Origin: Escherichia coli | Lineage (GTDB): Bacteria > Pseudomonadota > Gammaproteobacteria > Enterobacterales > Enterobacteriaceae | Assembly: GCF_003334385.1 (NCBI RefSeq) | Contig: NZ_QOWN01000042.1 | DNA: 38,068 nt | Reading direction: 5' to 3' (one strand) | In this document: positions 1 through 38,068 of the stretch, in pieces | Layout: every line of letters starts with the position of its first letter | Position numbering within the stretch: the stretch's first letter is position 1 | Translations under genes and position numbers: made by a program | The notes under the pieces: model-generated | The model's database searches: none | Told to the model about the DNA's origin: nothing | What the model saw: the letters and a program-made list of their open reading frames with translations, nothing else

Positions 1-470
1 TTATCCACCGTTGCGCTGTCGCCGGTGATATCAATACCGTGACCGCCGCCGCTGACATCCAGATCGCCGTCCTGAATAACTTTTCCGTTATTACCGTTGA
101 TTTCCGTACCGGTGGAATCCTTGCCGTCAACGGTGGTTTTGCCGTTGTTGTTTGCCGTGGCGTCATCACCATTAATCTGGGTGCCGGTGCCACCGTTGGT
201 GATGGTGCTCTCGCCTTCGTTATTGACGATGGCCTTGTCACCGTCGATCTGGATACCCATGGACTCCGGATCGGTGACGGTCATGGTGCCCTTGTTATCC
301 ACCGTCGCGCTGTCACCGGTGATATCAATACCGTGACCGCCGCCGCTGACATCCAGATCGCCGTCCTGAATCACTTTCCCGTTATTACCGTTGATTTCCG
401 TACCGGTGGAATCTTTACCGTCAACGGTGGTTTTGCCATTGTTGTTTACTGTGGCATTATCACCCGTAAT
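1..470. repeat. Tandem 294-bp (98-codon) coding repeat inside ydbA passenger domain; copies start at 1 and 295 and are near-identical for ~165 bp
   Basis: Direct comparison of 1..165 with 295..460 (ttatccaccgt.gcgctgtc.ccggtgatatcaataccgtgaccgccgccgctgacatccagatcgccgtcctgaat...). Confidence 0.8.
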
Positions 471-1124
471 AACAAGCTCACCGTTGTGATTATATTGCCA
501 CTTCGTTGCGCCATCTGCGCTCACCCCTTCAAGGGCAACAGTGTTATTCGCTTCATCAATCTGCCAAAGATTAATCGTTGCCTTACGACCATTGCTATCT
601 TGCAGAGATATAGTCCCGTCAGCATTCTCGGTATAAGTAAAAACTGAATCGCGAATAGTTAACGTTTTTTCTGTTTTATCGAGAATAACGTCATTATTAA
701 ACGAAACCGGTTTGGGAGGTGTAGGCGTATCATCCGGATCGTCCGGTATTATCTCATCTCCGCCAGGAGTTGGGGGAACTGGAGTGTCGTCTGATTCATC
801 ATCAGGGGGTGTCGGTGGGAGTGGAGAATTGTTGCGATGATGATGATCATCATCGTCGTTTAGTTCCACTACGGCTAAGGCCGTGATTAACGCAGCAGCG
901 CCTGTGGAAAGCCATGGCATCAGGTTTTGTTCGACTAAAGGAGAGCATTCAGAGGGTAAGCGTTTAAGCTCTTCCGGACTGAGTTTTCCTGGGTCTGCCG
1001 GACAAGTCACATTGGTATTTTTCTTTTCACCTGTGGTGGTTTCTACCTCTGTGATATCTGCCGCCCAACCCTGACCACTCAGAGCTAATGCAATACAGGC
1101 CGACAATAGAGTTTTCCTTTGCAT
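1..1124 (-). CDS. ydbA: Autotransporter-like outer membrane protein, 5' portion (partial; continues past window start); N-terminal signal peptide MQRKTLLSACIALALSGQGWA then Pro/Asp-rich linker and ~98-aa passenger repeats
   Basis: Manual minus-strand translation from ATG at 1124..1122 gives a signal peptide and continuous repeat-rich frame to position 1. Not in the ORF track because no stop lies within the window. Position next to paaY matches ydbA. In K-12 ydbA is an IS-disrupted pseudogene; intactness cannot be judged here. Confidence 0.6.
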   Translation of the reverse strand, partial: MQRKTLLSACIALALSGQGWAADITEVETTTGEKKNTNVTCPADPGKLSPEELKRLPSECSPLVEQNLMPWLSTGAAALITALAVVELNDDDDHHHRNNSPLPPTPPDDESDDTPVPPTPGGDEIIPDDPDDTPTPPKPVSFNNDVILDKTEKTLTIRDSVFTYTENADGTISLQDSNGRKATINLWQIDEANNTVALEGVSADGATKWQYNHNGELVITGDNATVNNNGKTTVDGKDSTGTEINGNNGKVIQDGDLDVSGGGHGIDITGDSATVDNKGTMTVTDPESMGIQIDGDKAIVNNEGESTITNGGTGTQINGDDATANNNGKTTVDGKDSTGTEINGNNGKVIQDGDLDVSGGGHGIDITGDSATVD

Positions 1125-1393
1125 AATAAATCCTTCTGGCGAATATAAAGAAAGCCGGATGCACTAACCCGACCAATTAGTTATTTAAAACATAGAAGAC
1201 ATCCAATATTGCCAGTAGATTATTATCTAATCAAACATACTTTCCTATAATTCACAATTATAATTCAGGTGAATAAAAAAAGACCATGAAATATATAAAT
1301 TGTGTATATAATATAAATTACAAATTAAAACCACATTCTCATTATAAATAATTATATGATGAAAAAACGGTATGAATTAATACTCAAATAAAT

Positions 1394-1422
1394 AAAGCAG
1401 AGCTTAAACATAACTCTGCTTT
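1394..1422 (-). terminator. Stem-loop (aaagcagag / ctctgcttt) just 3' of paaY, followed on the minus strand by a T-rich tract; probable paaXY terminator
   Basis: Inverted repeat read directly, 30 bp downstream of the paaY stop. Confidence 0.4.
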
Positions 1423-1454
1423 ATAATTAAAGGGACAAAATAATTTTACATCTG

Positions 1455-2045
1455 TTACTGTTTCGGTCGCAGATTCTCATCAAATACCAGGCGTTTCCTG
1501 CCAGGTTCAATTTCCCGCAATGGCTCGACTTGATGTAACGTCTGCTTACAGCGTGTCACCAGCACCTGGTACTCATGCGTACCCTGCTTTTTCCATGCCA
1601 ACTCCTGCTCACTGAGTTCACGAATCGCTTTCGCCGGGCTGCCGACAATCAGGTAATTAGCTGGTATTTCTGCTTTGGCTTTCACAAATGCGGATGCACC
1701 AACAATGCTGTTCTCGCCAATCACCGCACCGTCCATCACTACCGCGTTCATTCCCACTAATGCATTGCGGCGGATAATGCAGCCGTGAAGGATAGCGCTA
1801 TGACCAATATGTCCATCTTCTCCTACAACAGTATCCTGCTCGGGAAAACCGTGCATAACGCAATTATCCTGAATGTTCGCGCCATCTTTCACCACGATAC
1901 GACCAAAATCGCCACGCAGGCTGGCATTTGGCCCAACGTAAACGCCCTTGCCGAGAATAACATCGCCGATCAATACCGCTGTCGGATGGACAAAACTCTC
2001 TTCTGGCACAACCGGAGTCAGACCGTCTATCTGATAAATTGGCAT
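1455..2045 (-). CDS. paaY: PaaY, hexapeptide-repeat (gamma-carbonic-anhydrase-like) acyl-CoA thioesterase of the phenylacetate pathway
   Basis: 196-aa ORF with left-handed beta-helix hexapeptide repeats; last gene of the paa cluster after paaX. Confidence 0.85.
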
Positions 2046-2977
2046 AACGCCTCCTGTTCAATATTCAAGCCGCCAAAACGTTGAAAATACAGGCTTCCCG
2101 GCGCAGGCAGTTCACCGACCGAGGTTTCACCTTTTTCACTAACGAACGCTAAAGCAGCAGGCGCTACGCGCTGATAAATGTTGATACACAGCTGACGCGC
2201 CGTATGCCCTGCCCAGTGTGCCGGAAGCAACTCCTCCGGCAACAATGGGTCTTTAAGGACGACACGGCGATAAAAATGGATCAGTAAAAGCTGAATATGA
2301 AATGCCCGCTCCGGGGTTAACTCGTCTGCCGCCTCTTTTAAAAGCGGCACCAGCGGGCGGAATGACTGAATAAAGGTTTCGTACATGGCATTTTGTTCAG
2401 TTAAATGCCAGCACTCTTCTACTCTGGCACGCAGTGCTGCGCGAGAAAGCGCCAGTGGTATTTGCGCTTCAAAACAAATCACGTTATCCGCCACACCCGC
2501 TTCATGCAAAAGTGTCTGTACATCGGCCAGTTTTTGCGACGGCGATGCCATCAGGCTGGGTGCCAGTGCGCCAAAACCTTGCCAGATCAACTGCTTTTTG
2601 ACATCAGCCAGCGTTGATTTATCTAAACCTTCCGAGAGCAACAGGAGCCATTTACCATCCCATGCAGGTTGCTCTGCGCGATAAATTTTACTTTCTGCCC
2701 GTCGCGTCAGGCGCAAGCCTTTATCACTGAGGCTATAGAAACTGCGTCGCCCGATGCGGGAAACATCCAGCCAGCCTTCTTTATTAAGACGAAACAAAGC
2801 GGTGCGCACGAAACGCTCACCAAATCCCAGCCCTTCCAGCAAAGCAGCCAGACTACCCAACCAGATTTCACCACCACGATGGGAAAGCGAATCACCATAC
2901 AGAGAGGAGATCAAAGATGTGCCACTGACCGGAACAGCGTTTACAGCATGTTGGATAAAAGTATCAAGTTTACTCAT
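2027..2977 (-). CDS. paaX: PaaX, transcriptional repressor of the paa operons (phenylacetyl-CoA responsive)
   Basis: 316-aa ORF, expected length and position; overlaps the paaY start by 19 nt. Confidence 0.85.
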
Positions 2978-3037
2978 TCGCTTCAGTCTGTTGTTATTGT
3001 TGTGATTTATGAATCATAGCACAGGTCGTATCGACTT

Positions 3038-3069
3038 CTGGCCCTGGCGCTTTACCCCACCAGGGCCAG
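3038..3069. other. Perfect 10-bp inverted repeat (ctggccctgg ... ccagggccag, 12-nt loop) in the paaK–paaX intergenic region; possible paaK terminator or regulatory hairpin
   Basis: Read directly; no clear U-tract. Confidence 0.3.
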
Positions 3070-3077
3070 ACGATACG

Positions 3078-4391
3078 TCAGGCACCAACAATATTGCGCA
3101 GATCAAACACCCGACACGCCTTGCCTTCTGAACGCGGGATACTGCCACAGTTAACGATCATCACATCGGTAGAGATCCCCACCATCGACTTAATCCGATG
3201 GCGCAGCTGGTGGCATACCTGGCAACGCTGCTCATGCGTCAATGTCAGGCTACTTTCTTTCAACTCCACTTTCACAGAAAGTGAATCAAGATGCCCCCGG
3301 CGGTTCACCTCCAGTTGGTAATGCGGCGATAAATGTTCGAATTTGACAATCTCTTCTTCCAGTTGTGACGGAAAGACATTTACACCGCGAATAATCAACA
3401 TGTCATCGCTGCGTCCGCTGATGCGATCCATGCGGCGCATAGTCCGCGCCGTTCCTGGTAACAGTCGGGTTAAATCACGCGTGCGGTAACGAATGACCGG
3501 CAATGCTTCTTTGGTCAGCGTGGTGAATAACAGTTCGCCATGTTCACCATCGGCAAGCGGTGTGCCGTCATGAGGATTAACAATTTCAGGATAGAAATGA
3601 TCTTCCCAAATGGTTGGGCCGTCGGTAGTTTCCAGACACTCCATCGCCACCCCCGGCCCCATCACTTCTGACAGGCCATAAATATCCAGTGCGGTGATCC
3701 CCAGGCGACGCTCAATCTCTTTACGCATGGCCTGTGTCCACGGCTCAGCACCAAATACTCCAACCCGCAGCGAGCAACCGCTGGCATCACCGCCCAACTG
3801 CCGCTCCAGCTCTTCAATCAGGTTAAGGCAATAAGATGGCGTAACCATGATCATATCTGGTTGAAAATCACGGATCAGTTGCGCTTGTTTTTCCGTCTGC
3901 CCGCCAGACATCGGGATCACCGTAGCGCCCAGACGTTCGGCACCATAGTGCGCACCCAGCCCACCAGTAAACAGGCCGTAACCATAGGCAACATGAATTT
4001 TGTCTTTGGGCGAGCCCCCTGCCGCACGCAAAGAACGCGCTACAATATTGGCCCAGTTATCAATATCGTTTTGCGTATAGCCGACAACTGTCGGTTTACC
4101 TGTGGTTCCCGAAGAAGCATGAATGCGCACCACTTGTTCCATTGGCACGGCAAAGGTGTCAAAGGGATAGTTGTCGCGCAGATCCTGTTTGGTGGTACAG
4201 GGAAATTTACGCAGGTCTGAAAGTTCCCTGAAATCATCAGGATGTACGCCTGCTGCGTCGAATTTGCGCCGATACATCGGCACATTTTCATACGCGTGTT
4301 TGAGCGTCCATTTCAGACGCTGTGTTTGCAACGCCTGTAACTCATCAACAGACGCGGTTTCAATCGGGTCAAGCTTTGTATTGGTTATCAT
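3078..4391 (-). CDS. paaK: PaaK, phenylacetate–CoA ligase
   Basis: ORF 3078..4475; start placed at internal ATG 4391 (MITNTKLDP...) giving 437 aa; adenylate-forming enzyme motifs. Confidence 0.85.
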   Translation of the reverse strand: MITNTKLDPIETASVDELQALQTQRLKWTLKHAYENVPMYRRKFDAAGVHPDDFRELSDLRKFPCTTKQDLRDNYPFDTFAVPMEQVVRIHASSGTTGKPTVVGYTQNDIDNWANIVARSLRAAGGSPKDKIHVAYGYGLFTGGLGAHYGAERLGATVIPMSGGQTEKQAQLIRDFQPDMIMVTPSYCLNLIEELERQLGGDASGCSLRVGVFGAEPWTQAMRKEIERRLGITALDIYGLSEVMGPGVAMECLETTDGPTIWEDHFYPEIVNPHDGTPLADGEHGELLFTTLTKEALPVIRYRTRDLTRLLPGTARTMRRMDRISGRSDDMLIIRGVNVFPSQLEEEIVKFEHLSPHYQLEVNRRGHLDSLSVKVELKESSLTLTHEQRCQVCHQLRHRIKSMVGISTDVMIVNCGSIPRSEGKACRVFDLRNIVGA

Positions 4392-4417
4392 TGTAGGGTA
4401 CTCGCAGGTTGATATGC

Positions 4418-5623
4418 TCAAACACGCTCCAGAATCATGGCGATGCCCTGACCGACACCGATGCACATGGTGCACAATGCGTAACGACCGTTACGCCGAT
4501 GCAGCTCATGGCTGGCAGCCAGTGCCAGGCGGGCACCACTCATTCCCAACGGATGGCCTAAGGCGATAGCGCCTCCGTTGGGGTTAACATGTGGGGCATC
4601 ATCAGGCAGCCCCAATTCGCGTAGTACACCCAACGCCTGGGCCGCGAACGCTTCGTTCAGTTCAATCACGTCCATATCGTGAATACTCAGCCCTGCGCGT
4701 TCCAGCACCCGGCGAGTTGCAGGCACCGGACCAAGCCCCATCAGGCGCGGTTCCACCCCGGCGGTTGCCATGGCTACGATACGCGCCCGCGGTGTCAGTC
4801 CTTGCGCTGCTGCCATCTGTTCACTGGCAATAATCAACGCAGCGGCTCCGTCATTCACCCCGGAAGCATTGCCTGCGGTAATCACCCCATTGGCACGAAA
4901 TGGTGCTTTTAACCCACGTAACTGTTCCAGCGTCGTTTCCGGGCGCAGATGCTCATCATGTTGTATTTCTGTTACAACACCTTTCTTGTTTTTCAACACA
5001 ACCGGAACAATCTCCTCAGCCAGAATGCCTGAGGATTGCGCTTTTGCCGTACGTTGCTGACTGCGTAGCGCAAAACTATCTTGATCTTCTCGTGAGATTT
5101 TTAACAGTTCAGCTACATTCTCTGCCGTTTCCGGCATGCTGTCAGTTCCAAATTGCTGAGCCATGAGCGGGTTCACAAATCGCCAGCCAATAGTGGTATC
5201 GAACATCTCAGCCTGACGAGAAAATGCACTGGCTGCCTTGCCCATAACAAACGGTGCCCGTGACATTGACTCCACGCCACCGGCGATCAGCAAATCGCCA
5301 TCGCCCGCTTTAATCGCCCGTGCGGCAAACCCCAGTGCGTCCAGCCCGGAACCACACAAGCGGTTAATGGTTGTGCCGGAAACACTCTGCGGCAGCCCCG
5401 CCAGTAAAGTCGCCATCCGGGCTACGTTACGGTTATCTTCTCCCGCCTGATTAGCACAGCCGAGGATCACATCATCGATACACTCCGCATCGAGACGCGG
5501 GTTTCGCACCAGCAGTTCCCGCAAAGGGATAGCAGCCAGATCATCAGCCCGAACACTTGATAATGCCCCGCCGTAGCGACCAATTGGCGTACGAATTCCG
5601 TCACAAATAAAGGCTTCACGCAT
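4418..5623 (-). CDS. paaJ: PaaJ, 3-oxoadipyl-CoA / 3-oxo-5,6-dehydrosuberyl-CoA thiolase
   Basis: 401-aa thiolase-fold ORF with catalytic Cys context (NRLCGSG) and C-terminal GxGxG. Confidence 0.85.
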
Positions 5624-6045
5624 CAGGCTTCTCCTGTAATGGTGCCGCCGATGCGGTGAGATTTACCGCGAAACAGCGCAACCGTTTTTTGTTGTTGGTT
5701 AACAATTTCGATGTCGTAAACACCGGTTTGCTTGCCCTGATGACGTACCTGCGCAGTAGCAGTTAAGGTGTCTCCGGCAAAGCCTGGACGCAAAAAATCA
5801 ATCGTGCAGGCAGAAGCGACGGCTGCCAGCCCCTGGCTATTGCAGGCGTAGGCAAAGGCAGTATCAGCCAGTGAAAATAGCTGCCCGCCGTGGCAACTTT
5901 GATGACCGTTAAGCATTTGTGCAGTGACGGTCATGGTCACTACAGCAAAGCCTTCATCCATTGAGATAATGTCGATGCCAAGCGCTTTGGCGCAGGCATC
6001 GTTCTCATACATTGCATGGGCATTTTGCCAGGCCTTATGACTCAT
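5623..6045 (-). CDS. paaI: PaaI, hotdog-fold phenylacetyl-CoA thioesterase
   Basis: ORF 5623..6129; start placed at MSHKAWQNAH (140 aa). Confidence 0.8.
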   Translation of the reverse strand: MSHKAWQNAHAMYENDACAKALGIDIISMDEGFAVVTMTVTAQMLNGHQSCHGGQLFSLADTAFAYACNSQGLAAVASACTIDFLRPGFAGDTLTATAQVRHQGKQTGVYDIEIVNQQQKTVALFRGKSHRIGGTITGEA

Positions 6046-7462
6046 AACCGCTCTCCAGAAGCGCCCGTTGGCGCAGCAATGAACATGGGCGATAGCGTTC
6101 TTCGCCATAGTGATGCTGTAGATTTTCAAGGAGCCTTAATATTCGCTGCCAGCCAAGTTGCGCTCCCCAGGCAAGTGGGCCATATGGATAATTCACCCCA
6201 AGACGCATGGCGGTATCGATATCCTGTTCAGAGGCCACGCCTTTTTGAAGCGCATCAAGGGCTTCATTGATGATCATTGCTACCGTTCGCCAAATCAGCA
6301 TTCCTGGGTAATCTGCAATTTGCAGCACTGTTTTGCCCTGCTGTTGCAGGTAATAAATGGCCTTGCGGGTCGCTGAGTCCGGGTTCACCGCTGCAGCAGC
6401 AATGGTCACCACCTTGCCCGCCATTTTATCGATCACTACCACCGGGCGTGCCAGTCGTATTGCCAGCGCCTGTGCCGTCTCGCCTTGTGTCTCAATCAAT
6501 AAAACATCGTCAATTTCCGTGACACCGTCACTTTTCTTTTCTACTTTCATTGGGCTAAAACTGTCGCTTACCGCTTCCAGGCCAACAACTGCCTCACGTT
6601 CCGCGCGCCAGTCGTACACGCCCAGCCCACTTTTCTTGCCCAACCGTCCACCAATCACCAGTTCCTGTTGCACCAGCGAAGGTAAAAAACGACGCTCCTG
6701 CCAGAAAGCGTTAAACACCGAACAGGTGACAGCAAAATTGACGTCCTGACCAATCAGATCGGTTAATTCCAGCGGCCCCATCGGGAAACCAGCGCCATCG
6801 CGAAGTGCAGCGTCAATCACTTCTGGTGCAGCAACCTGCTCTTCCAGTGCCCGCCAGGCCTCGGAATAATAAGGACGCGCAACACGGTTAACGATAAATC
6901 CAGGAGTCGAATGACAGCGCACAGGCTGCTTACCCCAACTCAACGTTAGTTCACACAACTGCTCAACAACTTCCGCCGCCGTTGCCAGCCCACTGACCAC
7001 CTCCACCAACTTCATCACCGGTGCCGGGTTAAAAAAATGCAGCCCCGCAACACGTTCAGGATTTTTTATCTCCGCAGCAATCGCGGTTATAGAGATTGAC
7101 GAAGTGTTAGTGGTCAATAGCGTTTGTGGCGGGCAAACTTCCGCCAGCTGTGCAAAGAGCGCTTTTTTGACTTCCAGACGTTCAGACGCCGCTTCAATGA
7201 CCAGGTCCGCAGCTGCCAGCGCGTGAATATCGGTCACCGGGATCAGGCGTTTCAATGTGCGTTCACAGGTTTCAGCAGTCAGTTTTCCCCGCGTCACGCG
7301 TGAATTTAGCCGCGCGTGTATCCCGTCGATTGCGCGGGTCAGCGCTTCAGCAGAAATGTCATACAGTAAAACCTGGTGTCCATGACTGGCAGCAACTTCA
7401 GCAATGCCTGCCCCCATGGTGCCGCTCCCAATCACTGCCACAGTTTGCACATTTATCATCAT
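6035..7462 (-). CDS. paaH: PaaH, NAD-dependent 3-hydroxyadipyl-CoA dehydrogenase
   Basis: ORF 6035..7558; start placed at MMINVQTVAVIGSGTMGAG (Rossmann GxGxxG), 475 aa. Confidence 0.85.
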   Translation of the reverse strand: MMINVQTVAVIGSGTMGAGIAEVAASHGHQVLLYDISAEALTRAIDGIHARLNSRVTRGKLTAETCERTLKRLIPVTDIHALAAADLVIEAASERLEVKKALFAQLAEVCPPQTLLTTNTSSISITAIAAEIKNPERVAGLHFFNPAPVMKLVEVVSGLATAAEVVEQLCELTLSWGKQPVRCHSTPGFIVNRVARPYYSEAWRALEEQVAAPEVIDAALRDGAGFPMGPLELTDLIGQDVNFAVTCSVFNAFWQERRFLPSLVQQELVIGGRLGKKSGLGVYDWRAEREAVVGLEAVSDSFSPMKVEKKSDGVTEIDDVLLIETQGETAQALAIRLARPVVVIDKMAGKVVTIAAAAVNPDSATRKAIYYLQQQGKTVLQIADYPGMLIWRTVAMIINEALDALQKGVASEQDIDTAMRLGVNYPYGPLAWGAQLGWQRILRLLENLQHHYGEERYRPCSLLRQRALLESGYES

Positions 7463-7463
7463 G

Positions 7464-8252
7464 CTATTTCCCCGTGAACTGCGGTGAGCGTTTAGCCAGG
7501 AACGCACTGACACCTTCACGATAATCTGCGCTCCGTCCGGCAAGTCGCTGATAGTCACGTTCCAGATCCAGTTGCGTATCGAGCGTATTGGTTTCAGCGC
7601 TATTTATCGCTTGCTTGATAAGTCCAAGACCAAATGTCGGTTGTGTCGCCAGATGCCGTGCCAGCTGTTGCGCGGTATCTGCCAGCGTTTCATCATCAAC
7701 AACCTGCCAGATCATCCCCCATTCGTGCGCCTGTTCAGCACTCAGTTGATTCCCCAGCAGTGCCAGCCCCATGGCGCGCGCTCGTCCGGCAACGCGTGGC
7801 AGTAACCAGGTTCCACCGCAATCGGGTATTAAGCCTAACTTACTAAACGCCATGACGAATTTTGCTGAACGGGCAGCAATAACGATGTCGCCCCCCAGTG
7901 CCAGTGTTGCGCCTGCCCCTGCCGCCACGCCATTGACTGCACAGATCACCGGTTTTGGCAGTTTTGCCAGGCGACGTACCAGTGGGTTATAGAAACGTTC
8001 AACTGACATCCCTAAATCCGGTGCGGGGCCTGTGGGATCAACGTTACGATCGTTAAGATCCTGACCAGCACAAAATCCGCGCCCGGCACCTGTAAGTAAC
8101 AGGCAACGGATAGTGTCGTCGCGCTCGACCTGTTTCAGGCACTCTGCCAGTTGTGCGTGCATCTCATCATTAAAACTGTTCAGGCGTTCCGGGCGGTTGA
8201 GCGTTAGTGTCATCACGCCCTTTTCTACATGACTGAGGATGAATTCCATCAT
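7464..8252 (-). CDS. paaG: PaaG, crotonase-family 1,2-epoxyphenylacetyl-CoA isomerase
   Basis: 262-aa enoyl-CoA hydratase/isomerase-fold ORF. Confidence 0.85.
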   Translation of the reverse strand: MMEFILSHVEKGVMTLTLNRPERLNSFNDEMHAQLAECLKQVERDDTIRCLLLTGAGRGFCAGQDLNDRNVDPTGPAPDLGMSVERFYNPLVRRLAKLPKPVICAVNGVAAGAGATLALGGDIVIAARSAKFVMAFSKLGLIPDCGGTWLLPRVAGRARAMGLALLGNQLSAEQAHEWGMIWQVVDDETLADTAQQLARHLATQPTFGLGLIKQAINSAETNTLDTQLDLERDYQRLAGRSADYREGVSAFLAKRSPQFTGK

Positions 8253-9019
8253 TAGCGTCCTTTAAAGTCGGGCGTGCGTTTTTGTAAGAAAGCGGAGATG
8301 CCTTCATGACGATCTTCTGTTGCCGCCAGCAAGGTGAATAACTGTCGCTCCTGGGCAAGTCCGGCTTGCAAAGCCACTTCCTGCGACTGGCGCAGCGCTT
8401 GCTTTGCCGCTTGTAAGGCCAGCGGCGAGTGACGTGCCATTTTCGATGCCAGCTGTAAGGCGTATTCGAGGGTTAAATCGCTGGGGAAGACGTCGCTAAC
8501 CAGCCCGGCCTGCTGTGCTTGCTGAGCGGTGATACTTTCTCCGCTCAGCACCATTTTGCTGGCTAACGATTTACCGACACTACGGATTAAACGTTGCGTT
8601 CCGCCTGCGCCAGGCATGATGCCGAGAGTGATTTCCGGCAACCCAAAACGCGCGTTCTCTCCGGCAACCACCACATCGCACAACAATGCCAGTTCGCAAC
8701 CCGCCCCAAGCGCGTAACCATTGACGGCTGCGATAAGTGGTTTATTAAAGGCCTGCAATCGCGCCCATAGCTGCGGACGTGTATCGTTTAAGGTGGCCGC
8801 GAGATCTTTTTCTGCCATTTCGTTGAGATCGGCCCCAGCGGCAAAAAAGCGTGCATTACCGGTAATCACACAGACCGAAATGCTGGTATCGGTAGCCGCA
8901 GCTTCCAGTTCATTTACCAGTTGCATCAGCAGGGCATTATTTAGCGCATTACGTGCGGCGGGACGGTTAAGGGTCAGCAACAATACTCGTTGCTGACGGC
9001 TGACGATCAGTTCGCTCAT
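8252..9019 (-). CDS. paaF: PaaF, crotonase-family 2,3-dehydroadipyl-CoA hydratase
   Basis: 255-aa enoyl-CoA hydratase-fold ORF; ATGA overlap with paaE stop. Confidence 0.85.
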   Translation of the reverse strand: MSELIVSRQQRVLLLTLNRPAARNALNNALLMQLVNELEAAATDTSISVCVITGNARFFAAGADLNEMAEKDLAATLNDTRPQLWARLQAFNKPLIAAVNGYALGAGCELALLCDVVVAGENARFGLPEITLGIMPGAGGTQRLIRSVGKSLASKMVLSGESITAQQAQQAGLVSDVFPSDLTLEYALQLASKMARHSPLALQAAKQALRQSQEVALQAGLAQERQLFTLLAATEDRHEGISAFLQKRTPDFKGR

Positions 9020-10086
9020 GCCATCCCCTTCGCGTCAAAGTCAACCACCACATCGCTGGTCAGCGGCAGTGCCTGGCAACTCAACACATAACCTGCGGCC
9101 AGTTCATCCGGTTCCAGACTGTAATTGGTTTCCATCGCCACTTTGCCACGCAGCACTTTGCATTTGCAGGTCGCACAGACGCCGCCTTTGCAGGCATAGG
9201 GCAGATCCGCCCCCTGGCGCAATGCCGCATCGAGAATGCTTTCATCGTCGGCATTAAGCACGATTTCCCGATCCCGCCCATCCTGACGTACAGTCACTTT
9301 TTGTCCGTCACTTTGCACGTTAACGCTACGTTTGACGCGCGTGCCAGGCGTATTAAACCGCTCCAGATGAATGGTTTTATCTGGCATTCCCAGTGCTTTT
9401 AAGGCGGTTTCCGCGTCATCCATCATCGCCGCCGGACCACAAATAAATGCCTCATCATAAAGACGAAAATTAATGAGCGAGGCCCCAAGTGACTGTAATT
9501 TTTCACCGTCAATACGCCCGTGAAGCAGATCGCTGTCGAGGGTTTCCTGACTGAAAATGCACAACAACTGTAAACGCTGAGGATATTTGTCTTTCAGGTC
9601 TGCCAGTGCCTAGCGAAACATCATGCTCTGGCTGGTACGGTTACCGTAGATCAGGGTGAACTGACTTTCAGGCTCGGTTTGTAAAGTGGTGGCGATAATC
9701 GCCAGCATTGGCGTAATACCTGATCCTGCTGCAATTGCCAGATAGCGCCCCTGGCGTTCGGCCTGCGGCTGATAGCCGAAATGCCCCTGCGGCACCATGA
9801 CCTCCAGCGTCATACCCTGGCGGATGTGTTCGCGGGCATAGCGGGAGAAACGTCCGCCTTCAATGGCTTTCACCGCCACACTAATTTCGCCAGGCAGATA
9901 GCTGCGGCAAATGGAGTAACAACGGCGTAATTCTTCACCATCAAAGCTGGCTTTTAAGGTCAAATGTTGACCGGGGCGAAAGCGATACGCCTCCTGCAAA
10001 GGCTGGGGCACCGCAAAGGTAATGGTCACCGCATCACGGGTTTCCGACTCGACTTTTGCCACTGTTAAGGAATGAAACGTTGTCAT
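9016..10086 (-). pseudogene. paaE: PaaE, reductase subunit (ferredoxin-NADP reductase-like with C-terminal 2Fe-2S domain) of the phenylacetyl-CoA epoxidase, interrupted by an in-frame TAG at 9612..9610 (codon 159)
   Basis: ORFs 9610..10296 and 9016..9567 are in the same frame. Manual translation across the junction reads ...SQSMMFR*ALADLKDKYPQRLQLLCIFSQE... From ATG 10086 the gene would be 356 codons apart from this one stop. Confidence 0.7.
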
Positions 10087-10093
10087 GGCATCC

Positions 10094-20829: not shown

Positions 20830-23465
20830 TGTTTTTCCTCACACTCTTTTCCTTGCGGACAGTCATTTCCCGGCAGACGTGCGTTCTGCTCCAGCCATGC
20901 CTGGAGATTATCGCCAAAGCGTAAACTGCGCCACAGCGTAAAAATATTCTCTTCATGATGGTAATTAAGGTTTACCGTACCGCTTTTACCATCAACGCGA
21001 CTGGTACCTGTAATGTTGGCCTGCATGGTTAATAAACCGAGATTATCTAAATTAATTTTTGTCGATGAACGGCTAATTTCCATATAGCGCAACCAGTTAA
21101 TTGCTGAACCCGCAGTCATATTGTCTTTTACCACCGCATCCGCAGTGTCTTTATCCAGTCGCAATGTCATCGGCCCGCTATTCGCCAGCCAGCCATCTTT
21201 CACAATCCATTTTTCATTGTTCAGCCATAACGGCAGTGCACCACTAAATGCCCCGGACATGGCGAATTGTTTCGGATTGACGGCGCTAACCAGTTCGCTG
21301 GATGAGAGATTATTCAGCCGCAACAGCGCCGGGTCATGTTGCGGCATACGTAATTGTTTCATCAGTACGTTACCGCCTAACACATCGACGCTAACATCAG
21401 TCAACAGCAAGGGTTCTTCTTCAGTCCACGGATAACGCCCTTGCAAATCAGCCGTAATATTTTTCGCTGTCACCAGATTAATCACTTCGGCAATTCGCAA
21501 CGTAACGGGGCCGCGAGTCCCCAGATGCCAGGCTCCATCGGCAAAACGGAAAGGCAGGACAAAATCGACACCGTTAACCTGATTATCTGGCATCCAGGCA
21601 CTACCGCCTTTCAACACGCCGTGTCCTCCCGCGCGGAATCCTTGTTCAGGCGCAGCAGAAAATGCAACCTGAGCATACAGTTCACCATCGCGTAAGTTCA
21701 TCTTCCAGTCGGGTGGCACCAGCGGCTGGAATACGGTCAGTGATTGTTTAGGCCACCAGGCGTTACCGCGCAGACGAATACCGTCCCAGCGACCATTTAC
21801 CCGAACCGGGCCAATCTCACCAGCATGTAAATCGCCTTTAAAGAGGAAATAGGTAGGATCGCGCCCATCGACGCTAAATTTTAAGGTTGATGGCGGTAAC
21901 ACACTGCCGCCAGTGAACAGCGTTTGCCCGGCGTCCAGTGACAGCGCGCCGCTAAAGGAGGGATGCTGTGCGTCACGTACCCAGACGATGGGCTTGTCGA
22001 GAATTAATCGCGGCTTTTCTACCGTCATCGTACCGTATTGTAACTGGTCGAAACCGGTGGAGAGATCGGTCAGCGTAATCGTGCTGTCATGCCACTCACC
22101 TTTTCCTGCGACATCCCAGGTGGCATTCATCGGTGTAAAACTCCCTTTTCCCCAGTAGCGCCACTGCCAGCGGCCAGCGTCAGGGAGAAAATCATTCGCC
22201 AGCCCATCCATATGCAGCACGAAATCGCCCAGTTCATTTTCATGCGCCTGCAAGATGGCCTGCAAACGTCCGTCAACACCACGTTGGGTGACTTTTACAC
22301 CCGCTAAAGGCCAGCGGATTTCATCGATGTCCAGCGAATCGATGACTCTTCCCTTTGAACGAAGTAACGCGCCTGGCTCAAAGGTCAGCGTTGGGTCAGA
22401 CAGACTTCCACTTAGCTGCGCAGGTAAACGGGCATATAAAATGAGGTCCGCCTGTTTCGCTTCACCGGTCAGCTGCAGAGGCAGCTGACTGTTATCCATG
22501 CTTAATTTTCCTGGGCCAAAATTAAGCACCGCGTTGCCCTTACCCGCTTGCCCCTGGGTCAGCACACTCAGTCGTCCGCTGACCAGAGCGTTCTCAAGCC
22601 CTGCCTGCCAGTTGTCGACTTTGACACCCAGTCGGCCACTCAAAGGAAAACCTGCATACGGCCAGCTCCAGCGACCATCGCTTACGGTCAATTGTTGACG
22701 AGTAATTTGCCACGGCAAATCGAGCAACGGATCGCCGTTATCCCGTGCCAGCACGATCAATTGCCCGCTATTTTCCTGCCAGTCCAGCTCGGCATCCACC
22801 AGTGACGGTTCCTGCGGCAAGTTTAACGTCGCAGTAGCATGCCCACTTACAGGAAGTCCATCCGGCACGAGCGGCATAGCAAATTCCCCCACCAGTTTTA
22901 CCGGCGGCTGATTTTCAAACGCGACGACATCCAGTTCGCTGACTGTAAGTTGTTGCCCTTTCAGCTGGCCTTGAAATTTAACTTTTTCGCCCTGATAACG
23001 CAGTTGCTGGATATCAGAGGTTAATGCGAGAGAGAGTTTTCCCTGCCATTCCTGCCAGGGAGAAAAAATCAGTTTATCGATATTGATCCAGGTGTTAGGC
23101 AGCATGGCCTGCCACTGCGCGAGTGTTTTTGGAGCGGCTGGCGATTGCTCCGTCTGCGGCAATTTCGCCAGACAAGCAGAATCAAGTTCTACCGTGCCGA
23201 CGTTCAATAACCAGCGGCTGGGATGTGAAAGGCTGGCGTTGGTGATATGCGCAAGCTGACAATCTCCCACCAGATAACGGAGATCGGGAATGATTAAACC
23301 TTTACGCGTAATGCGTGGGCTTTCATCTAATGCAATACGTGTCCCGAGCGGTAGCCAGATGCCCGCCAGCGTGGGAACCCACAGCCCGAGCGTCATCAGC
23401 AGCGTCAACGGCACAAGAATAATCAGTAATAACAGCGCGAGAACGGCTTTATATTTACCCAGCAT
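20826..23465 (-). CDS. ydbH: Large AsmA-like inner-membrane-anchored periplasmic protein (proposed lipid transport)
   Basis: 879-aa ORF with N-terminal transmembrane helix; first gene of ydbH-ynbE-ydbL. Confidence 0.85.
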   Translation of the reverse strand: MLGKYKAVLALLLLIILVPLTLLMTLGLWVPTLAGIWLPLGTRIALDESPRITRKGLIIPDLRYLVGDCQLAHITNASLSHPSRWLLNVGTVELDSACLAKLPQTEQSPAAPKTLAQWQAMLPNTWINIDKLIFSPWQEWQGKLSLALTSDIQQLRYQGEKVKFQGQLKGQQLTVSELDVVAFENQPPVKLVGEFAMPLVPDGLPVSGHATATLNLPQEPSLVDAELDWQENSGQLIVLARDNGDPLLDLPWQITRQQLTVSDGRWSWPYAGFPLSGRLGVKVDNWQAGLENALVSGRLSVLTQGQAGKGNAVLNFGPGKLSMDNSQLPLQLTGEAKQADLILYARLPAQLSGSLSDPTLTFEPGALLRSKGRVIDSLDIDEIRWPLAGVKVTQRGVDGRLQAILQAHENELGDFVLHMDGLANDFLPDAGRWQWRYWGKGSFTPMNATWDVAGKGEWHDSTITLTDLSTGFDQLQYGTMTVEKPRLILDKPIVWVRDAQHPSFSGALSLDAGQTLFTGGSVLPPSTLKFSVDGRDPTYFLFKGDLHAGEIGPVRVNGRWDGIRLRGNAWWPKQSLTVFQPLVPPDWKMNLRDGELYAQVAFSAAPEQGFRAGGHGVLKGGSAWMPDNQVNGVDFVLPFRFADGAWHLGTRGPVTLRIAEVINLVTAKNITADLQGRYPWTEEEPLLLTDVSVDVLGGNVLMKQLRMPQHDPALLRLNNLSSSELVSAVNPKQFAMSGAFSGALPLWLNNEKWIVKDGWLANSGPMTLRLDKDTADAVVKDNMTAGSAINWLRYMEISRSSTKINLDNLGLLTMQANITGTSRVDGKSGTVNLNYHHEENIFTLWRSLRFGDNLQAWLEQNARLPGNDCPQGKECEEKQ

Positions 23466-23672
23466 GGGTAGTTAATATCCTGATTTAGCGAAAAATTAAG
23501 CATTCAATACGGGTATTGTGGCATGTTTAACCGTTCAGTTGAAGGTTGCGCCTACACTAAGCATAGTTGTTGATGAATTTTTCAATATCGCCATAGCTTT
23601 CAATTAAATTTGAAATTTTGTAAAATATTTTTAGTAGCTTAAATGTGATTCAACATCACTGGAGAAAGTCTT

Positions 23673-24662
23673 ATGAAACTCGCCGTTTATAGCACAAAAC
23701 AGTACGACAAGAAGTACCTGCAACAGGTGAACGAGTCCTTTGGCTTTGAGCTGGAATTTTTTGACTTTCTGCTGACGGAAAAAACCGCTAAAACTGCCAA
23801 TGGCTGCGAAGCGGTATGTATTTTCGTAAACGATGACGGCAGCCGCCCGGTGCTGGAAGAGCTGAAAAAGCACGGCGTTAAATATATCGCCCTGCGCTGT
23901 GCCGGTTTCAATAACGTCGACCTTGACGCGGCAAAAGAACTGGGGCTGAAAGTAGTCCGTGTTCCAGCCTATGATCCAGAGGCCGTTGCTGAACACGCCA
24001 TCGGTATGATGATGACGCTGAACCGCCGTATTCACCGCGCGTATCAGCGTACCCGTGATGCTAACTTCTCTCTGGAAGGTCTGACCGGCTTTACTATGTA
24101 TGGCAAAACGGCAGGCGTTATCGGTACCGGTAAAATCGGTGTGGCGATGCTGCGCATTCTGAAAGGTTTTGGTATGCGTCTGCTGGCGTTCGATCCGTAT
24201 CCAAGTGCAGCGGCGCTGGAACTCGGTGTGGAGTATGTCGATCTGCCAACCCTGTTCTCTGAATCAGACGTTATCTCTCTGCACTGCCCGCTGACACCGG
24301 AAAACTATCATCTGTTGAACGAAGCCGCCTTCGAACAGATGAAAAATGGCGTGATGATCGTCAATACCAGTCGCGGTGCATTGATTGATTCTCAGGCAGC
24401 AATTGAAGCGCTGAAAAATCAGAAAATTGGTTCGTTGGGTATGGACGTGTATGAGAACGAACGCGATCTATTCTTTGAAGATAAATCCAACGACGTGATC
24501 CAGGATGACGTATTCCGTCGCCTGTCTGCCTGCCACAACGTGCTGTTTACCGGGCACCAGGCATTCCTGACAGCAGAAGCTCTGACCAGTATTTCTCAGA
24601 CTACGCTGCAAAACTTAAGCAATCTGGAAAAAGGCGAAACCTGCCCGAACGAACTGGTTTAA
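23673..24662 (+). CDS. ldhA: Fermentative NAD-dependent D-lactate dehydrogenase
   Basis: 329-aa D-2-hydroxyacid dehydrogenase ORF (GxGxxG motif GVIGTGKIG). Confidence 0.9.
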   Translation: MKLAVYSTKQYDKKYLQQVNESFGFELEFFDFLLTEKTAKTANGCEAVCIFVNDDGSRPVLEELKKHGVKYIALRCAGFNNVDLDAAKELGLKVVRVPAYDPEAVAEHAIGMMMTLNRRIHRAYQRTRDANFSLEGLTGFTMYGKTAGVIGTGKIGVAMLRILKGFGMRLLAFDPYPSAAALELGVEYVDLPTLFSESDVISLHCPLTPENYHLLNEAAFEQMKNGVMIVNTSRGALIDSQAAIEALKNQKIGSLGMDVYENERDLFFEDKSNDVIQDDVFRRLSACHNVLFTGHQAFLTAEALTSISQTTLQNLSNLEKGETCPNELV

Positions 24663-24772
24663 TCTTGCCGCTCCCCTGCATTCCAGGGGAGCTGATTCAG
24701 ATAATCCCCAATGACCTTTCATCCTCTATTCTTAAAATAGTCCTGAGTCAGAAACTGTAATTGAGAACCACA

Positions 24773-25195
24773 ATGAAGAAAGTAGCCGCGTTTGTTGCGC
24801 TAAGCCTGCTGATGGCGGGATGTGTAAGTAATGACAAAATTGCTGTTACGCCAGAACAGCTACAGCATCATCGCTTTGTGCTGGAAAGCGTAAACGGTAA
24901 GCCCGTGACCAGCGATAAAAATCCGCCAGAAATCAGCTTTGGTGAAAAAATGATGATTTCTGGCAGCATGTGTAACCGCTTTAGCGGTGAAGGCAAACTG
25001 TCTAATGGTGAACTGACAGCCAAAGGGCTGGCAATGACCCGTATGATGTGCGCTAACCCGCAGCTTAATGAACTCGATAACACCATTAGCGAAATGCTGA
25101 AAGAAGGTGCACAAGTGGATCTGACCGCGAACCAGTTAACGCTGGCGACCGCAAAACAGACATTAACTTATAAGCTGGCGGATTTAATGAATTAA
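24773..25195 (+). CDS. hslJ: Heat-inducible lipoprotein HslJ
   Basis: ORF 24761..25195 begins at a TTG; start placed at ATG 24773 (MKKVAAFVALSLLMAGC lipobox), 140 aa. Confidence 0.85.
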   Translation: MKKVAAFVALSLLMAGCVSNDKIAVTPEQLQHHRFVLESVNGKPVTSDKNPPEISFGEKMMISGSMCNRFSGEGKLSNGELTAKGLAMTRMMCANPQLNELDNTISEMLKEGAQVDLTANQLTLATAKQTLTYKLADLMN

Positions 25196-25458
25196 TAGCT
25201 GCCACAGCTCCCGGCGGCAAGTGACTGTTCGCTACAGCGTTTGCCGTTGGGTAATGCACACATCCCAATCGCCGTACCATCCAGTTGACGGGCAACAGAA
25301 AGCGAACCGCCGATCATTGCACAATTTGCTTCTCCACTACTGGACATCGACGCTTTTAAACCTGGCGCTACGTGCGCGGCAGTCGCCTGCTGAACAGGTT
25401 CACTACTACACGCCGACAACAATAAAGCGGCACACCCTACCCAAAACGCTGCTCGCAT
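25192..25458 (-). CDS. ydbJ: Small DUF333 lipoprotein
   Basis: 88-aa ORF with lipobox (LLSAC); convergent with hslJ and overlapping its end by 4 nt. Confidence 0.75.
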   Translation of the reverse strand: MRAAFWVGCAALLLSACSSEPVQQATAAHVAPGLKASMSSSGEANCAMIGGSLSVARQLDGTAIGMCALPNGKRCSEQSLAAGSCGSY

Positions 25459-25731
25459 CTTTTCTTCCTCTGATCTTCAAGCCAAACGACACCGCCATAA
25501 ATAATAGGCAGCACAGAGGGCGGCGTCGAGAGCTGTCCTGCGCGTTGCCCCGCATTTTTACTTTTTTATGGCTATTTTTTTGCCCTCTGTTTGATCAAAA
25601 CATTCATTACGCTGATGTGGGGGACACAAAAGCGAAAATGCAGAAGAAAGCCATTTGCTAAAATTGAAAGATTACTACTGGGCGCGCAGCAATTTCGTGC
25701 GCCCCTCATTTGCGCAATGTAAGGGTGTCAT

Positions 25732-28700
25732 ATGATTACTATTGACGGTAATGGCGCGGTTGCTTCGGTCGCATTTCGCACCAGTGAAGTTATCGCCATC
25801 TACCCTATTACCCCCAGTTCCACGATGGCAGAACAGGCTGATGCCTGGGCCGGAAACGGCTTAAAGAACGTTTGGGGAGACACACCACGCGTGGTTGAAA
25901 TGCAGTCGGAAGCGGGTGCTATCGCTACCGTGCATGGCGCTTTGCAGACGGGTGCCCTTTCAACATCGTTTACGTCATCGCAGGGTTTGCTGCTGATGAT
26001 CCCGACGCTGTACAAACTGGCAGGCGAACTAACACCGTTTGTCCTGCATGTAGCGGCACGTACCGTTGCCACACATGCACTCTCTATTTTTGGCGATCAT
26101 TCCGACGTTATGGCGGTGCGCCAGACGGGTTGCGCGATGTTGTGTGCAGCAAACGTCCAGGAAGCGCAAGACTTTGCTCTCATTTCGCAAATCGCGACGC
26201 TGAAAAGCCGCGTGCCATTTATTCATTTCTTTGATGGTTTCCGCACGTCCCACGAAATCAATAAAATTGTCCCGCTGGCCGATGACACGATTCTTGATCT
26301 CATGCCGCAGGTCGAAATTGATGCTCATCGCGCCCGGGCACTCAACCCGGAACATCCGGTGATCCGCGGTACGTCCGCCAATCCTGACACTTATTTCCAG
26401 TCTCGCGAAGCCACCAACCCATGGTACAACGCGGTCTATGACCATGTTGAACAGGCGATGAATGATTTCTCTGCCGCGACAGGTCGTCAGTATCAGCCGT
26501 TTGAATATTACGGGCATCCGCAAGCGGAACGGGTGATTATCCTGATGGGCTCTGCCATTGGCACCTGTGAAGAAGTGGTTGATGAATTGCTAACCCGTGG
26601 CGAAAAAGTTGGCGTGCTGAAAGTTCGCCTGTACCGCCCCTTCTCCGCTAAACATTTACTGCAAGCTCTGCCGGGATCCGTACGCAGCGTGGCGGTACTG
26701 GACAGAACCAAAGAACCCGGTGCCCAGGCAGAACCGCTCTATCTGGATGTAATGACCGCACTGGCAGAAGCCTTTAATAATGGCGAGCGCGAAACTCTGC
26801 CCCGTGTCATTGGTGGGCGCTATGGTCTTTCATCCAAAGAATTTGGCCCAGACTGTGTACTGGCGGTATTTGCCGAGCTCAACGCGGCTAAACCGAAAGC
26901 GCGCTTTACGGTTGGTATTTACGATGATGTGACCAATCTGTCACTGCCGTTGCCGGAAAACACCCTGCCAAACTCGGCGAAACTGGAAGCCTTGTTTTAT
27001 GGCCTTGGTAGTGATGGCAGCGTTTCCGCGACCAAAAACAATATCAAGATTATCGGTAATTCCACGCCGTGGTACGCACAGGGCTATTTTGTTTACGACT
27101 CCAAAAAGGCGGGCGGCCTGACGGTTTCTCACCTTCGAGTGAGCGAACAGCCGATTCGTTCCGCTTATCTCATTTCCCAGGCTGATTTTGTTGGCTGCCA
27201 CCAGTTGCAGTTTATCGATAAATATCAGATGGCTGAGCGTTTAAAACCTGGCGGCATTTTCCTGCTCAACACGCCGTACAGCGCAGATGAAGTGTGGTCG
27301 CGCTTGCCGCAAGAAGTTCAGGCCGTGTTAAACCAGAAAAAAGCGCGCTTCTATGTGATTAACGCGGCGAAAATCGCCCGCGAATGTGGCCTGGCGGCCC
27401 GTATTAATACCGTCATGCAGATGGCTTTTTTCCATCTGACGCAAATTCTGCCTGGCGATAGCGCCCTCGCAGAATTGCAGGGTGCGATTGCCAAAAGTTA
27501 CAGTAGCAAAGGCCAGGATCTGGTGGAACGCAACTGGCAGGCTCTGGCGCTGGCGCGTGAATCCGTAGAAGAAGTTCCGTTGCAACCGGTAAATCCGCAC
27601 AGCGCCAATCGACCGCCAGTGGTTTCCGATGCCGCCCCTGATTTCGTGAAAACCGTAACCGCTGCGATGCTCGCCGGGCTTGGTGACGCCCTCCCCGTTT
27701 CGGCGCTGCCGCCAGACGGCACCTGGCCGATGGGCACTACGCGCTGGGAAAAACGCAATATCGCCGAAGAGATCCCCATCTGGAAAGAGGAACTCTGTAC
27801 CCAATGTAACCACTGCGTTGCCGCTTGCCCACACTCAGCTATTCGCGCAAAAGTGGTGCCGCCTGAAGCGATGGAAAACGCCCCTGCCAGCCTGCATTCG
27901 CTGGATGTGAAATCGCGTGATATGCGCGGGCAGAAATATGTCTTGCAGGTGGCACCGGAAGATTGCACCGGTTGTAACCTGTGCGTCGAAGTTTGCCCGG
28001 CGAAAGACCGTCAGAATCCAGAGATTAAAGCCATCAATATGATGTCTCGCCTGGAACATGTCGAAGAAGAGAAAATCAATTACGATTTCTTCCTCAACCT
28101 GCCAGAAATCGACCGTAGCAAACTGGAACGTATTGATATTCGTACATCGCAGCTGATTACACCGCTGTTTGAATATTCAGGTGCTTGCTCCGGTTGTGGC
28201 GAGACGCCGTATATTAAATTACTGACTCAGCTCTATGGCGACCGGATGTTGATCGCTAACGCCACTGGCTGTTCTTCAATTTATGGCGGTAACCTGCCCT
28301 CTACACCGTATACCACCGATGCCAACGGTCGTGGGCCGGCATGGGCGAACTCTCTATTTGAAGATAATGCCGAATTTGGCCTTGGTTTCCGCCTGACGGT
28401 CGATCAACACCGTGTCCGCGTGCTGCGTCTGCTGGATCAATTTGCCGATAAAATCCCGGCGGAATTACTGACGGCGTTGAAATCAGACGCCACGCCAGAG
28501 GTTCGTCGTGAACAGGTTGCAGCTTTACGCCAGCAACTCAACGATGTTGCCGAAGCACATGAACTGCTACGTGATGCAGATGCACTGGTGGAAAAATCAA
28601 TCTGGCTGATTGGTGGTGATGGCTGGGCTTACGATATCGGCTTTGGCGGTCTGGATCATGTATTGAGTTTGACGGAAAACGTCAACATTCTGGTGCTGGA

Positions 28701-29256
28701 TACGCAATGCTATTCCAACACCGGTGGTCAGGCGTCGAAAGCGACACCGCTGGGTGCAGTAACTAAATTTGGCGAGCACGGCAAACGTAAAGCGCGTAAA
28801 GATCTTGGCGTCAGTATGATGATGTACGGTCATGTTTATGTGGCGCAGATTTCTCTCGGCGCGCAGCTGAACCAGACGGTGAAAGCGATTCAGGAAGCGG
28901 AAGCGTATCCGGGGCCATCGCTGATCATTGCTTATAGCCCGTGTGAAGAGCATGGTTACGATCTGGCACTCAGCCACGACCAGATGCGCCAACTCACAGC
29001 TACCGGCTTCTGGCCGCTATATCGCTTTGATCCGCGTCGTGCCGATGAAGGCAAACTGCCGCTGGCCTTGGATTCACGCCCGCCGTCAGAAGCACTGGAA
29101 GAAACGTTACTTCACGAGCAACGTTTCCGTCGGCTGAATTCGCAGCAGCCAGAAGTGGCAGAACAGTTATGGAAAGATGCTGCAGCTGATTTGCAAAAAC
29201 GCTATGACTTCCTGGCACAAATGGCCGGAAAAGCGGAAAAAAGCAACACCGATTAA
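25732..29256 (+). CDS. ydbK: Pyruvate:ferredoxin/flavodoxin oxidoreductase (single-polypeptide PFOR with two 4Fe-4S ferredoxin motifs and TPP domain)
   Basis: 1174-aa ORF; CxxCxxCxxxCP motifs (CTQCNHCVAACP, CTGCNLCVEVCP) and C-terminal TPP-binding region. Confidence 0.9.
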   Translation: MITIDGNGAVASVAFRTSEVIAIYPITPSSTMAEQADAWAGNGLKNVWGDTPRVVEMQSEAGAIATVHGALQTGALSTSFTSSQGLLLMIPTLYKLAGELTPFVLHVAARTVATHALSIFGDHSDVMAVRQTGCAMLCAANVQEAQDFALISQIATLKSRVPFIHFFDGFRTSHEINKIVPLADDTILDLMPQVEIDAHRARALNPEHPVIRGTSANPDTYFQSREATNPWYNAVYDHVEQAMNDFSAATGRQYQPFEYYGHPQAERVIILMGSAIGTCEEVVDELLTRGEKVGVLKVRLYRPFSAKHLLQALPGSVRSVAVLDRTKEPGAQAEPLYLDVMTALAEAFNNGERETLPRVIGGRYGLSSKEFGPDCVLAVFAELNAAKPKARFTVGIYDDVTNLSLPLPENTLPNSAKLEALFYGLGSDGSVSATKNNIKIIGNSTPWYAQGYFVYDSKKAGGLTVSHLRVSEQPIRSAYLISQADFVGCHQLQFIDKYQMAERLKPGGIFLLNTPYSADEVWSRLPQEVQAVLNQKKARFYVINAAKIARECGLAARINTVMQMAFFHLTQILPGDSALAELQGAIAKSYSSKGQDLVERNWQALALARESVEEVPLQPVNPHSANRPPVVSDAAPDFVKTVTAAMLAGLGDALPVSALPPDGTWPMGTTRWEKRNIAEEIPIWKEELCTQCNHCVAACPHSAIRAKVVPPEAMENAPASLHSLDVKSRDMRGQKYVLQVAPEDCTGCNLCVEVCPAKDRQNPEIKAINMMSRLEHVEEEKINYDFFLNLPEIDRSKLERIDIRTSQLITPLFEYSGACSGCGETPYIKLLTQLYGDRMLIANATGCSSIYGGNLPSTPYTTDANGRGPAWANSLFEDNAEFGLGFRLTVDQHRVRVLRLLDQFADKIPAELLTALKSDATPEVRREQVAALRQQLNDVAEAHELLRDADALVEKSIWLIGGDGWAYDIGFGGLDHVLSLTENVNILVLDTQCYSNTGGQASKATPLGAVTKFGEHGKRKARKDLGVSMMMYGHVYVAQISLGAQLNQTVKAIQEAEAYPGPSLIIAYSPCEEHGYDLALSHDQMRQLTATGFWPLYRFDPRRADEGKLPLALDSRPPSEALEETLLHEQRFRRLNSQQPEVAEQLWKDAAADLQKRYDFLAQMAGKAEKSNTD

Positions 29257-29284
29257 ATGCTCTGGATAAGGATTATCCAATTCT

Positions 29285-29316
29285 AAAAAAAAAAGCCCGG
29301 ACGACTGTTCGGGCTT
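29285..29316. terminator. Bidirectional intrinsic terminator shared by ydbK (+) and micC (−): A-run, agcccgg/ccgggct hairpin, T-run
   Basis: Hairpin with flanking A10 and T5 runs read directly. Confidence 0.75.
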
Positions 29317-29396
29317 GTCTTTTTATATGTTGGAAAATCAGTGGCAATGCAATGGCCCAACAGAAAATAAAATCTGTGACAATAAAGGCATATAAC
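29287..29396 (-). ncRNA. micC: MicC small regulatory RNA (Hfq-dependent repressor of ompC translation)
   Basis: Minus strand reads GTTATATGCCTTTATTGTCACAGATTTTATTTTCTGTTGGGCCATTGCATTGCCACTGATTTTCCAACATATAAAAAGACAAGCCCGAACAGTCGTCCGGGCTTTTTTTTT, matching the MicC sequence as I recall it; located between ydbK and ompN as described for micC. Confidence 0.85.
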
Positions 29397-29623
29397 CCGC
29401 GCAGAATAACGTATAGCAAATTAAAAGTATAATTTTTATTTTGTATGTATTATCTTCGATACATTCACCAGACTTATTATCATTTCAGAGGAATTATTTG
29501 ATTAAGGTTTTACTTAAGGCGTAACAAATGATATTTATCGGCTAACTGAACTTCTCCTTTAGGATGTTTTCACTCCCCGAAATGGGGATAAAAGGCAAAT
29601 AAAATAACTAAAGGATTTATTCA

Positions 29624-30757
29624 ATGAAAAGCAAAGTACTGGCACTTTTAATTCCTGCCCTGCTCGCCGCAGGTGCTGCACATGCAGCCGAAGTTTATAA
29701 TAAAGACGGCAACAAATTAGATCTGTATGGCAAAGTTGATGGCCTGCATTATTTTTCTGATAATTCAGCGAAAGATGGCGACCAGAGCTATGCGCGTCTG
29801 GGTTTTAAAGGCGAAACCCAAATTAACGATCAACTCACTGGCTACGGTCAATGGGAATACAATATTCAGGCAAACAACACTGAATCTTCAAAAAACCAGT
29901 CATGGACCCGTCTGGCATTTGCCGGGCTGAAATTTGCAGATTACGGTTCTTTCGATTACGGACGTAATTATGGCGTAATGTACGACATCGAAGGCTGGAC
30001 CGATATGCTGCCTGAATTTGGCGGTGACTCTTATACCAATGCAGACAACTTTATGACTGGTCGAGCCAATGGCGTCGCGACTTATCGTAATACTGATTTC
30101 TTCGGTCTGGTAAATGGTCTGAACTTCGCGGTGCAGTATCAAGGTAACAACGAAGGAGCCAGTAATGGTCAGGAAGGCACCAACAACGGACGTGATGTTC
30201 GCCATGAAAACGGTGACGGCTGGGGTCTTTCCACAACATATGATTTAGGCATGGGCTTTAGCGCTGGTGCGGCATACACCTCTTCTGACCGCACCAATGA
30301 CCAGGTTAACCATACTGCGGCGGGTGGTGATAAAGCAGACGCGTGGACTGCTGGGCTAAAATACGATGCTAACAATATTTACCTGGCAACCATGTATTCA
30401 GAAACGCGTAATATGACCCCGTTTGGCGACAGCGATTATGCTGTGGCAAACAAAACCCAGAATTTTGAAGTCACTGCACAGTACCAGTTTGATTTTGGTC
30501 TGCGTCCGGCAGTCTCTTTCCTGATGTCTAAAGGCCGTGACCTGCACGCTGCGGGTGGTGCAGACAACCCGGCAGGTGTTGATGATAAAGATCTGGTTAA
30601 ATACGCCGATATTGGCGCGACTTACTATTTCAATAAAAACATGTCCACCTACGTTGACTATAAAATCAACCTGTTGGATGAAGATGACAGCTTCTACGCT
30701 GCCAATGGCATCTCTACCGATGATATTGTCGCTTTAGGTCTGGTTTATCAGTTCTAA
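29624..30757 (+). CDS. ompN: Outer membrane porin N (OmpC/OmpF-family general porin)
   Basis: 377-aa ORF with signal peptide ([21 protein letters not shown]) and C-terminal ...LVYQF beta-barrel signature. Confidence 0.9.
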
Positions 30758-30765
30758 ATCCTCCT

Positions 30766-30789
30766 GCCCGCTGTTATGGCGGGCTTTTT
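30766..30789 (+). terminator. Rho-independent terminator after ompN (gcccgc / gcgggc stem, T5)
   Basis: Hairpin plus T-run 8 bp after the stop. Confidence 0.7.
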
Positions 30790-30816
30790 CTGCTTATTCT
30801 TCCTCCTTTGATCTAA

Positions 30817-31332
<516 letters not shown>

Positions 31333-31339
31333 CACTAAC

Positions 31340-31364
31340 GCCCGCACATTGCTGCGGGCTTTTT
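31340..31364 (+). terminator. Rho-independent terminator after uspF (gcccgca / tgcgggc stem, T5)
   Basis: Hairpin plus T-run 8 bp after the stop. Confidence 0.7.
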
Positions 31365-31660
31365 GATTCATTTCGCAAATGTGCTGACATTTTCCCCTCT
31401 AATCCGTACCATACACGCCACAGTTTTTTATATCAGATTTCTTATGCTGGGCGTTCCGGCATGACGCATACTCTTCTGATGCCATATAACGAATTGAGTC
31501 GCTTTTAAATGTCGCAAAATCAAGAAATTAGTAAGAAAGAACAATACAACCTGAACAAGTAAGGGCAAAAATCACAACTCTCTGACTCATAAGTATTTTA
31601 CTTATTTTTCAATGTGTTAAATATCATCAGCGACAACAATAAGCTACGATAACCCACTCT

Positions 31661-31710
31661 TTTTTTGCCCCTTTTTTGCCCCTTTTGCAGCGCTTTGCCC
31701 CATTTTTGCC
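31661..31710. repeat. Degenerate ~11-bp tandem repeat (TTTTTTGCCCC ×2, then TTTTGCAGCGC, TTTGCCCCA, TTTTTGCC) in the uspF–sitA intergenic region
   Basis: Read directly. Confidence 0.6.
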
Positions 31711-31822
31711 ATCAACAATTTTCCTCATCAAGTCATTTCAAAGCCTAATAGGTACCCTACTTTTTTCCTCAGTACCACGTCGCCAGCAGGAAACAACCTA
31801 ATCCCGGTTCGGATCTAAAATT

Positions 31823-31841
31823 GCTAATGATAATCATTTTC
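31823..31841. promoter_or_regulatory. Fur box (gCTAATGATAATCATTtTC; 17/19 match to GATAATGATAATCATTATC) in the sitA promoter
   Basis: Match to the canonical Fur consensus ~80 bp upstream of sitA. Confidence 0.7.
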
Positions 31842-31863
31842 ATTTTGTGTTGCTTATGCTATA

Positions 31864-31885
31864 AAACATAGCCGTTGCTATGTTT
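31864..31885. promoter_or_regulatory. MntR operator: perfect palindrome AAACATAGC-cgtt-GCTATGTTT between the Fur box and the sitA start
   Basis: Matches the MntR box palindrome described for mntH/sitA promoters (from memory). Confidence 0.7.
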
Positions 31886-31917
31886 GTTCTAATTTTGCTC
31901 ACTATAGGTACTAAATT

Positions 31918-32832
31918 ATGTACTCAATAAAAAAAGTAACCATGCTCTTGGGGTGCCTCGCCCTCACCTGCTCGATCGCATTTCAGGCGAGTGCAACTGA
32001 AAAATTCAAGGTCATTACAACATTTACCATCATCGCAGATATGGCCAAAAACGTGGCTGGAGATGCTGCAGAAGTCTCATCCATAACCAAGCCCGGTGCA
32101 GAAATTCATGAGTATCAGCCTACCCCTGGCGATATTAAACGTGCGCAGGGGGCACAACTGATTCTCGCCAATGGTATGAATCTGGAATTGTGGTTCCAAC
32201 GCTTTTACCAGCATCTTAATGGGGTTCCAGAAGTAATTGTCTCTTCGGGTGTGACGCCAGTAGGGATCACTGAAGGCCCCTATGAGGGCAAACCTAACCC
32301 CCATGCCTGGATGTCGCCAGATAATGCTCTGATTTACGTCGATAATATTCGTGATGCGTTGATAAAATACGATCCGGCAAATGCACAAACCTACCAACGT
32401 AATGCCGATACTTATAAAGCCAAGATTACCCAAACCCTTGCCCCCCTGCGTAAGCAGATTGCTGAACTCCCTGAGAATCAGCGATGGATGGTCACCAGTG
32501 AAGGGGCTTTTTCTTATCTCGCACGCGATTTGGGGCTAAAAGAGCTTTATCTGTGGCCGATTAATGCCGATCAACAAGGCACGCCGCAGCAGGTACGTAA
32601 GGTTGTTGATATGGTGAAGAAAAATCATATCCCGGCAGTCTTTAGCGAGAGTACGATTTCCGATAAACCAGCGCGTCAGGTTGCGCGTGAAACCGGCGCG
32701 CACTACGGCGGTGTACTCTATGTCGATTCCCTGAGCACAGAAAACGGCCCGGTACCTACGTATATCGACCTTCTGAAGGTTACTACCAGTACGCTGGTAC
32801 AGGGAATTAAAGCCGGGAAAAGGGAGAAATAA
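31918..32832 (+). CDS. sitA: Periplasmic Mn2+/Fe2+-binding protein of an ABC importer (cluster A-I substrate-binding protein)
   Basis: 304-aa ORF with signal peptide; first of four translationally coupled genes in SBP–ATPase–permease–permease order. Confidence 0.85.
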
Positions 32833-33659
32833 TGATGCAATCTGCGGGCATTGTCGTTAATGATGTTACTGTCACCTGGCGTAACGGGCACACAGCACTG
32901 CGCGATGCATCCTTCACAGTACCAAGTGGATCTATTGCCGCTCTGGTTGGGGTAAACGGTTCCGGAAAATCGACGTTGTTTAAAGCGATTATGGGATTTG
33001 TGCGTCTGACCAGCGGAAAGATATCTGTTCTGGGTATTCCCACGCGACAGGCGCTACAGAAAAACCTGGTTGCCTACGTCCCTCAGTCAGAAGAGGTTGA
33101 CTGGTCATTTCCTGTACTAGTGGAAGATGTGGTGATGATGGGCCGCTATGGGCACATGGGTATGTTGCGTATAGCCAAAAAGAGGGATCGTCAGATTGTC
33201 ACCGATGCGCTGGAACGTGTCGATATGGTGGATTTTCGCCATCGACAAATCGGCGAGCTTTCCGGTGGACAAAAGAAACGCGTCTTTCTGGCGAGAGCGA
33301 TTGCACAGCAGGGTGATGTGATCCTGCTGGATGAACCTTTTACCGGCGTTGATGTGAAAACCGAAGCGAAAATCATCAGCCTGTTGAGGGAGTTACGCGC
33401 GGAAGGCAAGACGATGCTTGTCTCAACGCACAATCTCGGCTCAGTCACGACATTTTGCGATTATACGGTCATGGTCAAAGGCACCGTCCTGGCAAGCGGG
33501 CCGACAGACACCACTTTTACAGCCGAGAACCTGGAGCTGGCTTTTAGCGGCGTACTGCGCCATGTCACACTTAACGGCTCGGAAGAAAGCATTATTACTG
33601 ACGATGAACACCCTTTTGTGGCACATCGACCGTCAGCGGTGCAGAGGGAAGCAAGATGA
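32832..33659 (+). CDS. sitB: ABC transporter ATP-binding protein (Walker [10 protein letters not shown], signature LSGGQKKR, Walker B ILLDEP)
   Basis: 275-aa ORF; motifs read directly. Confidence 0.85.
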
Positions 33660-34513
33660 ACGTGCTACTGGAACCCTTCAGCTATGAATATATGCTCAAT
33701 GCGATGTGGGTCTCGGCGATGGTCGGCGGTCTCTGCGCTTTCCTGTCATGCTATCTGATGCTAAAAGGCTGGTCGCTGATTGGCGATGCGCTGTCGCACT
33801 CTATTGTCCCGGGTGTTGCGGGGGCATATATGCTGGGGCTTCCGTTTTCTCTGGGAGCCTTCTTTTCCGGCGGACTGGCAGCGGGCAGCATGCTGTTTCT
33901 TAACCAACGCACTCGCTTAAAAGAAGATGCCATCATCGGCCTGATCTTCTCCTCCTTTTTTGGCCTGGGGCTGTTTATGGTGTCATTGAACCCGACATCC
34001 GTGAACATTCAGACCATCGTCCTGGGCAATATTCTGGCAATCGATCCGGCGGATATCCTGCAACTCACTATCATTGGCATTCTCTCGATCATCGTGCTTT
34101 TTTTCAAATGGAAAGATCTTATGGTGACCTTTTTCGACGAGAATCACGCCCGTGCTATTGGATTGCATCCGGGCAGATTAAAAATCCTCTTCTTCACCCT
34201 GCTGTCAGTTTCGACCGTTGCGGCGCTGCAAACGGTTGGTGCCTTTCTGGTGATCTGTCTGGTGGTGACTCCCGGTGCAACAGCATGGTTGTTAACCGAT
34301 CGTTTTCCCCGCCTGCTCATAATTGCTGTAACTATTGGCAGTGTAACCAGTTTCCTCGGCGCGTGGGTCAGTTACTTTCTGGACGGCGCGACAGGTGGAA
34401 TCATCGTGGTGGCGCAGACACTGCTGTTTCTTTTAGCATTTGTATTTGCGCCCACCCATGGGCTTTTGGCAAATCGTCGGCGTGCGCATAAAGCGCTGGA
34501 GGATCGCTCATGA
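33656..34513 (+). CDS. sitC: ABC transporter permease (Mn/Fe importer)
   Basis: 285-aa hydrophobic multi-helix ORF; ATGA overlap with sitB. Confidence 0.85.
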
Positions 34514-35367
34514 TGGCATTATTACTGGAGCCACTGCAGTTCACCTTTATGAGTCACGCACTGCTGATTTCACTGGTAGTTTCCATACCCTGTGCGCTGC
34601 TGTCGGTCTTTCTGGTCCTGAAAGGTTGGGCACTGATGGGTGACGCGATGAGTCATGCGGTTTTTCCTGGTATTGTGCTTGCCTGGATTCTGAGGTTACC
34701 TCTGGCTACAGGGGCATTCGTCGCCGGAGTATTCTGCGCGGTGGCGACGGGATACCTGAAAGACAACAGCCGAATCAAGCAAGATACAGTGATGGGGATT
34801 GTTTTTTCTGGCATGTTTGCCGCAGGTCTGATCTTGTATATTGCAGTCAAACCAGACGTACATCTTGACCATATTCTTTTCGGCGACATGCTCGGGGTAA
34901 CCATCGGCGATATAATCCAGACGGTGATTATTGCCGGGCTGGTTACACTTGTTATTAGCGTAAAATGGCGGGATTTTTTGCTGTTCAGCTTTGATTATCA
35001 ACAGGCGCAGGTAAGCGGTTTGCATACGAGATGTCTGCATTATGGGCTGCTGTGCATGGTCTCTCTGACCATTGTGGCGACGCTGAAAGCGGTAGGTATC
35101 ATTCTCTCCATTTCTCTGCTCATTGCGCCTGGCGCCATTGCGGTACTCCTGACACAACGCTTTCATATTGCGCTCCTACTGGCGATTGGCATATCGGTAA
35201 TAGTGTCAATGACTGGTGTCTGGTTGTCCTTTTTTATCGACAGTGCACCAGCTCCGACGATTGTCGTCTTATTCGCGGTTGTGTTCATCATGACGTTCAC
35301 CGTTACCAGCATCAACGCACGCACAAAGGGAAACACCCATACACAGGATTTGTCATCACCCAATTAG
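34510..35367 (+). CDS. sitD: ABC transporter permease (Mn/Fe importer), paralogous to SitC
   Basis: 285-aa hydrophobic ORF; ATGA overlap with sitC. Confidence 0.85.
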   Translation: MMALLLEPLQFTFMSHALLISLVVSIPCALLSVFLVLKGWALMGDAMSHAVFPGIVLAWILRLPLATGAFVAGVFCAVATGYLKDNSRIKQDTVMGIVFSGMFAAGLILYIAVKPDVHLDHILFGDMLGVTIGDIIQTVIIAGLVTLVISVKWRDFLLFSFDYQQAQVSGLHTRCLHYGLLCMVSLTIVATLKAVGIILSISLLIAPGAIAVLLTQRFHIALLLAIGISVIVSMTGVWLSFFIDSAPAPTIVVLFAVVFIMTFTVTSINARTKGNTHTQDLSSPN

Positions 35368-35531
35368 CACAACATCCGAGGACAGCATCGTCCGCTGGCC
35401 CACAGAAGTCCGGAAAGTCATGGAAGGTCGTTGTTGGGAGGAGGTACAAATTCTCTCATGCAAAAAATACGTAAAATCGATAATAGCTGGAAATAATTCA
35501 ATACATGCACTCTCGAAAGTGCATCAGCCAA

Positions 35532-35565
35532 CCGCAGAACGTTATTGCATACAACGTTTCTGCGG
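35532..35565. other. Imperfect inverted repeat (ccgcagaacgtt ... aacgtttctgcgg) in the short sitD–tfa spacer; possible terminator or junction element
   Basis: Read directly; no clear U-tract. Confidence 0.3.
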
Positions 35566-35579
35566 CATAATCCCAATGA

Positions 35580-36164
35580 TTACTCCCTGACAGGGTTCGT
35601 AGGCCACTCAATATCAGGTGCAGTTGATGTATCAACACGGTTCAGCAACACCCGATACTTTTTCCAGGCTTCCAGCAACAAGGTTTCTTCCTCCGTTGCG
35701 ATTTCCAGATCTGCAGCATCCTGAAGCGGCGCAATATGCTCACTGGCTACCTGCATCAGGCTGTTTTTTGTTTCTTCCGCCTCCCGGATCCGGAACAGTT
35801 TTTCTGCTTCTGCATCTTTCACCCAGGCTGTGCCGTTCCACTTCTGAAACTCCCCTTCCGGGGATAACCAGGTAACATTTTCCGGTAACGGACCGAGTTC
35901 AGAAATAAATAACGCGTCGCCGGAAGCCACGTCATAGACGGTTTTTCCCCGATGATCTTCAACGAGATGCCACGATGCCTCATCACTGTTGAAAACAGCC
36001 ACGAAGCCTGCCGGAATATCTGGTGGTGCAATATCGGTACTGTTTGCTGGCAGACCTGTATGAGGCGGAATATATGCATCACCTTCACCAATAAATTCAT
36101 TAGTTCCGGCCAGCAGATTATAAATTTTTATGGTCCGTGCTTGTTCACTCATTCTGAATGCCAT
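35580..36164 (-). CDS. tfa: Phage tail fibre assembly (chaperone) protein, Tfa family (TfaR-like)
   Basis: 194-aa [27 protein letters not shown]..., closely resembling lambdoid Tfa proteins as I recall them; ATG overlaps the stf stop (TAATG). Confidence 0.8.
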
Positions 36165-38068
36165 TATGCGAGCCTCACAATATAGTTAAATGCGATGTTT
36201 TTGACGGTGTTTTCCGCGTTACCAGCAGCGTTAACGGTGATGGTGTGTCCATGTGAACCAATCGCAACAGAGTGCGTATGAGCACCAATACCGACAGTAT
36301 GCGCGTGTGCACCCGCAGATGCTGCTGTGCCGGACAGTGAGTGTGTATGGTTTCCTTCTGAAGATGATTTACCTACCCATTGGGAGGTGCCACTGGTTAA
36401 TGAGCCACTGATACCAACCTGATTAGTCCCGCTAACTTGAGTACTCCCTGCCGGAAACATTCCAGTAGGTTGACTCCCGCTATTCGTTCTGGGCCCAGTC
36501 TGACTATGTTGGTGGGCCCCAGCTGAACTTGTAGAGCCGCTCAGACTGTGCGTATGCGCCCCGGTGTTATTCGTGGATTTAGTGCCGTAATCAAACGACG
36601 ATGTGGTTTTCGTCCCCAAATCCGTACTGGATGCGCTGGCGCTGTGGGTATGCGATTTAATGCCGTCCTGTTCCTGAGACAATACGGCCCGACCACTGGC
36701 AGGTTTGCCCTTAATCGTCCAGCCACGCATATCAGGGATCACGCCTGACGGATAAGCCGCTGCAAGTTTCGGGTATGCAGATTTGTCAAAAGCCTGCCCC
36801 TGCATCAGGGCATAGCCAGACGGAACGGTATCTGATGGCCACGGGATTGGTGCGCCAGGCGGATAAAACTGCTCTGATGGCGTATAGAGTGAATAAACTG
36901 TACCGTCCGTTAACCCTTCCGGCTTATTAGCAGAATATGCTGGTGACGTATGAATCGTCACGCTGGCATTACTGGTATAATCCCATTGAATATTTACACC
37001 AGTCGCATAATTTCCGATTGCAACGTAAATATCGTAAGTATCACCAGATGTATTAACCCAGGCAAAATTTGTAAACCCTGTCAATGTGCGCTGCCATAAA
37101 GCACCAGTAATCCCCTTCGGATTACCATTACCTGCACGCAAAACAAGTTCAGATATACCTGCCTGTTGAGGTGACCCCACGTTAAATCCAGCGCCACCAA
37201 TCAACGTAATTGAAACAACAGAACTCGCCTGTGGCATGGTTACCGTTGCTAATTTGAACCAACCAGCACCACCGCTGAATGACATTGTTGTTGAGTTAAG
37301 CGTACCAATATCTTTCGGCGTCAGTGTTATATCAGCTGAAAGCGCCTTACCATTCACCTTACGGGCAGAAGGTACCCGACCATTCGCATTATCATTAGCT
37401 GCTTTCACTGCTTTCGGTGTCGCGGCAAGCGTTTCAGATGCGCTGTTGGTTGCACTACTGAGCTGGACAATTCCTTTTTGTGTTGTCGTAGCGTCCTGAG
37501 CAGTATATTTCCCGTTAGCAAGGTCATAGGCTGCCTTTACCGACTTTGGCGTTGCCGCCAGCATTTCAGATGTGCTGTTGGTCGCGTTGCTAAGCTGAAC
37601 TATCCCTTTCTGTGCTGTCGTTGCATCCTGTGCGGTGTATTTCCCGTTAGCCAGCTCATACGCGGCCTTAACGGCTTTTGGCGTTGCCGCCAGTGACTCG
37701 GAAGTGCTGTTAGTCGCACTGCTGAGCTGTACTATCCCCTTTTTCGTCGTGCTCGCATCCTCAAGCGCCACGGAGGATGCAATATCCTCTGCCCATTTTG
37801 CCGCTGTCTCAGCGCGCGTTGCTGCAGATTCCGCCGTACTTTTGCTCTGAGCTGCTGCCGTCGCACTGCCAGCAGCCTCTGTCGCCTTCGTGGATGCCGT
37901 CGTGGCGCTACCCTTCGCTGCTGACGCCTGTCTGGTCGCCTCATCTTTTGAAGCAGACGCAGATGATGCCGATGACGACGCCGAACTGGCTGACGATGCG
38001 GCAGCCGTTTTTGAGGATTCTGCGCTGGTTTCCGACGCTTTCGCGTTCGTTTCGGATGTCTTCGCTGC
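36164..38068 (-). CDS. stf: Phage side tail fibre protein (StfR-like), C-terminal ~635 codons; 5' end lies beyond the window
   Basis: Listed ORF 36164..37771 starts at a GTG; the frame stays open to the window edge (…[25 protein letters not shown]… Ala/Ser/Thr-rich repeats). C-terminal part is Gly/Ser/Thr-rich with multiple His-x-His motifs. Confidence 0.8.
37400..37771 (-). repeat. Three tandem ~123-bp (41-aa) repeats inside stf (…[44 protein letters not shown]…)
   Basis: Repeats visible in the translation and nucleotide sequence with period ~123 nt. Confidence 0.7.

What the first reader, a model, noticed from the sequence alone, without database searches (positions are those of the whole stretch)
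1..1454. ydbA autotransporter start with 98-aa tandem passenger repeats and a long AT-rich upstream region
The minus-strand frame from ATG 1124 encodes a signal peptide, a Pro/Asp/Thr-rich acidic linker (…DDDDHHHRNNSPLPPTPPDDESDDTPVPPTPGGDEIIPDDPDDTPTPP…) and then near-identical 294-bp repeats. The 330-bp region between ydbA and paaY is very AT-rich, as expected for a silenced surface-protein promoter. In K-12 ydbA is IS-disrupted further downstream; whether this strain has an intact gene lies outside the window. The repeats are a likely site of recombinational length variation.
Basis: partly seen in the sequence, partly recalled or inferred. Interest (0 to 1): 0.3.

Follow-up and report, generated by a model that had tools for sequence, protein, structure and literature searches.

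The report
Start of the ydbA adhesin gene

Summary
Window 1-1124 (minus strand) is the first 374 codons of ydbA. It encodes a Sec signal peptide, an acidic/Pro-rich linker, a Pfam BigA_N domain and 1.6 copies of a 294-bp (98-aa) repeat. The two copies are 93% identical in DNA; where they overlap in frame, all 7 differences are synonymous. The 330-bp spacer to paaY has 25% GC, against 50.6% for the window.

The sequence matches K-12 over 1-1454, but the strain is not K-12. It has a metal ABC transporter cluster next to uspF, and a stop codon in paaE where the K-12 record compared reads through. The window stops exactly at the first 77-mer shared by two repeat units. That looks like a short-read contig end, so whether ydbA is intact here cannot be told. 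Close relatives are intact (PM7, 2020 aa) or IS-disrupted at different sites (K-12, ML35, 3359).

Repeat number varies among strains: 1, 3, 7 and about 14 copies. Published ChIP data list this spacer as an H-NS-bound "promoter island".

Already known; low interest.

The parts
1..1124 (-). 5' part (374 codons) of ydbA, a BigA/YdbA-family type Va autotransporter adhesin gene; it runs off the window edge
   Evidence: Open frame. 100% identical to K-12 ydbA_1 and to intact ydbA of MS 196-1 and PM7. Pfam BigA_N E=1.5e-33. NCBIfam auto_BigA partial match.
1062..1124 (-). Sec signal peptide, aa 1-21 (MQRKTLLSACIALALSGQGWA|AD)
   Evidence: Sequence features. The pattern, including the [WYF]-A cleavage motif, is conserved in 10 family members. 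Inferred; no predictor was run.
924..1061 (-). aa 22-67: short segment with an invariant Cys pair (C41, C60; CP...LP.EC)
   Evidence: Invariant columns C41, P42, L56, C60; alignment. AF2 pLDDT is moderate (57-62) only for aa 41-60.
867..923 (-). aa 68-86 LMPWLSTGAAALITALAVV: second hydrophobic, Ala/Gly-rich stretch; role unexplained
   Evidence: Kyte-Doolittle (19-residue window) 1.78, higher than the signal peptide at 1.34. It is present in all 10 homologues compared (KD 1.5-2.1), with summed Hessa scale +0.4 to +3.7. AF2 pLDDT <50.
708..866 (-). aa 87-139: acidic/His run (DDDDHHH) followed by a Pro/Asp/Thr-rich linker
   Evidence: Homologues have Pro-rich repeats of variable number at this position. 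AF2 pLDDT <50.
465..707 (-). BigA_N beta-barrel domain (Pfam PF25784), aa 140-220
   Evidence: Pfam i-Evalue 1.5e-33 over the full model 1-80/80. AF2 all-beta, pLDDT 81-89.
153..446 (-). 98-aa (294-bp) passenger repeat, unit 1 of the array (aa 227-324); four rungs of a beta-helix
   Evidence: Repeat register. AF2 strand triplets recur every ~24.5 residues, pLDDT >90.
1..152 (-). Second repeat unit, first 50 codons only (aa 325-374); the window ends at the first 77-mer shared exactly with the third unit
1131..1137 (-). Shine-Dalgarno AGAAGGA, 6 nt before the ATG
   Evidence: Sequence. Invariant in the four E. coli alleles aligned.
1153..1174 (-). 8-bp hairpin followed by a U-rich run in the putative ydbA leader; function unknown, weak evidence
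   Evidence: Terminator-like hit. MFE -9.4 kcal/mol, z -2.55. The pairing is kept through three one-sided changes in strain R2. It is not conserved upstream of the BigA-like allele.
1125..1454 (.). 330-bp AT-rich (25% GC) paaY-ydbA spacer; published H-NS-bound 'promoter island' of K-12
   Evidence: PMC3661553 Table 1, entry 1463061_385 paaY(+)/ydbA(+), H column 'K'.
1286..1351 (+). 21-codon ORF MKYINCVYNINYKLKPHSHYK, annotated in RefSeq as hypothetical protein WP_010723099.1; I take it to be K-12 ynbG from memory, not tested; divergent from ydbA
   Evidence: Annotation; translation. The start codon is lost in strain R2 and the frame is shifted in MMC-J-0078, so it is poorly conserved as a coding sequence.
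1392..1424 (-). Intrinsic terminator of paaXY: 13-bp stem followed by a U-run, starting 31 nt after the paaY stop
   Evidence: MFE -16.1 kcal/mol, z -4.49, 0 of 200 shuffles as stable.
1455..2045 (-). paaY, the upstream neighbour on the same strand
   Evidence: ORF; annotation.

Best explanation
Window 1-1124 (minus strand) is the 5' end of ydbA. ydbA is the E. coli member of the BigA/YdbA family of classical (type Va) autotransporter adhesins.

The intact protein is 2020 aa in K-12-type alleles. It would be exported by Sec through the 21-aa signal peptide. Its C-terminal beta-barrel would insert into the outer membrane and carry the passenger to the surface. These secretion steps are inferred from the family.

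The passenger is a long three-stranded beta-helix. Each 98-aa repeat contributes four rungs, roughly 2 nm by my estimate. Unequal recombination between the 294-bp units therefore changes the length of the stalk, and strains carry from 1 to about 14 units. The BigA_N beta-barrel, the Pro-rich linker and the N-terminal Cys-pair/hydrophobic segment sit at the end farthest from the cell.

Transcription starts somewhere in the 330-bp, 25% GC spacer. In K-12 this spacer binds RNA polymerase and H-NS but yields little mRNA, so the gene is normally silent. The paaXY transcript ends at a strong terminator at 1392-1424.

The gene is often inactivated by insertion sequences, for example in K-12, ML35 and 3359. 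Whether it is intact in this strain lies beyond the contig end.
For: - Identity. Window 1-1454 is 100% identical to K-12 and many other E. coli genomes. 2449 of 5426 complete genomes have a match and 2049 cover at least 80% of it. Synteny is paaX-paaY-ynbG-ydbA-pdxI-ydbD.
- Domains. BigA_N at aa 140-220, E=1.5e-33. In PM7 ydbA, which has 0 mismatches to the window over 1124 nt, BigA_beta and the Autotransporter beta-domain PF03797 (E=8e-19) are found in the C-terminal 1020 aa. The full length matches NCBIfam auto_BigA along residues 402-2020.
- Fold. In the AF2 model, aa 225-374 have pLDDT >90 with strand triplets about every 24.5 residues. The top Foldseek PDB hits are nearly all beta-helix proteins, including Ag43 and TibA, but none is significant.
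- Repeat number. 1 copy in MMC-J-0078 (1673 aa); 3 plus a degenerate 4th in K-12, PM7 and MS 196-1; 7 in 3359; about 14 in R2 (3132 aa).
- Selection. Between units, codon differences are 13-18 synonymous against 4-5 nonsynonymous.
- Silencing. The spacer is a published promoter island with H-NS binding (PMC3661553). ydbA mRNA was 7.7-fold higher (+/- 6.2) in an rpoZ mutant (PMC5811629).
- IS disruption. K-12, ML35, 3359.
- Known classification. BigA is described as having an AIDA-I-like passenger and a NalP-type barrel (PMC3419190).
Against: - The defining C-terminal barrel is outside the window, so for this strain the gene may be a pseudogene.
- No adhesion or secretion experiment on YdbA was found in the library searched.
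- The promoter scan gave no more hits than shuffled sequence (3 found against 2.4 expected), so the ydbA promoter is not located.
- A conserved TM-like stretch (aa 68-86) downstream of the signal peptide is not part of the textbook autotransporter plan and is unexplained.
- H-NS binding is taken from K-12 ChIP data on the identical sequence. It was not tested here.
Confidence: 0.93

Rival explanations
1. In this strain the segment is only the dead 5' stump of a ydbA pseudogene, cut downstream by an insertion sequence as in K-12. No protein of consequence is made.
For: - Window 1-1454 is identical to K-12, where IS2 and IS30 follow nt 2526.
- Close relatives ML35 (IS3-family element at nt 2634) and 3359 (IS1) are also disrupted.
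- About 420 of 1241 genomes with this allele are split at the K-12 insertion site.
- The same window carries a nonsense codon in paaE, so gene decay does occur in this strain.
Against: - The strain is not K-12. It has 8 mismatches in 15.4 kb against a K-12 record, and a Mn/Fe ABC transporter cluster next to uspF.
- The best 25-kb match, PM7, has an intact 6063-bp gene.
- 818 of 1241 genomes with this allele are uninterrupted at the K-12 site, and the split ones listed are K-12 laboratory derivatives.
- The window itself shows no stop or frameshift in 374 codons.
Confidence: 0.3
2. The tandem repeat is an assembly artefact: reads from one unit were collapsed or duplicated, and the real gene has no such repeat.
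For: The window ends inside the repeat, exactly 77 nt into a 123-nt stretch shared exactly by two units. That is typical of a k=77 de Bruijn contig end. Public draft assemblies hold many 'partial' YdbA N-termini of 236-396 aa.
Against: - The two copies in the window differ at 7% of positions.
- The window sequence is identical over 1124 nt to the complete genome of PM7 and over 1454 nt to K-12 MG1655.
- The same array, with different copy numbers, is present in many complete genomes.
Confidence: 0.02
3. The N-terminus is not a simple cleavable signal peptide followed by passenger. The conserved second hydrophobic stretch (aa 68-86) would be functional. It could be the second hydrophobic core of an unusually long two-part signal, or a membrane-active or tethering peptide at the far tip of the adhesin.
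For: - The stretch is kept in all 10 family members at 35-57% identity.
- It is more hydrophobic by Kyte-Doolittle than the signal peptide.
- It is preceded by an invariant Cys pair and a Trp, and followed by an acidic run.
- It often ends in small-x-small (ALA|V, GIA|V, GIS|L).
Against: - The first hydrophobic region has a conserved, canonical signal-peptidase site of its own.
- An invariant Cys pair argues that aa 22-67 are exported rather than part of a signal peptide.
- The summed Hessa scale is positive (+0.4 to +3.7), so the stretch may simply pass through Sec.
- AF2 is uninformative here, with pLDDT <50.
- Pfam reports no extended-signal-peptide (ESPR) domain.
Confidence: 0.15

Closest known systems
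E. coli K-12 ydbA pseudogene (fragments b1401 and b1405, i.e. ydbA_1 and ydbA_2)
   Same: Window 1-1454 is 100% identical to it. The neighbours are the same: paaY, the 21-aa ORF, then ydbA. The three-and-a-bit 98-aa repeat array is the same in the K-12-type allele.
   Different: The source strain is not K-12. The IS2/IS30 insertion after nt 2526 lies beyond the window and may be absent, as in PM7 and MS 196-1.
Salmonella/E. coli autotransporter adhesin BigA (NCBIfam NF033178; Pfam BigA_N, BigA_3rd, BigA_4th, BigA_beta)
   Same: Same architecture: signal peptide, Cys pair, hydrophobic stretch, Pro-rich spacer, BigA_N, beta-helix, BigA_beta, barrel. A BigA-like allele (P0038, 1970 aa) occupies the same chromosomal site, between ydbL and pdxI, in an E. 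coli strain that lacks the paa cluster.
   Different: YdbA scores 1134.5 bits against a curated cut-off of 3400 for BigA proper. N-terminal identity is only about 57%. The BigA spacer is a long PDDGGNT repeat rather than the short linker seen here.
AIDA-I-type self-associating autotransporters (AIDA-I, Ag43, TibA)
   Same: Beta-helical passenger built of short repeats, a C-terminal barrel, and frequent silencing or phase control. BigA passengers are classed as AIDA-I-like (PMC3419190). Ag43 and TibA appear among the fold-search hits.
   Different: Rungs here are about 24.5 aa and are organised in a 98-aa super-repeat. The barrel group is NalP-type rather than AIDA-type. The fold-search matches are not significant.
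H-NS-bound 'promoter islands' upstream of horizontally acquired E. coli genes (Panyukov and Ozoline 2013)
   Same: The paaY/ydbA spacer is itself one of the 78 listed islands (1463061_385) and is marked as H-NS-bound. It is very AT-rich.
   Different: Nothing differs; it is the same element. The sigma-70 scan here did not exceed chance, but it uses a different method from theirs.

Membership tests
Classical (type Va) autotransporter | N-terminal Sec signal peptide | tested here: met
   MQRK + hydrophobic core + GWA|A, conserved across the family. Judged by eye; no SignalP-type tool was available.
Classical (type Va) autotransporter | Beta-helical passenger domain | tested here: met
   AF2 pLDDT >90 for aa 225-374, with regular three-strand rungs. 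Fold-search hits are beta-helix proteins but not significant.
Classical (type Va) autotransporter | C-terminal 12-stranded outer-membrane beta-barrel (Pfam PF03797) | not testable with these tools
   It lies outside the window. It is present in the PM7 orthologue, whose first 1124 nt are identical to the window (PF03797 E=8.4e-19), but absent or separated in the K-12, ML35 and 3359 alleles.
BigA/YdbA family (Pfam PF25784 BigA_N) | BigA_N beta-barrel domain near the N-terminus | tested here: met
   i-Evalue 1.5e-33, model 1-80/80, aa 140-220.
BigA proper (NCBIfam NF033178 auto_BigA) | Whole-protein score above the curated cut-off of 3400 bits | tested here: not met
   The intact PM7 YdbA scores 1134.5 bits. 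YdbA is a relative of BigA, not BigA itself.
Autotransporters with an extended signal peptide region (ESPR, PF13018) | ESPR motif at the extreme N-terminus | tested here: not met
   The Pfam scan of the 374 aa reports only BigA_N and one insignificant hit.
Lipoprotein autotransporters (NalP-like) | Lipobox [LVI][ASTVI][GAS]C after a 15-25-aa signal peptide | tested here: not met
   LSAC occurs, but the Cys is residue 10, inside the hydrophobic core. Homologues read LSLC, ISFC and LSVG, which do not fit a lipobox.
H-NS-silenced promoter island | Strongly AT-rich DNA upstream of the gene | tested here: met
   GC 0.25 over 330 bp against 0.506 for the window.
H-NS-silenced promoter island | H-NS and RNA polymerase occupancy with little transcript | not testable with these tools
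   Taken from published K-12 ChIP-chip compilations for the identical sequence (PMC3661553).

The most novel reading that the evidence does not exclude
The BigA/YdbA family may carry a previously undescribed N-terminal module: a cleavable signal peptide, an invariant Cys pair, then a conserved Ala/Gly-rich hydrophobic helix followed by an acidic run. An autotransporter is anchored by its C-terminus, so this module would sit at the tip farthest from the cell. It could be a membrane-active or self-associating peptide. Alternatively it could be a periplasmic stopper or tether that controls passenger release. Either would be new for type Va secretion.
Probability: 0.12. Interest if true: 0.45.

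Novelty: already known. Interest (0 to 1): 0.12.

Why it matters
It matters little beyond correct annotation. ydbA is a catalogued cryptic adhesin gene. Its upstream region is a published H-NS-bound promoter island, and its domains have Pfam and NCBIfam models.

There are three useful by-products:
- The repeats break short-read assemblies at a predictable point. ydbA copy number and integrity therefore cannot be read from draft genomes.
- Repeat number ranges from 1 to about 14 among strains, a clear case of adhesin stalk-length variation.
- Many ydbA homologues are wrongly labelled 'EntS/YbdA MFS transporter' in public records.

The conserved second hydrophobic stretch is the only feature that might repay an experiment.

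Tried and rejected
- Tandem Repeats Finder on 1-1500 found nothing, because fewer than two copies are in the window. The repeat finder and manual register analysis were used instead.
- I first assumed the window was K-12, given 100% identity over 1454 nt. This was rejected. There are 8 mismatches in 15.4 kb. K-12 is absent from the top hits for 13069-38068. A Mn/Fe ABC transporter lies next to uspF.
- The sigma-70 promoter scan of the spacer gave 3 hits against 2.4 expected, so no promoter is assigned.
- Foldseek against the PDB gave no hit with E <= 0.001. A sequence search of the PDB gave none.
- Lipoprotein reading of LSAC: rejected, because the Cys is residue 10 and the motif is not conserved.
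- ynbG as a conserved small protein: its start codon or frame is lost in two of three other alleles, so it is treated as doubtful.
- The leader hairpin at 1153-1174 as a conserved RNA element: pairing is kept in strain R2, but the element is absent upstream of the BigA-like allele. It remains weak.
- Rfam found nothing in 1-1454.
- The word-index homologue search with aa 1-226 returned almost only partial E. coli proteins. The exhaustive representative search was needed to reach distant family members.
- A literature search for 'ynbG' alone mostly hit a yeast medium abbreviation.
Full report
**Observation**

The minus-strand frame starting at ATG 1122-1124 is open for 374 codons to the window edge. 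An AGAAGGA ribosome-binding site lies 6 nt upstream.

The repeat finder reports one direct-repeat family, 1-176 and 295-470. The spacing is 294 nt and the identity 93%. The longest exact repeat is 56 nt, against at most 13 nt in 200 shuffles.

Tandem Repeats Finder is silent, because only about 1.6 copies lie inside the window.

The paaY-ydbA spacer, 1125-1454, is exactly 330 bp. Its GC is 0.25, against 0.506 for the window.

One nuance: the copies are identical in protein over the 50 overlapping codons, and all 7 nucleotide differences there are synonymous. They are 93%, not about 100%, identical in DNA.

**Identity**

Window 1-1454 is 100% identical to K-12 MG1655 and many other E. coli genomes. 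2449 of 5426 complete genomes have a match.

In K-12 the frame is annotated as the N-terminal fragment of a pseudogene. It is followed after nt 2526 by IS2 and IS30, and then by the C-terminal 'autotransporter domain-containing' fragment.

In strains MS 196-1 and PM7 the same 5' end continues into one 6063-bp frame of 2020 aa. PM7 has 0 mismatches to the window over 1124 nt.

**Architecture**

From the N-terminus the parts are:
- aa 1-21: signal peptide, MQRKTLLSACIALALSGQGWA|AD.
- aa 22-67: a short segment with an invariant Cys pair.
- aa 68-86: a second hydrophobic stretch.
- aa 87-139: an acidic/His run and a Pro-rich linker.
- aa 140-220: Pfam BigA_N, E=1.5e-33.
- From aa 227: the 98-aa repeats.

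In the intact orthologue the C-terminal 1020 aa carry BigA_beta (PF25783) and the Autotransporter beta-domain (PF03797, E=8e-19). NCBIfam auto_BigA aligns along residues 402-2020. It scores 1134.5 bits, below the 3400-bit cut-off for BigA proper.

An AlphaFold2 model of the 374 residues gives pLDDT >90 for aa 225-374. Three-strand rungs recur about every 24.5 residues, so one 98-aa unit is four turns of a beta-helix. BigA_N is all-beta with pLDDT 81-89. Residues 1-39, 67-102 and 107-130 are below 50.

Foldseek against the PDB gave no significant hit, although the list is almost entirely beta-helix proteins, including Ag43 and TibA. A sequence search of the PDB found nothing.

**The strain is not K-12, and the window ends at a contig break**

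Against a K-12 record there are 8 mismatches in 15.4 kb.

The best 25-kb match is the pig isolate PM7, followed by ML35 and 1303.

For 13069-38068 no K-12 genome is among the top hits, and the best match is 99.1%.

The window carries uspF followed by a four-gene Mn/Fe ABC transporter cluster.

The last 77 nt of the window are the first 77-mer of a 123-nt stretch shared exactly by repeat units 2 and 3. A k=77 de Bruijn assembler would stop there. Consistent with this, public drafts hold hundreds of 'partial' YdbA N-termini of 236-396 aa.

I infer that the window is the end of a short-read contig. Copy number and integrity of ydbA in this strain therefore cannot be read from it.

**Is the gene intact here?**

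This cannot be told. Relatives go both ways:
- PM7 and MS 196-1 are intact.
- K-12 has IS2 and IS30.
- ML35 has an IS3-family element at nt 2634.
- 3359 is cut by IS1.

Among 1241 genomes with this allele, 818 are uninterrupted at the K-12 insertion site. The split ones listed are K-12 laboratory derivatives. I put about 0.3 on 'pseudogene in this strain'.

**Length variation**

The 98-aa unit was counted in full-length genes:

| Strain | Copies | Protein |
|---|---|---|
| MMC-J-0078 | 1 | 1673 aa |
| K-12 / PM7 / MS 196-1 | 3 plus a degenerate 4th | 2020 aa |
| 3359 | 7 | truncated by IS1 |
| R2 (paa operon reduced to a paaY remnant) | about 14 | 3132 aa |

Differences between units are mostly synonymous: 13-18 synonymous codons against 4-5 nonsynonymous.

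**Upstream region**

The spacer contains four features.
- *paaXY terminator.* A strong intrinsic terminator lies at 1392-1424: a 13-bp stem, -16.1 kcal/mol, z -4.5.
- *Small ORF.* A 21-codon ORF at 1286-1351 (+) is annotated in RefSeq as WP_010723099.1. From memory I take this to be K-12 ynbG, and one paper mentions ynbG as lying next to the paa operon (PMC9976479). Its start codon or frame is lost in two of three other alleles.
- *Leader hairpin.* A weak hairpin with a U-run lies at 1153-1174. Its pairing survives three one-sided changes in strain R2, but it is absent upstream of a BigA-like allele.
- *Promoter.* No sigma-70 promoter stands out above chance.

Published work lists this spacer (1463061_385, paaY/ydbA) among 78 'promoter islands'. 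These bind RNA polymerase and H-NS but give little full-length transcript (PMC3661553). ydbA mRNA was 7.7-fold higher (+/- 6.2) in an rpoZ mutant (PMC5811629). A sigma-54 ChIP-seq site lies inside paaY at window 1585-1601, oriented toward ydbA (PMC4591121).

The 'silenced surface-protein promoter' reading is therefore supported by published data on the identical K-12 sequence.

**The unexplained part**

An exhaustive search with aa 1-107 found 42 representatives. They include full-length autotransporters of 1339-1975 aa at 35-57% identity. All 10 N-termini compared share the following:
- the signal peptide;
- an invariant CP...LP.EC Cys pair;
- a Trp;
- an Ala/Gly-rich hydrophobic stretch, followed by an acidic/Asn/His run;
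- Pro-rich repeats of variable number.

The stretch scores 1.5-2.1 on Kyte-Doolittle, above the signal peptide. Its summed Hessa scale is +0.4 to +3.7, which is borderline for membrane insertion.

A TM-like segment downstream of a cleavable signal is not part of the usual autotransporter plan. I could not decide between three readings: a marginal helix that passes through Sec, a second core of a long two-part signal, or a tip peptide with a function of its own.

A BigA-like allele (P0038, 1970 aa) occupies the same chromosomal site in a strain lacking the paa cluster. The locus is therefore allelically very diverse.

**Comparison and verdict**

This is the known ydbA gene start. It belongs to the BigA/YdbA family (BigA_N met) and is not BigA proper (cut-off not met).

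The type Va assignment holds for the signal peptide and the beta-helix. The barrel could be tested only in orthologues with an identical 5' end.

BigA has been described as having an AIDA-I-like passenger on a NalP-type barrel (PMC3419190). It is treated as an adhesin that often decays to a pseudogene in host-adapted Salmonella (PMC8011750).

Nothing here is new in kind.

Noticed in passing
window 9610-9612 (minus strand), inside paaE 9016-10086: paaE carries an in-frame stop at codon 159 (...SQSMMFR*ALADL...). The window has A at 9612 where the K-12 record has G. The phenylacetate epoxidase reductase subunit is therefore probably truncated in this strain.
   Followed up: partly
window 1-77: The window ends exactly at the first 77-mer of a 123-nt stretch shared perfectly by two ydbA repeat units, as expected for a k=77 short-read contig end. 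Public drafts hold hundreds of 'partial' YdbA N-termini of 236-396 aa.
   Followed up: yes
window 867-923 (minus strand), aa 68-86 of YdbA: A second hydrophobic Ala/Gly-rich stretch follows the signal peptide and an invariant Cys pair (C41, C60). It is conserved in all BigA/YdbA-family N-termini compared. Its role is unknown.
   Followed up: partly
window 1585-1601 (minus strand), inside paaY: Exact match to the published sigma-54 ChIP-seq site TTGGCATGGAAAAAGCA (Bonocora 2015, site IS16). It lies 464 nt upstream of the ydbA ATG and points toward it, with the paaY terminator in between.
   Followed up: partly
window 1286-1351 (+): A 21-codon ORF MKYINCVYNINYKLKPHSHYK (RefSeq WP_010723099.1; ynbG from memory). 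Its start codon is lost in strain R2 and its frame is shifted in MMC-J-0078, so coding conservation is poor.
   Followed up: partly
window 1153-1174 (minus strand): An 8-bp hairpin plus U-run about 20 nt before the ydbA Shine-Dalgarno. Three one-sided substitutions in strain R2 keep the pairing, but the element is absent upstream of the BigA-like allele in L008.
   Followed up: partly
L005 3732-13130 and other hits at 85-87% identity: Many ydbA homologues in public records are named 'EntS/YbdA MFS transporter'. This looks like a name mix-up (YdbA/YbdA) that has spread through annotation.
   Followed up: no
window 30826-35367 (+): uspF is followed by a four-gene Mn/Fe-type metal ABC transporter: a binding protein, an ATPase and two permeases. 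K-12 genomes are absent from the best matches to this part of the window.
   Followed up: partly
window 29279-29399 (-) and 35623-35821 (-): Rfam matches to the MicC sRNA (122 bits), just upstream of the 377-aa ORF at 29624-30757 that I take to be ompN, and to IS009 (227 bits), inside the 194-aa ORF at 35580-36164.
   Followed up: no
window 35580-37771 (minus strand): Two ORFs (194 and 535 aa) have no NCBIfam hit. Matching genomes annotate a prophage tail-fibre protein in this part, which is where identity to other genomes drops to about 99%.
   Followed up: no
L008 4001-9913: A BigA-like allele (1970 aa; about 57% identical at the N-terminus, nearly identical in the C-terminal barrel) sits at the ydbA site between ydbL and pdxI, in an E. 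coli strain with no feaR-paa cluster. The locus carries very divergent alleles.
   Followed up: partly

Follow-up and report, generated by a model that had tools for sequence, protein, structure and literature searches.

Among the closest described systems for the mutation studied here are the amber hotspots in lacI, which, according to Coulondre et al. 1978 as reviewed in PMC12606429, lie at the second C of CCAGG, are about 10-fold over-represented and are caused by deamination of 5-methylcytosine to thymine. Deamination at such sites is normally reversed by Vsr very-short-patch (VSP) repair (PMC2715241). For the pathway, the closest case is that of phylogroup A mastitis Escherichia coli, in which independent deletions have removed tynA-paaZABCDE and paaFGHIJKXY have been retained (Goldstone et al. 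2016, PMC4951805). The protein concerned, PaaE, is the class IA reductase of the phenylacetyl-CoA epoxidase and is described as 'essential for the overall reaction' (PMC4498308).

Here we analysed a 38,068-nt stretch of E. coli DNA (the window), in which paaE is interrupted by an in-frame stop codon. Positions 1..30087 are collinear with MG1655 in the order ydbA'-paaYX-paaKJIHGFEDCBA-paaZ-tynA-feaB-feaR-ydbL-ynbE-ydbH-ldhA-hslJ-ydbJ-nifJ-ompN, and, as in the annotated MG1655 sequence, paaE follows paaD immediately within the paaABCDEFGHIJK operon and overlaps paaF. The features of the locus are as follows.

1455..2977, minus strand: paaX, with a protein identical to that of K-12, and paaY, whose product carries M127I, a change private to the window lineage
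3078..9019, minus strand: paaF-paaK, intact, proteins identical to those of K-12; in one operon with the stop and downstream of it, with overlap between the paaE TGA and the ATG of paaF
9016..10086, minus strand: paaE pseudogene (1,2-phenylacetyl-CoA epoxidase reductase subunit), a single base away from K-12 paaE
9016..9609, minus strand: 3' remnant of paaE, untranslated, encoding the remainder of NAD_binding_1 and the 2Fe-2S domain Fer2
9025..9030, minus strand: AAGGGG, Shine–Dalgarno (SD)-like, 5 nt upstream of the paaF ATG, read from the sequence
9609..9613, minus strand: CTAGG, a former Dcm site by comparison with K-12 (CCAGG), the changed base being the inner C that is methylated by Dcm
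9610..9612, minus strand: premature amber TAG at paaE codon 159, from the sequence and the K-12 alignment, in which this codon is CAG (Gln)
9613..10086, minus strand: translatable N-terminal fragment of 158 codons, encoding FAD_binding_6 and the first ~40 residues of NAD_binding_1
10094..12589, minus strand: paaA, paaB, paaC and paaD, intact, proteins identical to those of K-12
12874..14919, plus strand: paaZ, intact, protein identical to that of K-12

The paaE frame begins at the ATG at 10086..10084, runs through 158 sense codons to the TAG at 9612..9610 and then continues in frame to the TGA at 9018..9016, giving 356 codon positions plus stop, with the peptide SQSMMFR before the amber codon and ALADLKDK after it. 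On the plus strand, position 9612 is A in the window and G in K-12 MG1655, i.e. CAG is changed to TAG on the coding strand, and over the 1,071 bp of the gene this is the only difference between the two sequences. The paaE of the window is a pseudogene by nonsense mutation, with one in-frame stop over a full-length alignment to an intact member, and it fails as a functional PaaE in that the uninterrupted three-domain frame is absent. An earlier sequence-only reading of this DNA had described a gene of 356 codons from ATG 10086 to the stop at 9016 with TAG at codon 159, one C-to-T step away from CAG, overlapping paaF as ATGA in a cluster whose other paa genes were full length. The frame and the overlap agree with our reading of the sequence, the alignment with K-12 leaves exactly that one base, and no internal stops were found in the other paa genes, whose proteins match K-12 apart from the substitution in PaaY. 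Compared with K-12, the shared 30 kb contains 11 SNPs, site 9612 among them, and one 1-bp indel; the paaE stop is the sole disruptive change in the paa/tynA/fea region, where all other genes are open. The closest complete genome, SCU-104, differs from the window by 13 mismatches and a 10-bp indel over 33.7 kb and has a wild-type paaE.

In a Pfam scan of the K-12 orthologue, which equals the window frame except at codon 159, the domains of PaaE are FAD_binding_6 (7-105), NAD_binding_1 (118-226) and Fer2 (267-341). The stop at 159 cuts into NAD_binding_1 and eliminates the 2Fe-2S domain downstream, and the earlier statement that truncation at residue 158 takes away the C-terminal half including this domain can be placed more exactly, within NAD_binding_1 and before Fer2.

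The site resembles the lacI hotspots in that the second C of CCAGG has become T, turning an in-frame CAG into TAG. In contrast to lacI, for which mutation frequencies were obtained in a dcm+ laboratory strain, the mechanism at paaE codon 159 is something we infer from sequence context and haplotype recurrence. What the window has in common with the mastitis strains is a natural E. coli background in which ring epoxidation is, or is predicted to be, lost and the lower-pathway and regulatory genes are intact; the difference is that those strains have multi-gene deletions, whereas here a point mutation affects the reductase subunit alone and paaZ, paaA-D and tynA are present. The loss of paaE is a further indication that the paa ring-epoxidation step has been lost repeatedly among E. 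coli lineages, and paaE Q159stop shows the textbook signature of a Dcm amber hotspot in a natural setting.

The same allele was found elsewhere. A 61-nt probe centred on the TAG had a perfect match in 9 of the 3,142 complete genomes that have the segment, and about 3,130 complete genomes of E. coli have paaE as an intact, conserved gene of 356 codons. The nine RefSeq carriers (ECCRA-119, SCEC020022, 3R, GZEC065, J-8, EM06-18-14, YZMc10-2, EC187792 and CM188249) share with the window the gene, the codon, the C-to-T change to TAG within CTAGG and the intact neighbouring paa genes. They come from different laboratories and hosts, and the clone is known from both chickens and humans at several locations; the three that were compared (ECCRA-119, SCEC020022 and EM06-18-14) have 0-2 differences among them in 40 kb. 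In these three, PGAP annotates paaE as a pseudogene with 'internal stop', and the same allele is present in all nine. Moreover, the Logan contig L006 (35 kb, ERR1948963; one contig shared by 4 runs) matches window 384..20086 (19.7 kb) at 100% identity, TAG included, although the reads behind it are possibly those from which the window itself was assembled, its presence in four runs notwithstanding. The TAG also occurs in public contigs L005, L007 and L010 on slightly different K-12-like haplotypes, and an ENA metagenome scaffold carries the same T. Contigs L008, L009 and L011-L014, considered as candidates for within-sample polymorphism, were rejected as uninformative, because the wild-type C is their last base or lies just beyond their end. 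A literature search found no paper describing the codon-159 allele.

Three explanations would leave the organism with a working PaaE, and each has some evidence on its side. An assembly error over a true CAG, including a systematic Nanopore basecalling error at Dcm CCWGG sites, would agree with the position of the changed base exactly within a Dcm motif, where about 70% of the consensus errors of default ONT models occur (PMC6591954), and with the fact that an identical full-length paaE was absent from all complete RefSeq E. coli genomes, the best matches being one mismatch away. However, an uncorrected ONT assembly would err at many such motifs, and just 1 of the 94 CCWGG sites shared with K-12 (30 kb) is altered; the T is seen again in the k-mer-assembled contig from four runs, in the metagenome scaffold and in the other Logan contigs, and the nine near-identical RefSeq genomes from various laboratories and hosts give the allele a clonal, not a random, distribution. 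Because of this single altered site and this clonal distribution, a sequencing error appears very unlikely, and the variant is in all likelihood real in the organism. Sequencing or assembly error had been one of the alternatives of the sequence-only reading, which had also proposed to align the site against other E. coli paaE sequences; such alignment gives CAG in K-12 and TAG in nine complete genomes. The alternative that gains support instead is that of a strain-specific pseudogene, given the same allele in other genomes and the identical public contig.

If the amber codon is real, the gene might still be kept functional by readthrough, with Gln inserted by a supE-type suppressor (glnV, anticodon CUA) or a near-cognate tRNA-Gln. 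The lost codon is itself Gln and supE inserts Gln at amber codons, so suppression of this type would restore exactly the wild-type PaaE; the remaining cluster is free of further disruption, and the allele persists in a clone taken from chickens and humans in several places. Against this, intactness of the other genes is equally expected after a recent mutation, suppressor alleles are typical of laboratory strains rather than natural isolates, and basal UAG readthrough is low, usually well under a few percent. A scan of the 38-kb window detected no tRNA gene, hence no suppressor within it and no positive evidence for readthrough, and programmed recoding is not indicated either, with about 3,130 of the 3,142 complete genomes giving no perfect match to the TAG probe. 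We regard functional readthrough as quite improbable. For two halves acting as separate polypeptides, a naturally split PaaE, it can be said that gene callers predict a second ORF of 182 aa with Fer2 downstream of the stop. This ORF begins at a TTG that has no SD-like sequence, the break falls in the middle of the NAD-binding domain, residues 159-174 would be missing, and about 3,130 genomes have a single 356-aa gene. Reinitiation was therefore rejected as a candidate: no in-frame restart codon with an SD-like sequence was found between the stop and codon 355, and since the break also falls inside a domain, a functional split PaaE is unlikely on sequence grounds; we give a natural two-polypeptide enzyme practically no credence. 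In annotation, paaE should be marked here as a pseudogene and not as two ORFs. A genuine and recently formed pseudogene, specific to the window lineage and originating from a single C-to-T transition, is very probably the correct description.

As to the origin of this transition, K-12 and all wild-type relatives read CGCCAGGC where the window reads CGCTAGGC, so that the ancestral CCWGG site has undergone C to T at its inner C; in codons, the ancestral context is CGC CAG GCA, which contains CCAGG. Dcm is common in E. coli (PMC6591954, its ref. 7). Because the mutation struck the inner cytosine of a CCAGG Dcm site, the amber codon would most likely stem from deamination of 5-methylcytosine that escaped VSP repair by Vsr, methylation at the site being assumed for the window strain, whose dcm and vsr genes lie outside the 38-kb window. 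There are 121 single-base changes in paaE that could create a nonsense codon, among which 21 are transitions, all at Gln codons, and only 5 of the 121 proceed through a Dcm inner cytosine (codons 90, 112, 159, 291 and 338). Of the 11 SNPs relative to K-12, moreover, only site 9612 falls within a Dcm motif. The earlier reading did not remark that the mutation affects the methylated C of such a motif. Over the whole window, CCWGG occurs 111 times, and CTAGG is found twice when both strands are counted, the second copy at 17414 being present in K-12 as well. The tetranucleotide CTAG is strongly depleted, with 3 occurrences observed compared with ~148 expected from base composition; such depletion is a known pattern of E. 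coli and is usually attributed to VSP repair.

The TAG is not confined to one haplotype. Compared with the K-12-like haplotype of the window, that of the nine RefSeq carriers has 309 mismatches per 28 kb (1.1%), of which 11 fall within paaE, some before and some after the stop, and has no ydbA beside paaY. Each form can be matched with a wild-type gene: nt 475 (codon 159) is the sole difference between the ECCRA-119-type paaE and the wild-type paaE of the O104:H4 genome FDAARGOS_349, and the codon-159 base is likewise the sole difference between the window paaE and those of K-12 and many other genomes. At least 2 and probably 3 backgrounds bear the TAG, and for each there is a wild-type twin distinguished by that base alone. 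Moreover, K-12, SCU-104, L005 and the window each show a different pairing of the alleles at site 9612 and tynA site 16103, so that all four possible combinations are represented. Because every TAG haplotype has a wild-type twin differing at one base, TAG at codon 159 has likely arisen repeatedly, as judged from these alignments. Around the site, the window and the ECCRA-119 type agree over 321 bp, the nearest differences being 124 bp upstream and 195 bp downstream. Because of this identity of the two main haplotypes, movement in very short recombination tracts is possible, and the TAG has either arisen two or three times or moved in such tracts.

A single origin by any mechanism, followed by spread of the TAG between haplotypes through short-tract homologous recombination, would be invisible in these data if the tract was shorter than 321 bp, for it would then leave no trace between the two flanking differences. 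Nonsense alleles at non-Dcm codons are also public, with no obvious excess that requires recurrence. Such spread would need very short imports of a loss-of-function allele into at least 2, probably 3, backgrounds, all without flanking markers, and the change from CCAGG to CTAGG is a textbook hotspot signature; we consider a single origin with spread unlikely. An excess of nonsense alleles at Dcm sites was sought through exact truncated PaaE products for 5 Dcm and 5 non-Dcm Gln codons, with inspection of the contigs for four of them. Most of the exact-product matches came from wild-type genes whose contig stops 0-2 bases after the codon, so that the counts are confounded. In public contigs, true TAG alleles were seen for codons 100 and 142, which are non-Dcm, and for the Dcm codons 90 and 291, in addition to a truncation at 136; with true TAG at both kinds of codon the test does not discriminate, and we claim no enrichment of Dcm over non-Dcm sites. 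A more elaborate view takes codon 159 as a hypermutable two-way site, which Dcm deamination switches off (CCAGG to CTAGG) and Vsr correction switches on (CTAGG to CCAGG), the off state being repeatedly favoured in gut- or poultry-associated lineages in parallel to the tynA-paaZABCDE deletions of mastitis strains. If true, this would mean recurrent adaptive loss, or a toggle, of phenylacetate ring oxidation instead of neutral decay, and we hold it to be improbable. By comparison, the preferred reading is plain: RefSeq annotation already marks the allele as a pseudogene, the mechanism is textbook, and this is an ordinary lineage-specific pseudogene, in which nothing would surprise a specialist. 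As a separate observation, the carrier of the Q291 amber, L038 (Logan SRR26311470), has three C-to-T changes within 9 bp (paaE nt 870, 871 and 878), which resemble the trace of local cytosine deamination or damage, or else read errors.

In the proposed sequence of events, translation of paaE would halt after residue 158 and leave the FAD-binding domain with a stub of the NAD-binding domain and no 2Fe-2S domain. Electrons would then not pass from NADPH to the di-iron centre of PaaA, the PaaABC(D)E ring epoxidase would be inactive, and the bacterium would lose, wholly or in large part, its aerobic growth on phenylacetate and, through TynA/FeaB, on phenylethylamine. From the domain structure we strongly infer that ring epoxidation, and because of it aerobic phenylacetate catabolism, would be lost in the window lineage, and the lineage is predicted to be unable to use phenylacetate or phenylethylamine as a carbon source for aerobic growth. 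Accumulation of phenylacetyl-CoA is possible, as PaaK is intact.

From the amber codon to paaF, the transcript would contain about 590 nt of untranslated RNA. A scan of this stretch found no terminator-like or promoter-like sites, and in a crude C/G scan, which neither proves nor excludes Rho-dependent polarity, the RNA was G-rich and not C-rich. The AAGGGG in front of paaF could permit initiation at paaF without translational coupling to paaE. Polarity of the amber codon on paaF-K is thus possible, and the sequence gives it no positive support.

The remaining parts of the window yielded several minor observations. At its left end (1..~1120) the window starts within a ydbA/BigA-like autotransporter gene, which is interrupted by IS2 and IS30 in K-12 and is long and uninterrupted in L005 and SCU-104; internal beta-strand repeats in the ydbA region give rise to secondary self-matches of 89-93% identity. 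The right end contains ompN, uspF, sitABCD and two prophage-tail-fibre-like ORFs. Beyond ompN, at 30826..37771, uspF is followed by the sitABCD iron/manganese ABC transporter at 31918..35367 and by two minus-strand ORFs at 35580..36164 and 36164..37771, which have no NCBIfam hit and correspond to stretches that related genomes annotate as 'prophage tail fiber N-terminal domain'. For window 25001..38068, the best match to a complete genome is just 99.2%. SCU-104 has pseudogenes of its own in the region, namely ydbH with an internal stop (SCU-104 21777..24416) and uspF with a frameshift (SCU-104 31849..32273), the latter being a 10-bp deletion relative to window 30961..30970.

Judged against SCU-104 and every other haplotype examined, the lineage of the window and L006 has five private derived changes in 33.7 kb, at 1665, 9612, 12664, 16427 and 19740. 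These are PaaY M127I, PaaE Q159stop, an intergenic SNP between paaZ and paaA, one non-synonymous change in tynA and FeaR E170K. All five lie within the phenylethylamine/phenylacetate cluster, and the four coding ones are all non-synonymous or nonsense. The clustering fits relaxed selection on the pathway and is not significant (~0.56^5 = 0.05 for location alone). The intergenic change, T to C on the paaA coding strand at 12664, is located in the divergent paaZ-paaA promoter region (12590..12873), ~75 bp upstream of the paaA ATG and ~20 nt upstream of the PaaX-box-like sequence AATGTGATTCGTG.

What the first reader, a model, noticed from the sequence alone, without database searches (positions are those of the whole stretch)
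25192..25195. Convergent hslJ and ydbJ overlap at their 3' ends
The hslJ stop (25193..25195) and the ydbJ stop on the opposite strand (25192..25194) overlap, so the two lipoprotein genes have no intergenic spacer and any terminator must lie inside the neighbouring coding sequence. This implies overlapping 3' UTRs and possible antisense interaction.
Basis: seen in the sequence. Interest (0 to 1): 0.15.

Follow-up and report, generated by a model that had tools for sequence, protein, structure and literature searches.

The report
hslJ–ydbJ stop-codon overlap, E. coli
Two small E. coli lipoprotein genes that face each other really do share four bases at their stop codons, and each one's messenger RNA ends inside the other gene; this is real and conserved, but it is already annotated and already in published transcript maps.

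Summary
Observation confirmed. hslJ (24773..25195, +) and ydbJ (25192..25458, -) share a palindromic TTAA that holds both TAA stops. MG1655 RefSeq annotates the same overlap, and 5413 of 5426 complete E. coli genomes carry the region. Both are real genes: HslJ is a META-domain protein matching the NCBIfam HslJ equivalog, and YdbJ is an 88-aa DUF333 protein, 80-99% identical across Enterobacteriaceae.

Published 3'-end mapping (TRS, PMC10687069) puts the hslJ mRNA end at window 25260. That is 9 nt after a U-less hairpin (25210..25251) inside ydbJ codons 70-83. A ydbJ-sense end maps at 24917, after a hairpin plus U-run inside hslJ codons 49-65. The two RNAs would be complementary over about 344 nt. 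ExcludonFinder (PMC12288877) already lists ydbJ-hslJ as a convergent excludon.

New here: 75 of 79 enterobacterial species have between -7 and +13 nt between the stops, so the 4-bp overlap is one state of a drifting junction. The hslJ 3' hairpin is conserved, shows compensatory changes, and restricts ydbJ synonymous codons.

Regulatory antisense interaction is plausible but untested. Verdict: ordinary, already known, low interest.

The parts
24773..25195 (+). hslJ coding sequence (140 aa, lipoprotein, META domain), stop TAA at 25193..25195
   Evidence: ORF list. Pfam META PF03724, E 2.2e-25. NCBIfam equivalog NF007766 'heat shock protein HslJ', 260 bits against a cut-off of 168. RefSeq b1379.
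25192..25458 (-). ydbJ coding sequence (88 aa, DUF333, lipobox LLLSAC), stop TAA = reverse complement of 25192..25194
   Evidence: ORF list. Pfam DUF333 PF03891, E 1.4e-13. 242 homologues, 80-99% identical, nearly all 88 aa, terminal Tyr invariant in the 16-sequence alignment. RefSeq b4529.
25192..25195 (.). TTAA: the 4 bp shared by the two coding sequences (both stop codons)
   Evidence: Sequence and annotation. The same junction state occurs in E. albertii, E. whittamii and other Escherichia; Raoultella ornithinolytica and R. planticola use CTAG instead.
25210..25251 (+). Stable U-less hairpin in the hslJ 3' UTR, built from the antisense of ydbJ codons 70-83; proposed 3'-end protective or termination structure of the hslJ mRNA
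   Evidence: MFE -25 kcal/mol on the hslJ-sense strand against -16.9 on the ydbJ-sense strand. Inverted repeat I1. Synonymous randomisation: 0.25% of variants fold as well, z about -3.2; mean z -2.7 over 75 distinct sequences. 86.6% of cells paired in 52 species against at most 48.7% for slid controls, with 3 pairs changed on both sides. Synonymous codon entropy is reduced in the stem codons. The same hairpin (-25.6 kcal/mol) is reported at the mapped hslJ terminus.
25253..25262 (+). Experimentally mapped 'primary' 3' terminus of hslJ mRNA (peak K-12 1441254..1441263, dominant 1441256 = window 25260), opposite ydbJ codon 67; longest U-run is 1
   Evidence: PMC10687069 Supplementary Data. 3' UTR of 66 nt with no nearby TSS. 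Coordinate conversion K12 = 1466516 - window, checked on the ydbK, ydbJ, hslJ and ldhA ends.
24917..24966 (-). Intrinsic-terminator-like element on the ydbJ-sense strand inside the hslJ CDS (antisense of hslJ codons 49-65): 13-bp stem with a large loop (24966..24923), then AUUUUU; mapped 3' terminus at 24917/24918
   Evidence: My scan gives -17.6 kcal/mol with tail ATTTTTATCGCT. The TRS terminus at K-12 1441593..1441604 (dominant 1441598/9) is annotated 'Antisense hslJ', with hairpin -18.2 and U-tract 5/6. The element is present only in Escherichia species.
24917..25260 (.). Region where the two mapped RNAs would be complementary (344 nt), if the RNA ending at 24917 starts at the ydbJ promoter
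   Evidence: Derived from the two mapped termini. ydbJ-hslJ is listed as a convergent excludon. The only minus-strand promoter-like site between 26000 and 24917 is the one upstream of ydbJ.
24627..24627 (-). Peak of a Rho-dependent termination region for ydbJ-sense read-through (K-12 1441889 on +, antisense to the ldhA 3' end), next to a weak hairpin plus UUUUU at 24669..24628
   Evidence: PMC7815308 Supplementary file 2: -BCM 80 reads upstream and 17 downstream, +BCM 77 and 69, Rho score 4.2, p 1.5e-6, using 800-nt windows. The hairpin was found.
25405..25508 (+). Published Hfq-binding genomic aptamer antisense to the ydbJ 5' UTR and start codon (hslJ-sense strand, 210-313 nt past the hslJ stop); it lies within a C-rich, G-poor stretch (25396..25515, C/G 2.6-3.0)
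   Evidence: PMC2887942: coordinates 1439032-1439135 in U00096.2, 'ydbJ antisense', with the asRNA detected by strand-specific RT-PCR. The +1976 offset to U00096.3 rests on my memory of the old ydbK coordinates. Composition.
25487..25529 (-). ydbJ promoter region: promoter-like TCGACG-17-TATTAT (25529..25501) and the published TSS (about 25487, 29 nt upstream of the ATG)
   Evidence: Promoter scan. PMC4447067 gives a sigma-S ChIP-seq peak and a 'validated TSS 1439053 (ydbJ)'. PMC5493296 gives a sigma-S SELEX site between ydbK and ydbJ. The same coordinate-offset caveat applies.
24711..24738 (+). Promoter-like site upstream of hslJ (ATGACC-16-TAAAAT)
   Evidence: Consensus scan only. The scan found no more sites than in shuffled sequence, so this is weak.

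Best explanation
This is a real, evolutionarily stable tail-to-tail gene pair with no intergenic spacer. The two transcription units therefore end inside each other.

Shown:
- The two CDSs share TTAA.
- Both genes are genuine and conserved.
- In MG1655 the steady-state hslJ mRNA ends at window 25260. That is 9 nt after a strong U-less hairpin made from the antisense of ydbJ codons 70-83.
- A ydbJ-sense RNA ends at 24917 in the U-run of a hairpin terminator embedded in hslJ codons 49-65. Residual ydbJ-sense read-through is stopped by Rho near the ldhA 3' end.

Inferred:
- hslJ transcription is ended by Rho downstream of the hairpin, where the RNA is untranslated, C-rich and G-poor. The RNA is then trimmed 3'-to-5' back to the hairpin, which protects the message. 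This is the Dar and Sorek type of 3' end.
- The hairpin is under selection. It constrains ydbJ synonymous sites, and the ydbJ protein sequence in turn prevents a U-tract from evolving after it.
- The 4-bp overlap has no function of its own. It is one state of a junction that drifts between -7 and +13 nt through changes in the variable HslJ C-terminus, while the YdbJ stop stays fixed.
- The roughly 344-nt complementarity makes antisense interference possible, but nothing shows that it is regulatory.
For: - Overlap.
- Gene reality: Pfam; NCBIfam; 242 YdbJ homologues with an invariant terminal Tyr; ydbJ TSS and sigma-S binding.
- Junction drift: in 79 species the spacer is -7 in 7, -4 in 7, 0 in 24, 1-13 in 37 and 43 or more in 4.
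- hslJ 3' end at the hairpin: TRS data in two data sheets with three replicates each. I had predicted the hairpin independently beforehand.
- Hairpin under selection: synonymous-randomisation z is -3.2 in E. coli, and the mean is -2.7 over 75 sequences on the hslJ-sense strand against -1.2 on the ydbJ-sense strand. 86.6% of cells are paired, with 26 cells changed on both sides against 7.7 +/- 5.8 in shuffles. Stem codons have low synonymous entropy while loop codons are at the maximum (0.60 against 0.73, one-sided p 0.024).
- ydbJ-sense terminator: predicted, mapped.
- Rho dependence of ydbJ-sense read-through.
- C-rich, G-poor RNA downstream of the hslJ hairpin.
- General rule that Rho-dependent transcripts end just after U-less stem-loops: PMC6061677 abstract.
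- Transcript overlap seen in RNA-seq.
Against: - No Rho-termination region was called downstream of hslJ in the +/-BCM data set. The only minus-strand call nearby is just upstream of the hslJ ATG. Rho dependence of the hslJ end is therefore inferred, not shown.
- The curated Term-seq list of the same study has no 3' end at hslJ or ydbJ. This may reflect low expression.
- The RNA ending at 24917 is annotated only as 'antisense hslJ'. Its origin at the ydbJ promoter is assumed.
- The hairpin statistics come from related, non-independent sequences. The randomisation used E. coli codon usage for all species. The region tested was chosen after the hairpin had been seen.
- The entropy test is only p = 0.024.
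- An RNA antisense to the ydbJ 5' end exists beyond the mapped hslJ end. So 25260 is not the only end, or there is a separate antisense RNA.
Confidence: 0.75

Rival explanations
1. Regulatory excludon. The complementary 3' regions are used for control. Transcription of one gene lowers expression of the other, by RNA polymerase collision or by RNase III cleavage of the duplex. Induction of hslJ (heat shock, CysB) and of ydbJ (sigma-S-bound promoter) would then be mutually antagonistic.
For: ydbJ-hslJ is in the published E. coli excludome. The mapped termini give about 344 nt of complementarity. The spacer-less convergent arrangement is kept in 79 of 79 species. The two genes have different promoters and regulators.
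Against: No expression anticorrelation, dsRNA signal or RNase III dependence is available for this pair. For genes whose CDSs overlap, the excludon criterion is met trivially whenever both are transcribed. The ydbJ-sense terminator inside hslJ exists only in Escherichia, so the extent of overlap is not conserved. Read counts in the published data are low, at 60-80 reads per 800 nt.
Confidence: 0.25
2. The hslJ-sense RNA that continues past the hairpin is a functional Hfq-binding antisense RNA. It pairs with the ydbJ 5' UTR and start codon and controls ydbJ translation or stability.
For: A genomic-SELEX Hfq aptamer maps antisense to the ydbJ 5' end, and the 'ydbJ asRNA' was detected by strand-specific RT-PCR. 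No plus-strand promoter-like site lies inside ydbJ, so hslJ read-through is the simplest source.
Against: The aptamer came from an in-vitro selection on genomic fragments. Neither a size nor a function of the asRNA was reported. The TRS list shows no terminus on that strand between the ydbK-internal site and the hslJ primary end. The hairpin plus U-runs at 25507..25582 that I considered as its terminator is unremarkable (z -1.3) and my scanner did not call it.
Confidence: 0.1
3. The 25210..25251 hairpin is a by-product of the conserved YdbJ peptide (PNGK...LAAG codons happen to be complementary) and of GC content. The RNA end at 25260 is incidental.
For: The amino-acid sequence of this segment is nearly invariant, which by itself fixes most stem bases. 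Randomised synonymous versions still fold to -15 kcal/mol on average. 6 of the 18 pairs never vary.
Against: The observed fold is 12 kcal/mol better than the synonymous mean, and only 0.25% of variants reach it. The excess is strand-specific, favouring the hslJ sense. U-A replaces C-G at 3 pairs, including an A82T change matched by a synonymous N71 change. Stem codons show reduced synonymous diversity and loop codons do not. A mapped RNA end sits exactly at its foot.
Confidence: 0.12
4. Annotation artefact: ydbJ is not a real gene, so there is no true gene overlap.
For: It is a small ORF that was added late to the K-12 annotation (b4529). It has no NCBIfam match.
Against: It has a DUF333 domain. 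There are 242 homologues at 80-99% identity with conserved length, lipobox and cysteines, while synonymous sites vary freely. A TSS is mapped and sigma-S binds upstream.
Confidence: 0.02

Closest known systems
Short convergent (tail-to-tail) CDS overlaps in prokaryotes
   Same: Two genuine genes on opposite strands share a few bases that include both stop codons. This class made up 7% (3,035 of 42,055) of well-characterised overlaps in 338 genomes (PMC2478687). Such overlaps arise through 3'-end changes in one gene; here that gene is hslJ, whose C-terminus is variable.
   Different: Nothing essential differs. This is a 4-bp TTAA case. The overlap length is not conserved between genera (-7 to +13 nt), whereas the tight junction is.
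Convergent excludons (ExcludonFinder E. coli excludome)
   Same: Neighbouring convergent genes have overlapping transcripts, with the terminators lying inside the partner's transcription unit. ydbJ-hslJ is listed by name.
   Different: The defining functional outcome, mutually exclusive expression or RNase III processing, has not been shown for this pair.
Rho-dependent 3' ends protected by U-less stem-loops (Dar and Sorek 2018, PMC6061677)
   Same: The steady-state hslJ end lies a few nt after a stable stem-loop with no U-tract, and C-rich, G-poor RNA follows.
   Different: Bicyclomycin sensitivity and exonuclease trimming have not been shown for hslJ. Here the stem-loop is also protein-coding on the other strand.
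Bidirectional terminators and programmed RNAP collision at convergent gene pairs (Ju et al. 2019, cited from memory; Wang et al. preprint 10.1101/2022.10.23.513370)
   Same: It is a convergent pair, and a stem-loop lies close to the gene boundary (for the concept).
   Different: There is no shared hairpin between the genes. The two mapped ends are 344 nt apart and use different structures. The 25210..25251 hairpin lies upstream of the ydbJ stop in the ydbJ sense, so it cannot be ydbJ's terminator.

Membership tests
Convergent overlapping gene pair | Both ORFs are genuine protein-coding genes | tested here: met
   Pfam META and DUF333; NCBIfam HslJ equivalog; YdbJ is conserved at 80-99% identity with free synonymous variation.
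Convergent overlapping gene pair | Opposite strands, with 3' ends sharing nucleotides | tested here: met
   TTAA at 25192..25195 holds both stops.
Convergent excludon | Transcripts of the two genes overlap | tested here: met
   Published termini at window 25260 (hslJ) and 24917 (ydbJ sense); excludome listing. The origin of the 24917 RNA at the ydbJ promoter is assumed.
Convergent excludon | Reciprocal or mutually exclusive expression, or RNase III processing of the duplex | not testable with these tools
   No expression or dsRNA data for this pair could be reached. No supplementary files of PMC12288877 are held as text.
Intrinsic (Rho-independent) terminator: hslJ 3' hairpin 25210..25251 | G+C-rich stem-loop | tested here: met
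   -25 kcal/mol, 18 pairs.
Intrinsic (Rho-independent) terminator: hslJ 3' hairpin 25210..25251 | U-tract immediately after the stem | tested here: not met
   The tail is UAAUGCACACAU. The longest U-tract reported is 1. The terminator scan did not call it.
Intrinsic (Rho-independent) terminator: ydbJ-sense element 24966..24917 | Stem-loop followed by a U-tract, with an RNA 3' end in the U-tract | tested here: met
   13-bp stem of -17.6 kcal/mol, then AUUUUU. The mapped end is at the last U, with a U-tract of 5/6. One atypical feature is the 18-nt loop.
Rho-dependent end with a protective stem-loop (Dar and Sorek type): hslJ | Precise 3' end just downstream of a stable U-less stem-loop | tested here: met
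   The end is 9 nt after the hairpin.
Rho-dependent end with a protective stem-loop (Dar and Sorek type): hslJ | C-rich, G-poor rut-like RNA downstream | tested here: inconclusive
   C/G is 1.6-1.9 at 61-180 nt past the stop and 2.6-3.0 at 201-320 nt past it. This is composition only.
Rho-dependent end with a protective stem-loop (Dar and Sorek type): hslJ | Read-through increases when Rho is inhibited | tested here: inconclusive
   No Rho region was called downstream of hslJ. The nearest same-strand call is at K-12 1441748, just upstream of the hslJ ATG (64/72 against 61/176 reads).
Bidirectional terminator shared by a convergent pair | One hairpin between the genes terminates both transcripts | tested here: not met
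   There is no intergenic DNA, and the two mapped ends use different hairpins 344 nt apart.

The most novel reading that the evidence does not exclude
The last third of ydbJ is dual-coding. On one strand it encodes the invariant C-terminus of a DUF333 lipoprotein. On the other strand it encodes a selected RNA hairpin that sets the 3' end and stability of the hslJ mRNA, and this has been maintained across Enterobacteriaceae. In addition, the pair would work as a true excludon: hslJ induction, through read-through RNA that carries an Hfq-binding site over the ydbJ start codon, would silence ydbJ, and the reverse.
Probability: 0.15. Interest if true: 0.4.

Novelty: already known. Interest (0 to 1): 0.15.

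Why it matters
It matters little beyond housekeeping. The overlap is in the reference annotation, the transcript overlap is in a published excludon catalogue, and both RNA ends are in published 3'-end tables. The locus does give a clean, well-documented example of what happens when convergent genes have no spacer. The terminator or stabiliser of one gene is written into the codons of the other. That leaves a measurable footprint on synonymous sites, and it forces a U-less, probably Rho-type, end because the partner's protein sequence forbids a U-tract. This makes it a convenient small test case for studies of dual coding and of excludon function.

Tried and rejected
1. A plus-strand hairpin (25507..25549) followed by U-runs (25553..25582), between ydbJ and ydbK, as the real hslJ terminator. 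Rejected: the fold z is only -1.3, my scanner did not call it, and the TRS list has no terminus on that strand between the ydbK-internal site and the hslJ end.
2. The weak minus-strand hairpin at 25220..25199 from the consensus scan as the ydbJ terminator. Rejected: it lies upstream of the ydbJ stop, has a poor tail, its fold is not better than shuffles (z +0.77), and no end is mapped there.
3. The curated Term-seq 3' ends of PMC7815308 list nothing at hslJ or ydbJ.
4. No supplementary tables are held as text for Dar and Sorek 2018, Choe 2022, Conway 2014, the Rend-seq annotation paper or ExcludonFinder.
5. Conservation of the ydbJ-sense terminator outside Escherichia: absent.
6. Rfam: nothing at the locus; the only hits in the window are MicC and IS009.
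7. I did not count convergent overlaps over the whole K-12 genome, because the annotation tool returns at most 50 kb per call. I used literature frequencies instead.

Full report
**Identity of the window.** Positions 1..31711 are 99.96% identical to the reverse complement of E. coli K-12 MG1655 1434806..1466515. The remainder differs in the Rac prophage region, so the strain is a close relative of MG1655 rather than MG1655 itself. Around the finding, K-12 coordinate = 1466516 - window coordinate. I checked this on the ends of ydbK, ydbJ, hslJ and ldhA. The local gene order is ldhA (23673..24662, +), hslJ (24773..25195, +), ydbJ (25192..25458, -) and ydbK/pfo (25732..29256, +).

**The observation.** The sequence reads ...AAT TAA TAG.... 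The hslJ stop is 25193..25195. The ydbJ stop is the reverse complement of 25192..25194. Both lie in the palindrome TTAA. MG1655 RefSeq annotates exactly this 4-bp overlap. The region is present at 95% identity or more in 5413 of 5426 complete E. coli genomes. A 61-nt junction query is at least 99% identical in 5120 of them.

**Are both genes real?**
- HslJ carries a META domain (E 2.2e-25). It matches the NCBIfam HslJ equivalog over its full length, at 260 bits against a cut-off of 168.
- YdbJ carries DUF333 (E 1.4e-13). It has 242 homologues at 80-99% identity, almost all 88 aa long.
- In a 16-sequence alignment across genera, the YdbJ lipobox residues L14, A16 and C17, four further cysteines and the terminal Tyr88 are invariant.
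- Synonymous sites in ydbJ vary freely in most codons. That is the signature of purifying selection on a protein.
- A ydbJ transcription start site and sigma-S RNA polymerase binding in the ydbK/ydbJ divergent region are published (PMC4447067 and PMC5493296).

**Comparative anatomy of the junction.** A scan of one genome per species returned 80 loci encoding YdbJ. hslJ lies convergent and immediately downstream in all 79 loci with enough flank. The distance between the two stop codons was distributed as follows.

| Spacer between stops (nt) | Loci | Examples |
|---|---|---|
| -7 | 7 | Phytobacter, Kosakonia |
| -4 | 7 | Escherichia (TTAA); Raoultella ornithinolytica and R. planticola (CTAG) |
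| 0 | 24 | most Enterobacter, Leclercia, Lelliottia |
| +1 to +13 | 37 | Citrobacter, mostly 13 |
| +43 | 2 | Salmonella enterica subsp. diarizonae and arizonae |
| +74 / +86 | 2 | Enterobacter sp. 10-1; Raoultella terrigena |

The YdbJ stop is fixed, and the HslJ C-terminus moves. The E. coli 4-bp overlap is thus one state of a junction that has stayed essentially spacer-less across the family. It is not a special feature of its own.

**Where do the transcripts end?** A consensus scan found no convincing terminator at the junction.

- *hslJ strand, prediction.* Folding showed a strong hairpin on the hslJ-sense strand at 25210..25251, starting 15 nt past the hslJ stop. It folds at -25 kcal/mol, against -16.9 on the ydbJ-sense strand, where two G·U pairs become A·C mismatches. 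It is followed by UAAUGCACAC with no U-tract.
- *ydbJ strand, prediction.* A simple scanner found a 13-bp stem (24966..24923, -17.6 kcal/mol) followed by AUUUUU, inside the hslJ CDS.
- *Published mapping.* Both predictions match the 3'-end mapping in PMC10687069 (TRS method on RNAtag-seq).
  - The 'primary' hslJ terminus is K-12 1441256, which is window 25260. The paper reports the same hairpin (-25.6 kcal/mol), a longest U-run of 1 and a 66-nt 3' UTR with no nearby TSS.
  - A terminus at K-12 1441598/9, which is window 24917, is annotated 'antisense hslJ'. The paper reports the same hairpin (-18.2) and a U-tract of 5/6.
  - Each terminus is significant in three replicates in two data sheets.
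  - I checked the paper's coordinate convention on the thrL attenuator.
- *Rho.* The +/- bicyclomycin data of PMC7815308 place a Rho-dependent termination region for the ydbJ-sense strand at K-12 1441889, which is window 24627. Read counts there are 80 upstream and 17 downstream without the drug, and 77 and 69 with it (p 1.5e-6). Read-through of the internal terminator is therefore cleared by Rho at the ldhA 3' end.

If the 24917 RNA starts at the ydbJ promoter, the two mRNAs are complementary over 24917..25260, a span of 344 nt. No other promoter-like site lies between on that strand. ExcludonFinder (PMC12288877) lists ydbJ-hslJ among 165 convergent excludons seen in at least 50% of 58 MG1655 RNA-seq samples.

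**Is the hslJ 3' hairpin selected?** Four lines of evidence bear on this.
- Holding the YdbJ peptide (codons 68-86) fixed and resampling synonymous codons gives -15.4 +/- 3.8 kcal/mol on the hslJ-sense strand. The observed value is -27.1, reached by 0.25% of variants. The ydbJ-sense strand is unremarkable, at the 36th percentile.
- Across 75 distinct sequences the mean z is -2.7 on the hslJ-sense strand and -1.2 on the ydbJ-sense strand.
- On a 52-species alignment, 86.6% of cells form standard pairs, against at most 48.7% for slid registers. Three pairs change on both sides. These account for 26 cells, against 7.7 +/- 5.8 in shuffles (0 of 500 shuffles reach it). One example is U-A replacing C-G, where an A82T substitution is matched by a synonymous AAC-to-AAT change at N71.
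- Synonymous codon entropy is lower in hairpin codons 70-83 than elsewhere (0.60 against 0.73 of the maximum, one-sided p 0.024). Stem codons are nearly fixed: G72 is GGC in 65 of 74 sequences and A81 is GCC in 62 of 74. Loop codons C75, S76 and E77 are at or near the two-codon maximum.

Caveats: the sequences are related, E. coli codon usage was applied to all species, and the region was chosen after the hairpin had been seen. I read the hairpin as probably selected. The ydbJ-sense terminator, by contrast, occurs only in Escherichia.

**Mechanism.** A precise 3' end just after a stable U-less stem-loop, followed by C-rich, G-poor RNA, is the published signature of Rho-dependent transcripts trimmed back to a protective hairpin (PMC6061677 abstract). 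Here C/G is 1.6-1.9 immediately downstream and 2.6-3.0 at 25396..25515. A U-tract cannot evolve after the hairpin, because the opposite strand encodes the invariant Met-Cys-Ala-Leu of YdbJ. I therefore propose Rho-type termination plus hairpin protection for hslJ. I propose intrinsic termination with a Rho back-up for ydbJ. Rho dependence of the hslJ end is inferred only. No Rho region was called there, and the curated Term-seq list of that study has no entry for either gene.

**Beyond the mapped end.** A genomic-SELEX Hfq aptamer lies antisense to the ydbJ 5' UTR and start codon, at window 25405..25508 after an offset that I took from memory. A 'ydbJ asRNA' was detected there by strand-specific RT-PCR (PMC2887942). 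Some hslJ-sense transcription therefore crosses the whole of ydbJ. Whether this RNA has a function is unknown.

**Comparison and verdict.** The locus is a member of the known class of short convergent CDS overlaps, which make up 7% of well-characterised overlaps (PMC2478687). It is a listed convergent excludon in the descriptive sense, but the functional criterion of reciprocal expression or RNase III processing is untested. It is not a shared bidirectional terminator, because the two ends use different hairpins 344 nt apart. All of it is already in the annotation and in published catalogues. The only modest addition here is the family-wide spacer-less junction and the evidence that the hslJ 3' hairpin constrains ydbJ codons. 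Interest is low.

Noticed in passing
window 31712..38068: The window is not MG1655. Positions 1..31711 are 99.96% identical to K-12. The last 6.4 kb (the Rac prophage end and tail-fibre region in K-12) gives only patchy matches of 94-96% identity. An Rfam IS009 hit lies here at 35623..35821 on the minus strand.
   Followed up: partly
window 29279..29399 (-): This is the MicC sRNA gene (Rfam 122 bits). The single indel between the window and K-12 falls at about 29294, inside the 3' part of micC.
   Followed up: no
window 24670..24699 (+) and 24768 (+): The ldhA 3' hairpin GCUCCCCUG...CAGGGGAGC also lacks a U-tract. The published primary ldhA terminus is K-12 1441817, which is window 24699. A Rho region is called at K-12 1441748, which is window 24768, just upstream of the hslJ ATG. 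ldhA therefore also looks like a Rho-type end, and Rho may limit ldhA-to-hslJ read-through.
   Followed up: partly
window 24961: This is the only difference from K-12 in the hslJ/ydbJ region. On the ydbJ-sense strand it turns a G·U pair of the internal terminator stem into A-U, and the stem is kept.
   Followed up: yes
L004 (NZ_VLXZ01000060.1, 413 bp): A 413-bp contig in an assembly labelled Alkalicoccobacillus porphyridii carries the ydbJ/hslJ junction with 98% protein identity to E. coli YdbJ. This is most likely E. coli contamination of that assembly.
   Followed up: no
window 25405..25515 (+): The hslJ-sense strand over the ydbJ start and 5' UTR is strongly C-rich and G-poor (C 0.36-0.38, G 0.12-0.14). 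It coincides with a published Hfq-binding aptamer antisense to ydbJ.
   Followed up: partly
L041, L046 (Salmonella enterica subsp. diarizonae and arizonae), locus 2765..2813: In these two Salmonella subspecies the two stops are 43 nt apart. The spacer holds a hairpin-like GCGCGGCG...CGCCTGGCGCG followed by ATAACTTTTC on the ydbJ-sense strand, so that lineage seems to have an intergenic terminator where Escherichia has none. I judged the hairpin by eye and did not fold it.
   Followed up: no
L082 17240..17243 (K-12 1445687..1445690): ydbH and ynbE, in the same window, overlap by 4 bp in the co-directional sense. This is the ordinary operon-type overlap.
   Followed up: no

Follow-up and report, generated by a model that had tools for sequence, protein, structure and literature searches.

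How the two transcripts that converge between ydbK (nifJ) and the porin gene ompN come to their ends is the question raised by this locus of Escherichia coli, here examined within a window of 38,068 nucleotides (the whole stretch of DNA analysed). The small RNA gene micC is read towards ydbK, and one GC-rich hairpin lies at the place where both are predicted to finish. Whether ydbK transcription stops at this hairpin or reads through it decides whether SoxS-induced transcription yields an RNA antisense to MicC and adds to the expression of ompN. The matter is of modest weight; it touches on porin remodelling and on how permeable clinical E. coli are to beta-lactams, as well as on the methyl viologen resistance to which MicC is reported to contribute in ExPEC (bioRxiv 10.64898/2026.07.27.741068). 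The elements concerned are the following.

25732..29256, + strand: ydbK/nifJ coding sequence, 1174 aa, convergent with micC, TAA stop at 29254-29256 (K-12 b1378).
29293..29316, both strands: terminator hairpin AAGCCCGGAC-GACT-GTTCGGGCTT, a + strand terminator-like site (inverted repeat I1).
29285..29396, - strand: micC, encoding the MicC sRNA, 112 nt if the full T10 run is transcribed (Rfam RF00121 and K-12 b4427).
29624..30757, + strand: ompN coding sequence, a porin of 377 aa, divergent from micC (K-12 b1377).

The initial annotation of this DNA had recognized MicC in the minus-strand sequence 29396..29287 and proposed an alignment to the corresponding Rfam family. When the whole 38-kb window was scanned against Rfam (cmscan), two matches exceeded the gathering score, MicC and IS009. 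The former (RF00121) extends over 29399..29279 (-) with 122.2 bits and an E value of 4.8e-19, covers model positions 1-123 of 123, clears the curated gathering score of 90 bits, and was recovered again upon scanning the sub-region alone. The latter (RF02111) is a separate full-length match at 35623-35821 (-), with 226.9 bits and an E value of 9e-56. Window positions 29250-29640, which include the start of ompN, the spacer, micC and the end of ydbK, are identical base for base to K-12 MG1655 bar one T, the poly-T run after the hairpin having 10 T in the window versus 9 in that strain. The K-12 gene set over the same interval consists of ompN (b1377), micC (b4427) and ydbK (b1378), and its micC annotation (ncRNA, 1437121-1437231) maps to window 29396..29285. 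Thus, the earlier identification is upheld by the covariance-model match, by the identity to K-12 and by the complementarity to ompC presented below; its 5' end at 29396 is also correct, while its 3' end at 29287 falls 2 nt away from the annotated one at 29285. The size of MicC in K-12 has been published as 109-111 nt (109 nt in PMC5745476).

Both neighbours were identified as well. The ORF at 25732-29256 (+) is a pyruvate:ferredoxin (flavodoxin) oxidoreductase (TIGR02176, 1628.9 bits versus a cut-off of 911, NCBIfam), named nifJ in RefSeq, and that at 29624-30757 (+) is an OmpC-subfamily porin (593.8 bits, NCBIfam), 'porin OmpN' in RefSeq. Of 5426 complete E. coli genomes, 5415 have a match to window 29000-29900, and the annotated genes that it covers are nifJ and ompN. 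A 48-aa ORF overlapping micC (29273..29419, - strand) was discarded as a gene, because it would start from a TTG located before the first nucleotide of MicC. There is no evidence against the MicC identity, and window 29285-29396 (-) can be taken with high confidence as the known E. coli micC, placed between ydbK/nifJ and ompN as in K-12. As a regulator of porins, MicC is an sRNA found in textbooks, and the locus agrees with the K-12 reference; the feature was already known, and its identification here adds no new biology.

Two parts of the RNA precede its terminator.

29375..29396, - strand: MicC 5' seed, nt 1-22, of which nt 1-16 are complementary to the ompC leader at -30..-15.
29328..29362, - strand: MicC central stem-loop, nt 35-69, with the Rfam helix GUUGGG/UCCAAC.

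The 5' end is single-stranded, and its nt 1-16 (GUUAUAUGCCUUUAUU) form 16 contiguous Watson-Crick pairs with positions -30..-15 of the K-12 ompC leader, this being the leader employed throughout, as the window does not extend to the ompC gene of its own strain. The duplex of the first 30 nt of MicC with this leader reaches -26.5 kcal/mol (RNAduplex), while shuffled seeds give -13.2 +/- 2.5 kcal/mol and none among 500 attains the observed energy. MicC is described to repress OmpC by pairing with the ompC 5' UTR and to be transcribed opposite to ompN (PMC5745476), and a discrete Hfq-dependent transcript of ~109 nt that represses OmpC was reported in K-12 (Chen et al. 2004, in the summary given by PMC5745476). 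Because the sequence is identical to that of K-12, the same Hfq-dependent, OmpC-repressing transcript is assumed for the MicC of the window.

Orthologues were collected by searching with a 20-nt seed pattern in one genome per species, which provided 31 loci. They comprise 30 true micC loci, from Escherichia, Citrobacter, Salmonella, Superficieibacter, Pseudocitrobacter and a MAG labelled as Raoultella, and one chance match, a Clostridiales MAG with the 20-nt pattern and neither MicC body nor terminator, which was left out. The seed is unchanged in all 30, but these loci were retrieved with the seed itself as search pattern. The nifJ gene is convergent in 27 of the 30, at 14-33 nt, and a divergent ompN was detected in 14, at 223-228 nt. 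Among 26 distinct orthologues, the central helix has 86% of its cells paired with compensatory changes at 2 of 7 pairs, and the whole MicC structure is 93.7% paired, versus ~31-51% for slid-partner controls. The covariation score, for which the two MicC helices were counted jointly, lies above that of all 500 shuffles.

Between the micC 5' end and the ompN ATG there are 227 bp (29397-29623) with a GC content of 30.4%, within the lowest 0.8% of the 227-bp windows of a stretch that has 50.6% GC overall. Candidate elements within it are listed here.

29403..29408, - strand: TATTCT, likely -10 hexamer of micC, at -12..-7 from the annotated 5' end, near-invariant in 22 loci of five genera.
29427..29442, - strand: conserved block AAAATAAAAATTATAC, at ~-46..-31 of micC, near-invariant in the 22 aligned loci.
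29456..29483, + strand: TCGATA-16-TATCAT, candidate sigma-70 promoter of ompN, 9/12 matches in the consensus scan.
29535..29561, - strand: sigma-28 (FliA)-type motif TAAAGGAG-N11-GCCGATAA, pointing to micC, ~130 nt upstream of its 5' end.
29574..29588, + strand: short hairpin UCCCC-GAAAU-GGGGA, 36-50 nt before the ompN ATG, in what is presumably the leader.

Conservation of the spacer over the 22 aligned loci is unusually strong for intergenic DNA. In addition to the putative -10 hexamer, the AAAATAAAAATTATAC block is kept across five genera, even in Salmonella, which has unrelated DNA beyond it; its position is one where the -35 region, an UP-like element or a regulator site may lie. Further conserved blocks are TGTTAC, TTAAGTAAAA, AATAATTC, GTGAATG and CTAAAGGAGAAGTTC. 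The sigma-70 consensus scan returned no site for micC. A good -35 hexamer is absent, which would fit a weak, regulated micC promoter. On the ompN side, the TCGATA-16-TATCAT candidate is weak, as the count of sigma-70 sites does not exceed the shuffled expectation, and the start site of ompN is known from prediction (Dam et al. 2017, PMC5745476).

Published reporter work provides functional support for promoters in both directions. Dam, Pages and Masi (2017, PMC5745476) worked with two cloned fragments, a micC promoter piece of 184 nt and the entire spacer of 227 nt, which equals window 29397-29623 in length and was fused to lacZ in both orientations. Beta-lactams and RseA overexpression induced micC-lacZ and ompN-lacZ alike, and an hns mutation derepressed them ~11-fold and ~6-fold, respectively. 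Conditions inducing RpoS, OmpR, MarA or SoxRS had no significant effect on either fusion, an ompR null mutation slightly raised micC-lacZ, and the sigma-E core motif was not found by these authors in the micC-ompN spacer (PMC5745476). The view of an AT-rich tract with divergent promoters, as well as that of micC and ompN being co-regulated, had been put forward in the initial annotation; the base composition, the conserved blocks, the activity in both orientations and the shared response to beta-lactams, RseA overexpression and hns inactivation all agree with it, and its estimate of ~230 bp becomes 227 bp exactly.

The sigma-28-type motif is an exact match to TAAAG-N14-GCCGATAA, for which the chance expectation at one mismatch or fewer is 0.09 per window, and its location agrees with an RpoF genomic-SELEX peak recorded for the ompN<>micC spacer (PMC5493296). 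In the 22-locus alignment the exact GCCGATAA occurs solely in E. coli-like loci, and the FliA ChIP-seq paper does not name the motif in its main text.

Regarding the short hairpin at 29574-29588, it could be a stem-loop of the ompN 5' UTR. Its arms change together between genera (ACTCCC/GGGAGT versus ACTTCC/GGAAGT), with a weak RNAalifold consensus of -0.87 kcal/mol and one pair present as CG in 11 sequences and UA in 4. Downstream of it, the ompN leader (29590-29623) is paralogous to the K-12 ompC leader, ATAAAA-GCAAATAAA being common to both. Nonetheless, ompN should, by its sequence features, escape MicC, because its leader does not have the GGCATAT core of the MicC site and the predicted duplex amounts to merely -14.6 kcal/mol, versus the value given above for ompC.

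Some variation among strains was observed at and around the locus. Strain USMARC-51688 of E. coli carries an IS1 element within micC (junctions at 841 and 1609 of locus L035), with a 9-bp target duplication corresponding to window 29333-29341 (MicC nt 56-64), and it parts seed and promoter from the terminator. IS1 lies between nifJ and ompN in 9 of the best 15 genome matches, and a query made of the IS1 junction recovered at most ~29 of the 5426 genomes, an imprecise figure given that BLAST pieces were joined across gaps. Downstream of ompN (~30898-31332, and from 31918 onward), the closest genome, SCU-104, has a frameshifted uspF pseudogene followed by sitA and sitB; as sitABCD is absent from this position in K-12, the window, which carries it downstream of uspF, comes from a non-K-12 lineage.

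The 3' end of MicC was then considered in both senses of transcription. In the MicC RNA the hairpin reads GACAAGCCCGAAC-AGUC-GUCCGGGC and is followed by U10, that is, a stem GCCCG.AC/GU.CGGGC with a tail of 10 U, and the same design is present in the 30 orthologues with 7-10 U. With its GCCCG stem and subsequent U-tract, which make up the Hfq-binding 3' module, it constitutes a strong Rho-independent terminator for MicC. On the + strand it is flanked by A10 at 29285-29294 on the left and by TTGTCTTTTTAT on the right, and it forms the centre of a larger imperfect inverted repeat, with 19-nt arms of 84% complementarity (TAAAAAAAAAAGCCCGGAC / GTTCGGGCTTGTCTTTTTA, 29284-29302 with 29307-29325) that takes in the A10 run and the TTGTCTTTTT run. 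Such a repeat corresponds to the A-run on one side and T-run on the other that had been described for this hairpin beforehand. On the contrary, the perfect stem agcccgg/ccgggct described together with them does not stand, since the eighth pair is G.U in the RNA of the + (ydbK) sense and an A.C mismatch in MicC.

The GC-rich hairpin forms in RNA of both senses, in folds that agree with the energies of the 20-nt core; at -13.3 kcal/mol for the ydbK sense and -9.3 kcal/mol for the micC sense, the former is the more stable, and the + sense fold has a z-score of -3.6. The consensus scan likewise calls a + strand terminator-like site, with 10 pairs and the tail GTCTTTTTAT. The tails rank in the opposite order. 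That of the micC sense scores 5.9 (U10) versus 3.24 for the ydbK sense (UUGUCUUUUUAU), in which the U-tract is broken right after the stem (UUGUCUUUUU; UUGUC...) and has 7 U in 10 nt. When stem and tail are combined in a d score, the micC sense reaches 35.2 and the ydbK sense 6.3, just over a nominal threshold of zero that is itself approximate, as a formula of the d'Aubenton-Carafa 1990 type was applied with modern energy parameters. Sub-threshold Rfam matches to the Thr, Leu, Phe and Trp leaders on both strands of the hairpin reflect the shape of a terminator and were dismissed as attenuators.

One further small symmetric element, read from the sequence, lies nearby.

29265..29279, both strands: inverted repeat GGATAA-GGA-TTATCC, between the ydbK stop and the MicC 3' end.

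Its two 6-bp arms persist in Escherichia orthologues, where the 3 nt between them vary; in Citrobacter the position is occupied by GTTAA-nnn-TTAAC.

From the point of view of ydbK, the hairpin lies 36 nt downstream of the stop codon, and the predicted 3' ends of ydbK and micC, the latter at 29285, overlap by ~41 nt around one stem-loop. The 30 orthologous loci show clearly different behaviours for the two senses. In the micC sense the d score is 23-59 in all of them. In the ydbK sense it is 0-13 solely in Escherichia loci (with TTGTCTTTTT, or TTGTCTTCTT in L030), and it drops to between -2.8 and -24.6 in those of Citrobacter, Salmonella, Superficieibacter and Pseudocitrobacter (TTGTCAATTTAT and similar). 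The T-run of the + strand is equally confined to Escherichia among the 30, and the two-sided design is not kept wherever nifJ stays convergent. Because the ydbK-sense score is negative outside Escherichia despite a convergent nifJ, a two-sided terminator is not a conserved requirement, and it would represent at most an Escherichia-specific refinement. In a Citrobacter MAG an extra GC-rich hairpin occurs just downstream of micC, and nifJ was undetected in that locus.

Two features of the terminator region are specific to Escherichia. Across 26 orthologues the terminator stem is invariant except at the position of the A.C mismatch (window 29300), which appears only in the window/K-12-type sequence and in L030. 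Upstream of the MicC stem the Escherichia loci have AAAAAG (AAGAAG in L030), read on the + strand as CTTTTT (CTTCTT) at window 29317-29326. Both the A.C/G.U position and the CTTTTT run would favour function of the hairpin and of its U-tract in the ydbK direction.

Published 3'-end data sets were consulted as well. The Term-seq supplements of Adams et al. (2021) contain nothing for ydbK or micC, the only + strand 3' end being 1436165, classed as antisense to ompN; the TERMITe supplements are without entries for either gene; and a text search of the literature for a bidirectional terminator together with micC or ydbK found nothing relevant.

Considering these features, a bidirectional terminator shared with ydbK, as proposed in the initial annotation, is plausible at the level of the sequence. 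Its two-sided shape is confirmed by the inverted repeat and by the + strand site, while the interrupted U-tract, a d score of about 6 facing one of about 35, a T-run confined to Escherichia and the reported ydbK-ompN operon weaken the proposal. The stability of the + sense hairpin together with 7 U in 10 nt makes some ydbK termination likely, and we infer that in Escherichia part of the ydbK transcripts probably end at the hairpin.

The main competing view is that the hairpin serves MicC alone, with ydbK transcription running on in antisense to micC, through the spacer and into ompN, so that ydbK and ompN form a SoxS-driven operon, and with any ydbK 3' ends near the hairpin arising from processing or stabilisation. 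It is favoured by the description of ydbK and ompN as 'coexpressed in an operon' under SoxS (Fabrega et al. 2012, as cited in PMC6176095), since such co-transcription demands that polymerase coming from ydbK continue beyond the hairpin and run through micC in the antisense direction, as well as by a ydbK-sense score that is marginal here and negative in the other genera. Nevertheless, paraquat did not induce ompN-lacZ, although that fusion is devoid of the ydbK promoter (PMC5745476). The hairpin energies and the uridines that follow the stem in the ydbK RNA also speak against free passage. This view appears possible, with a probability somewhat short of even; leaky termination and operon read-through are compatible.

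Head-on collision of RNA polymerases at the hairpin, as in the model of Ju et al. (2019), might alternatively end both ydbK and micC, in place of hairpin-plus-U-tract release in each direction. A collision-driven model of bidirectional termination that needs a stem-loop has been described (bioRxiv 10.1101/2022.10.23.513370), and the convergent arrangement, with predicted 3' ends overlapping around one stem-loop, is of the kind it calls for. Yet in the micC sense the hairpin and its 10 U form an intrinsic terminator of the textbook kind, for which no collision is needed, and standard conditions give weak expression of the two genes, with MicC undetected in some growth phases and the spacer silenced by H-NS, so that collisions should be rare. 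Thus, we consider this explanation very improbable. A bolder extension of partial termination is that the micC terminator of Escherichia has been retuned to serve the opposite strand, SoxS-driven ydbK transcription either stopping within micC or reading through it, in such a way that antisense RNA or collisions could modulate MicC and feed ompN. This is suggested by the fact that the A.C mismatch weakens the MicC stem only, being G.U in the ydbK RNA, and that AAAAAG makes the T-run of ydbK; we regard it as an unlikely scenario, which, if true, would couple oxidative stress to the OmpC/OmpN porin switch.

Returning to the preferred reading, that of the known micC gene with a terminator that may also stop part of the ydbK transcripts, the locus can be described as follows. 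The micC gene is transcribed divergently from ompN, a quiescent porin gene, out of a spacer that carries a probably weak micC promoter and an ompN promoter and that, according to the published reporter work, is silenced by H-NS and co-induced under beta-lactam stress. The 5' end of MicC would pair with the ompC leader and repress OmpC; because micC shares the H-NS-silenced spacer with ompN, the stress that turns on OmpN would also lower OmpC. At the other end of the gene, the hairpin, with its A-run and its interrupted T-run, seems palindromic enough to act as a weak and leaky ydbK terminator in addition to finishing MicC.

Several known systems help to place this arrangement. Its closest relatives in terms of termination are the bidirectional intrinsic terminators between convergent genes defined by SEnd-seq (Ju, Li and Liu 2019), with which the locus shares one GC-rich stem-loop, flanking A-run and T-run, and overlapping predicted 3' ends. 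It differs from that class in having a canonical U-tract on the micC side only, the ydbK side being marginal and not conserved beyond Escherichia. Regarding promoter organization, micC-ompN resembles micF-ompC, an analogy drawn in PMC5745476, as in both cases an AT-rich, H-NS-bound spacer separates an sRNA gene from a divergent porin gene and the sRNA represses another, major porin; unlike micF/ompC, micC/ompN is unresponsive to OmpR-, SoxS- and MarA-inducing conditions (PMC5745476). The two divergent porin genes themselves have paralogous leaders, of which that of ompN is distinguished by being without the GGCATAT core for MicC. Finally, the MicC of E. coli K-12 (b4427; RF00121) has the same flanking genes, ompN spacer, ompC-complementary 5' end and terminator, and the MicC of the window differs from it just in poly-U length, 10 versus 9.

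Follow-up and report, generated by a model that had tools for sequence, protein, structure and literature searches.

Analysis of the window, a stretch of 38,068 nucleotides from an Escherichia coli contig (NZ_QOWN01000042.1; assembly GCF_003334385.1), showed that its sitABCD operon is accessory prophage cargo, as is already known for sit. Very probably, a lambdoid prophage of the Rac family has integrated in the 5' end of ttcA and carries sitABCD, as a self-regulated passenger ("moron"), in its non-essential region next to the att site. Carriage of sit on a prophage is textbook lysogenic conversion, in which a temperate phage supplies metal scavenging to its host, here apparently as part of the host's Fur and MntR regulons. 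Phage carriage also helps account for the wide spread of sit in gut and extraintestinal E. coli. The function and regulation of sit, its carriage on prophages and plasmids, and the exact arrangement (in EAEC 042, 2010) have all been published; the present analysis contributes no new biology, but it places the breakpoints against K-12 to the base pair and counts how often each alternative state of the ttcA locus occurs in the population.

All four sit genes were intact and overlapping, with uspF on one side and the convergent prophage genes tfa and stf on the other. The last core gene ahead of the prophage, uspF (30898..31332, + strand), matched the UspF equivalog NF011581 with 301.6 bits, was 99.9% identical to its K-12 counterpart, and was followed by an intrinsic terminator at 31340-31359 in the terminator scan. 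Next came the displaced original 5' end of ttcA (ttcC, 31509..31559, + strand), which encodes MSQNQEISKKEQYNLNK* and contains the Rac attR, a Rac right-end segment common to K-12 (31559..31711, no strand), and the sit regulatory region (31712..31917, + strand). The operon itself, also on the + strand, comprised sitA (31918-32832; 304 aa, periplasmic Mn2+/Fe2+-binding protein), sitB (32832-33659; 275 aa, ABC ATPase), sitC (33656-34513; 285 aa, membrane permease subunit), and sitD (34510-35367; 285 aa, second membrane permease subunit). The sitD-tfa junction (35368..35601, no strand), described from blastn boundaries and the spacer fold, was followed on the - strand by the tail fibre assembly gene tfa of a Rac-type prophage (35580-36164), convergent with sit, and by the 3' part of the side tail fibre gene stf (36164..38068), which runs past the window end. 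Stop/start overlaps of 1, 4, and 4 nt in the ORF listing fit with translational coupling of the sit genes. The ORFs thus agreed with the initial annotation, which had placed four translationally coupled genes of 304, 275, 285, and 285 aa between uspF and tfa/stf, with a sitD-tfa spacer of 212 bp (tfa begins at 35580). The uspF-sitA spacer, given there as 586 bp, was corrected to 585 bp (31333-31917, uspF ending at 31332). In collinear genomes, RefSeq names the four genes sitA, sitB, sitC, and sitD, the SitA-D lengths are identical, and tfa, 95.9% identical to K-12 tfaR, is named tfaR. A frameshift in stf, suspected from a 535-aa ORF beginning at 37771, was ruled out, the frame being open from 38068 down to 36164; the gene was collinear with the 986-aa stf of the relative LR-51, apart from a mosaic patch at 36380-36518.

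Collinearity with K-12 extended through uspF, the Rac attR (ttcC), and a 152-bp stretch of Rac DNA, which matched its K-12 counterpart at 99.6-99.9% identity, and then broke at 31711/31712. By blastn, K-12 homology returned at 35602 in the 3' end of tfaR, which sets the right breakpoint at 35601/35602, 22 bp inside the 3' end of tfa. The expectation that the junctions would fall in the two spacers was therefore borne out on the left and not strictly on the right. The K-12 order is tfaR-pinR-ynaE-ynaM-ttcC-uspF, without sit, in agreement with the initial annotation, which had pinR/ynaE at the end of Rac in that strain; judged by this alignment, the pinR-ynaE-ynaM segment of K-12 is replaced within the prophage by a 3.9-kb sit module. 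A 26-bp attR core (31533-31558) was identical to K-12 attL, the stretch 31516-31558 matched the K-12 ttcA/attL core, and the K-12 annotation places ttcC and the Rac end at the homologous position. The sit module begins 152 bp inward of this core. The order given in the initial annotation, with sit between uspF and prophage tail genes, was correct, but this is not a border between core and prophage, as sit is enclosed by the prophage, with tail fibre genes (tfa/stf from 35580) on one side and the att site on the other. Direct repeats of TTTGCCCC were present at 31664-31671, 31675-31682, and 31694-31701, one further copy (31703-31710) is incomplete and another (31562-31570) is inverted, and K-12 attL has two further TTTGCCCC copies between the intR stop and the core. 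The Rac segment 31559..31711, which carries these repeats, is a probable att arm.

Of 5426 complete E. coli genomes, 502 had the left junction of the window type and 844 a Rac end of the K-12 type; in 2486, the uspF-ttcA site was empty. The empty-site genomes were 100% identical to the window as far as 31558 and continued into an intact ttcA. These counts upheld the initial reading of an accessory, prophage-associated insertion: sit is not universal at this position (502/5426 with the junction, 2486/5426 empty), and the K-12 alignment does not continue through sit. They also indicate that sit is dispensable for the phage, with pinR-ynaE-ynaM at this place in K-12 Rac and 844 K-12-type vs. 502 sit-type ends among the genomes. 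The suggested check of base composition and codon usage was uninformative, as no anomaly was observed (sit GC 0.494 vs. 0.507 for core genes, GC3 within the range of the neighbours).

In LR-51, which was 99% identical to and collinear with the window, the element is a full-length Rac of ~53 kb with all morphogenesis and lysis genes present and intR next to ttcA, in the order ttcA-intR-xisR-recET-racR-lysis-terminase-capsid-tail-stf-tfa-sitDCBA-attR-uspF. The initial annotation had seen no integrase, invertase, or IS element flanking sit, and no flanking IS element was found in the window; no integrase is seen probably because intR would lie beyond the window at the opposite prophage end, as it does in the relatives, ~50 kb off, and the K-12 invertase pinR is among the genes replaced by sit. 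K-12 Rac shares with the window the ttcA site, attR/ttcC, and the 152-bp arm with TTTGCCCC repeats, and its tfaR/stfR have homologues there (93-97% identity), but it holds a 1.8-kb pinR-ynaE-ynaM segment in place of the 3.9-kb sit module and has been reduced by deletion to a 23-kb remnant, while the element in close relatives of the window is full-length at ~53 kb. The uspF-sit-tail fibre arrangement is already published for prophage 042p3 (ROD21) of EAEC 042, where the ~50-kb prophage, flanked by a direct repeat, was described as having sit for cargo at its tail end (Chaudhuri et al., 2010; PMC2808357). This prophage has the same site and order (nifJ-ompN-uspF-attR-sitABCD-tfa remnant-tail fibres) and was 98.8% identical to the window over 31200-35699. 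Past 35699 the tail-fibre modules differ, EAEC 042 having a tfa remnant and other fibre genes and the window an intact tfaR-like and an stfR-like gene. In such lysogens, the sit operon would ride with the phage via IntR/XisR site-specific recombination at ttcA, and in the lineage of the window the cassette would have taken the place of the pinR-ynaE-ynaM segment of K-12 Rac. Recombination at the cassette flanks would in addition transfer sit, as a ~3.65-kb unit, among lambdoid phages and plasmids.

The regulatory region suggests how the passenger would be controlled. A Fur box was predicted at 31823-31841 (2 mismatches to consensus; 0.02 chance matches expected) and an MntR box at 31864-31885, a perfect palindrome AAACATAGC-N4-GCTATGTTT (0.01 expected by chance). 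The putative sit promoter, with hexamers read from the sequence, has its -35 (TTTTCA) at 31837-31842 and its -10 (TATAAA) at 31860-31865. The host repressors Fur-Fe2+ and MntR-Mn2+ would occupy the boxes over the -35 and -10/+1 regions, so that the lysogen would express sit only under iron or manganese scarcity, independently of phage gene expression. Both this repression and a fitness benefit of sit are inferred from published near-identical or orthologous systems. The Rfam scan of 28500-38068 revealed no Mn riboswitch or other RNA in the sit leader, and its only matches were MicC (29279-29399) and the Rfam family IS009 inside tfa (35623-35821). Downstream, neither the terminator scan nor folding detected a T-run intrinsic terminator after sitD in the spacer, for which reason sit fits only half of the strict definition of a moron (own promoter and own terminator). 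The spacer folds into two hairpins without a T-run, at about 35508-35525 and 35527-35565, and this hairpin-bearing backbone sequence also follows tfa in sit-less prophages.

The same cassette was found on other mobile elements. Overall, sit was present in 2384/5426 complete E. coli genomes, in 1683 chromosomal and 1060 plasmid places, and "PAI sit" has been reported from several places in the chromosome (PMC7545054). At 97.5% identity, the cassette also lies between the side tail fibre genes and attP/int of cultured phage 21 and of about 25 further genomes of lambdoid phages, including ev/Lambda_ isolates, Perceval, and PhiR phages; in UTI89, the prophage at icd has it in the equivalent att-proximal region. 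Among infant-gut lambda phages, sitABCD was reported on 70%, always with a Fur box, and sit-carrying phages were cultured (Mathieu et al., 2020; PMC6969025). The best phage match, ON032529 ("Salmonella phage SPF_0923"; 99.7% over both junctions), was rejected as a free phage, since its record includes host ydbK-ompN-uspF and thus reflects a prophage prediction with misplaced ends; phage carriage is instead supported by phage 21 and by the infant-gut phages grown in culture. Phage 21 and the infant-gut Lambdavirus (OL657228; PMC6969025) resemble the window in the cassette (31732-35387, 97.5% identity; Sit proteins with 275-299 identical residues), in the orientation of sit, which converges on the tail fibre genes, in its placement within the non-essential stretch from these genes to attP, and in the upstream Fur box. 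They differ in the integrase, in the att site (icd, not ttcA), and in extra small ORFs between sit and att. A 136-bp backbone segment "X" (35414-35549) lies downstream of sit in the window but upstream of it in these phages. On the left, the match begins at 31732 for phage 21 and UTI89 and at 31705 for the plasmid copy (97.8% DNA identity for E. coli plasmid copies); by blastn, the shared cassette ends at 35387-35396.

It may be proposed that the ~3.65-kb cassette (31732-35387) is a discrete exchange unit, captured independently by phages with unrelated integrases (Rac/ttcA, phage 21/icd) and placed immediately past the integrase arm sites. The position of X on opposite sides of sit could then be a footprint of a specific recombination route. 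On this reading, sit in Rac lysogens might also receive read-through independent of Fur and MntR from the native ttcA promoter, which is left orphaned ahead of ttcC (31509) and faces sit without a predicted terminator on the way. We regard this extended proposal as unlikely.

Less likely still, and clearly improbable, is that the cassette came on its own, through an IS or transposon, as an island inserted into an already resident, possibly defective Rac remnant, and not as cargo of an infectious phage. Shigella sit islands are reportedly IS-rich, and IS1 and a Tn3 remnant lie on either side of the plasmid cassette, whose left-flank match to the window extends 27 bp (31705-31731) further than that of phage 21. 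At the two boundaries of the module in the window, however, no flanking IS or transposase was found, and a repeat search around the left cassette boundary (31480-31760) gave the TTTGCCCC arm repeats and no terminal inverted repeat or target-site duplication. Moreover, the relative LR-51 carries a complete set of morphogenesis and lysis genes in its Rac, and cultured infectious lambdoid phages hold the cassette at the equivalent position. That sitABCD is ancestral core DNA of the uspF locus, deleted in K-12 and other strains and never prophage-borne, might fit a GC (0.494) and GC3 (0.49-0.59) indistinguishable from the flanking core genes and the frequency of sit (2384/5426), but it is hardly credible and already effectively refuted by the 2486 genomes running from uspF straight to an intact ttcA, with identity ending exactly at the att core (31558), as well as by the location of sit beyond ttcC/attR and 152 bp of Rac DNA, the restriction of the junction to 502 genomes, and the occurrence of the same cassette on plasmids and in another prophage, located at icd.

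As cargo of the Rac-family prophage, sitABCD would encode a substrate-binding protein-dependent ABC importer for Mn2+ and Fe2+, its specificity being inferred from published work on almost identical systems of E. coli and on orthologues in Salmonella and Shigella (PMC3852070). The characterised SitABCD and YfeABCD systems perform Mn2+/Fe2+ ABC import under dual Fur and MntR repression; their transport, repression, and virulence roles have been reviewed, and the metal preference of Sit was reported to shift with genetic background (PMC3852070). The Sit systems of Salmonella SPI-1, Shigella flexneri, and APEC chi7122 pAPEC-1 and YfeABCD of Y. pestis share the four-gene architecture of the window, whereas the vehicles of the characterised Sit systems (SPI-1 island, IS-rich island, ColV-type plasmid) differ from its Rac prophage. 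The best solved homologue of SitA was Y. pestis YfeA (5uxs; E = 9e-125, residues 24-297), with which the motifs EIHEY, NPHAW, TSEGA, and YVDSL are conserved, and the SitA translation begins with a visible signal-like sequence. By analogy with YfeA, we take H64, H129, E195, and D270 to be the putative metal ligands. SitA, exported to the periplasm, would bind metal through this His/His/Glu/Asp site and, once loaded, dock onto the permease pair SitC/SitD, with import driven by ATP hydrolysis at SitB. SitB scored 591.7 bits against the Mn/Fe ABC ATPase equivalog NF011630 (cutoff 393) and contained the Walker A (GVNGSGKS), signature (LSGGQ), and Walker B (VILLDEP) motifs. SitC and SitD matched the SloB, AztB, and ZnuB metal ABC permease models (E = 1e-49 to 1e-55), below the genus-specific cutoffs of those models. 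SitA, SitC, and SitD all scored under the curated cutoffs of the closest NCBIfam models, built for other genera; their names come from the RefSeq annotation and from 94-99% identity to other E. coli Sit proteins. Compared with the phage 21, UTI89, and plasmid copies, 282-283 of the 285 residues of SitC and 268-275 of the 285 residues of SitD were identical.

The four sit genes were recovered as described in the initial annotation, with agreement in ORF positions, lengths, and overlaps: sitA (31918-32832, 304 aa), sitB (32832-33659, 275 aa), sitC (33656-34513, 285 aa), and sitD (34510-35367, 285 aa) all lie on the + strand, with successive stop/start overlaps of 1, 4, and 4 nt. Upstream of sit are ompN (29624-30757) and uspF (30898-31332), the latter followed by a terminator at 31340-31359; downstream of and convergent with sit are tfa (35580-36164) and stf, which starts at 36164 and has a frame that is open as far as the window end. 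The sitD-tfa spacer was 212 bp, as annotated, and the uspF-sitA spacer was 585 rather than 586 bp. The family assignments of the sit genes are secure. SitB scored 591.7 bits against the Mn/Fe ABC ATPase equivalog NF011630 (curated cutoff 393) and its Walker A, Walker B, and signature motifs were all canonical, while SitA, SitC, and SitD matched metal-type SBP and permease families. The closest solved structure to SitA was that of Yersinia pestis YfeA (E = 9e-125). SitA retains all four of the YfeA motifs holding the His/His/Glu/Asp metal ligands, and these residues are its putative ligands. In collinear genomes, sitA, sitB, sitC, and sitD are also the RefSeq names of these genes. Two RNA families were matched in the neighborhood: the MicC sRNA gene (RF00121, 122.2 bits) at 29279-29399 on the - strand, between ydbK/nifJ and ompN as in K-12, and IS009 (RF02111), with a strong full-length Rfam match (226.9 bits) at 35623-35821 on the - strand, within the 3' half of the tfa CDS.

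The boundaries of the module were determined by direct alignment of the window against K-12 MG1655. Identity was 99.9% over 28516-31711, comprising ydbK-micC-ompN-uspF, the ttcC pseudogene, and 152 bp of the cryptic prophage Rac. Homology broke at 31711/31712 and resumed only at 35602, 22 bp within the 3' end of tfaR, indicating that a 3.9-kb sit module occupies the place of the 1.8-kb pinR-ynaE-ynaM segment of K-12 and that the two genomes are not collinear through sit. The 17-codon ttcC at 31509-31559, which encodes MSQNQEISKKEQYNLNK*, was originally the 5' end of ttcA and has been displaced from it. Within it, a 26-bp stretch (31533-31558) was identical to the K-12 attL core, and prophage-free genomes such as MLI106K4 were 100% identical to the window through exactly 31558, after which they continue into intact ttcA. 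The attR core and the end of empty-site identity at the same base place the operon within the prophage, adjoining attR. The neighbors initially named, uspF and the tail genes, were correct, but sit lies inside the prophage rather than between it and the core genome.

Positions 9499-36360 were collinear, at 99.0% identity, with strain LR-51, in which Rac is full-length at about 53 kb; the window itself runs only into stf. The order in LR-51 is ttcA, intR, xisR, ralR, recT, recE, kilR, sieB, racR, ydaS/T/U/V, the iteAS defense pair, lysis genes, trkG, terminase, capsid, tail, J, lom, stf, tfa, sitDCBA, attR, and uspF. No integrase had been visible initially because it lies approximately 50 kb away at the opposite prophage end, outside the window. 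Further cargo in the LR-51 Rac comprises the anti-phage pair iteA/iteS and the K+ transporter gene trkG (13177-16570 and 6293-7750 of the LR-51 sequence), so sit is not the only cargo locus in this prophage family; there are several others. The stf genes of the window and LR-51 were 97-99% identical except for a mosaic patch at 36380-36518, where they differed completely; the patch falls among the His-rich repeats of the C-terminal part and probably represents a swap in receptor specificity.

The segment 31732-35387 had a 97.5%-identical counterpart in cultured phage 21 (OL657228) and in about 25 further lambdoid phage genomes, among them infant-gut isolates and ECOR-induced phages. There it is oriented as in the window and located between the side tail fiber genes and attP/int; a prophage at icd in UTI89 shows this phage-21-type arrangement as well. 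Across phage, prophage, and plasmid contexts, the Sit proteins differed by only 2-17 residues. A 136-bp backbone segment found downstream of sitD here (35414-35549) is upstream of sitA in phage 21 (8875-9006) and UTI89, with 86% identity, and 57 bp from the 3' end of tfa (35643-35699) directly follow sit in phage 21 (12651-12707). These permuted segments indicate that the Rac-type and phage-21-type lineages share a backbone but have the cassette at different positions in it, which suggests that separate recombination events placed it in each. The copies of the cassette on virulence plasmids (31705-35396) adjoin iuc and are flanked by IS1 and a Tn3 remnant. IS-mediated acquisition describes these plasmid copies, but an IS-mediated island that landed in a Rac remnant is unlikely here since IS scars are absent and the cassette is carried by infectious phages. 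One record deposited as a phage genome, "Salmonella phage SPF_0923" (ON032529.1), matched both junctions at 99.7%; it contains E. coli-type host sequence (a ydbK fragment, ompN, and uspF) beyond attR, and thus looks like a prophage prediction with wrongly set ends, not the genome of a packaged phage.

Among 5426 complete E. coli genomes, 2384 carried a sit operon anywhere, in 1683 chromosomal and 1060 plasmid places. The exact left junction (attR, Rac arm, and sit promoter) occurred in 502 genomes and the right junction, sitD to tfa, in 305; a Rac right end of K-12 type was found in 844, and the uspF-ttcA site was empty in 2486. The position is thus not universal, and sit at uspF/ttcA is clearly accessory, as initially proposed. 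An ancestral core sit operon that was lost in K-12 is excluded, as the empty sites are bounded by att. The GC and codon-usage comparison initially suggested was without signal for the sit module in GC or GC3. The locus of EAEC 042 was the same as that in the window (98.8% identity), and its arrangement nifJ-ompN-uspF-sitABCD-tail fiber genes has already been published in identical order (Chaudhuri et al., 2010; PMC2808357); a review also places the sit island at several different positions in E. coli and Shigella chromosomes (PMC7545054). Taken as a whole, the initial finding was real and its interpretation correct, and sitABCD at uspF in a Rac-type prophage is already known.

Between the att core and sit, the 152-bp attR side contains three to four direct repeats of TTTGCCCC plus one inverted copy (31562-31710). 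Two further copies are present on the attL side in K-12 (3974-3993 of the K-12 sequence), past the intR stop codon but before the core, so that copies occur on either side of the Rac att core. Judging from this layout, the repeats are putative arm-type sites for IntR. K-12 and the sit-bearing sequence diverge at 31711, directly after the last copy; if the repeats are arm sites, the cargo would start at the first base past the functional att arm. The stretch 31420-31559 comprises ttcC and, just upstream of it, the native ttcA promoter region, which faces sit at a distance of about 360 bp. As no terminator-like site was predicted between them, read-through into sit is conceivable.

Upstream of sitA, a putative Fur box (31823-31841) had 2 mismatches to the 19-bp consensus, with 0.02 chance matches expected, and a putative MntR box (31864-31885) was a perfect palindrome; both overlap plausible -35/-10 hexamers. 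An Rfam scan detected neither a riboswitch nor any other family in the sit leader, and no terminator was detected 3' of sitD. Sit systems of Salmonella, Shigella, and APEC mediate high-affinity Mn2+/Fe2+ import under MntR and Fur repression, and contribute to peroxide protection and virulence (PMC3852070). By analogy, the present allele would be expected to share this transport and regulation. Of infant-gut lambda phages, 70% carried sitABCD, each with a Fur box (Mathieu et al.; PMC6969025). Lysogenic conversion by a metal-importer cargo is the best explanation of the locus: a Rac-type phage would bring the importer into its host, where host Fur and MntR would switch sit on when Fe or Mn is limiting. 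A palindromic GATGATGATGATCATCATC run in the paa region (836-854) also matched the Fur consensus on both strands, with 3 mismatches, probably by chance within coding sequence.

Follow-up and report, generated by a model that had tools for sequence, protein, structure and literature searches.

What function is served by a short, imperfect tandem repeat lying between a chromosomal gene and the sitABCD transport genes of Escherichia coli? The window analysed here is a stretch of 38,068 nucleotides (contig NZ_QOWN01000042.1), in which positions 31661-31710 of the spacer between uspF and sitA read TTTTTTGCCCC TTTTTTGCCCC TTTTGCAGCGC TTTGCCCCA TTTTTGCC. An earlier note, made from the window alone, had described a unit present twice in tandem and followed by three decayed copies, with which the sequence agrees exactly, and had proposed that the tract might be a recombination scar, the remnant of a decayed attachment site or a slippage-prone element affecting sitA. 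We conclude that the tract probably represents a distal group of arm-type sites that the N-terminal domain of IntR recognises, IntR being the integrase of a Rac-like, sitABCD-carrying prophage that integrates in ttcA. The evidence in hand comprises the position of the tract, its conservation, the domains found in IntR, variation in copy number and the sharing of its motif between two arms and among three att systems.

Anatomy of the repeat tract

Tandem Repeats Finder reported two overlapping arrays with a period of 11 bp, a perfect array at 31661-31686 (2.4 copies, 100% match, score 52) and a longer one at 31662-31710 (4.8 copies, 72% match). The exact 11-bp unit occurs twice in the 38-kb window, both times inside the tract, and when both strands were searched for TTTGCCCC all of its copies (3/3) fell there as well; three TTGCCCC within 50 bp were seen in 0/200 first-order Markov simulations of the window. 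The conserved elements, TGCCCC at 31666, 31677 and 31696 and TGCCAT at 31707, form two 11-bp-phased pairs that are 30 bp apart (Table 1). The three trailing copies stand as the note had given them in sequence but not as equal units, since the third, TTTTGCAGCGC, is poorly conserved and resembles a spacer. Neither a hairpin nor a terminator was predicted at the tract (DNA folding -1.8 kcal/mol, z = +0.8), and a promoter scan placed no promoter-like site over it.

A 34-aa open reading frame, MMRKIVDGKNGAKRCKRGKKGAKKEWVIVAYCCR, crosses the repeat on the - strand (window 31627-31731), and some RefSeq genomes list it as a 'hypothetical protein' (WP_001614539.1 of strain EC2 is one instance). Since insertion or deletion of the 11-bp unit shifts its frame, the call is almost certainly spurious.

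Table 1. Features of the uspF-sitA region, in window coordinates, with the int-side fragment.
Feature	Position	Strand	Sequence, basis or remark
uspF, last chromosomal gene ahead of the prophage	30898..31332	+	ORF list; RefSeq annotation of near-identical loci; start inferred from the 435-bp RefSeq gene
ttcA chromosomal 5' remnant ('ttcC')	31509..31562	+	encodes MSQNQEISKKEQYNLNK*; sequence and genomes without the prophage
att core region	31533..31558	.	26-bp block AAGAAAGAACAATACAACCTGAACAA, identical at both prophage ends
int-distal attP arm (lambda-style 'P arm'; here part of attR)	31559..31712	+	common to Rac-like prophages with unrelated cargo
candidate IHF site	31607..31619	+	TTTCAATGTGTTA, 1 mismatch to WATCAANNNNTTR (scan); T-rich tract before it; between core and repeats
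arm-type site 1 (predicted)	31664..31672	+	TTTGCCCCT, within first perfect 11-bp unit
arm-type site 2 (predicted)	31675..31683	+	TTTGCCCCT, 11 bp from site 1
variable spacer from unit TTTTGCAGCGC	31684..31693	+	least conserved part of the tract; not a site
arm-type site 3 (predicted)	31694..31702	+	TTTGCCCCA; TTTGTCCCA in diverged arms
degenerate site 4 (predicted)	31705..31712	+	TTTGCCAT, 11 bp from site 3
Fur box, sitA promoter region	31823..31841	+	GCTAATGATAATCATTTTC, 2 mismatches (pattern search); shared with plasmid sit loci
sitABCD cargo	31918..35367	+	ORFs; SCU-104 annotation; between att arm and prophage tail-fibre genes
int-side fragment			TTGCAAAGTTTGCCCCCAATTTGCCCCATTT

Position of the tract at a prophage end

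Searching the uspF-sitA spacer against 5,426 complete E. coli genomes divided it into three modules. One, 31333-31558, is chromosomal and runs into an intact ttcA in genomes free of the insertion; chromosomal homology stops at 31558, and the chromosome/prophage junction is 31558/31559. The module that follows, from 31559 to approximately 31711-31715, is found in K-12 strains also, where it forms the right end of the Rac prophage, and K-12 Rac matches 31333-31711/31715 only. The note's suspicion that the spacer holds an island junction was well founded and indeed there are two, the one just given and another at ~31705-31712, where the phage arm meets the sit module. Across 31559-35667 the window is 99.98% identical to SCU-104, whose Rac-like lambdoid prophage of ~51 kb runs from ttcA-intR-xisR through the tail-fibre genes and sitABCD to uspF; the int end of the prophage lies outside the window. 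The SCU-104 prophage (L096) also carries the iteA/iteS anti-phage genes and trkG, and its intR, recE and ydaV are annotated as frameshifted or with internal stops, which may represent decay or assembly error.

The 5' end of ttcA was severed when the prophage integrated, and its remnant at the Rac end has been described as 'ttcC' (Liu et al. 2015, PMC4632033). Identity between the prophage ends spans the 26-bp core block and narrows to ATACAACCTGAACAA (31544-31558) in some lineages; judged by this identity, the crossover falls within 31533-31558. The int-side core reads AAGAAAGAGATATACAACCTGAACAA in Rac-SA53, 2013C-3277 and L134 (loci L006, L093 and L134), and the uspF-side core of Rac-SA53 reads ...GAACAATACAAC...; the two ends of Rac-SA53 thus differ in the core, so that identity there is only 15 bp (ATACAACCTGAACAA), a narrower crossover zone.

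Beyond the core, the phage-derived arm extends for 154 bp (31559-31712), and the tract makes up its last ~50 bp, 103-154 bp from the core. Hence, the proposal of a decayed attachment-site remnant was right in placing the tract at an attachment site, in one of its arms, but the arm belongs to an intact attR and not to a decayed one. Similarity of the tract itself to an att site or a tRNA, which the note had also raised, was not borne out, the identity of the prophage ends being at 31533-31558 rather than at the tract. A role for the tract as att core or tRNA-derived remnant was accordingly rejected: the core is in ttcA, 100 bp upstream, the tract matches no Rfam family and the window contains no tRNA.

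Two further observations concern this side of the window. The MicC sRNA gene, a known feature, lies upstream of ompN at 29279-29399 on the - strand (Rfam RF00121, 122 bits). The record ON032529.1 ('Salmonella phage SPF_0923'; L004) has an arm 100% identical to that of the window and includes chromosomal nifJ, ompN and uspF; it looks like a mis-delimited prophage region of E. coli type and not a packaged phage genome.

Conservation of the arm

Ten uspF-side arms were aligned, among them K-12 Rac, Rac-SA53, four further arms of sit type and three from diverged prophages with different cargo, and homology among all ten ends directly after the fifth unit. In the three arms that have diverged most, identity to the window is 87-89% in the tract and 67-70% in the 99 bp separating it from the core, and falls to 33-37% past the tract, where the arm comparison gave 33-43%. 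The second unit contributes TTTTTGCCCC, invariant in 10/10 arms, and the invariant or near-invariant columns of the tract are TTTTTGCCCC, TTTG.CCCA and TTTTTGC(C)A. The spacer at 31684..31693 varies among the aligned arms (GCAGCGC, ACAGCGT, GCAGCAC, ACGGCCT, GCGGCCT), and the variant of site 3 found in diverged arms, TTTGTCCCA, is also present in the site pairs of related phages. The recombination scar of the earlier note is rejected, the tract being better conserved in diverged prophages than any other part of the arm.

Candidate sites for integration host factor (IHF) lie between core and repeats. On the uspF side, the block TTTTTCAA....TTA is kept in diverged Rac arms, and the otherwise unrelated arm of phage 933W has TTTCAATCTGTTA at a matching distance from its core, the common form being TATTTTTCAAT(G/C)TGTTA. 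Between the motif pair described below and the core, the int side has a perfect IHF consensus, AATCAACAAATTA, which coincides with the in vivo IHF peak at attL of Kasho et al. 2021 (PMC8407004); no peak was reported at attR in that profiling.

The int-proximal arm and contiguous attP molecules

In both K-12 and the sit-type strain SCU-104, the stop codon of intR is followed at once by TTGCAAAG TTTGCCCCCAA TTTGCCCCATTT, a pair that shares the motif TG(C/T)CCC(A), the strand and the 11-bp spacing of the tract, and ~25 bp beyond it, again in both, lie a ttcA start supplied by the phage and the common core AAGAAAGAACAATACAACCTGAACAA. Measured from the core, the Rac motifs stand at -76 and -65 on one side and at +122, +133 and +152 on the other, all on one strand. 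The same pair is found in four ttcA-site integrases that are 63-71% identical to IntR, among which the int-ttcA intergenic DNA has diverged but TTG.CC and TGCCCC.TT are invariant and have kept their positions; Klebsiella phage 2 LV-2017 has the pair too, as does an Stx1 phage.

The two motif clusters are united on one molecule in the IMG/VR contigs L045 and L105, from a non-sit element, and in the sit-carrying L103. The last of these (IMGVR_UViG_3300039370_000009) is a 50.5-kb metagenomic contig of a sit-bearing Rac-like element with a contiguous attP, in the order int stop, motif pair, core, tract and sitA upstream region, and its identity to the window is 98.5% through the arm and sitABCD. 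This suggests that the sit-bearing element of L103 still excises or circularises, or else forms tandem lysogens. Most IMG/VR loci found with IntR end exactly at the int stop codon, and the informative ones are L045, L103, L134, L153, L167, L176 and L188. A DNA search of the phage collection returned two records only, both of them prophage excerpts with host flanks; ON470595, considered as a free attP, was rejected, since it too is a prophage excerpt. The annotated frameshift in intR of SCU-104 could be a sequencing error, and many sit-type or Rac-like prophages may be defective.

Related integrases and their attachment sites

IntR has an N-terminal arm-DNA-binding domain, and the IntR/933W/Qin integrases form a family with Arm-DNA-bind_2 (PF12167) within the IntBPP-1 subgroup, of which the examples given in a 2021 survey (the integrases of BPP-1, Stx2a and Gifsy-2 phages) are still called 'putative'. 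The integrases of phage 933W, which uses the wrbA site, and of the ydfJ-site (Qin-like) phage are each ~43% identical to IntR and have the arm-binding domain in common with it. The layout on two arms was checked in three systems, namely Rac, 933W and the ydfJ site; in the others it was the int-side pair alone. For 933W, the motifs lie at -82 and -71 (GTGCCCCAGAC GTGCCCCAAAG, at the 3' end of int) and at +136, +147, +167, +178, +198 and +209, the distal arm having six TGCCCCAA motifs, and for the ydfJ-site phage at -68 and -57 (TTTGCCCCAAC CATGCCCCATAA) and at +139, +150 and +161 (ATGTCCCATAT ATGCCCCACAG ATACCCCGCAG); in each case all motifs are on one strand. The right end of 933W (AF125520, L101 863-942) contains a 31-bp tandem duplication (ACAACCACATTTTGCCCCAATAGTGCCCCAA...) that produces the six TGCCCCAA motifs, a further expansion in the copy number of putative arm sites.

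The int-side pair lies past the stop codon in IntR and inside the coding tail of int in 933W and the ydfJ-site phage, and in the 933W tail its two motifs are in different reading frames, because 11 is not a multiple of 3. Both circumstances indicate selection on a DNA motif rather than on a peptide, although the coding context in these paralogues could add to the conservation of the pair there. The distal arm of the ydfJ site adjoins ydfJ in many genomes and comes directly behind int in O157 strains. At L095 2001-2420 (E. coli strain 9000, O157:H7) the integrase gene is followed by core and int-distal arm and then by a dinI-like gene, an attP-like junction within a chromosome; the order of int and arm here and in O157 probably reflects tandem prophages. 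The annotated DinI-like CDS begins within the repeat motifs, and its start codon is therefore doubtful.

No published account of the arm sites of 933W or the ydfJ-site phage was found, and the searchable literature, in which few subscription-journal papers were available, held no description of an arm-site consensus for IntR, 933W Int, the Gifsy integrases or the PF12167 family; the literature searched gave no binding or mutational data for IntR.

Copy number of the 11-bp unit

The earlier note had called the tract slippage-prone and had proposed a comparison of copy number across strains, and alleles of one, two and three units bear this out. Two units is the common state and is found in most sit-type genomes. 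The sit-type strain LR-64-2 (L007) is without exactly one 11-bp unit, and a single unit is seen on a second background in the non-sit arm of IMG/VR contig L102; the count of one-copy alleles is a lower bound, the BLAST count being confounded by three-copy genomes that are reported as two joined pieces. A synthetic three-unit query gave perfect 132/132 matches, and the allele was verified by reading in EC2. Three-unit genomes number ~20 among ~465 of sit type, as counted with a four-unit query (exactly 20 full-length matches with one 11-nt gap), and the same four-unit query had no perfect match in the 5,426 genomes. Variation in unit number is confined to the perfect duplicated unit. A range of 1 to 3 copies means that there is no strict constraint on how many distal sites an arm carries, a point against the arm-site reading proposed below.

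The sit module and its junction with the arm

Homology between the window and plasmid sit loci begins at TTTGCCAT (query 373-584, corresponding to window 31705-31916), with ~84% identity from ~31705 on; upstream of this point the plasmid loci consist of unrelated DNA and IS1. In the plasmid locus at L097 1380-1725, IS1 stands ~140 bp upstream in place of the arm. K-12 Rac aligns up to TTTTTGCCA. Taken together, the plasmid homology from TTTGCCAT and the Rac homology up to TTTTTGCCA indicate that sit was joined to the arm at a microhomology of 7-8 bp at ~31705-31712, which coincides with the degenerate fourth site. This fits a situation in which cargo would be tolerated only outside the functional att arm.

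The Fur box, which the note had put ~110 bp downstream of the tract, was matched 113 bp downstream and, going by the alignments, belongs to the sit module and not to the att arm. At window 31864-31885, after the Fur box and before sitA begins, there is a perfect palindrome, AAACATAGCCGTTGCTATGTTT, which appears terminator-like in the scan; we take it to resemble an MntR operator. The sit genes are under manganese and iron control, which an MntR operator would fit. Far from this locus, at 836-854, the palindromic triplet repeat GATGATGATGATCATCATC fits the pattern of a Fur box on either strand, with 3 mismatches; it is probably coding sequence, and the match a coincidence.

Interpretation and alternatives

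From the comparisons above we infer that IntR binds at the tract, that recombination may require this binding, and that IHF may bind on the int-distal arm; that the motif is assigned to Int and not to some other protein is likewise by comparative anatomy. IntR would then act as a hetero-bivalent integrase, a scheme of which a general description is available (PMC2951348): its domains for catalysis and core binding would work at the ttcA core (31533-31558), and its N-terminal AP2-like domain would dock on TG(C/T)CCC(A). Docking would take place at 11-bp-phased pairs ~120-165 bp from the core on the int-distal arm and, on the int-proximal arm, at one pair ~65-76 bp away from it, and IHF-type bends between arm sites and core would fold the arms back so that arm-bound integrase could reach the core. 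The intasome would be assembled for integration (attP x attB) or, with XisR, for excision (attL x attR), XisR biasing the reaction towards the latter. Since sites 1 and 2 are exact 11-bp copies in tandem, one site could be gained or lost by slippage during replication, giving the one-, two- and three-unit alleles. We regard it as unlikely that such slippage serves as a heritable rheostat of excision and integration, and with it of the stability and spread of sitABCD, or, in a second version, that tract-bound Int couples sit expression to the state of the prophage.

Were the tract a neutral, slippage-prone simple repeat without sequence-specific function, the existence of one-, two- and three-unit alleles, the appearance of the one-copy allele on two backgrounds and the absence of predicted secondary structure would all be expected. 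This is quite unlikely, given that diverged prophages conserve the tract better than the rest of the arm, that homology ends exactly at its edge, that motif and phasing recur on the other arm and in the unrelated att sites of one integrase family, and that variation is limited to the perfect duplicated unit. A purely architectural reading, in which the phased T-tracts constitute intrinsically bent DNA or a nucleoid-protein site that the integrase does not read, draws on T5-T7 runs spaced 11 bp apart, close to the helical repeat; however, the conserved core of the motif is TG(C/T)CCC and not the T-run, and the related sites of 933W and the ydfJ-site phage and the int-side pairs lack T-tracts yet keep TGCCCCA, which makes such a reading highly improbable.

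The repeats might instead be sites for the XisR excisionase (recombination directionality factor, RDF), in the manner of the tandem X1/X1.5/X2 of the lambda P arm. Lambda Xis binds the int-distal arm, which is where the present tandem direct repeats are found. In the electrophoretic mobility shift assays (EMSA) of Liu et al. 2015 (PMC4632033), XisR shifted a 294-bp AttR fragment, in keeping with this possibility, but did not shift the 291-bp AttM fragment; with the published primers mapped onto K-12, AttM corresponds to L002 3227-3517 and includes the entire tract near its centre, which argues against the tract as an excisionase site. Furthermore, the motif is present on the int-proximal arm in every system examined, as is typical of Int arm sites and not of an RDF, and we consider XisR sites very unlikely. 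Least probable of all is a part in controlling the sitABCD promoter, as a regulatory element upstream of it or a phase-variable one. The tract would be suitably placed for this, with the start codon of sitA 236 bp and the Fur box 113 bp downstream of it, and it varies in unit number. Rac prophages without sit genes nevertheless have the tract, plasmid sit loci retain the Fur box and the promoter region but have no more than the terminal TTTGCCAT in common with the tract, and no promoter-like site overlaps the repeat; no link was seen to the effect on sitA that the note had envisaged.

Read as IntR arm-type sites, the tract supplies a testable consensus, TG(C/T)CCC(A) in 11-bp-phased pairs, and an attP map for the IntR/933W/Qin family, which moves the sitABCD cargo for iron/manganese uptake as well as Rac-like prophages and Shiga-toxin phages. 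It would delimit the functional att site on the uspF side to 154 bp ending at 31712, with sit inserted exactly at the outer edge of the arm, and the natural alleles with one, two and three sites offer a handle on how arm-site number relates to excision. For annotation, a conserved intergenic repeat is explained and a spurious 'hypothetical protein' across it is exposed.

Comparison with known systems

The arm sites of lambda attP (P1, P2 and P'1-P'3) are short direct repeats that lie outside the core on both arms, as in Rac. In both, one tandem cluster adjoins int and the other is >100 bp from the core, IHF sites (candidates in the case of Rac) lie between, and the integrase has a separate N-terminal arm-binding domain. 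The Rac consensus, TG(C/T)CCC(A) in 11-bp-phased pairs, differs from that of the lambda arms, however, and IntR carries a domain of the Arm-DNA-bind_2/IntBPP-1 subgroup rather than of the lambda Int N-domain family. The Rac core, moreover, is within protein-coding ttcA, the 5' end of which is replaced by the phage, and the Rac arm sites are predicted. Closer to hand in K-12 is the cryptic prophage KplE1 (CPS-53), where arm-type sites of IntS have been mapped beside int and shown to matter (PMC2951348). The arm and TorI sites of KplE1 attL belong with another integrase family and have a TAAA-containing consensus; they overlap the int promoter, in autoregulation, whereas the int-side pair of Rac is downstream of int and upstream of ttcA.

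The att sites of 933W and the ydfJ-site phage correspond to Rac in integrase family, motif, strand, 11-bp phasing and the combination of a pair at the 3' end of int with a distal cluster (136-209 and 139-161 bp from the core, respectively), and differ from it in their cores and target genes. A perfect tandem unit with one to three copies between strains is reminiscent of simple-sequence contingency repeats, but the tract has very few units, is outside any promoter spacer or open reading frame and has no phenotype linked to it; its variation in copy number looks like a by-product of two identical, adjacent, predicted binding sites. Arm-type sites are a textbook feature of lambdoid attachment, and the tract is most likely an ordinary, so far unannotated, part of the integration machinery.

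Follow-up and report, generated by a model that had tools for sequence, protein, structure and literature searches.

Adjacent Fur and MntR sites in the probable control region of a chromosomal sitABCD operon of Escherichia coli

Two operator-like sequences lie side by side just upstream of sitA in the window, the whole 38,068-nt stretch of Escherichia coli DNA analyzed here, and they raise the question of whether the importer encoded downstream is repressed both by iron, through Fur, and by manganese, through MntR, as a sequence-only reading of this DNA had predicted. SitABCD contributes to the fitness and virulence of extraintestinal E. coli, Shigella, and Salmonella, and its induction when iron and manganese run short together forms one element of how these bacteria respond to the nutritional immunity of the host. 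We therefore consider the identity of the operon and its surroundings, the two sites and their conservation, a candidate promoter, and the sit promoters of related lineages and genera.

The sit operon and its place in the chromosome

The window belongs to an E. coli chromosome: several complete genomes match bases 1-25000 (the paa/tynA/feaB/ydbH region) at 100% identity, and bases 31500-32900 show 99.9% identity with many genomes, in which RefSeq annotates sitA and sitB at this place. Genes here run in the order ldhA-hslJ-ydbJ-nifJ-ompN-uspF-sitA-sitB-sitC-sitD, and tail-fibre genes of a prophage come next. The sit genes, with the ribosome-binding motif that precedes the first of them, are as follows:

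31905..31909, plus strand: TAGGT, a weak motif of Shine-Dalgarno type 8 nt ahead of the sitA start codon, read from the sequence; a GGAG/AGG-type motif is kept here in orthologues
31918..32832, plus strand: sitA, periplasmic Mn/Fe-binding protein of 304 aa (ORF; RefSeq annotation in 99.9%-identical genomes; homologues with Pfam PF01297)
32832..33659, plus strand: sitB, ABC ATPase (ORF; NCBIfam NF011630 at 591.7 bits against a cut-off of 393)
33656..34513, plus strand: sitC, permease (ORF; RefSeq names; orthologous sitC genes with Pfam PF00950 ABC-3)
34510..35367, plus strand: sitD, permease (ORF; RefSeq names in 99.9%-identical genomes)

The stop and start codons of neighboring sitABCD reading frames overlap, and the locus has the make-up of a SitABCD/YfeABCD-type importer, with a ZnuA-family binding protein, an ABC ATPase, and two ABC-3 permeases in one operon. 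SitB scores above the curated cut-off of the NCBIfam equivalog "manganese/iron ABC transporter ATP-binding protein" (NF011630), and the SitA, SitC, and SitD products match the expected metal-ABC families in an NCBIfam search. No SitA-specific NCBIfam model reached its cut-off for SitA, the best being an EfaA/SloC/MntC-type model below its cut-off; the identification of the operon rests on SitB, Pfam, and the RefSeq annotation.

Homology of the window to K-12 stops at 31711, and the sit operon with its promoter occupies the place that ynaM-ynaE-pinR take at the right end of Rac in K-12, next to ttcC and uspF. Downstream of the operon, two reading frames on the minus strand (35580-36164 and 36164-37771) are similar to the tail-fibre genes tfaR/stfR. 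The point at which the K-12 homology ends, the ynaM-ynaE-pinR position beside ttcC and uspF, and the tail-fibre genes together suggest that sitABCD is cargo of a Rac-like prophage, carried at its end. Just within the stretch in common with the end of K-12 Rac, at 31660-31711, a TTTTGCCCC-like motif is directly repeated several times (ctttttttgcccc ttttttgcccc ... ctttgcccc atttttgcc); as a guess, these repeats may serve the prophage integrase as arm-type sites in the attachment region. Elsewhere in the window, Rfam matches at gathering level were obtained for an IS009 RNA (35623-35821, minus strand), inside the tail-fibre-assembly remnant, and for the MicC sRNA (29279-29399, minus strand), upstream of ompN.

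The Fur box and the MntR palindrome

The two sites upstream of sitA, given without a strand, are the following:

31823..31841: Fur box GCTAATGATAATCATTTTC, 17/19 to the consensus; the same 19-mer lies under a Fur ChIP-seq peak of strain CFT073
31864..31885: probable MntR operator, a perfect palindrome AAACATAGC-cgtt-GCTATGTTT with zero mismatches and with arms as in the K-12 mntH promoter

The Fur box differs from the Fur consensus GATAATGATAATCATTATC at two positions and lies 76 nt upstream of sitA. The palindrome reads AAACATAGCCGTTGCTATGTTT (also written AAACATAGCcgttGCTATGTTT), and its two 9-nt arms, separated by a 4-nt spacer, are perfectly complementary to each other. Between the two sites are 22 nt (31842-31863), and another 32 nt separate the palindrome from the sitA ATG (31918), so that the arrangement put forward from sequence alone, a 17/19 Fur box located 22 bp from a perfect 9-4-9 palindrome that itself lies about 30 bp from the start codon, was recovered in each of its parts.

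Fur-consensus matches are common in A+T-rich DNA, and one reading of the region would be that both motifs are chance matches in an A+T-rich intergenic sequence. An example within the window is 836-854 (GATGATGATGATCATCATC), which has three mismatches to the Fur consensus on both strands and which we rejected as a site, since it is most likely a palindrome of GAT/ATC trinucleotide runs. The numbers expected from base composition are nevertheless only 4e-4 per window for Fur-consensus matches with two or fewer mismatches and 5e-7 per window for a perfect match to the MntR pattern. At three or fewer mismatches, shuffled sequences gave 0.02 expected Fur-pattern matches per window and 0.04 matches to the MntR pattern, and perfect 9-4-9 palindromes of any sequence number only two in the 38 kb. 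The motifs are also kept across lineages and genera, and a published ChIP-seq peak falls on the identical 19-mer; this conservation, together with the ChIP data, refutes the chance reading, to which we attach practically no probability.

For Fur occupancy, and for repression that depends on Fur or MntR, we draw on published work. The CFT073 Fur ChIP-seq peak at sitA (c1600, height 526) has exactly GCTAATGATAATCATTTTC as its listed motif (PMC7157518 supplement), and sitABCD is counted in the direct Fur regulon of that strain (PMC7157518 main text). In the CFT073 fur mutant, RNA was up 19.7-fold for sitB, 16-fold for sitC, and 8-fold for sitD, and SitB protein was up 109-fold (PMC7157518). CFT073 has the same Fur 19-mer as the window, and its sitBCD genes are derepressed without Fur; its sitA is annotated as a pseudogene, unlike the sitA reading frame found here (Banerjee et al. 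2020, PMC7157518). A ChIP-exo and RNA-seq study found sitABCD to be Fur regulated in two of three pathogenic E. coli strains, and in Salmonella, where loss of fur raised sitA 53.8-fold, this gene ranks with those under the strongest Fur repression (PMC3212961). Both regulators are near universal in the species, with fur (which lies outside the window itself) in 5425 and mntR in 5422 of 5426 complete E. coli genomes.

The arms of the palindrome are the same as those in the K-12 mntH promoter (AAACATAGC-aaag-GCTATGTTT), which we take to be the MntR operator described by Patzer and Hantke in 2001. Their study, "Dual repression by Fe2+-Fur and Mn2+-MntR of the mntH gene," is said to have established the mntH operator. 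The mntH promoter resembles that of the window beyond the identical arms, with a Fur-like box just upstream that overlaps a -35-like hexamer and with the same dual-repressor logic. The two nonetheless differ in the spacer of the palindrome (aaag at mntH versus cgtt), in the match of the Fur-like box (GAATTTGATAATCATTCTC, 15/19, versus 17/19), in the gap between the Fur and MntR sites (15 versus 22 nt), in the distance from the palindrome to the start codon (13 nt to the annotated mntH start versus 32 nt), and in the transporter encoded, MntH being an NRAMP protein and SitABCD an ABC importer.

To place the palindrome in a wider context, we scanned one genome per species from 100,044 species for perfect copies, which recovered 87 DNA stretches that were sorted by tblastn. 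The perfect palindrome lies 12 to 15 bp upstream of mntH in about 40 Enterobacteriaceae species and 64 to 73 bp upstream of a sitA homologue in three (Enterobacter sp. R1, Cedecea, and Dryocola); within Enterobacteriaceae other than E. coli, it adjoins only mntH or sitA. About 45 of the 87 loci, in Clostridia, cyanobacteria, and other unrelated taxa, have no sitA, mntH, mntS, or mntP nearby, and we treated these nonenterobacterial matches as chance occurrences or unrelated repeats. Six copies of AAACATAGC-N4-GCTATGTTT, with the spacer CGTA/TACG, were found in Bacterium isolate P11BWT0bin.6 and three copies in Saprospiraceae MAG-109; several are at contig ends and none is near a sit or mntH homologue, and these palindromes look like an unrelated repeat family.

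The sequence-only reading had also called the MntR site unusually perfect, a description that needs to be narrowed. Relative to other sites it stands: in K-12 the MntR-like pattern has four mismatches upstream of mntS and three in each of two boxes upstream of mntP, and most sitA orthologues carry an MntR-like box with three to six mismatches, poorer than the site in the window. It does not extend to mntH, where the same perfect site is found in K-12 and in the roughly 40 species above, and which is essentially the site from which the MntR consensus was drawn. Work by Waters from 2011 is reportedly the basis for regarding mntS and mntP as MntR targets.

Repression by both metals through neighboring Fur and MntR operators is established for sitABCD operons. 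Ikeda and coworkers are reported to have used, in 2005, reporter fusions in fur and mntR mutants together with binding-site mutations in Salmonella sit. As described in reviews, the Salmonella Typhimurium sitABCD promoter has a Fur site and an MntR site upstream of the same operon type, as in the window, and repression by manganese there is mainly via MntR and repression by iron mainly via Fur (Ikeda et al. 2005; Kehres et al. 2002); the genomic settings differ, with Salmonella sit in SPI-1 and the window copy beside uspF, where a Rac-like prophage ends. The Shigella flexneri operon is likewise repressed by Fe/Fur and Mn/MntR, as predicted for the window (Runyen-Janecky et al. 2006, via reviews). 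Reviews citing Ikeda 2005 and Runyen-Janecky 2006 state that Mn-MntR represses SitABCD in Salmonella and Shigella (PMC3852070, PMC9315381), and one that also cites Patzer and Hantke 2001 extends this to MntH and SitABCD in enterobacteria (PMC3852070). We found no paper in the open-access literature showing MntR control in an E. coli strain with exactly this promoter, and a full-text search for AAACATAGC returned unrelated papers only. The prediction of dual iron and manganese repression is supported by Fur ChIP-seq on the identical 19-mer in CFT073, by the mntH-identical arms, and by the reviews on Salmonella and Shigella. Because those reviews and the CFT073 data already cover MntR and Fur repression, the sites and their dual-repressor reading are already known and add no new biology; the main use of the finding is a correct annotation of the window.

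A perfect DNA palindrome also invites the reading that it acts as an RNA hairpin (a terminator, an attenuator, or a 5'-UTR structure) and not as protein-binding DNA. A scan for terminator-like elements does list 31864-31885, with a 9-bp stem and a 4-nt loop, and the RNA folds at -9.8 kcal/mol (z = -3.25 against shuffles), but folding is expected of any perfect DNA palindrome. An intrinsic terminator is poorly matched, with only three of nine stem pairs being G-C and with a tail, GTTCTAATTT, that has no U-run; moreover, uspF has its own G+C-rich terminator at 31340-31359, and the palindrome lies 530 nt further downstream, just before a start codon. Orthologues keep the arm core ATAGC-N4-GCTA and not the pairing, the outer positions losing complementarity (e.g., TAAGATAGC-acag-GCTAATTCT), and no compensatory change was seen in the palindrome arms among them. 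The identity of the arms to the mntH palindrome, the lack of any Rfam family match in the palindrome region, and the candidate transcription start inside the left arm (see below), which would leave the hairpin out of the mRNA, all speak against a function in RNA, and we regard it as extremely improbable.

Conservation within the species points to the same two sites. The sit control region, 81 nt long, is present in 2356 of 5426 complete E. coli genomes, at 1680 chromosomal and 1009 plasmid places. We aligned the promoters of six diverged E. coli sit lineages, namely, the window, the chromosomal copies of MSHS 472, 042, and SCPM-O-B-8794, the plasmid pAPEC-O2-ColV, and the common ColV-plasmid lineage (about 86% identical). 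Across the six, variation is seen at 3 of 19 positions in the Fur box and at 12 of the 33 that precede it, at 1 of 4 in the spacer of the palindrome, and at 5 of 32 in the 5' leader. Only 1 of 18 arm positions varies, compared with 8 of the 22 that lie directly upstream, between the two sites, and this argues for selection on the MntR arms. In strain 042, the Fur box and MntR arms are as in the window, and the differences lie in the spacer (ctgt) and in the inter-box and flanking sequence.

A narrower reading would keep only the Fur box as functional in this host, with the palindrome unused or bound by another regulator such as OxyR, whose motif also contains ATAG/CTAT. The direct in vivo evidence that we found for E. 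coli concerns Fur only, an OxyR element is also described in the Salmonella sit promoter (PMC9315381), and in Yersinia, yfeABCD is controlled through Fur alone (PMC3852070). Against this, mntR is present in nearly all E. coli genomes, the same perfect site stands at mntH in the same species, and the arms are nearly invariant across sit lineages while the sequence directly upstream is not. The Shigella sit operon, moreover, is presumably of this chromosomal type. Reviews describe MntR-dependent manganese repression of that operon (PMC3852070). The Yersinia case also differs in its regulators: the Yersinia pestis yfeABCD operon encodes a homologous Mn/Fe ABC importer that is likewise repressed by metal excess, but Yersinia is without MntR and Fur mediates both iron and manganese repression (PMC3852070), whereas the window has a dedicated MntR operator. 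We consider control through the Fur box alone very unlikely, and a palindrome that serves as an MntR operator remains the preferred reading.

Natural variants of the two sites were also seen. In isolate AF4 (NZ_OZ547143), an IS5 insertion immediately precedes the MntR box, at the equivalent of window position ~31854; it replaces the Fur box and the candidate -35 and leaves the palindrome and sitA intact, so that sit should no longer respond to Fur in this isolate. Among plasmid copies of sit, the most frequent promoter (ColV-type plasmid NZ_CP025329, about 1590-1680) occurs in some 1000 plasmids, those of Klebsiella and Salmonella among them; it carries ATTATTTAC in its Fur box and AAACATAGT in the main MntR box, on the left arm.

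A candidate promoter and a model of repression

A strict consensus promoter scan of 31700-31917 called no promoter. A relaxed search for -35/-10 pairs, compared across 13 sit promoters, gave the following best pair of the region:

31837..31842, plus strand: candidate -35 TTTTCA, overlapping the 3' end of the Fur box
31860..31865, plus strand: candidate -10 TATAAA, at the junction of box 1 (the upstream MntR-like box described below) and box 2, with a 17-nt spacer from TTTTCA

The consensus scanner missed the candidate -10 because it has a base other than T at position 6. All 13 sit promoters have an equivalent pair at the corresponding place in the alignment, with a spacer of 17 to 18 nt; the aligned -35 variants are TTTTCA, TTTACA, GTTACA, TTGTCA, and TTTGCA, and those of the -10 are TATAAA, TATATA, TATAAG, and TATGTT. 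The Fur box overlaps the best -35 candidate, which is itself kept in position. We infer that TTTTCA-17-TATAAA is likely a sigma-70 promoter with a start site near 31872; the mntH promoter can be read by the same hexamer logic.

With the promoter at this position, the Fur box would cover five of the six bases of the -35 hexamer, and the MntR palindrome would span the end of the -10 to about +14. In this putative exclusion geometry, either metal-loaded repressor alone could block RNA polymerase, and sitABCD would be fully expressed only when iron and manganese are both scarce. Taken together, the motifs, their identity to characterized sites, their conservation, and the occurrence of both regulator genes in the species make it very probable that 31823-31885 is the control region of the sitABCD Mn2+/Fe2+ importer, combining one Fe2+-Fur operator and one high-affinity Mn2+-MntR operator, with a candidate promoter that the repressors would occlude.

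Tandem MntR boxes in related sit promoters

What is mildly new in this region is only comparative, in that tandem operators may have decayed differently in chromosomal and plasmid sit lineages, which could matter for the manganese response. We traced SitA orthologues of 79 to 87% identity to contigs of Yokenella, [Enterobacter] lignolyticus, Lelliottia, Pantoea, and Izhakiella and to one further contig; the best 120 SitA homologues listed are all at least 79% identical, with none from Salmonella. A second group, of 74 to 76% SitA identity, comprises Enterobacter sp., Cedecea, and Dryocola. The layout of Fur box, MntR box or boxes, about 35 nt, and ATG recurs in nine sit promoters of other genera, and a Fur-like box is recognizable in eight of these, with a core AATGATAAT(C/T)ATTT, in the longer form AATGATAAT(T/C)ATTTTCA, that is common to the orthologues of other genera. 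The Pantoea agglomerans sitA promoter has both MntR-like boxes and no recognizable Fur box (the best match has seven mismatches), which suggests that in this genus sit is under MntR-only control.

Most sitA orthologues have two tandem MntR-like boxes whose starts are 19 bp apart, as in Lelliottia, where AAATATAGC-ctgt-GCTATATAA overlaps TAAGATAGC-acag-GCTAATTCT. The perfect palindrome of the window corresponds to the downstream box of such a pair, and a putative vestige of the upstream box can be recognized:

31845..31866, no strand given: degenerate upstream MntR-like box ("box 1"), TTGTGTTGC-TTAT-GCTATAAAA, starting 19 bp upstream of the perfect box

The core of box 1 is GTTGC-N4-GCTAT in the window, and other E. 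coli lineages have retained more of it: in pAPEC-O2-ColV it is ATAGG-N4-GCTAT, and in the common ColV-plasmid lineage it is perfect (TATAGC-ttct-GCTATA), with one mismatch in the downstream box (AAACATAGT). The reverse of the E. coli arrangement is seen in Enterobacter sp. R1, Cedecea, and Dryocola, with a perfect upstream box and an imperfect downstream one. At least nine other enterobacterial genera have the tandem pair in their sitA promoters, and E. coli mntS has a similar one. These comparisons raise the possibility, which we hold only tentatively and consider rather less than even, that the perfect palindrome is the surviving half of an ancestral tandem MntR pair whose upstream box decayed in the chromosomal lineage as its downstream box came to match the mntH operator of the host, with the opposite trend in the ColV lineage. 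Any role of box 1 in the window would be conjectural. Should binding involve two cooperating MntR dimers in some lineages and a single dimer in others, chromosomal and plasmid copies of sit could have different manganese thresholds.

Box 1 also contains a position at which the window differs from its nearest relatives. The full-length 81-mer at 31815-31895 is identical in no complete E. coli genome of the collection searched, and position 31849, the first core position of box 1 and within the putative promoter spacer, is G in the window and A in the nearest genomes. This G could be a private allele or a sequencing error; if the tandem scenario is true, a private A-to-G change would weaken the upstream box further.

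The K-12 mntS-mntR intergenic region has two overlapping MntR-like boxes, AGATATAGC-acag-GCTATATTA followed by TTATATAGC-tatt-GCTAAAACG, in the same tandem layout as in the sitA promoters of other genera. A published proposal derives mntS from a sitA gene, namely, from its 5' end (bioRxiv 10.1101/2023.06.02.543501), and the tandem boxes at mntS fit this proposal because they share the layout of those sitA promoters. The fit is not a simple one, however, in that the degenerate outer arm of the mntS boxes faces mntR and not mntS.

Follow-up and report, generated by a model that had tools for sequence, protein, structure and literature searches.

The window, i.e. the whole stretch of 38,068 nucleotides of Escherichia coli DNA that was analysed, very probably closes with ~6.5 kb from the right-hand side of a lambdoid prophage of the Rac family that has inserted into the 5' end of ttcA, in which the sitABCD genes are a moron, the 212-bp spacer between sitD and tfa is an internal boundary, and a stem-loop of the spacer is a likely joint for the exchange of cargo. 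The prophage/chromosome junction (attR) is located at 31516–31558, between uspF and sitA; the true prophage end lies ~3.8 kb past the spacer, adjoining uspF.

A sequence-only reading had placed a truncated or replaced prophage end at the spacer, next to chromosome-side cargo. Its sequence facts are right, while its interpretation is largely wrong. The 212-bp gap between sitD (34510–35367, plus strand) and tfa (35580–36164, minus strand) is borne out, and both inverted repeats described in it are present. Nothing but sitABCD was found in 31559–35579, either in the ORF list or in the annotation of relatives: no invertase, integrase or other phage ORF separates the tail module from the uspF side. 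The prophage is indeed represented by tfa and a tail-fibre gene within the window, but merely because the window stops at 38068.

Right boundary of the prophage at ttcA

The features of the junction are the following:

31509–31559, plus strand: ttcC', the displaced first ~17 codons of ttcA at the right junction, recognised from prophage-free genomes and K-12
31516–31558, no strand: att core, the attR copy of a 43-bp direct repeat, recognised from the repeat at attL
31559–31711, no strand: right (P') arm of the Rac family, ~153 bp, ~99.5% identical to the K-12 Rac right arm
about 31657–31711, no strand: TTTTGCCCC-type repeats in the right arm, read from the sequence

In prophage-free genomes, where the order is ompN-uspF-ttcA-dbpA, the start of ttcA corresponds to 31509. 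These genomes match the window at 100% over 31440–31558; at 31558 the homology ends, and their sequence runs on into ttcA, with no sit genes. The corresponding 51 bp are annotated as pseudogene ttcC in K-12. The 43-bp core recurs at the intR-ttcA junction (attL), at 93% in K-12 and 91% in LR-51. Identity to K-12 is 99.5% over 31300–31711 (L003, 26218–25807) and 99.85% over 29001–31711, both stretches running through uspF, ttcC and ~152 bp of the Rac right end; many genomes follow the window up to 31711–31718 and diverge after this point. Integration in the 5' end of ttcA, with a duplicated ttcA start and a direct core repeat, and homology of the right arm and of stf/tfa to Rac place the prophage in the Rac family. 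The TTTTGCCCC-type repeats are putative Int arm-type sites.

A full-length Rac-type prophage of ~52.6 kb, with the same sitABCD arrangement, is found in LR-51, which is 99.3% identical to the window over 31300–36200. Past stf, it continues with lom, J, tail, head, terminase, lysis and replication genes, racR, recET and xisR, up to the intR-ttcA junction; intR/xisR, racR and recET lie beyond the window and are present in this close relative. Between attR and stf, the annotation of close relatives features sitABCD, tfa and stf only. A complete prophage having the spacer as its normal right end is not what the relatives show: their prophage looks complete, and its right end is attR. No full-length match to the window was found among the complete genomes of the collection, the best relatives scoring 97–99% and departing from it in a mosaic manner in stf. 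Among 5426 complete E. coli genomes, 502 (~9%) contain the attR-sitA junction and 305 the sitD-tfa junction.

The Rac prophage of K-12 shares with the window the ttcA integration site, the 43-bp core, the right arm (99.5%) and homologous stf/tfa genes, but it is a 23-kb remnant, while the window's relatives, at ~52.6 kb, carry head, tail and lysis genes. Its right end reads stfR-tfaR-pinR-ynaE-ynaM-attR/ttcC-uspF. The pinR-ynaE-ynaM region of K-12 (1832 bp) is exchanged, at window positions 31712–35601, for sitABCD and flanks (3890 bp). To this extent the earlier suggestion of a replacement stands, and comparison with the Rac right end locates it; the att core and the Rac right arm are found beyond sitA, at 31516–31711, so that no prophage end lies at the spacer, and the junction with the chromosome is elsewhere.

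The spacer and its stem-loop

Rather than a prophage end, the spacer is a joint between modules inside the prophage, composed of a 29-bp cassette tail, followed by a ~150-bp element conserved in the b regions of lambdoid phages:

35368–35579: spacer between sitD and tfa, 212 bp
35368–35396, plus strand: tail of the mobile sit cassette, 29 bp (plasmid homology ends at 35396, phage-21-type homology at 35387)
35414–35566, plus strand: conserved lambdoid b-region non-coding element, 3'-UTR-like, ending in hairpin 2, identified by homology
35505–35514/35515–35524, no strand: arms of IR1, a 7-bp stem, from repeat search and folding
35532–35565, plus strand: IR2 (hairpin 2), a stem-loop of a probable terminator family and candidate recombination joint, from covariation and homology breakpoints
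35580–36164, minus strand: tfa, TfaR/lambda orf-194 type (PHROG 105 'tail fiber assembly', E 3e-100)
36164–38068, minus strand: 3' part of stf, stfR type, running off the window end (PHROG 295, E 3e-196)

For tfa and stf, matches were obtained from PHROGs, while no NCBIfam family was found. The tail-fibre ORF listed as 535 aa is an artefact of the start-codon requirement, the gene being open at the window end; its homologue in LR-51 measures 2961 bp, and its similarity to K-12 stfR is mosaic. From 35602 on, tfa is 96% identical to K-12 tfaR, and the same figure holds for 35602–36349 against tfaR and the 3' end of stfR. In the final ~7 codons of tfa and in its 3' flank, the sequence is lambda/DLP12-like, not Rac-like: tfa with 51 bp downstream is 94.7% identical to lambda.

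The element is 83% identical to lambda 24161–24308, between ea31 and ea47, and 78–85% identical to copies in phi458, ev017, Chlobot, mEp460 and Stx phages. An anchor taken from it recovered 120 IMG/VR loci, and the window element scores 120.6 bits with the covariance model R1. A coding reading of the spacer (ORFs of 56 and 52 aa) was discarded: homologues feature indels of 1–4 nt, and in ev017 the ATG is changed to ATA.

The 81-nt stretch containing both inverted repeats folds better than 200 out of 200 shuffles on either strand (z -4.7 and -3.8). IR1 is lineage-specific: pairing is kept in just 58% of cells across the 84 homologues, with its outer four pairs mostly open. IR2, CCGCAGAACGTT...AACGTT(T)CTGCGG, forms a 12-bp stem with one bulged T. 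Over 84 sequences 91.4% of its cells are paired and compensatory changes occur in 10 of the 12 pairs; the observed values were reached by none of 500 shuffles. Many of the U-G pairs are valid on the sit-sense strand only. Other copies are found on both sides of lambda ea47, at the K-12 Rac right end, in DLP12 and in strain 405.

As judged from its sequence features, IR2 is most likely a terminator, since a T-run usually comes after the stem: the ten positions following it contain on average five T across the family, TTT(T) is present in most members, and in the K-12 Rac copy TTTTT follows. The stem-loop is stable, G+C-rich and kept by selection. The U-tract expected right 3' of the stem is missing in the window copy, because the stem-loop abuts the tfa flank CATAATCCC: with CATAATCCC on the plus strand and TTGGCTGATG on the minus strand, no T-run is found on either, and IR2 was not called by a terminator scan of the window. 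This copy may terminate poorly.

The element, of ~100–150 nt, might be more than a terminator, namely a regulatory RNA, either 3'-UTR-derived or an independent sRNA carried with the cargo. The loop TTCTTGCATACG and ~65 nt ahead of the stem are at least 90% conserved across phages with unrelated flanking DNA, a figure inflated by the anchoring of the sample on 22 nt of the conserved block, and a plain terminator needs no such conservation; moreover, the element often lies directly behind a dinI-like stop codon. This reading is nevertheless unlikely: no Rfam family matches the element (apart from a weak, partial CssrB match on the other strand, at 31.7 bits where the gathering score is 76), no conserved promoter was found ahead of it, and the window copy lacks a U-tail. 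The known prophage sRNAs AgvB/AsxR were rejected as candidates, as they sit at the PR' moron site, not here; dinI, tail fibres and sit are not mentioned in the Pas sRNA preprint.

The inverted repeats could also be DNA recombination sites, left by a lost Pin/Din invertase crossover or used by a cassette-specific recombinase. Homology breakpoints cluster at the edges of IR2 (35525/35528/35530 and 35565/35566), single cargo genes of lambda and strain 405 have copies on either side, and pinR occupies the corresponding position in K-12 Rac. However, covariation preserving the pairing, together with G-U pairs valid on one strand, fits an RNA structure better than a protein-bound DNA site, a T-run usually lies behind the stem, and no recombinase gene is nearby; in particular, ORFs and relatives' annotation feature no serine invertase gene beside tfa in 31559–38068. 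A scan for AAACCnnGGTTT-type Din crossover sites in 35000–38068 was empty, which is a weak test, as K-12 stfR-pinR also gave nothing and the pattern is possibly too strict. Dedicated recombination sites are, on the whole, very unlikely.

sitABCD as prophage cargo

The cassette carries an Mn/Fe ABC transporter operon, sitABCD (31918–35367, plus strand), preceded by candidate control signals of its own:

31712–31917, plus strand: sit promoter/operator region, read from the sequence
31823–31841, sit upstream region: Fur-box-like GCTAATGATAATCATTTTC, read from the sequence
31864–31885, sit upstream region: palindrome AAACATAGCcgttGCTATGTTT, MntR-box-like, from a palindrome scan
31918–32832, plus strand: sitA, ORF with an NCBIfam metal ABC transporter match
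32832–33659, plus strand: sitB, ORF, named after the PGAP annotation of near-identical relatives
33656–34513, plus strand: sitC, ORF, named in the same way
34510–35367, plus strand: sitD, from the ORF list

SitD matches the NCBIfam metal ABC transporter family, as does SitA. The palindrome AAACATAGCcgttGCTATGTTT is presumably an MntR box, by analogy with the mntH/sitA operators; on the downstream side, the candidate signal is the conserved stem-loop, here devoid of a T-run. A fur box has been described upstream of phage-borne sit (PMC6969025).

The cassette, of 3.7 kb, is 96.7% identical to ColV-type plasmid sit over 31705–35396. Over 31735–35387 it shares 97.5% identity with the sit genes of 26 lambdoid phage records, phage 21 and ev017 among them, in which its place is between tail genes and att/int. 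Phage 21, ev017/1H12/4A7 and Perceval resemble the window in carrying sit between tail(-fibre) genes and att/int, oriented towards the tail genes. They differ in integrase and att (in ev017 an icd fragment lies next to int) and in the cassette limits, 31735–35387 against 31712–35396 in the window. In ev017, furthermore, the conserved element is located upstream of sitA and cut in the hairpin 2 loop, while in the window it is downstream of sitD. The exact Rac-type sitD-tfa joint was not found in isolated phages of the phage collection; the sole phage record featuring it, ON032529, was discarded as a mis-bounded prophage prediction including host genes.

Since the att core and the Rac right arm are located outward of sitA, sitABCD is prophage cargo, contrary to the chromosome-side position previously assigned to it. 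It is a moron, cargo that would serve the lysogen rather than the phage, as it is found both inside the prophage boundaries and in isolated phage genomes. A location outside the prophage, in the chromosome or in an independent island next to a prophage truncated or replaced at the spacer, would agree with the lack of phage genes between sitD and uspF, with the absence of the pinR region of K-12 Rac and with the occurrence of sit on plasmids and, as the PAI sit, at other chromosomal sites (review PMC7545054), but is highly improbable, given the core and 153 bp of Rac arm beyond sit, empty sites joining 31558 straight to ttcA without sit, and bona fide phage genomes with the cassette at the same relative position, and given that no IS, integrase or flanking repeat accompanies it in the window (ORFs, repeat scan). 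Neither a tRNA nor a compositional break marking the cassette was found.

The presence of sit inside a Rac-family, lambda-like prophage is ordinary and already described. Fisher et al. (2009, Infect Immun 77:1992) reportedly described the PAI sit in Shigella flexneri and E. coli. According to a review (PMC7545054), phage genes accompany sitABCD there, its chromosomal sites vary, homologous recombination brings about rearrangements, and there are four insertion clusters. The cassette is the commonest virulence-type moron in infant-gut lambda phages (PMC6969025); it is also a moron of the LF82 prophage Perceval, whose sit genes are transcribed above the prophage background (PMC9928086). Nothing on the location of sit is contained in the BEN2908 and EC958 papers.

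Probable exchange of cargo in the b region

In the favoured reading, a Rac-family prophage with sit as internal cargo, the inward order is attR core, 153-bp arm, sitABCD behind a putative Fur/MntR-type operator of its own, the 212-bp joint, and finally tfa and stf, both transcribed towards sit. Lying between the tail-fibre genes and att, sitABCD occupies the equivalent of the lambda b region and the place of pinR-ynaE-ynaM in K-12 Rac. The order in lambda is att-ea59-ea31-[element]-ea47-[hairpin]-tfa: sit holds the place and orientation of ea59-ea31, but ea47 lies in lambda between two hairpin 2 copies, while hairpin 2 occurs once in the window and ea47 is absent. Strains 200177, ET565 and 405 keep sitD and the spacer up to 35565, and a T-rich tail follows; between this tail and tfa they have an additional cargo gene (an MFS pump, a diguanylate cyclase, or a hypothetical plus a DinI-like gene). 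The EHEC lambdoid prophage PPyecE_EH1910, with the order att repeat-dinI-element-nleC-tail fibre, also carries cargo between the tail fibre gene and att, and the conserved element behind dinI; its cargo is a T3SS effector gene, in contrast to the transporter operon of the window. The term 'exchangeable effector loci' reportedly goes back to Tobe et al. 2006.

Copies of the stem-loop 35532–35565 would close single cargo units in many lambdoid phages, and homologous recombination between them may lead to cargo being gained, lost or swapped. In the window lineage, the sit-side copy would have been fused to the copy located 14 nt past the tfa stop codon. A more specific proposal, which we regard as doubtful, is that the element and hairpin 2 form a dedicated cassette-boundary module of lambdoid b regions, either a 3'-UTR-derived RNA with the sequence-specific loop TTCTTGCATACG or a preferred recombination linker. 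If so, the module would travel with and shuffle sitABCD, dinI, ea47, nleC, the MFS pump and the diguanylate cyclase, and, because Rfam has no match to it, would be an undescribed RNA family.

With the boundary call corrected, the prophage makes sitABCD mobile, and any excision would take along these genes, whose role in Mn/Fe uptake is recognised as a factor of fitness and virulence. Nothing in this is unexpected, as sit occupies the Rac/ttcA site in ~9% of complete E. coli genomes and the cassette is a documented, common lambda moron. The modest addition is the stem-loop of the spacer, strongly covarying and widely repeated where lambdoid b-region cargo units begin, end and probably recombine, which gives the exchange of such cargo a tangible point of attack.

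Position of the prophage boundary

The window carries E. coli chromosomal genes (paa genes, tynA, feaRB, ldhA, ydbK, MicC, ompN, uspF), followed by sitABCD, tfa and stf. As in K-12, the MicC sRNA gene (29279-29399, minus strand; 122 bits) separates ydbK from ompN. Features around the sitD-tfa interval are listed below.

Features of the sitD-tfa interval
35367: stop of sitD
35368-35579: sitD-tfa spacer, 212 bp
35368-35396: tail of the sit cassette, delimited by plasmid and phage homology
35505-35524: inverted repeat 1 (hairpin 1)
35532-35565: inverted repeat 2 (hairpin 2), 12-bp stem with one bulged T
35580-36164, minus strand: tfa, 194 aa (PHROG 105, E 3e-100)
upstream of tfa, running past the window end: tail-fibre gene (PHROG 295)

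The sequence-only reading had reported the 212-bp spacer, its two inverted repeats and the lack of an invertase, an integrase or other phage genes; these facts are correct, and among the ORFs of the window none of these is found between uspF and tfa. It had concluded that the prophage ends abruptly at the spacer, truncated or replaced, with sitABCD on the chromosome side: this mistakes an internal module joint for an end, and att mapping contradicts truncation. By BLAST, 29001-31711 is 99.85% identical to K-12 across ompN, uspF, the ttcC pseudogene and 152 bp of the annotated Rac, the cryptic prophage of that strain. A 43-bp stretch, 31516-31558, is repeated at the opposite prophage end, within the 5' end of ttcA and next to intR, both in K-12 and in the close relative LR-51: this is the att core. 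A search of 5426 complete E. coli genomes with 31440-31960 gave many that match only 31440-31558 (100%), the match falling under ttcA; in one of them, O104:H4 2009EL-2050, gene order is ompN-uspF-ttcA-dbpA and the prophage is absent. This places the chromosome/prophage junction at 31558/31559, between uspF and sitA; the window is prophage from 31559 onwards, sitABCD included.

The 153-bp arm 31559-31711 contains several TTTTGCCCC-type repeats, candidate integrase arm-type sites. Four closely spaced ones (TTTTGCCCC/TTTGCCCC/TTTTTGCCA), at 31657-31711, are kept in K-12, where homology stops directly after them.

sitABCD as prophage cargo

In K-12 Rac, homology to the window is lost at 31711 and regained at 35602, 13 bp short of the tfaR stop, so that 1832 bp (pinR, ynaE, ynaM) are the counterpart of 3890 bp (sitABCD with flanks) in the window: "replaced" holds for this segment. 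No complete genome perfectly matches the whole 6.8-kb window end; the best are 97–99% identical, with mosaic differences in stf. The window stf is likewise a mosaic relative to K-12 stfR and LR-51 stf, with 36380-36518 unmatched, and includes 2.4 tandem copies of a 132-bp unit (37428-37738, minus strand; 79% matches), encoding a repeated protein motif.

The continuation past 38068, which the earlier reading had proposed to inspect, was followed in LR-51, 99.3% identical over 31300-36200. Beyond stf come lom, J, tail and head genes, terminase, trkG, lysis genes and the iteAS defence pair; further on, ydaSTUV, racR, sieB, kilR, recET, ralR, xisR and intR, then ttcA. Measuring about 52.6 kb core to core, this element is a full-length Rac-family lambdoid prophage, whose right end is attR, not the spacer. 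At L002 13177-16570 the LR-51 prophage holds the iteA/iteS anti-phage pair and trkG, along with tolA-like and ynaK pseudogenes, both partial. Of the 5426 genomes, 502 have the attR-sitA junction and 305 the sitD-spacer-tfa junction. ON032529.1 ("Salmonella phage SPF_0923"), which shares 99.7–100% identity with this part of the window, also takes in host genes (ydbK, ompN, uspF); it seems to be an E. coli prophage predicted with wrong boundaries, not a Salmonella phage isolate.

Over 31705-35396 the sit cassette shares 96.7% identity with its counterpart on ColV-type plasmids; 31735-35387 shows 97.5% identity with 26 lambdoid phage records, including phage 21, ev017, 1H12, 4A7, ev207, Perceval and PhiR phages. 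The ev017 operon has the tail genes on one side and the icd'-int end on the other, matching the window in relative position and orientation. In the window, a Fur-box-like sequence (31823-31841; 17/19 against the consensus) and a palindrome, presumably of MntR type (31864-31885), lie upstream of sitA. The motif CACAACAT, directly 3' of the sitD stop (35368-35376), in the cassette part common to plasmids and phages, is the consensus target of the GcvB sRNA seed (PMC4104026), perhaps by chance. Of the lambda phages that infant-gut E. coli release, 70% are reported to carry sitABCD, always with an upstream fur box (Mathieu et al. 2020, PMC6969025); the Perceval sit operon is listed among the morons, genes serving the lysogen, of strain LF82 (PMC9928086), and for "PAI sit", in Shigella as in E. 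coli, a review describes four clusters of sites (PMC7545054).

A conserved, covarying stem-loop recurs at the ends of cargo units

Spacer segment 35416-35566 is 83% identical to non-coding lambda sequence between ea31 and ea47 (24161-24308), and 78–85% identical to phi458, ev017, Chlobot, mEp460 and Stx-phage relatives; 35530-36200 matches lambda tfa and the following 51 bp (94.7%). Lambda has two hairpin 2 copies, one on each side of ea47. The window therefore looks like the lambda b region (the interval between tail-fibre genes and att), with sit replacing ea59-ea31 and ea47 lost between the two copies. Single copies occur in the K-12 Rac right end, followed by TTTTT, and after tfaD in DLP12; strain 405 also has the hairpin. 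In ev017 (L010 2501-2632; L014 25678-25809) the element, the conserved stretch ending in hairpin 2, lies upstream of sitA, cut in the hairpin loop, with a 6-bp overlap with the cassette start: a different joint, in the same element.

On either strand, none of 200 shuffles folds as well as the segment with both repeats. To leave the hairpin itself unselected, IMG/VR was scanned with an anchor of 22 nt upstream of it, which gave 120 loci (84 distinct sequences). In hairpin 2, 91.4% of cells are paired and 10 of the 12 pairs show changes on both sides, values reached by none of 500 shuffles; sliding the partner by 1–3 columns lowers pairing to about 30–40%. Many pairs are U-G on the sit-sense strand and A-C mismatches on the other, which suggests a structure formed in RNA and read in the same direction as sit, dinI and ea31. 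TTT comes next after the consensus, with a mean of 5 T in the following 10 nt, and the element often starts directly 3' of a dinI-like stop codon. Conservation does not extend to hairpin 1, in which 58% of cells are paired and the outer four pairs are mostly open.

Strains 200177, ET565 and 405 keep sitD and the spacer to 35565, with a T-rich tail, and carry extra cargo before tfa, namely an MFS efflux pump, a diguanylate cyclase, or a hypothetical gene with a DinI-like one.

Second cargo between the sit stem-loop and tfa in other Rac-site prophages
L135 5132-6334; L136 4823-6154; L004 6573-7643: Bcr/CflA MFS efflux pump, sensor diguanylate cyclase, or hypothetical gene plus frameshifted DinI-like gene

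With a covariance model of the aligned sequences, strain 405 shows a second copy 3' of its DinI-like gene, and lambda one 3' of ea47. Homology breakpoints fall at the two stem-loop edges in six independent comparisons.

Rfam IS009 (RF02111) matches 35623-35821 (minus strand; 226.9 bits, gathering score 117), wholly within the tfa CDS, with weaker copies beside tail-fibre genes in mEp460 and one IMG/VR locus; this "RNA family" may be just conserved tfa coding DNA.

Possible roles of the stem-loop

Hairpin 2 most likely serves as intrinsic terminator for sitABCD and for other cargo of b regions; because the stem-loop is shared among cargo units, recombination between copies could insert, delete or swap cargo. 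In the window lineage, the sit-side copy may have fused to the copy 14 nt past the tfa stop, giving the short, convergent 212-bp joint. In the fused copy the T-run is gone, and the terminator scan makes no call; termination there is perhaps weak.

The unusual conservation of the loop and of the block upstream speaks for a regulatory RNA, but the element has neither an Rfam match nor a conserved promoter, and anchored sampling inflates the apparent conservation. Rfam gives weak partial matches (24–32 bits, gathering score 76) to CssrB, a Shigella chromosome-encoded sRNA, at loci L030 379-435 (minus), L013 905-963 (minus) and L021 343-402 (plus), the first two on the strand opposite to hairpin 2. 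A DNA recombination site fits poorly with the strand-specific G-U pattern.

A Rac-family lambdoid prophage with a sitABCD moron is an ordinary arrangement, already described; what is mildly new is only the stem-loop, covarying and placed at cargo boundaries.
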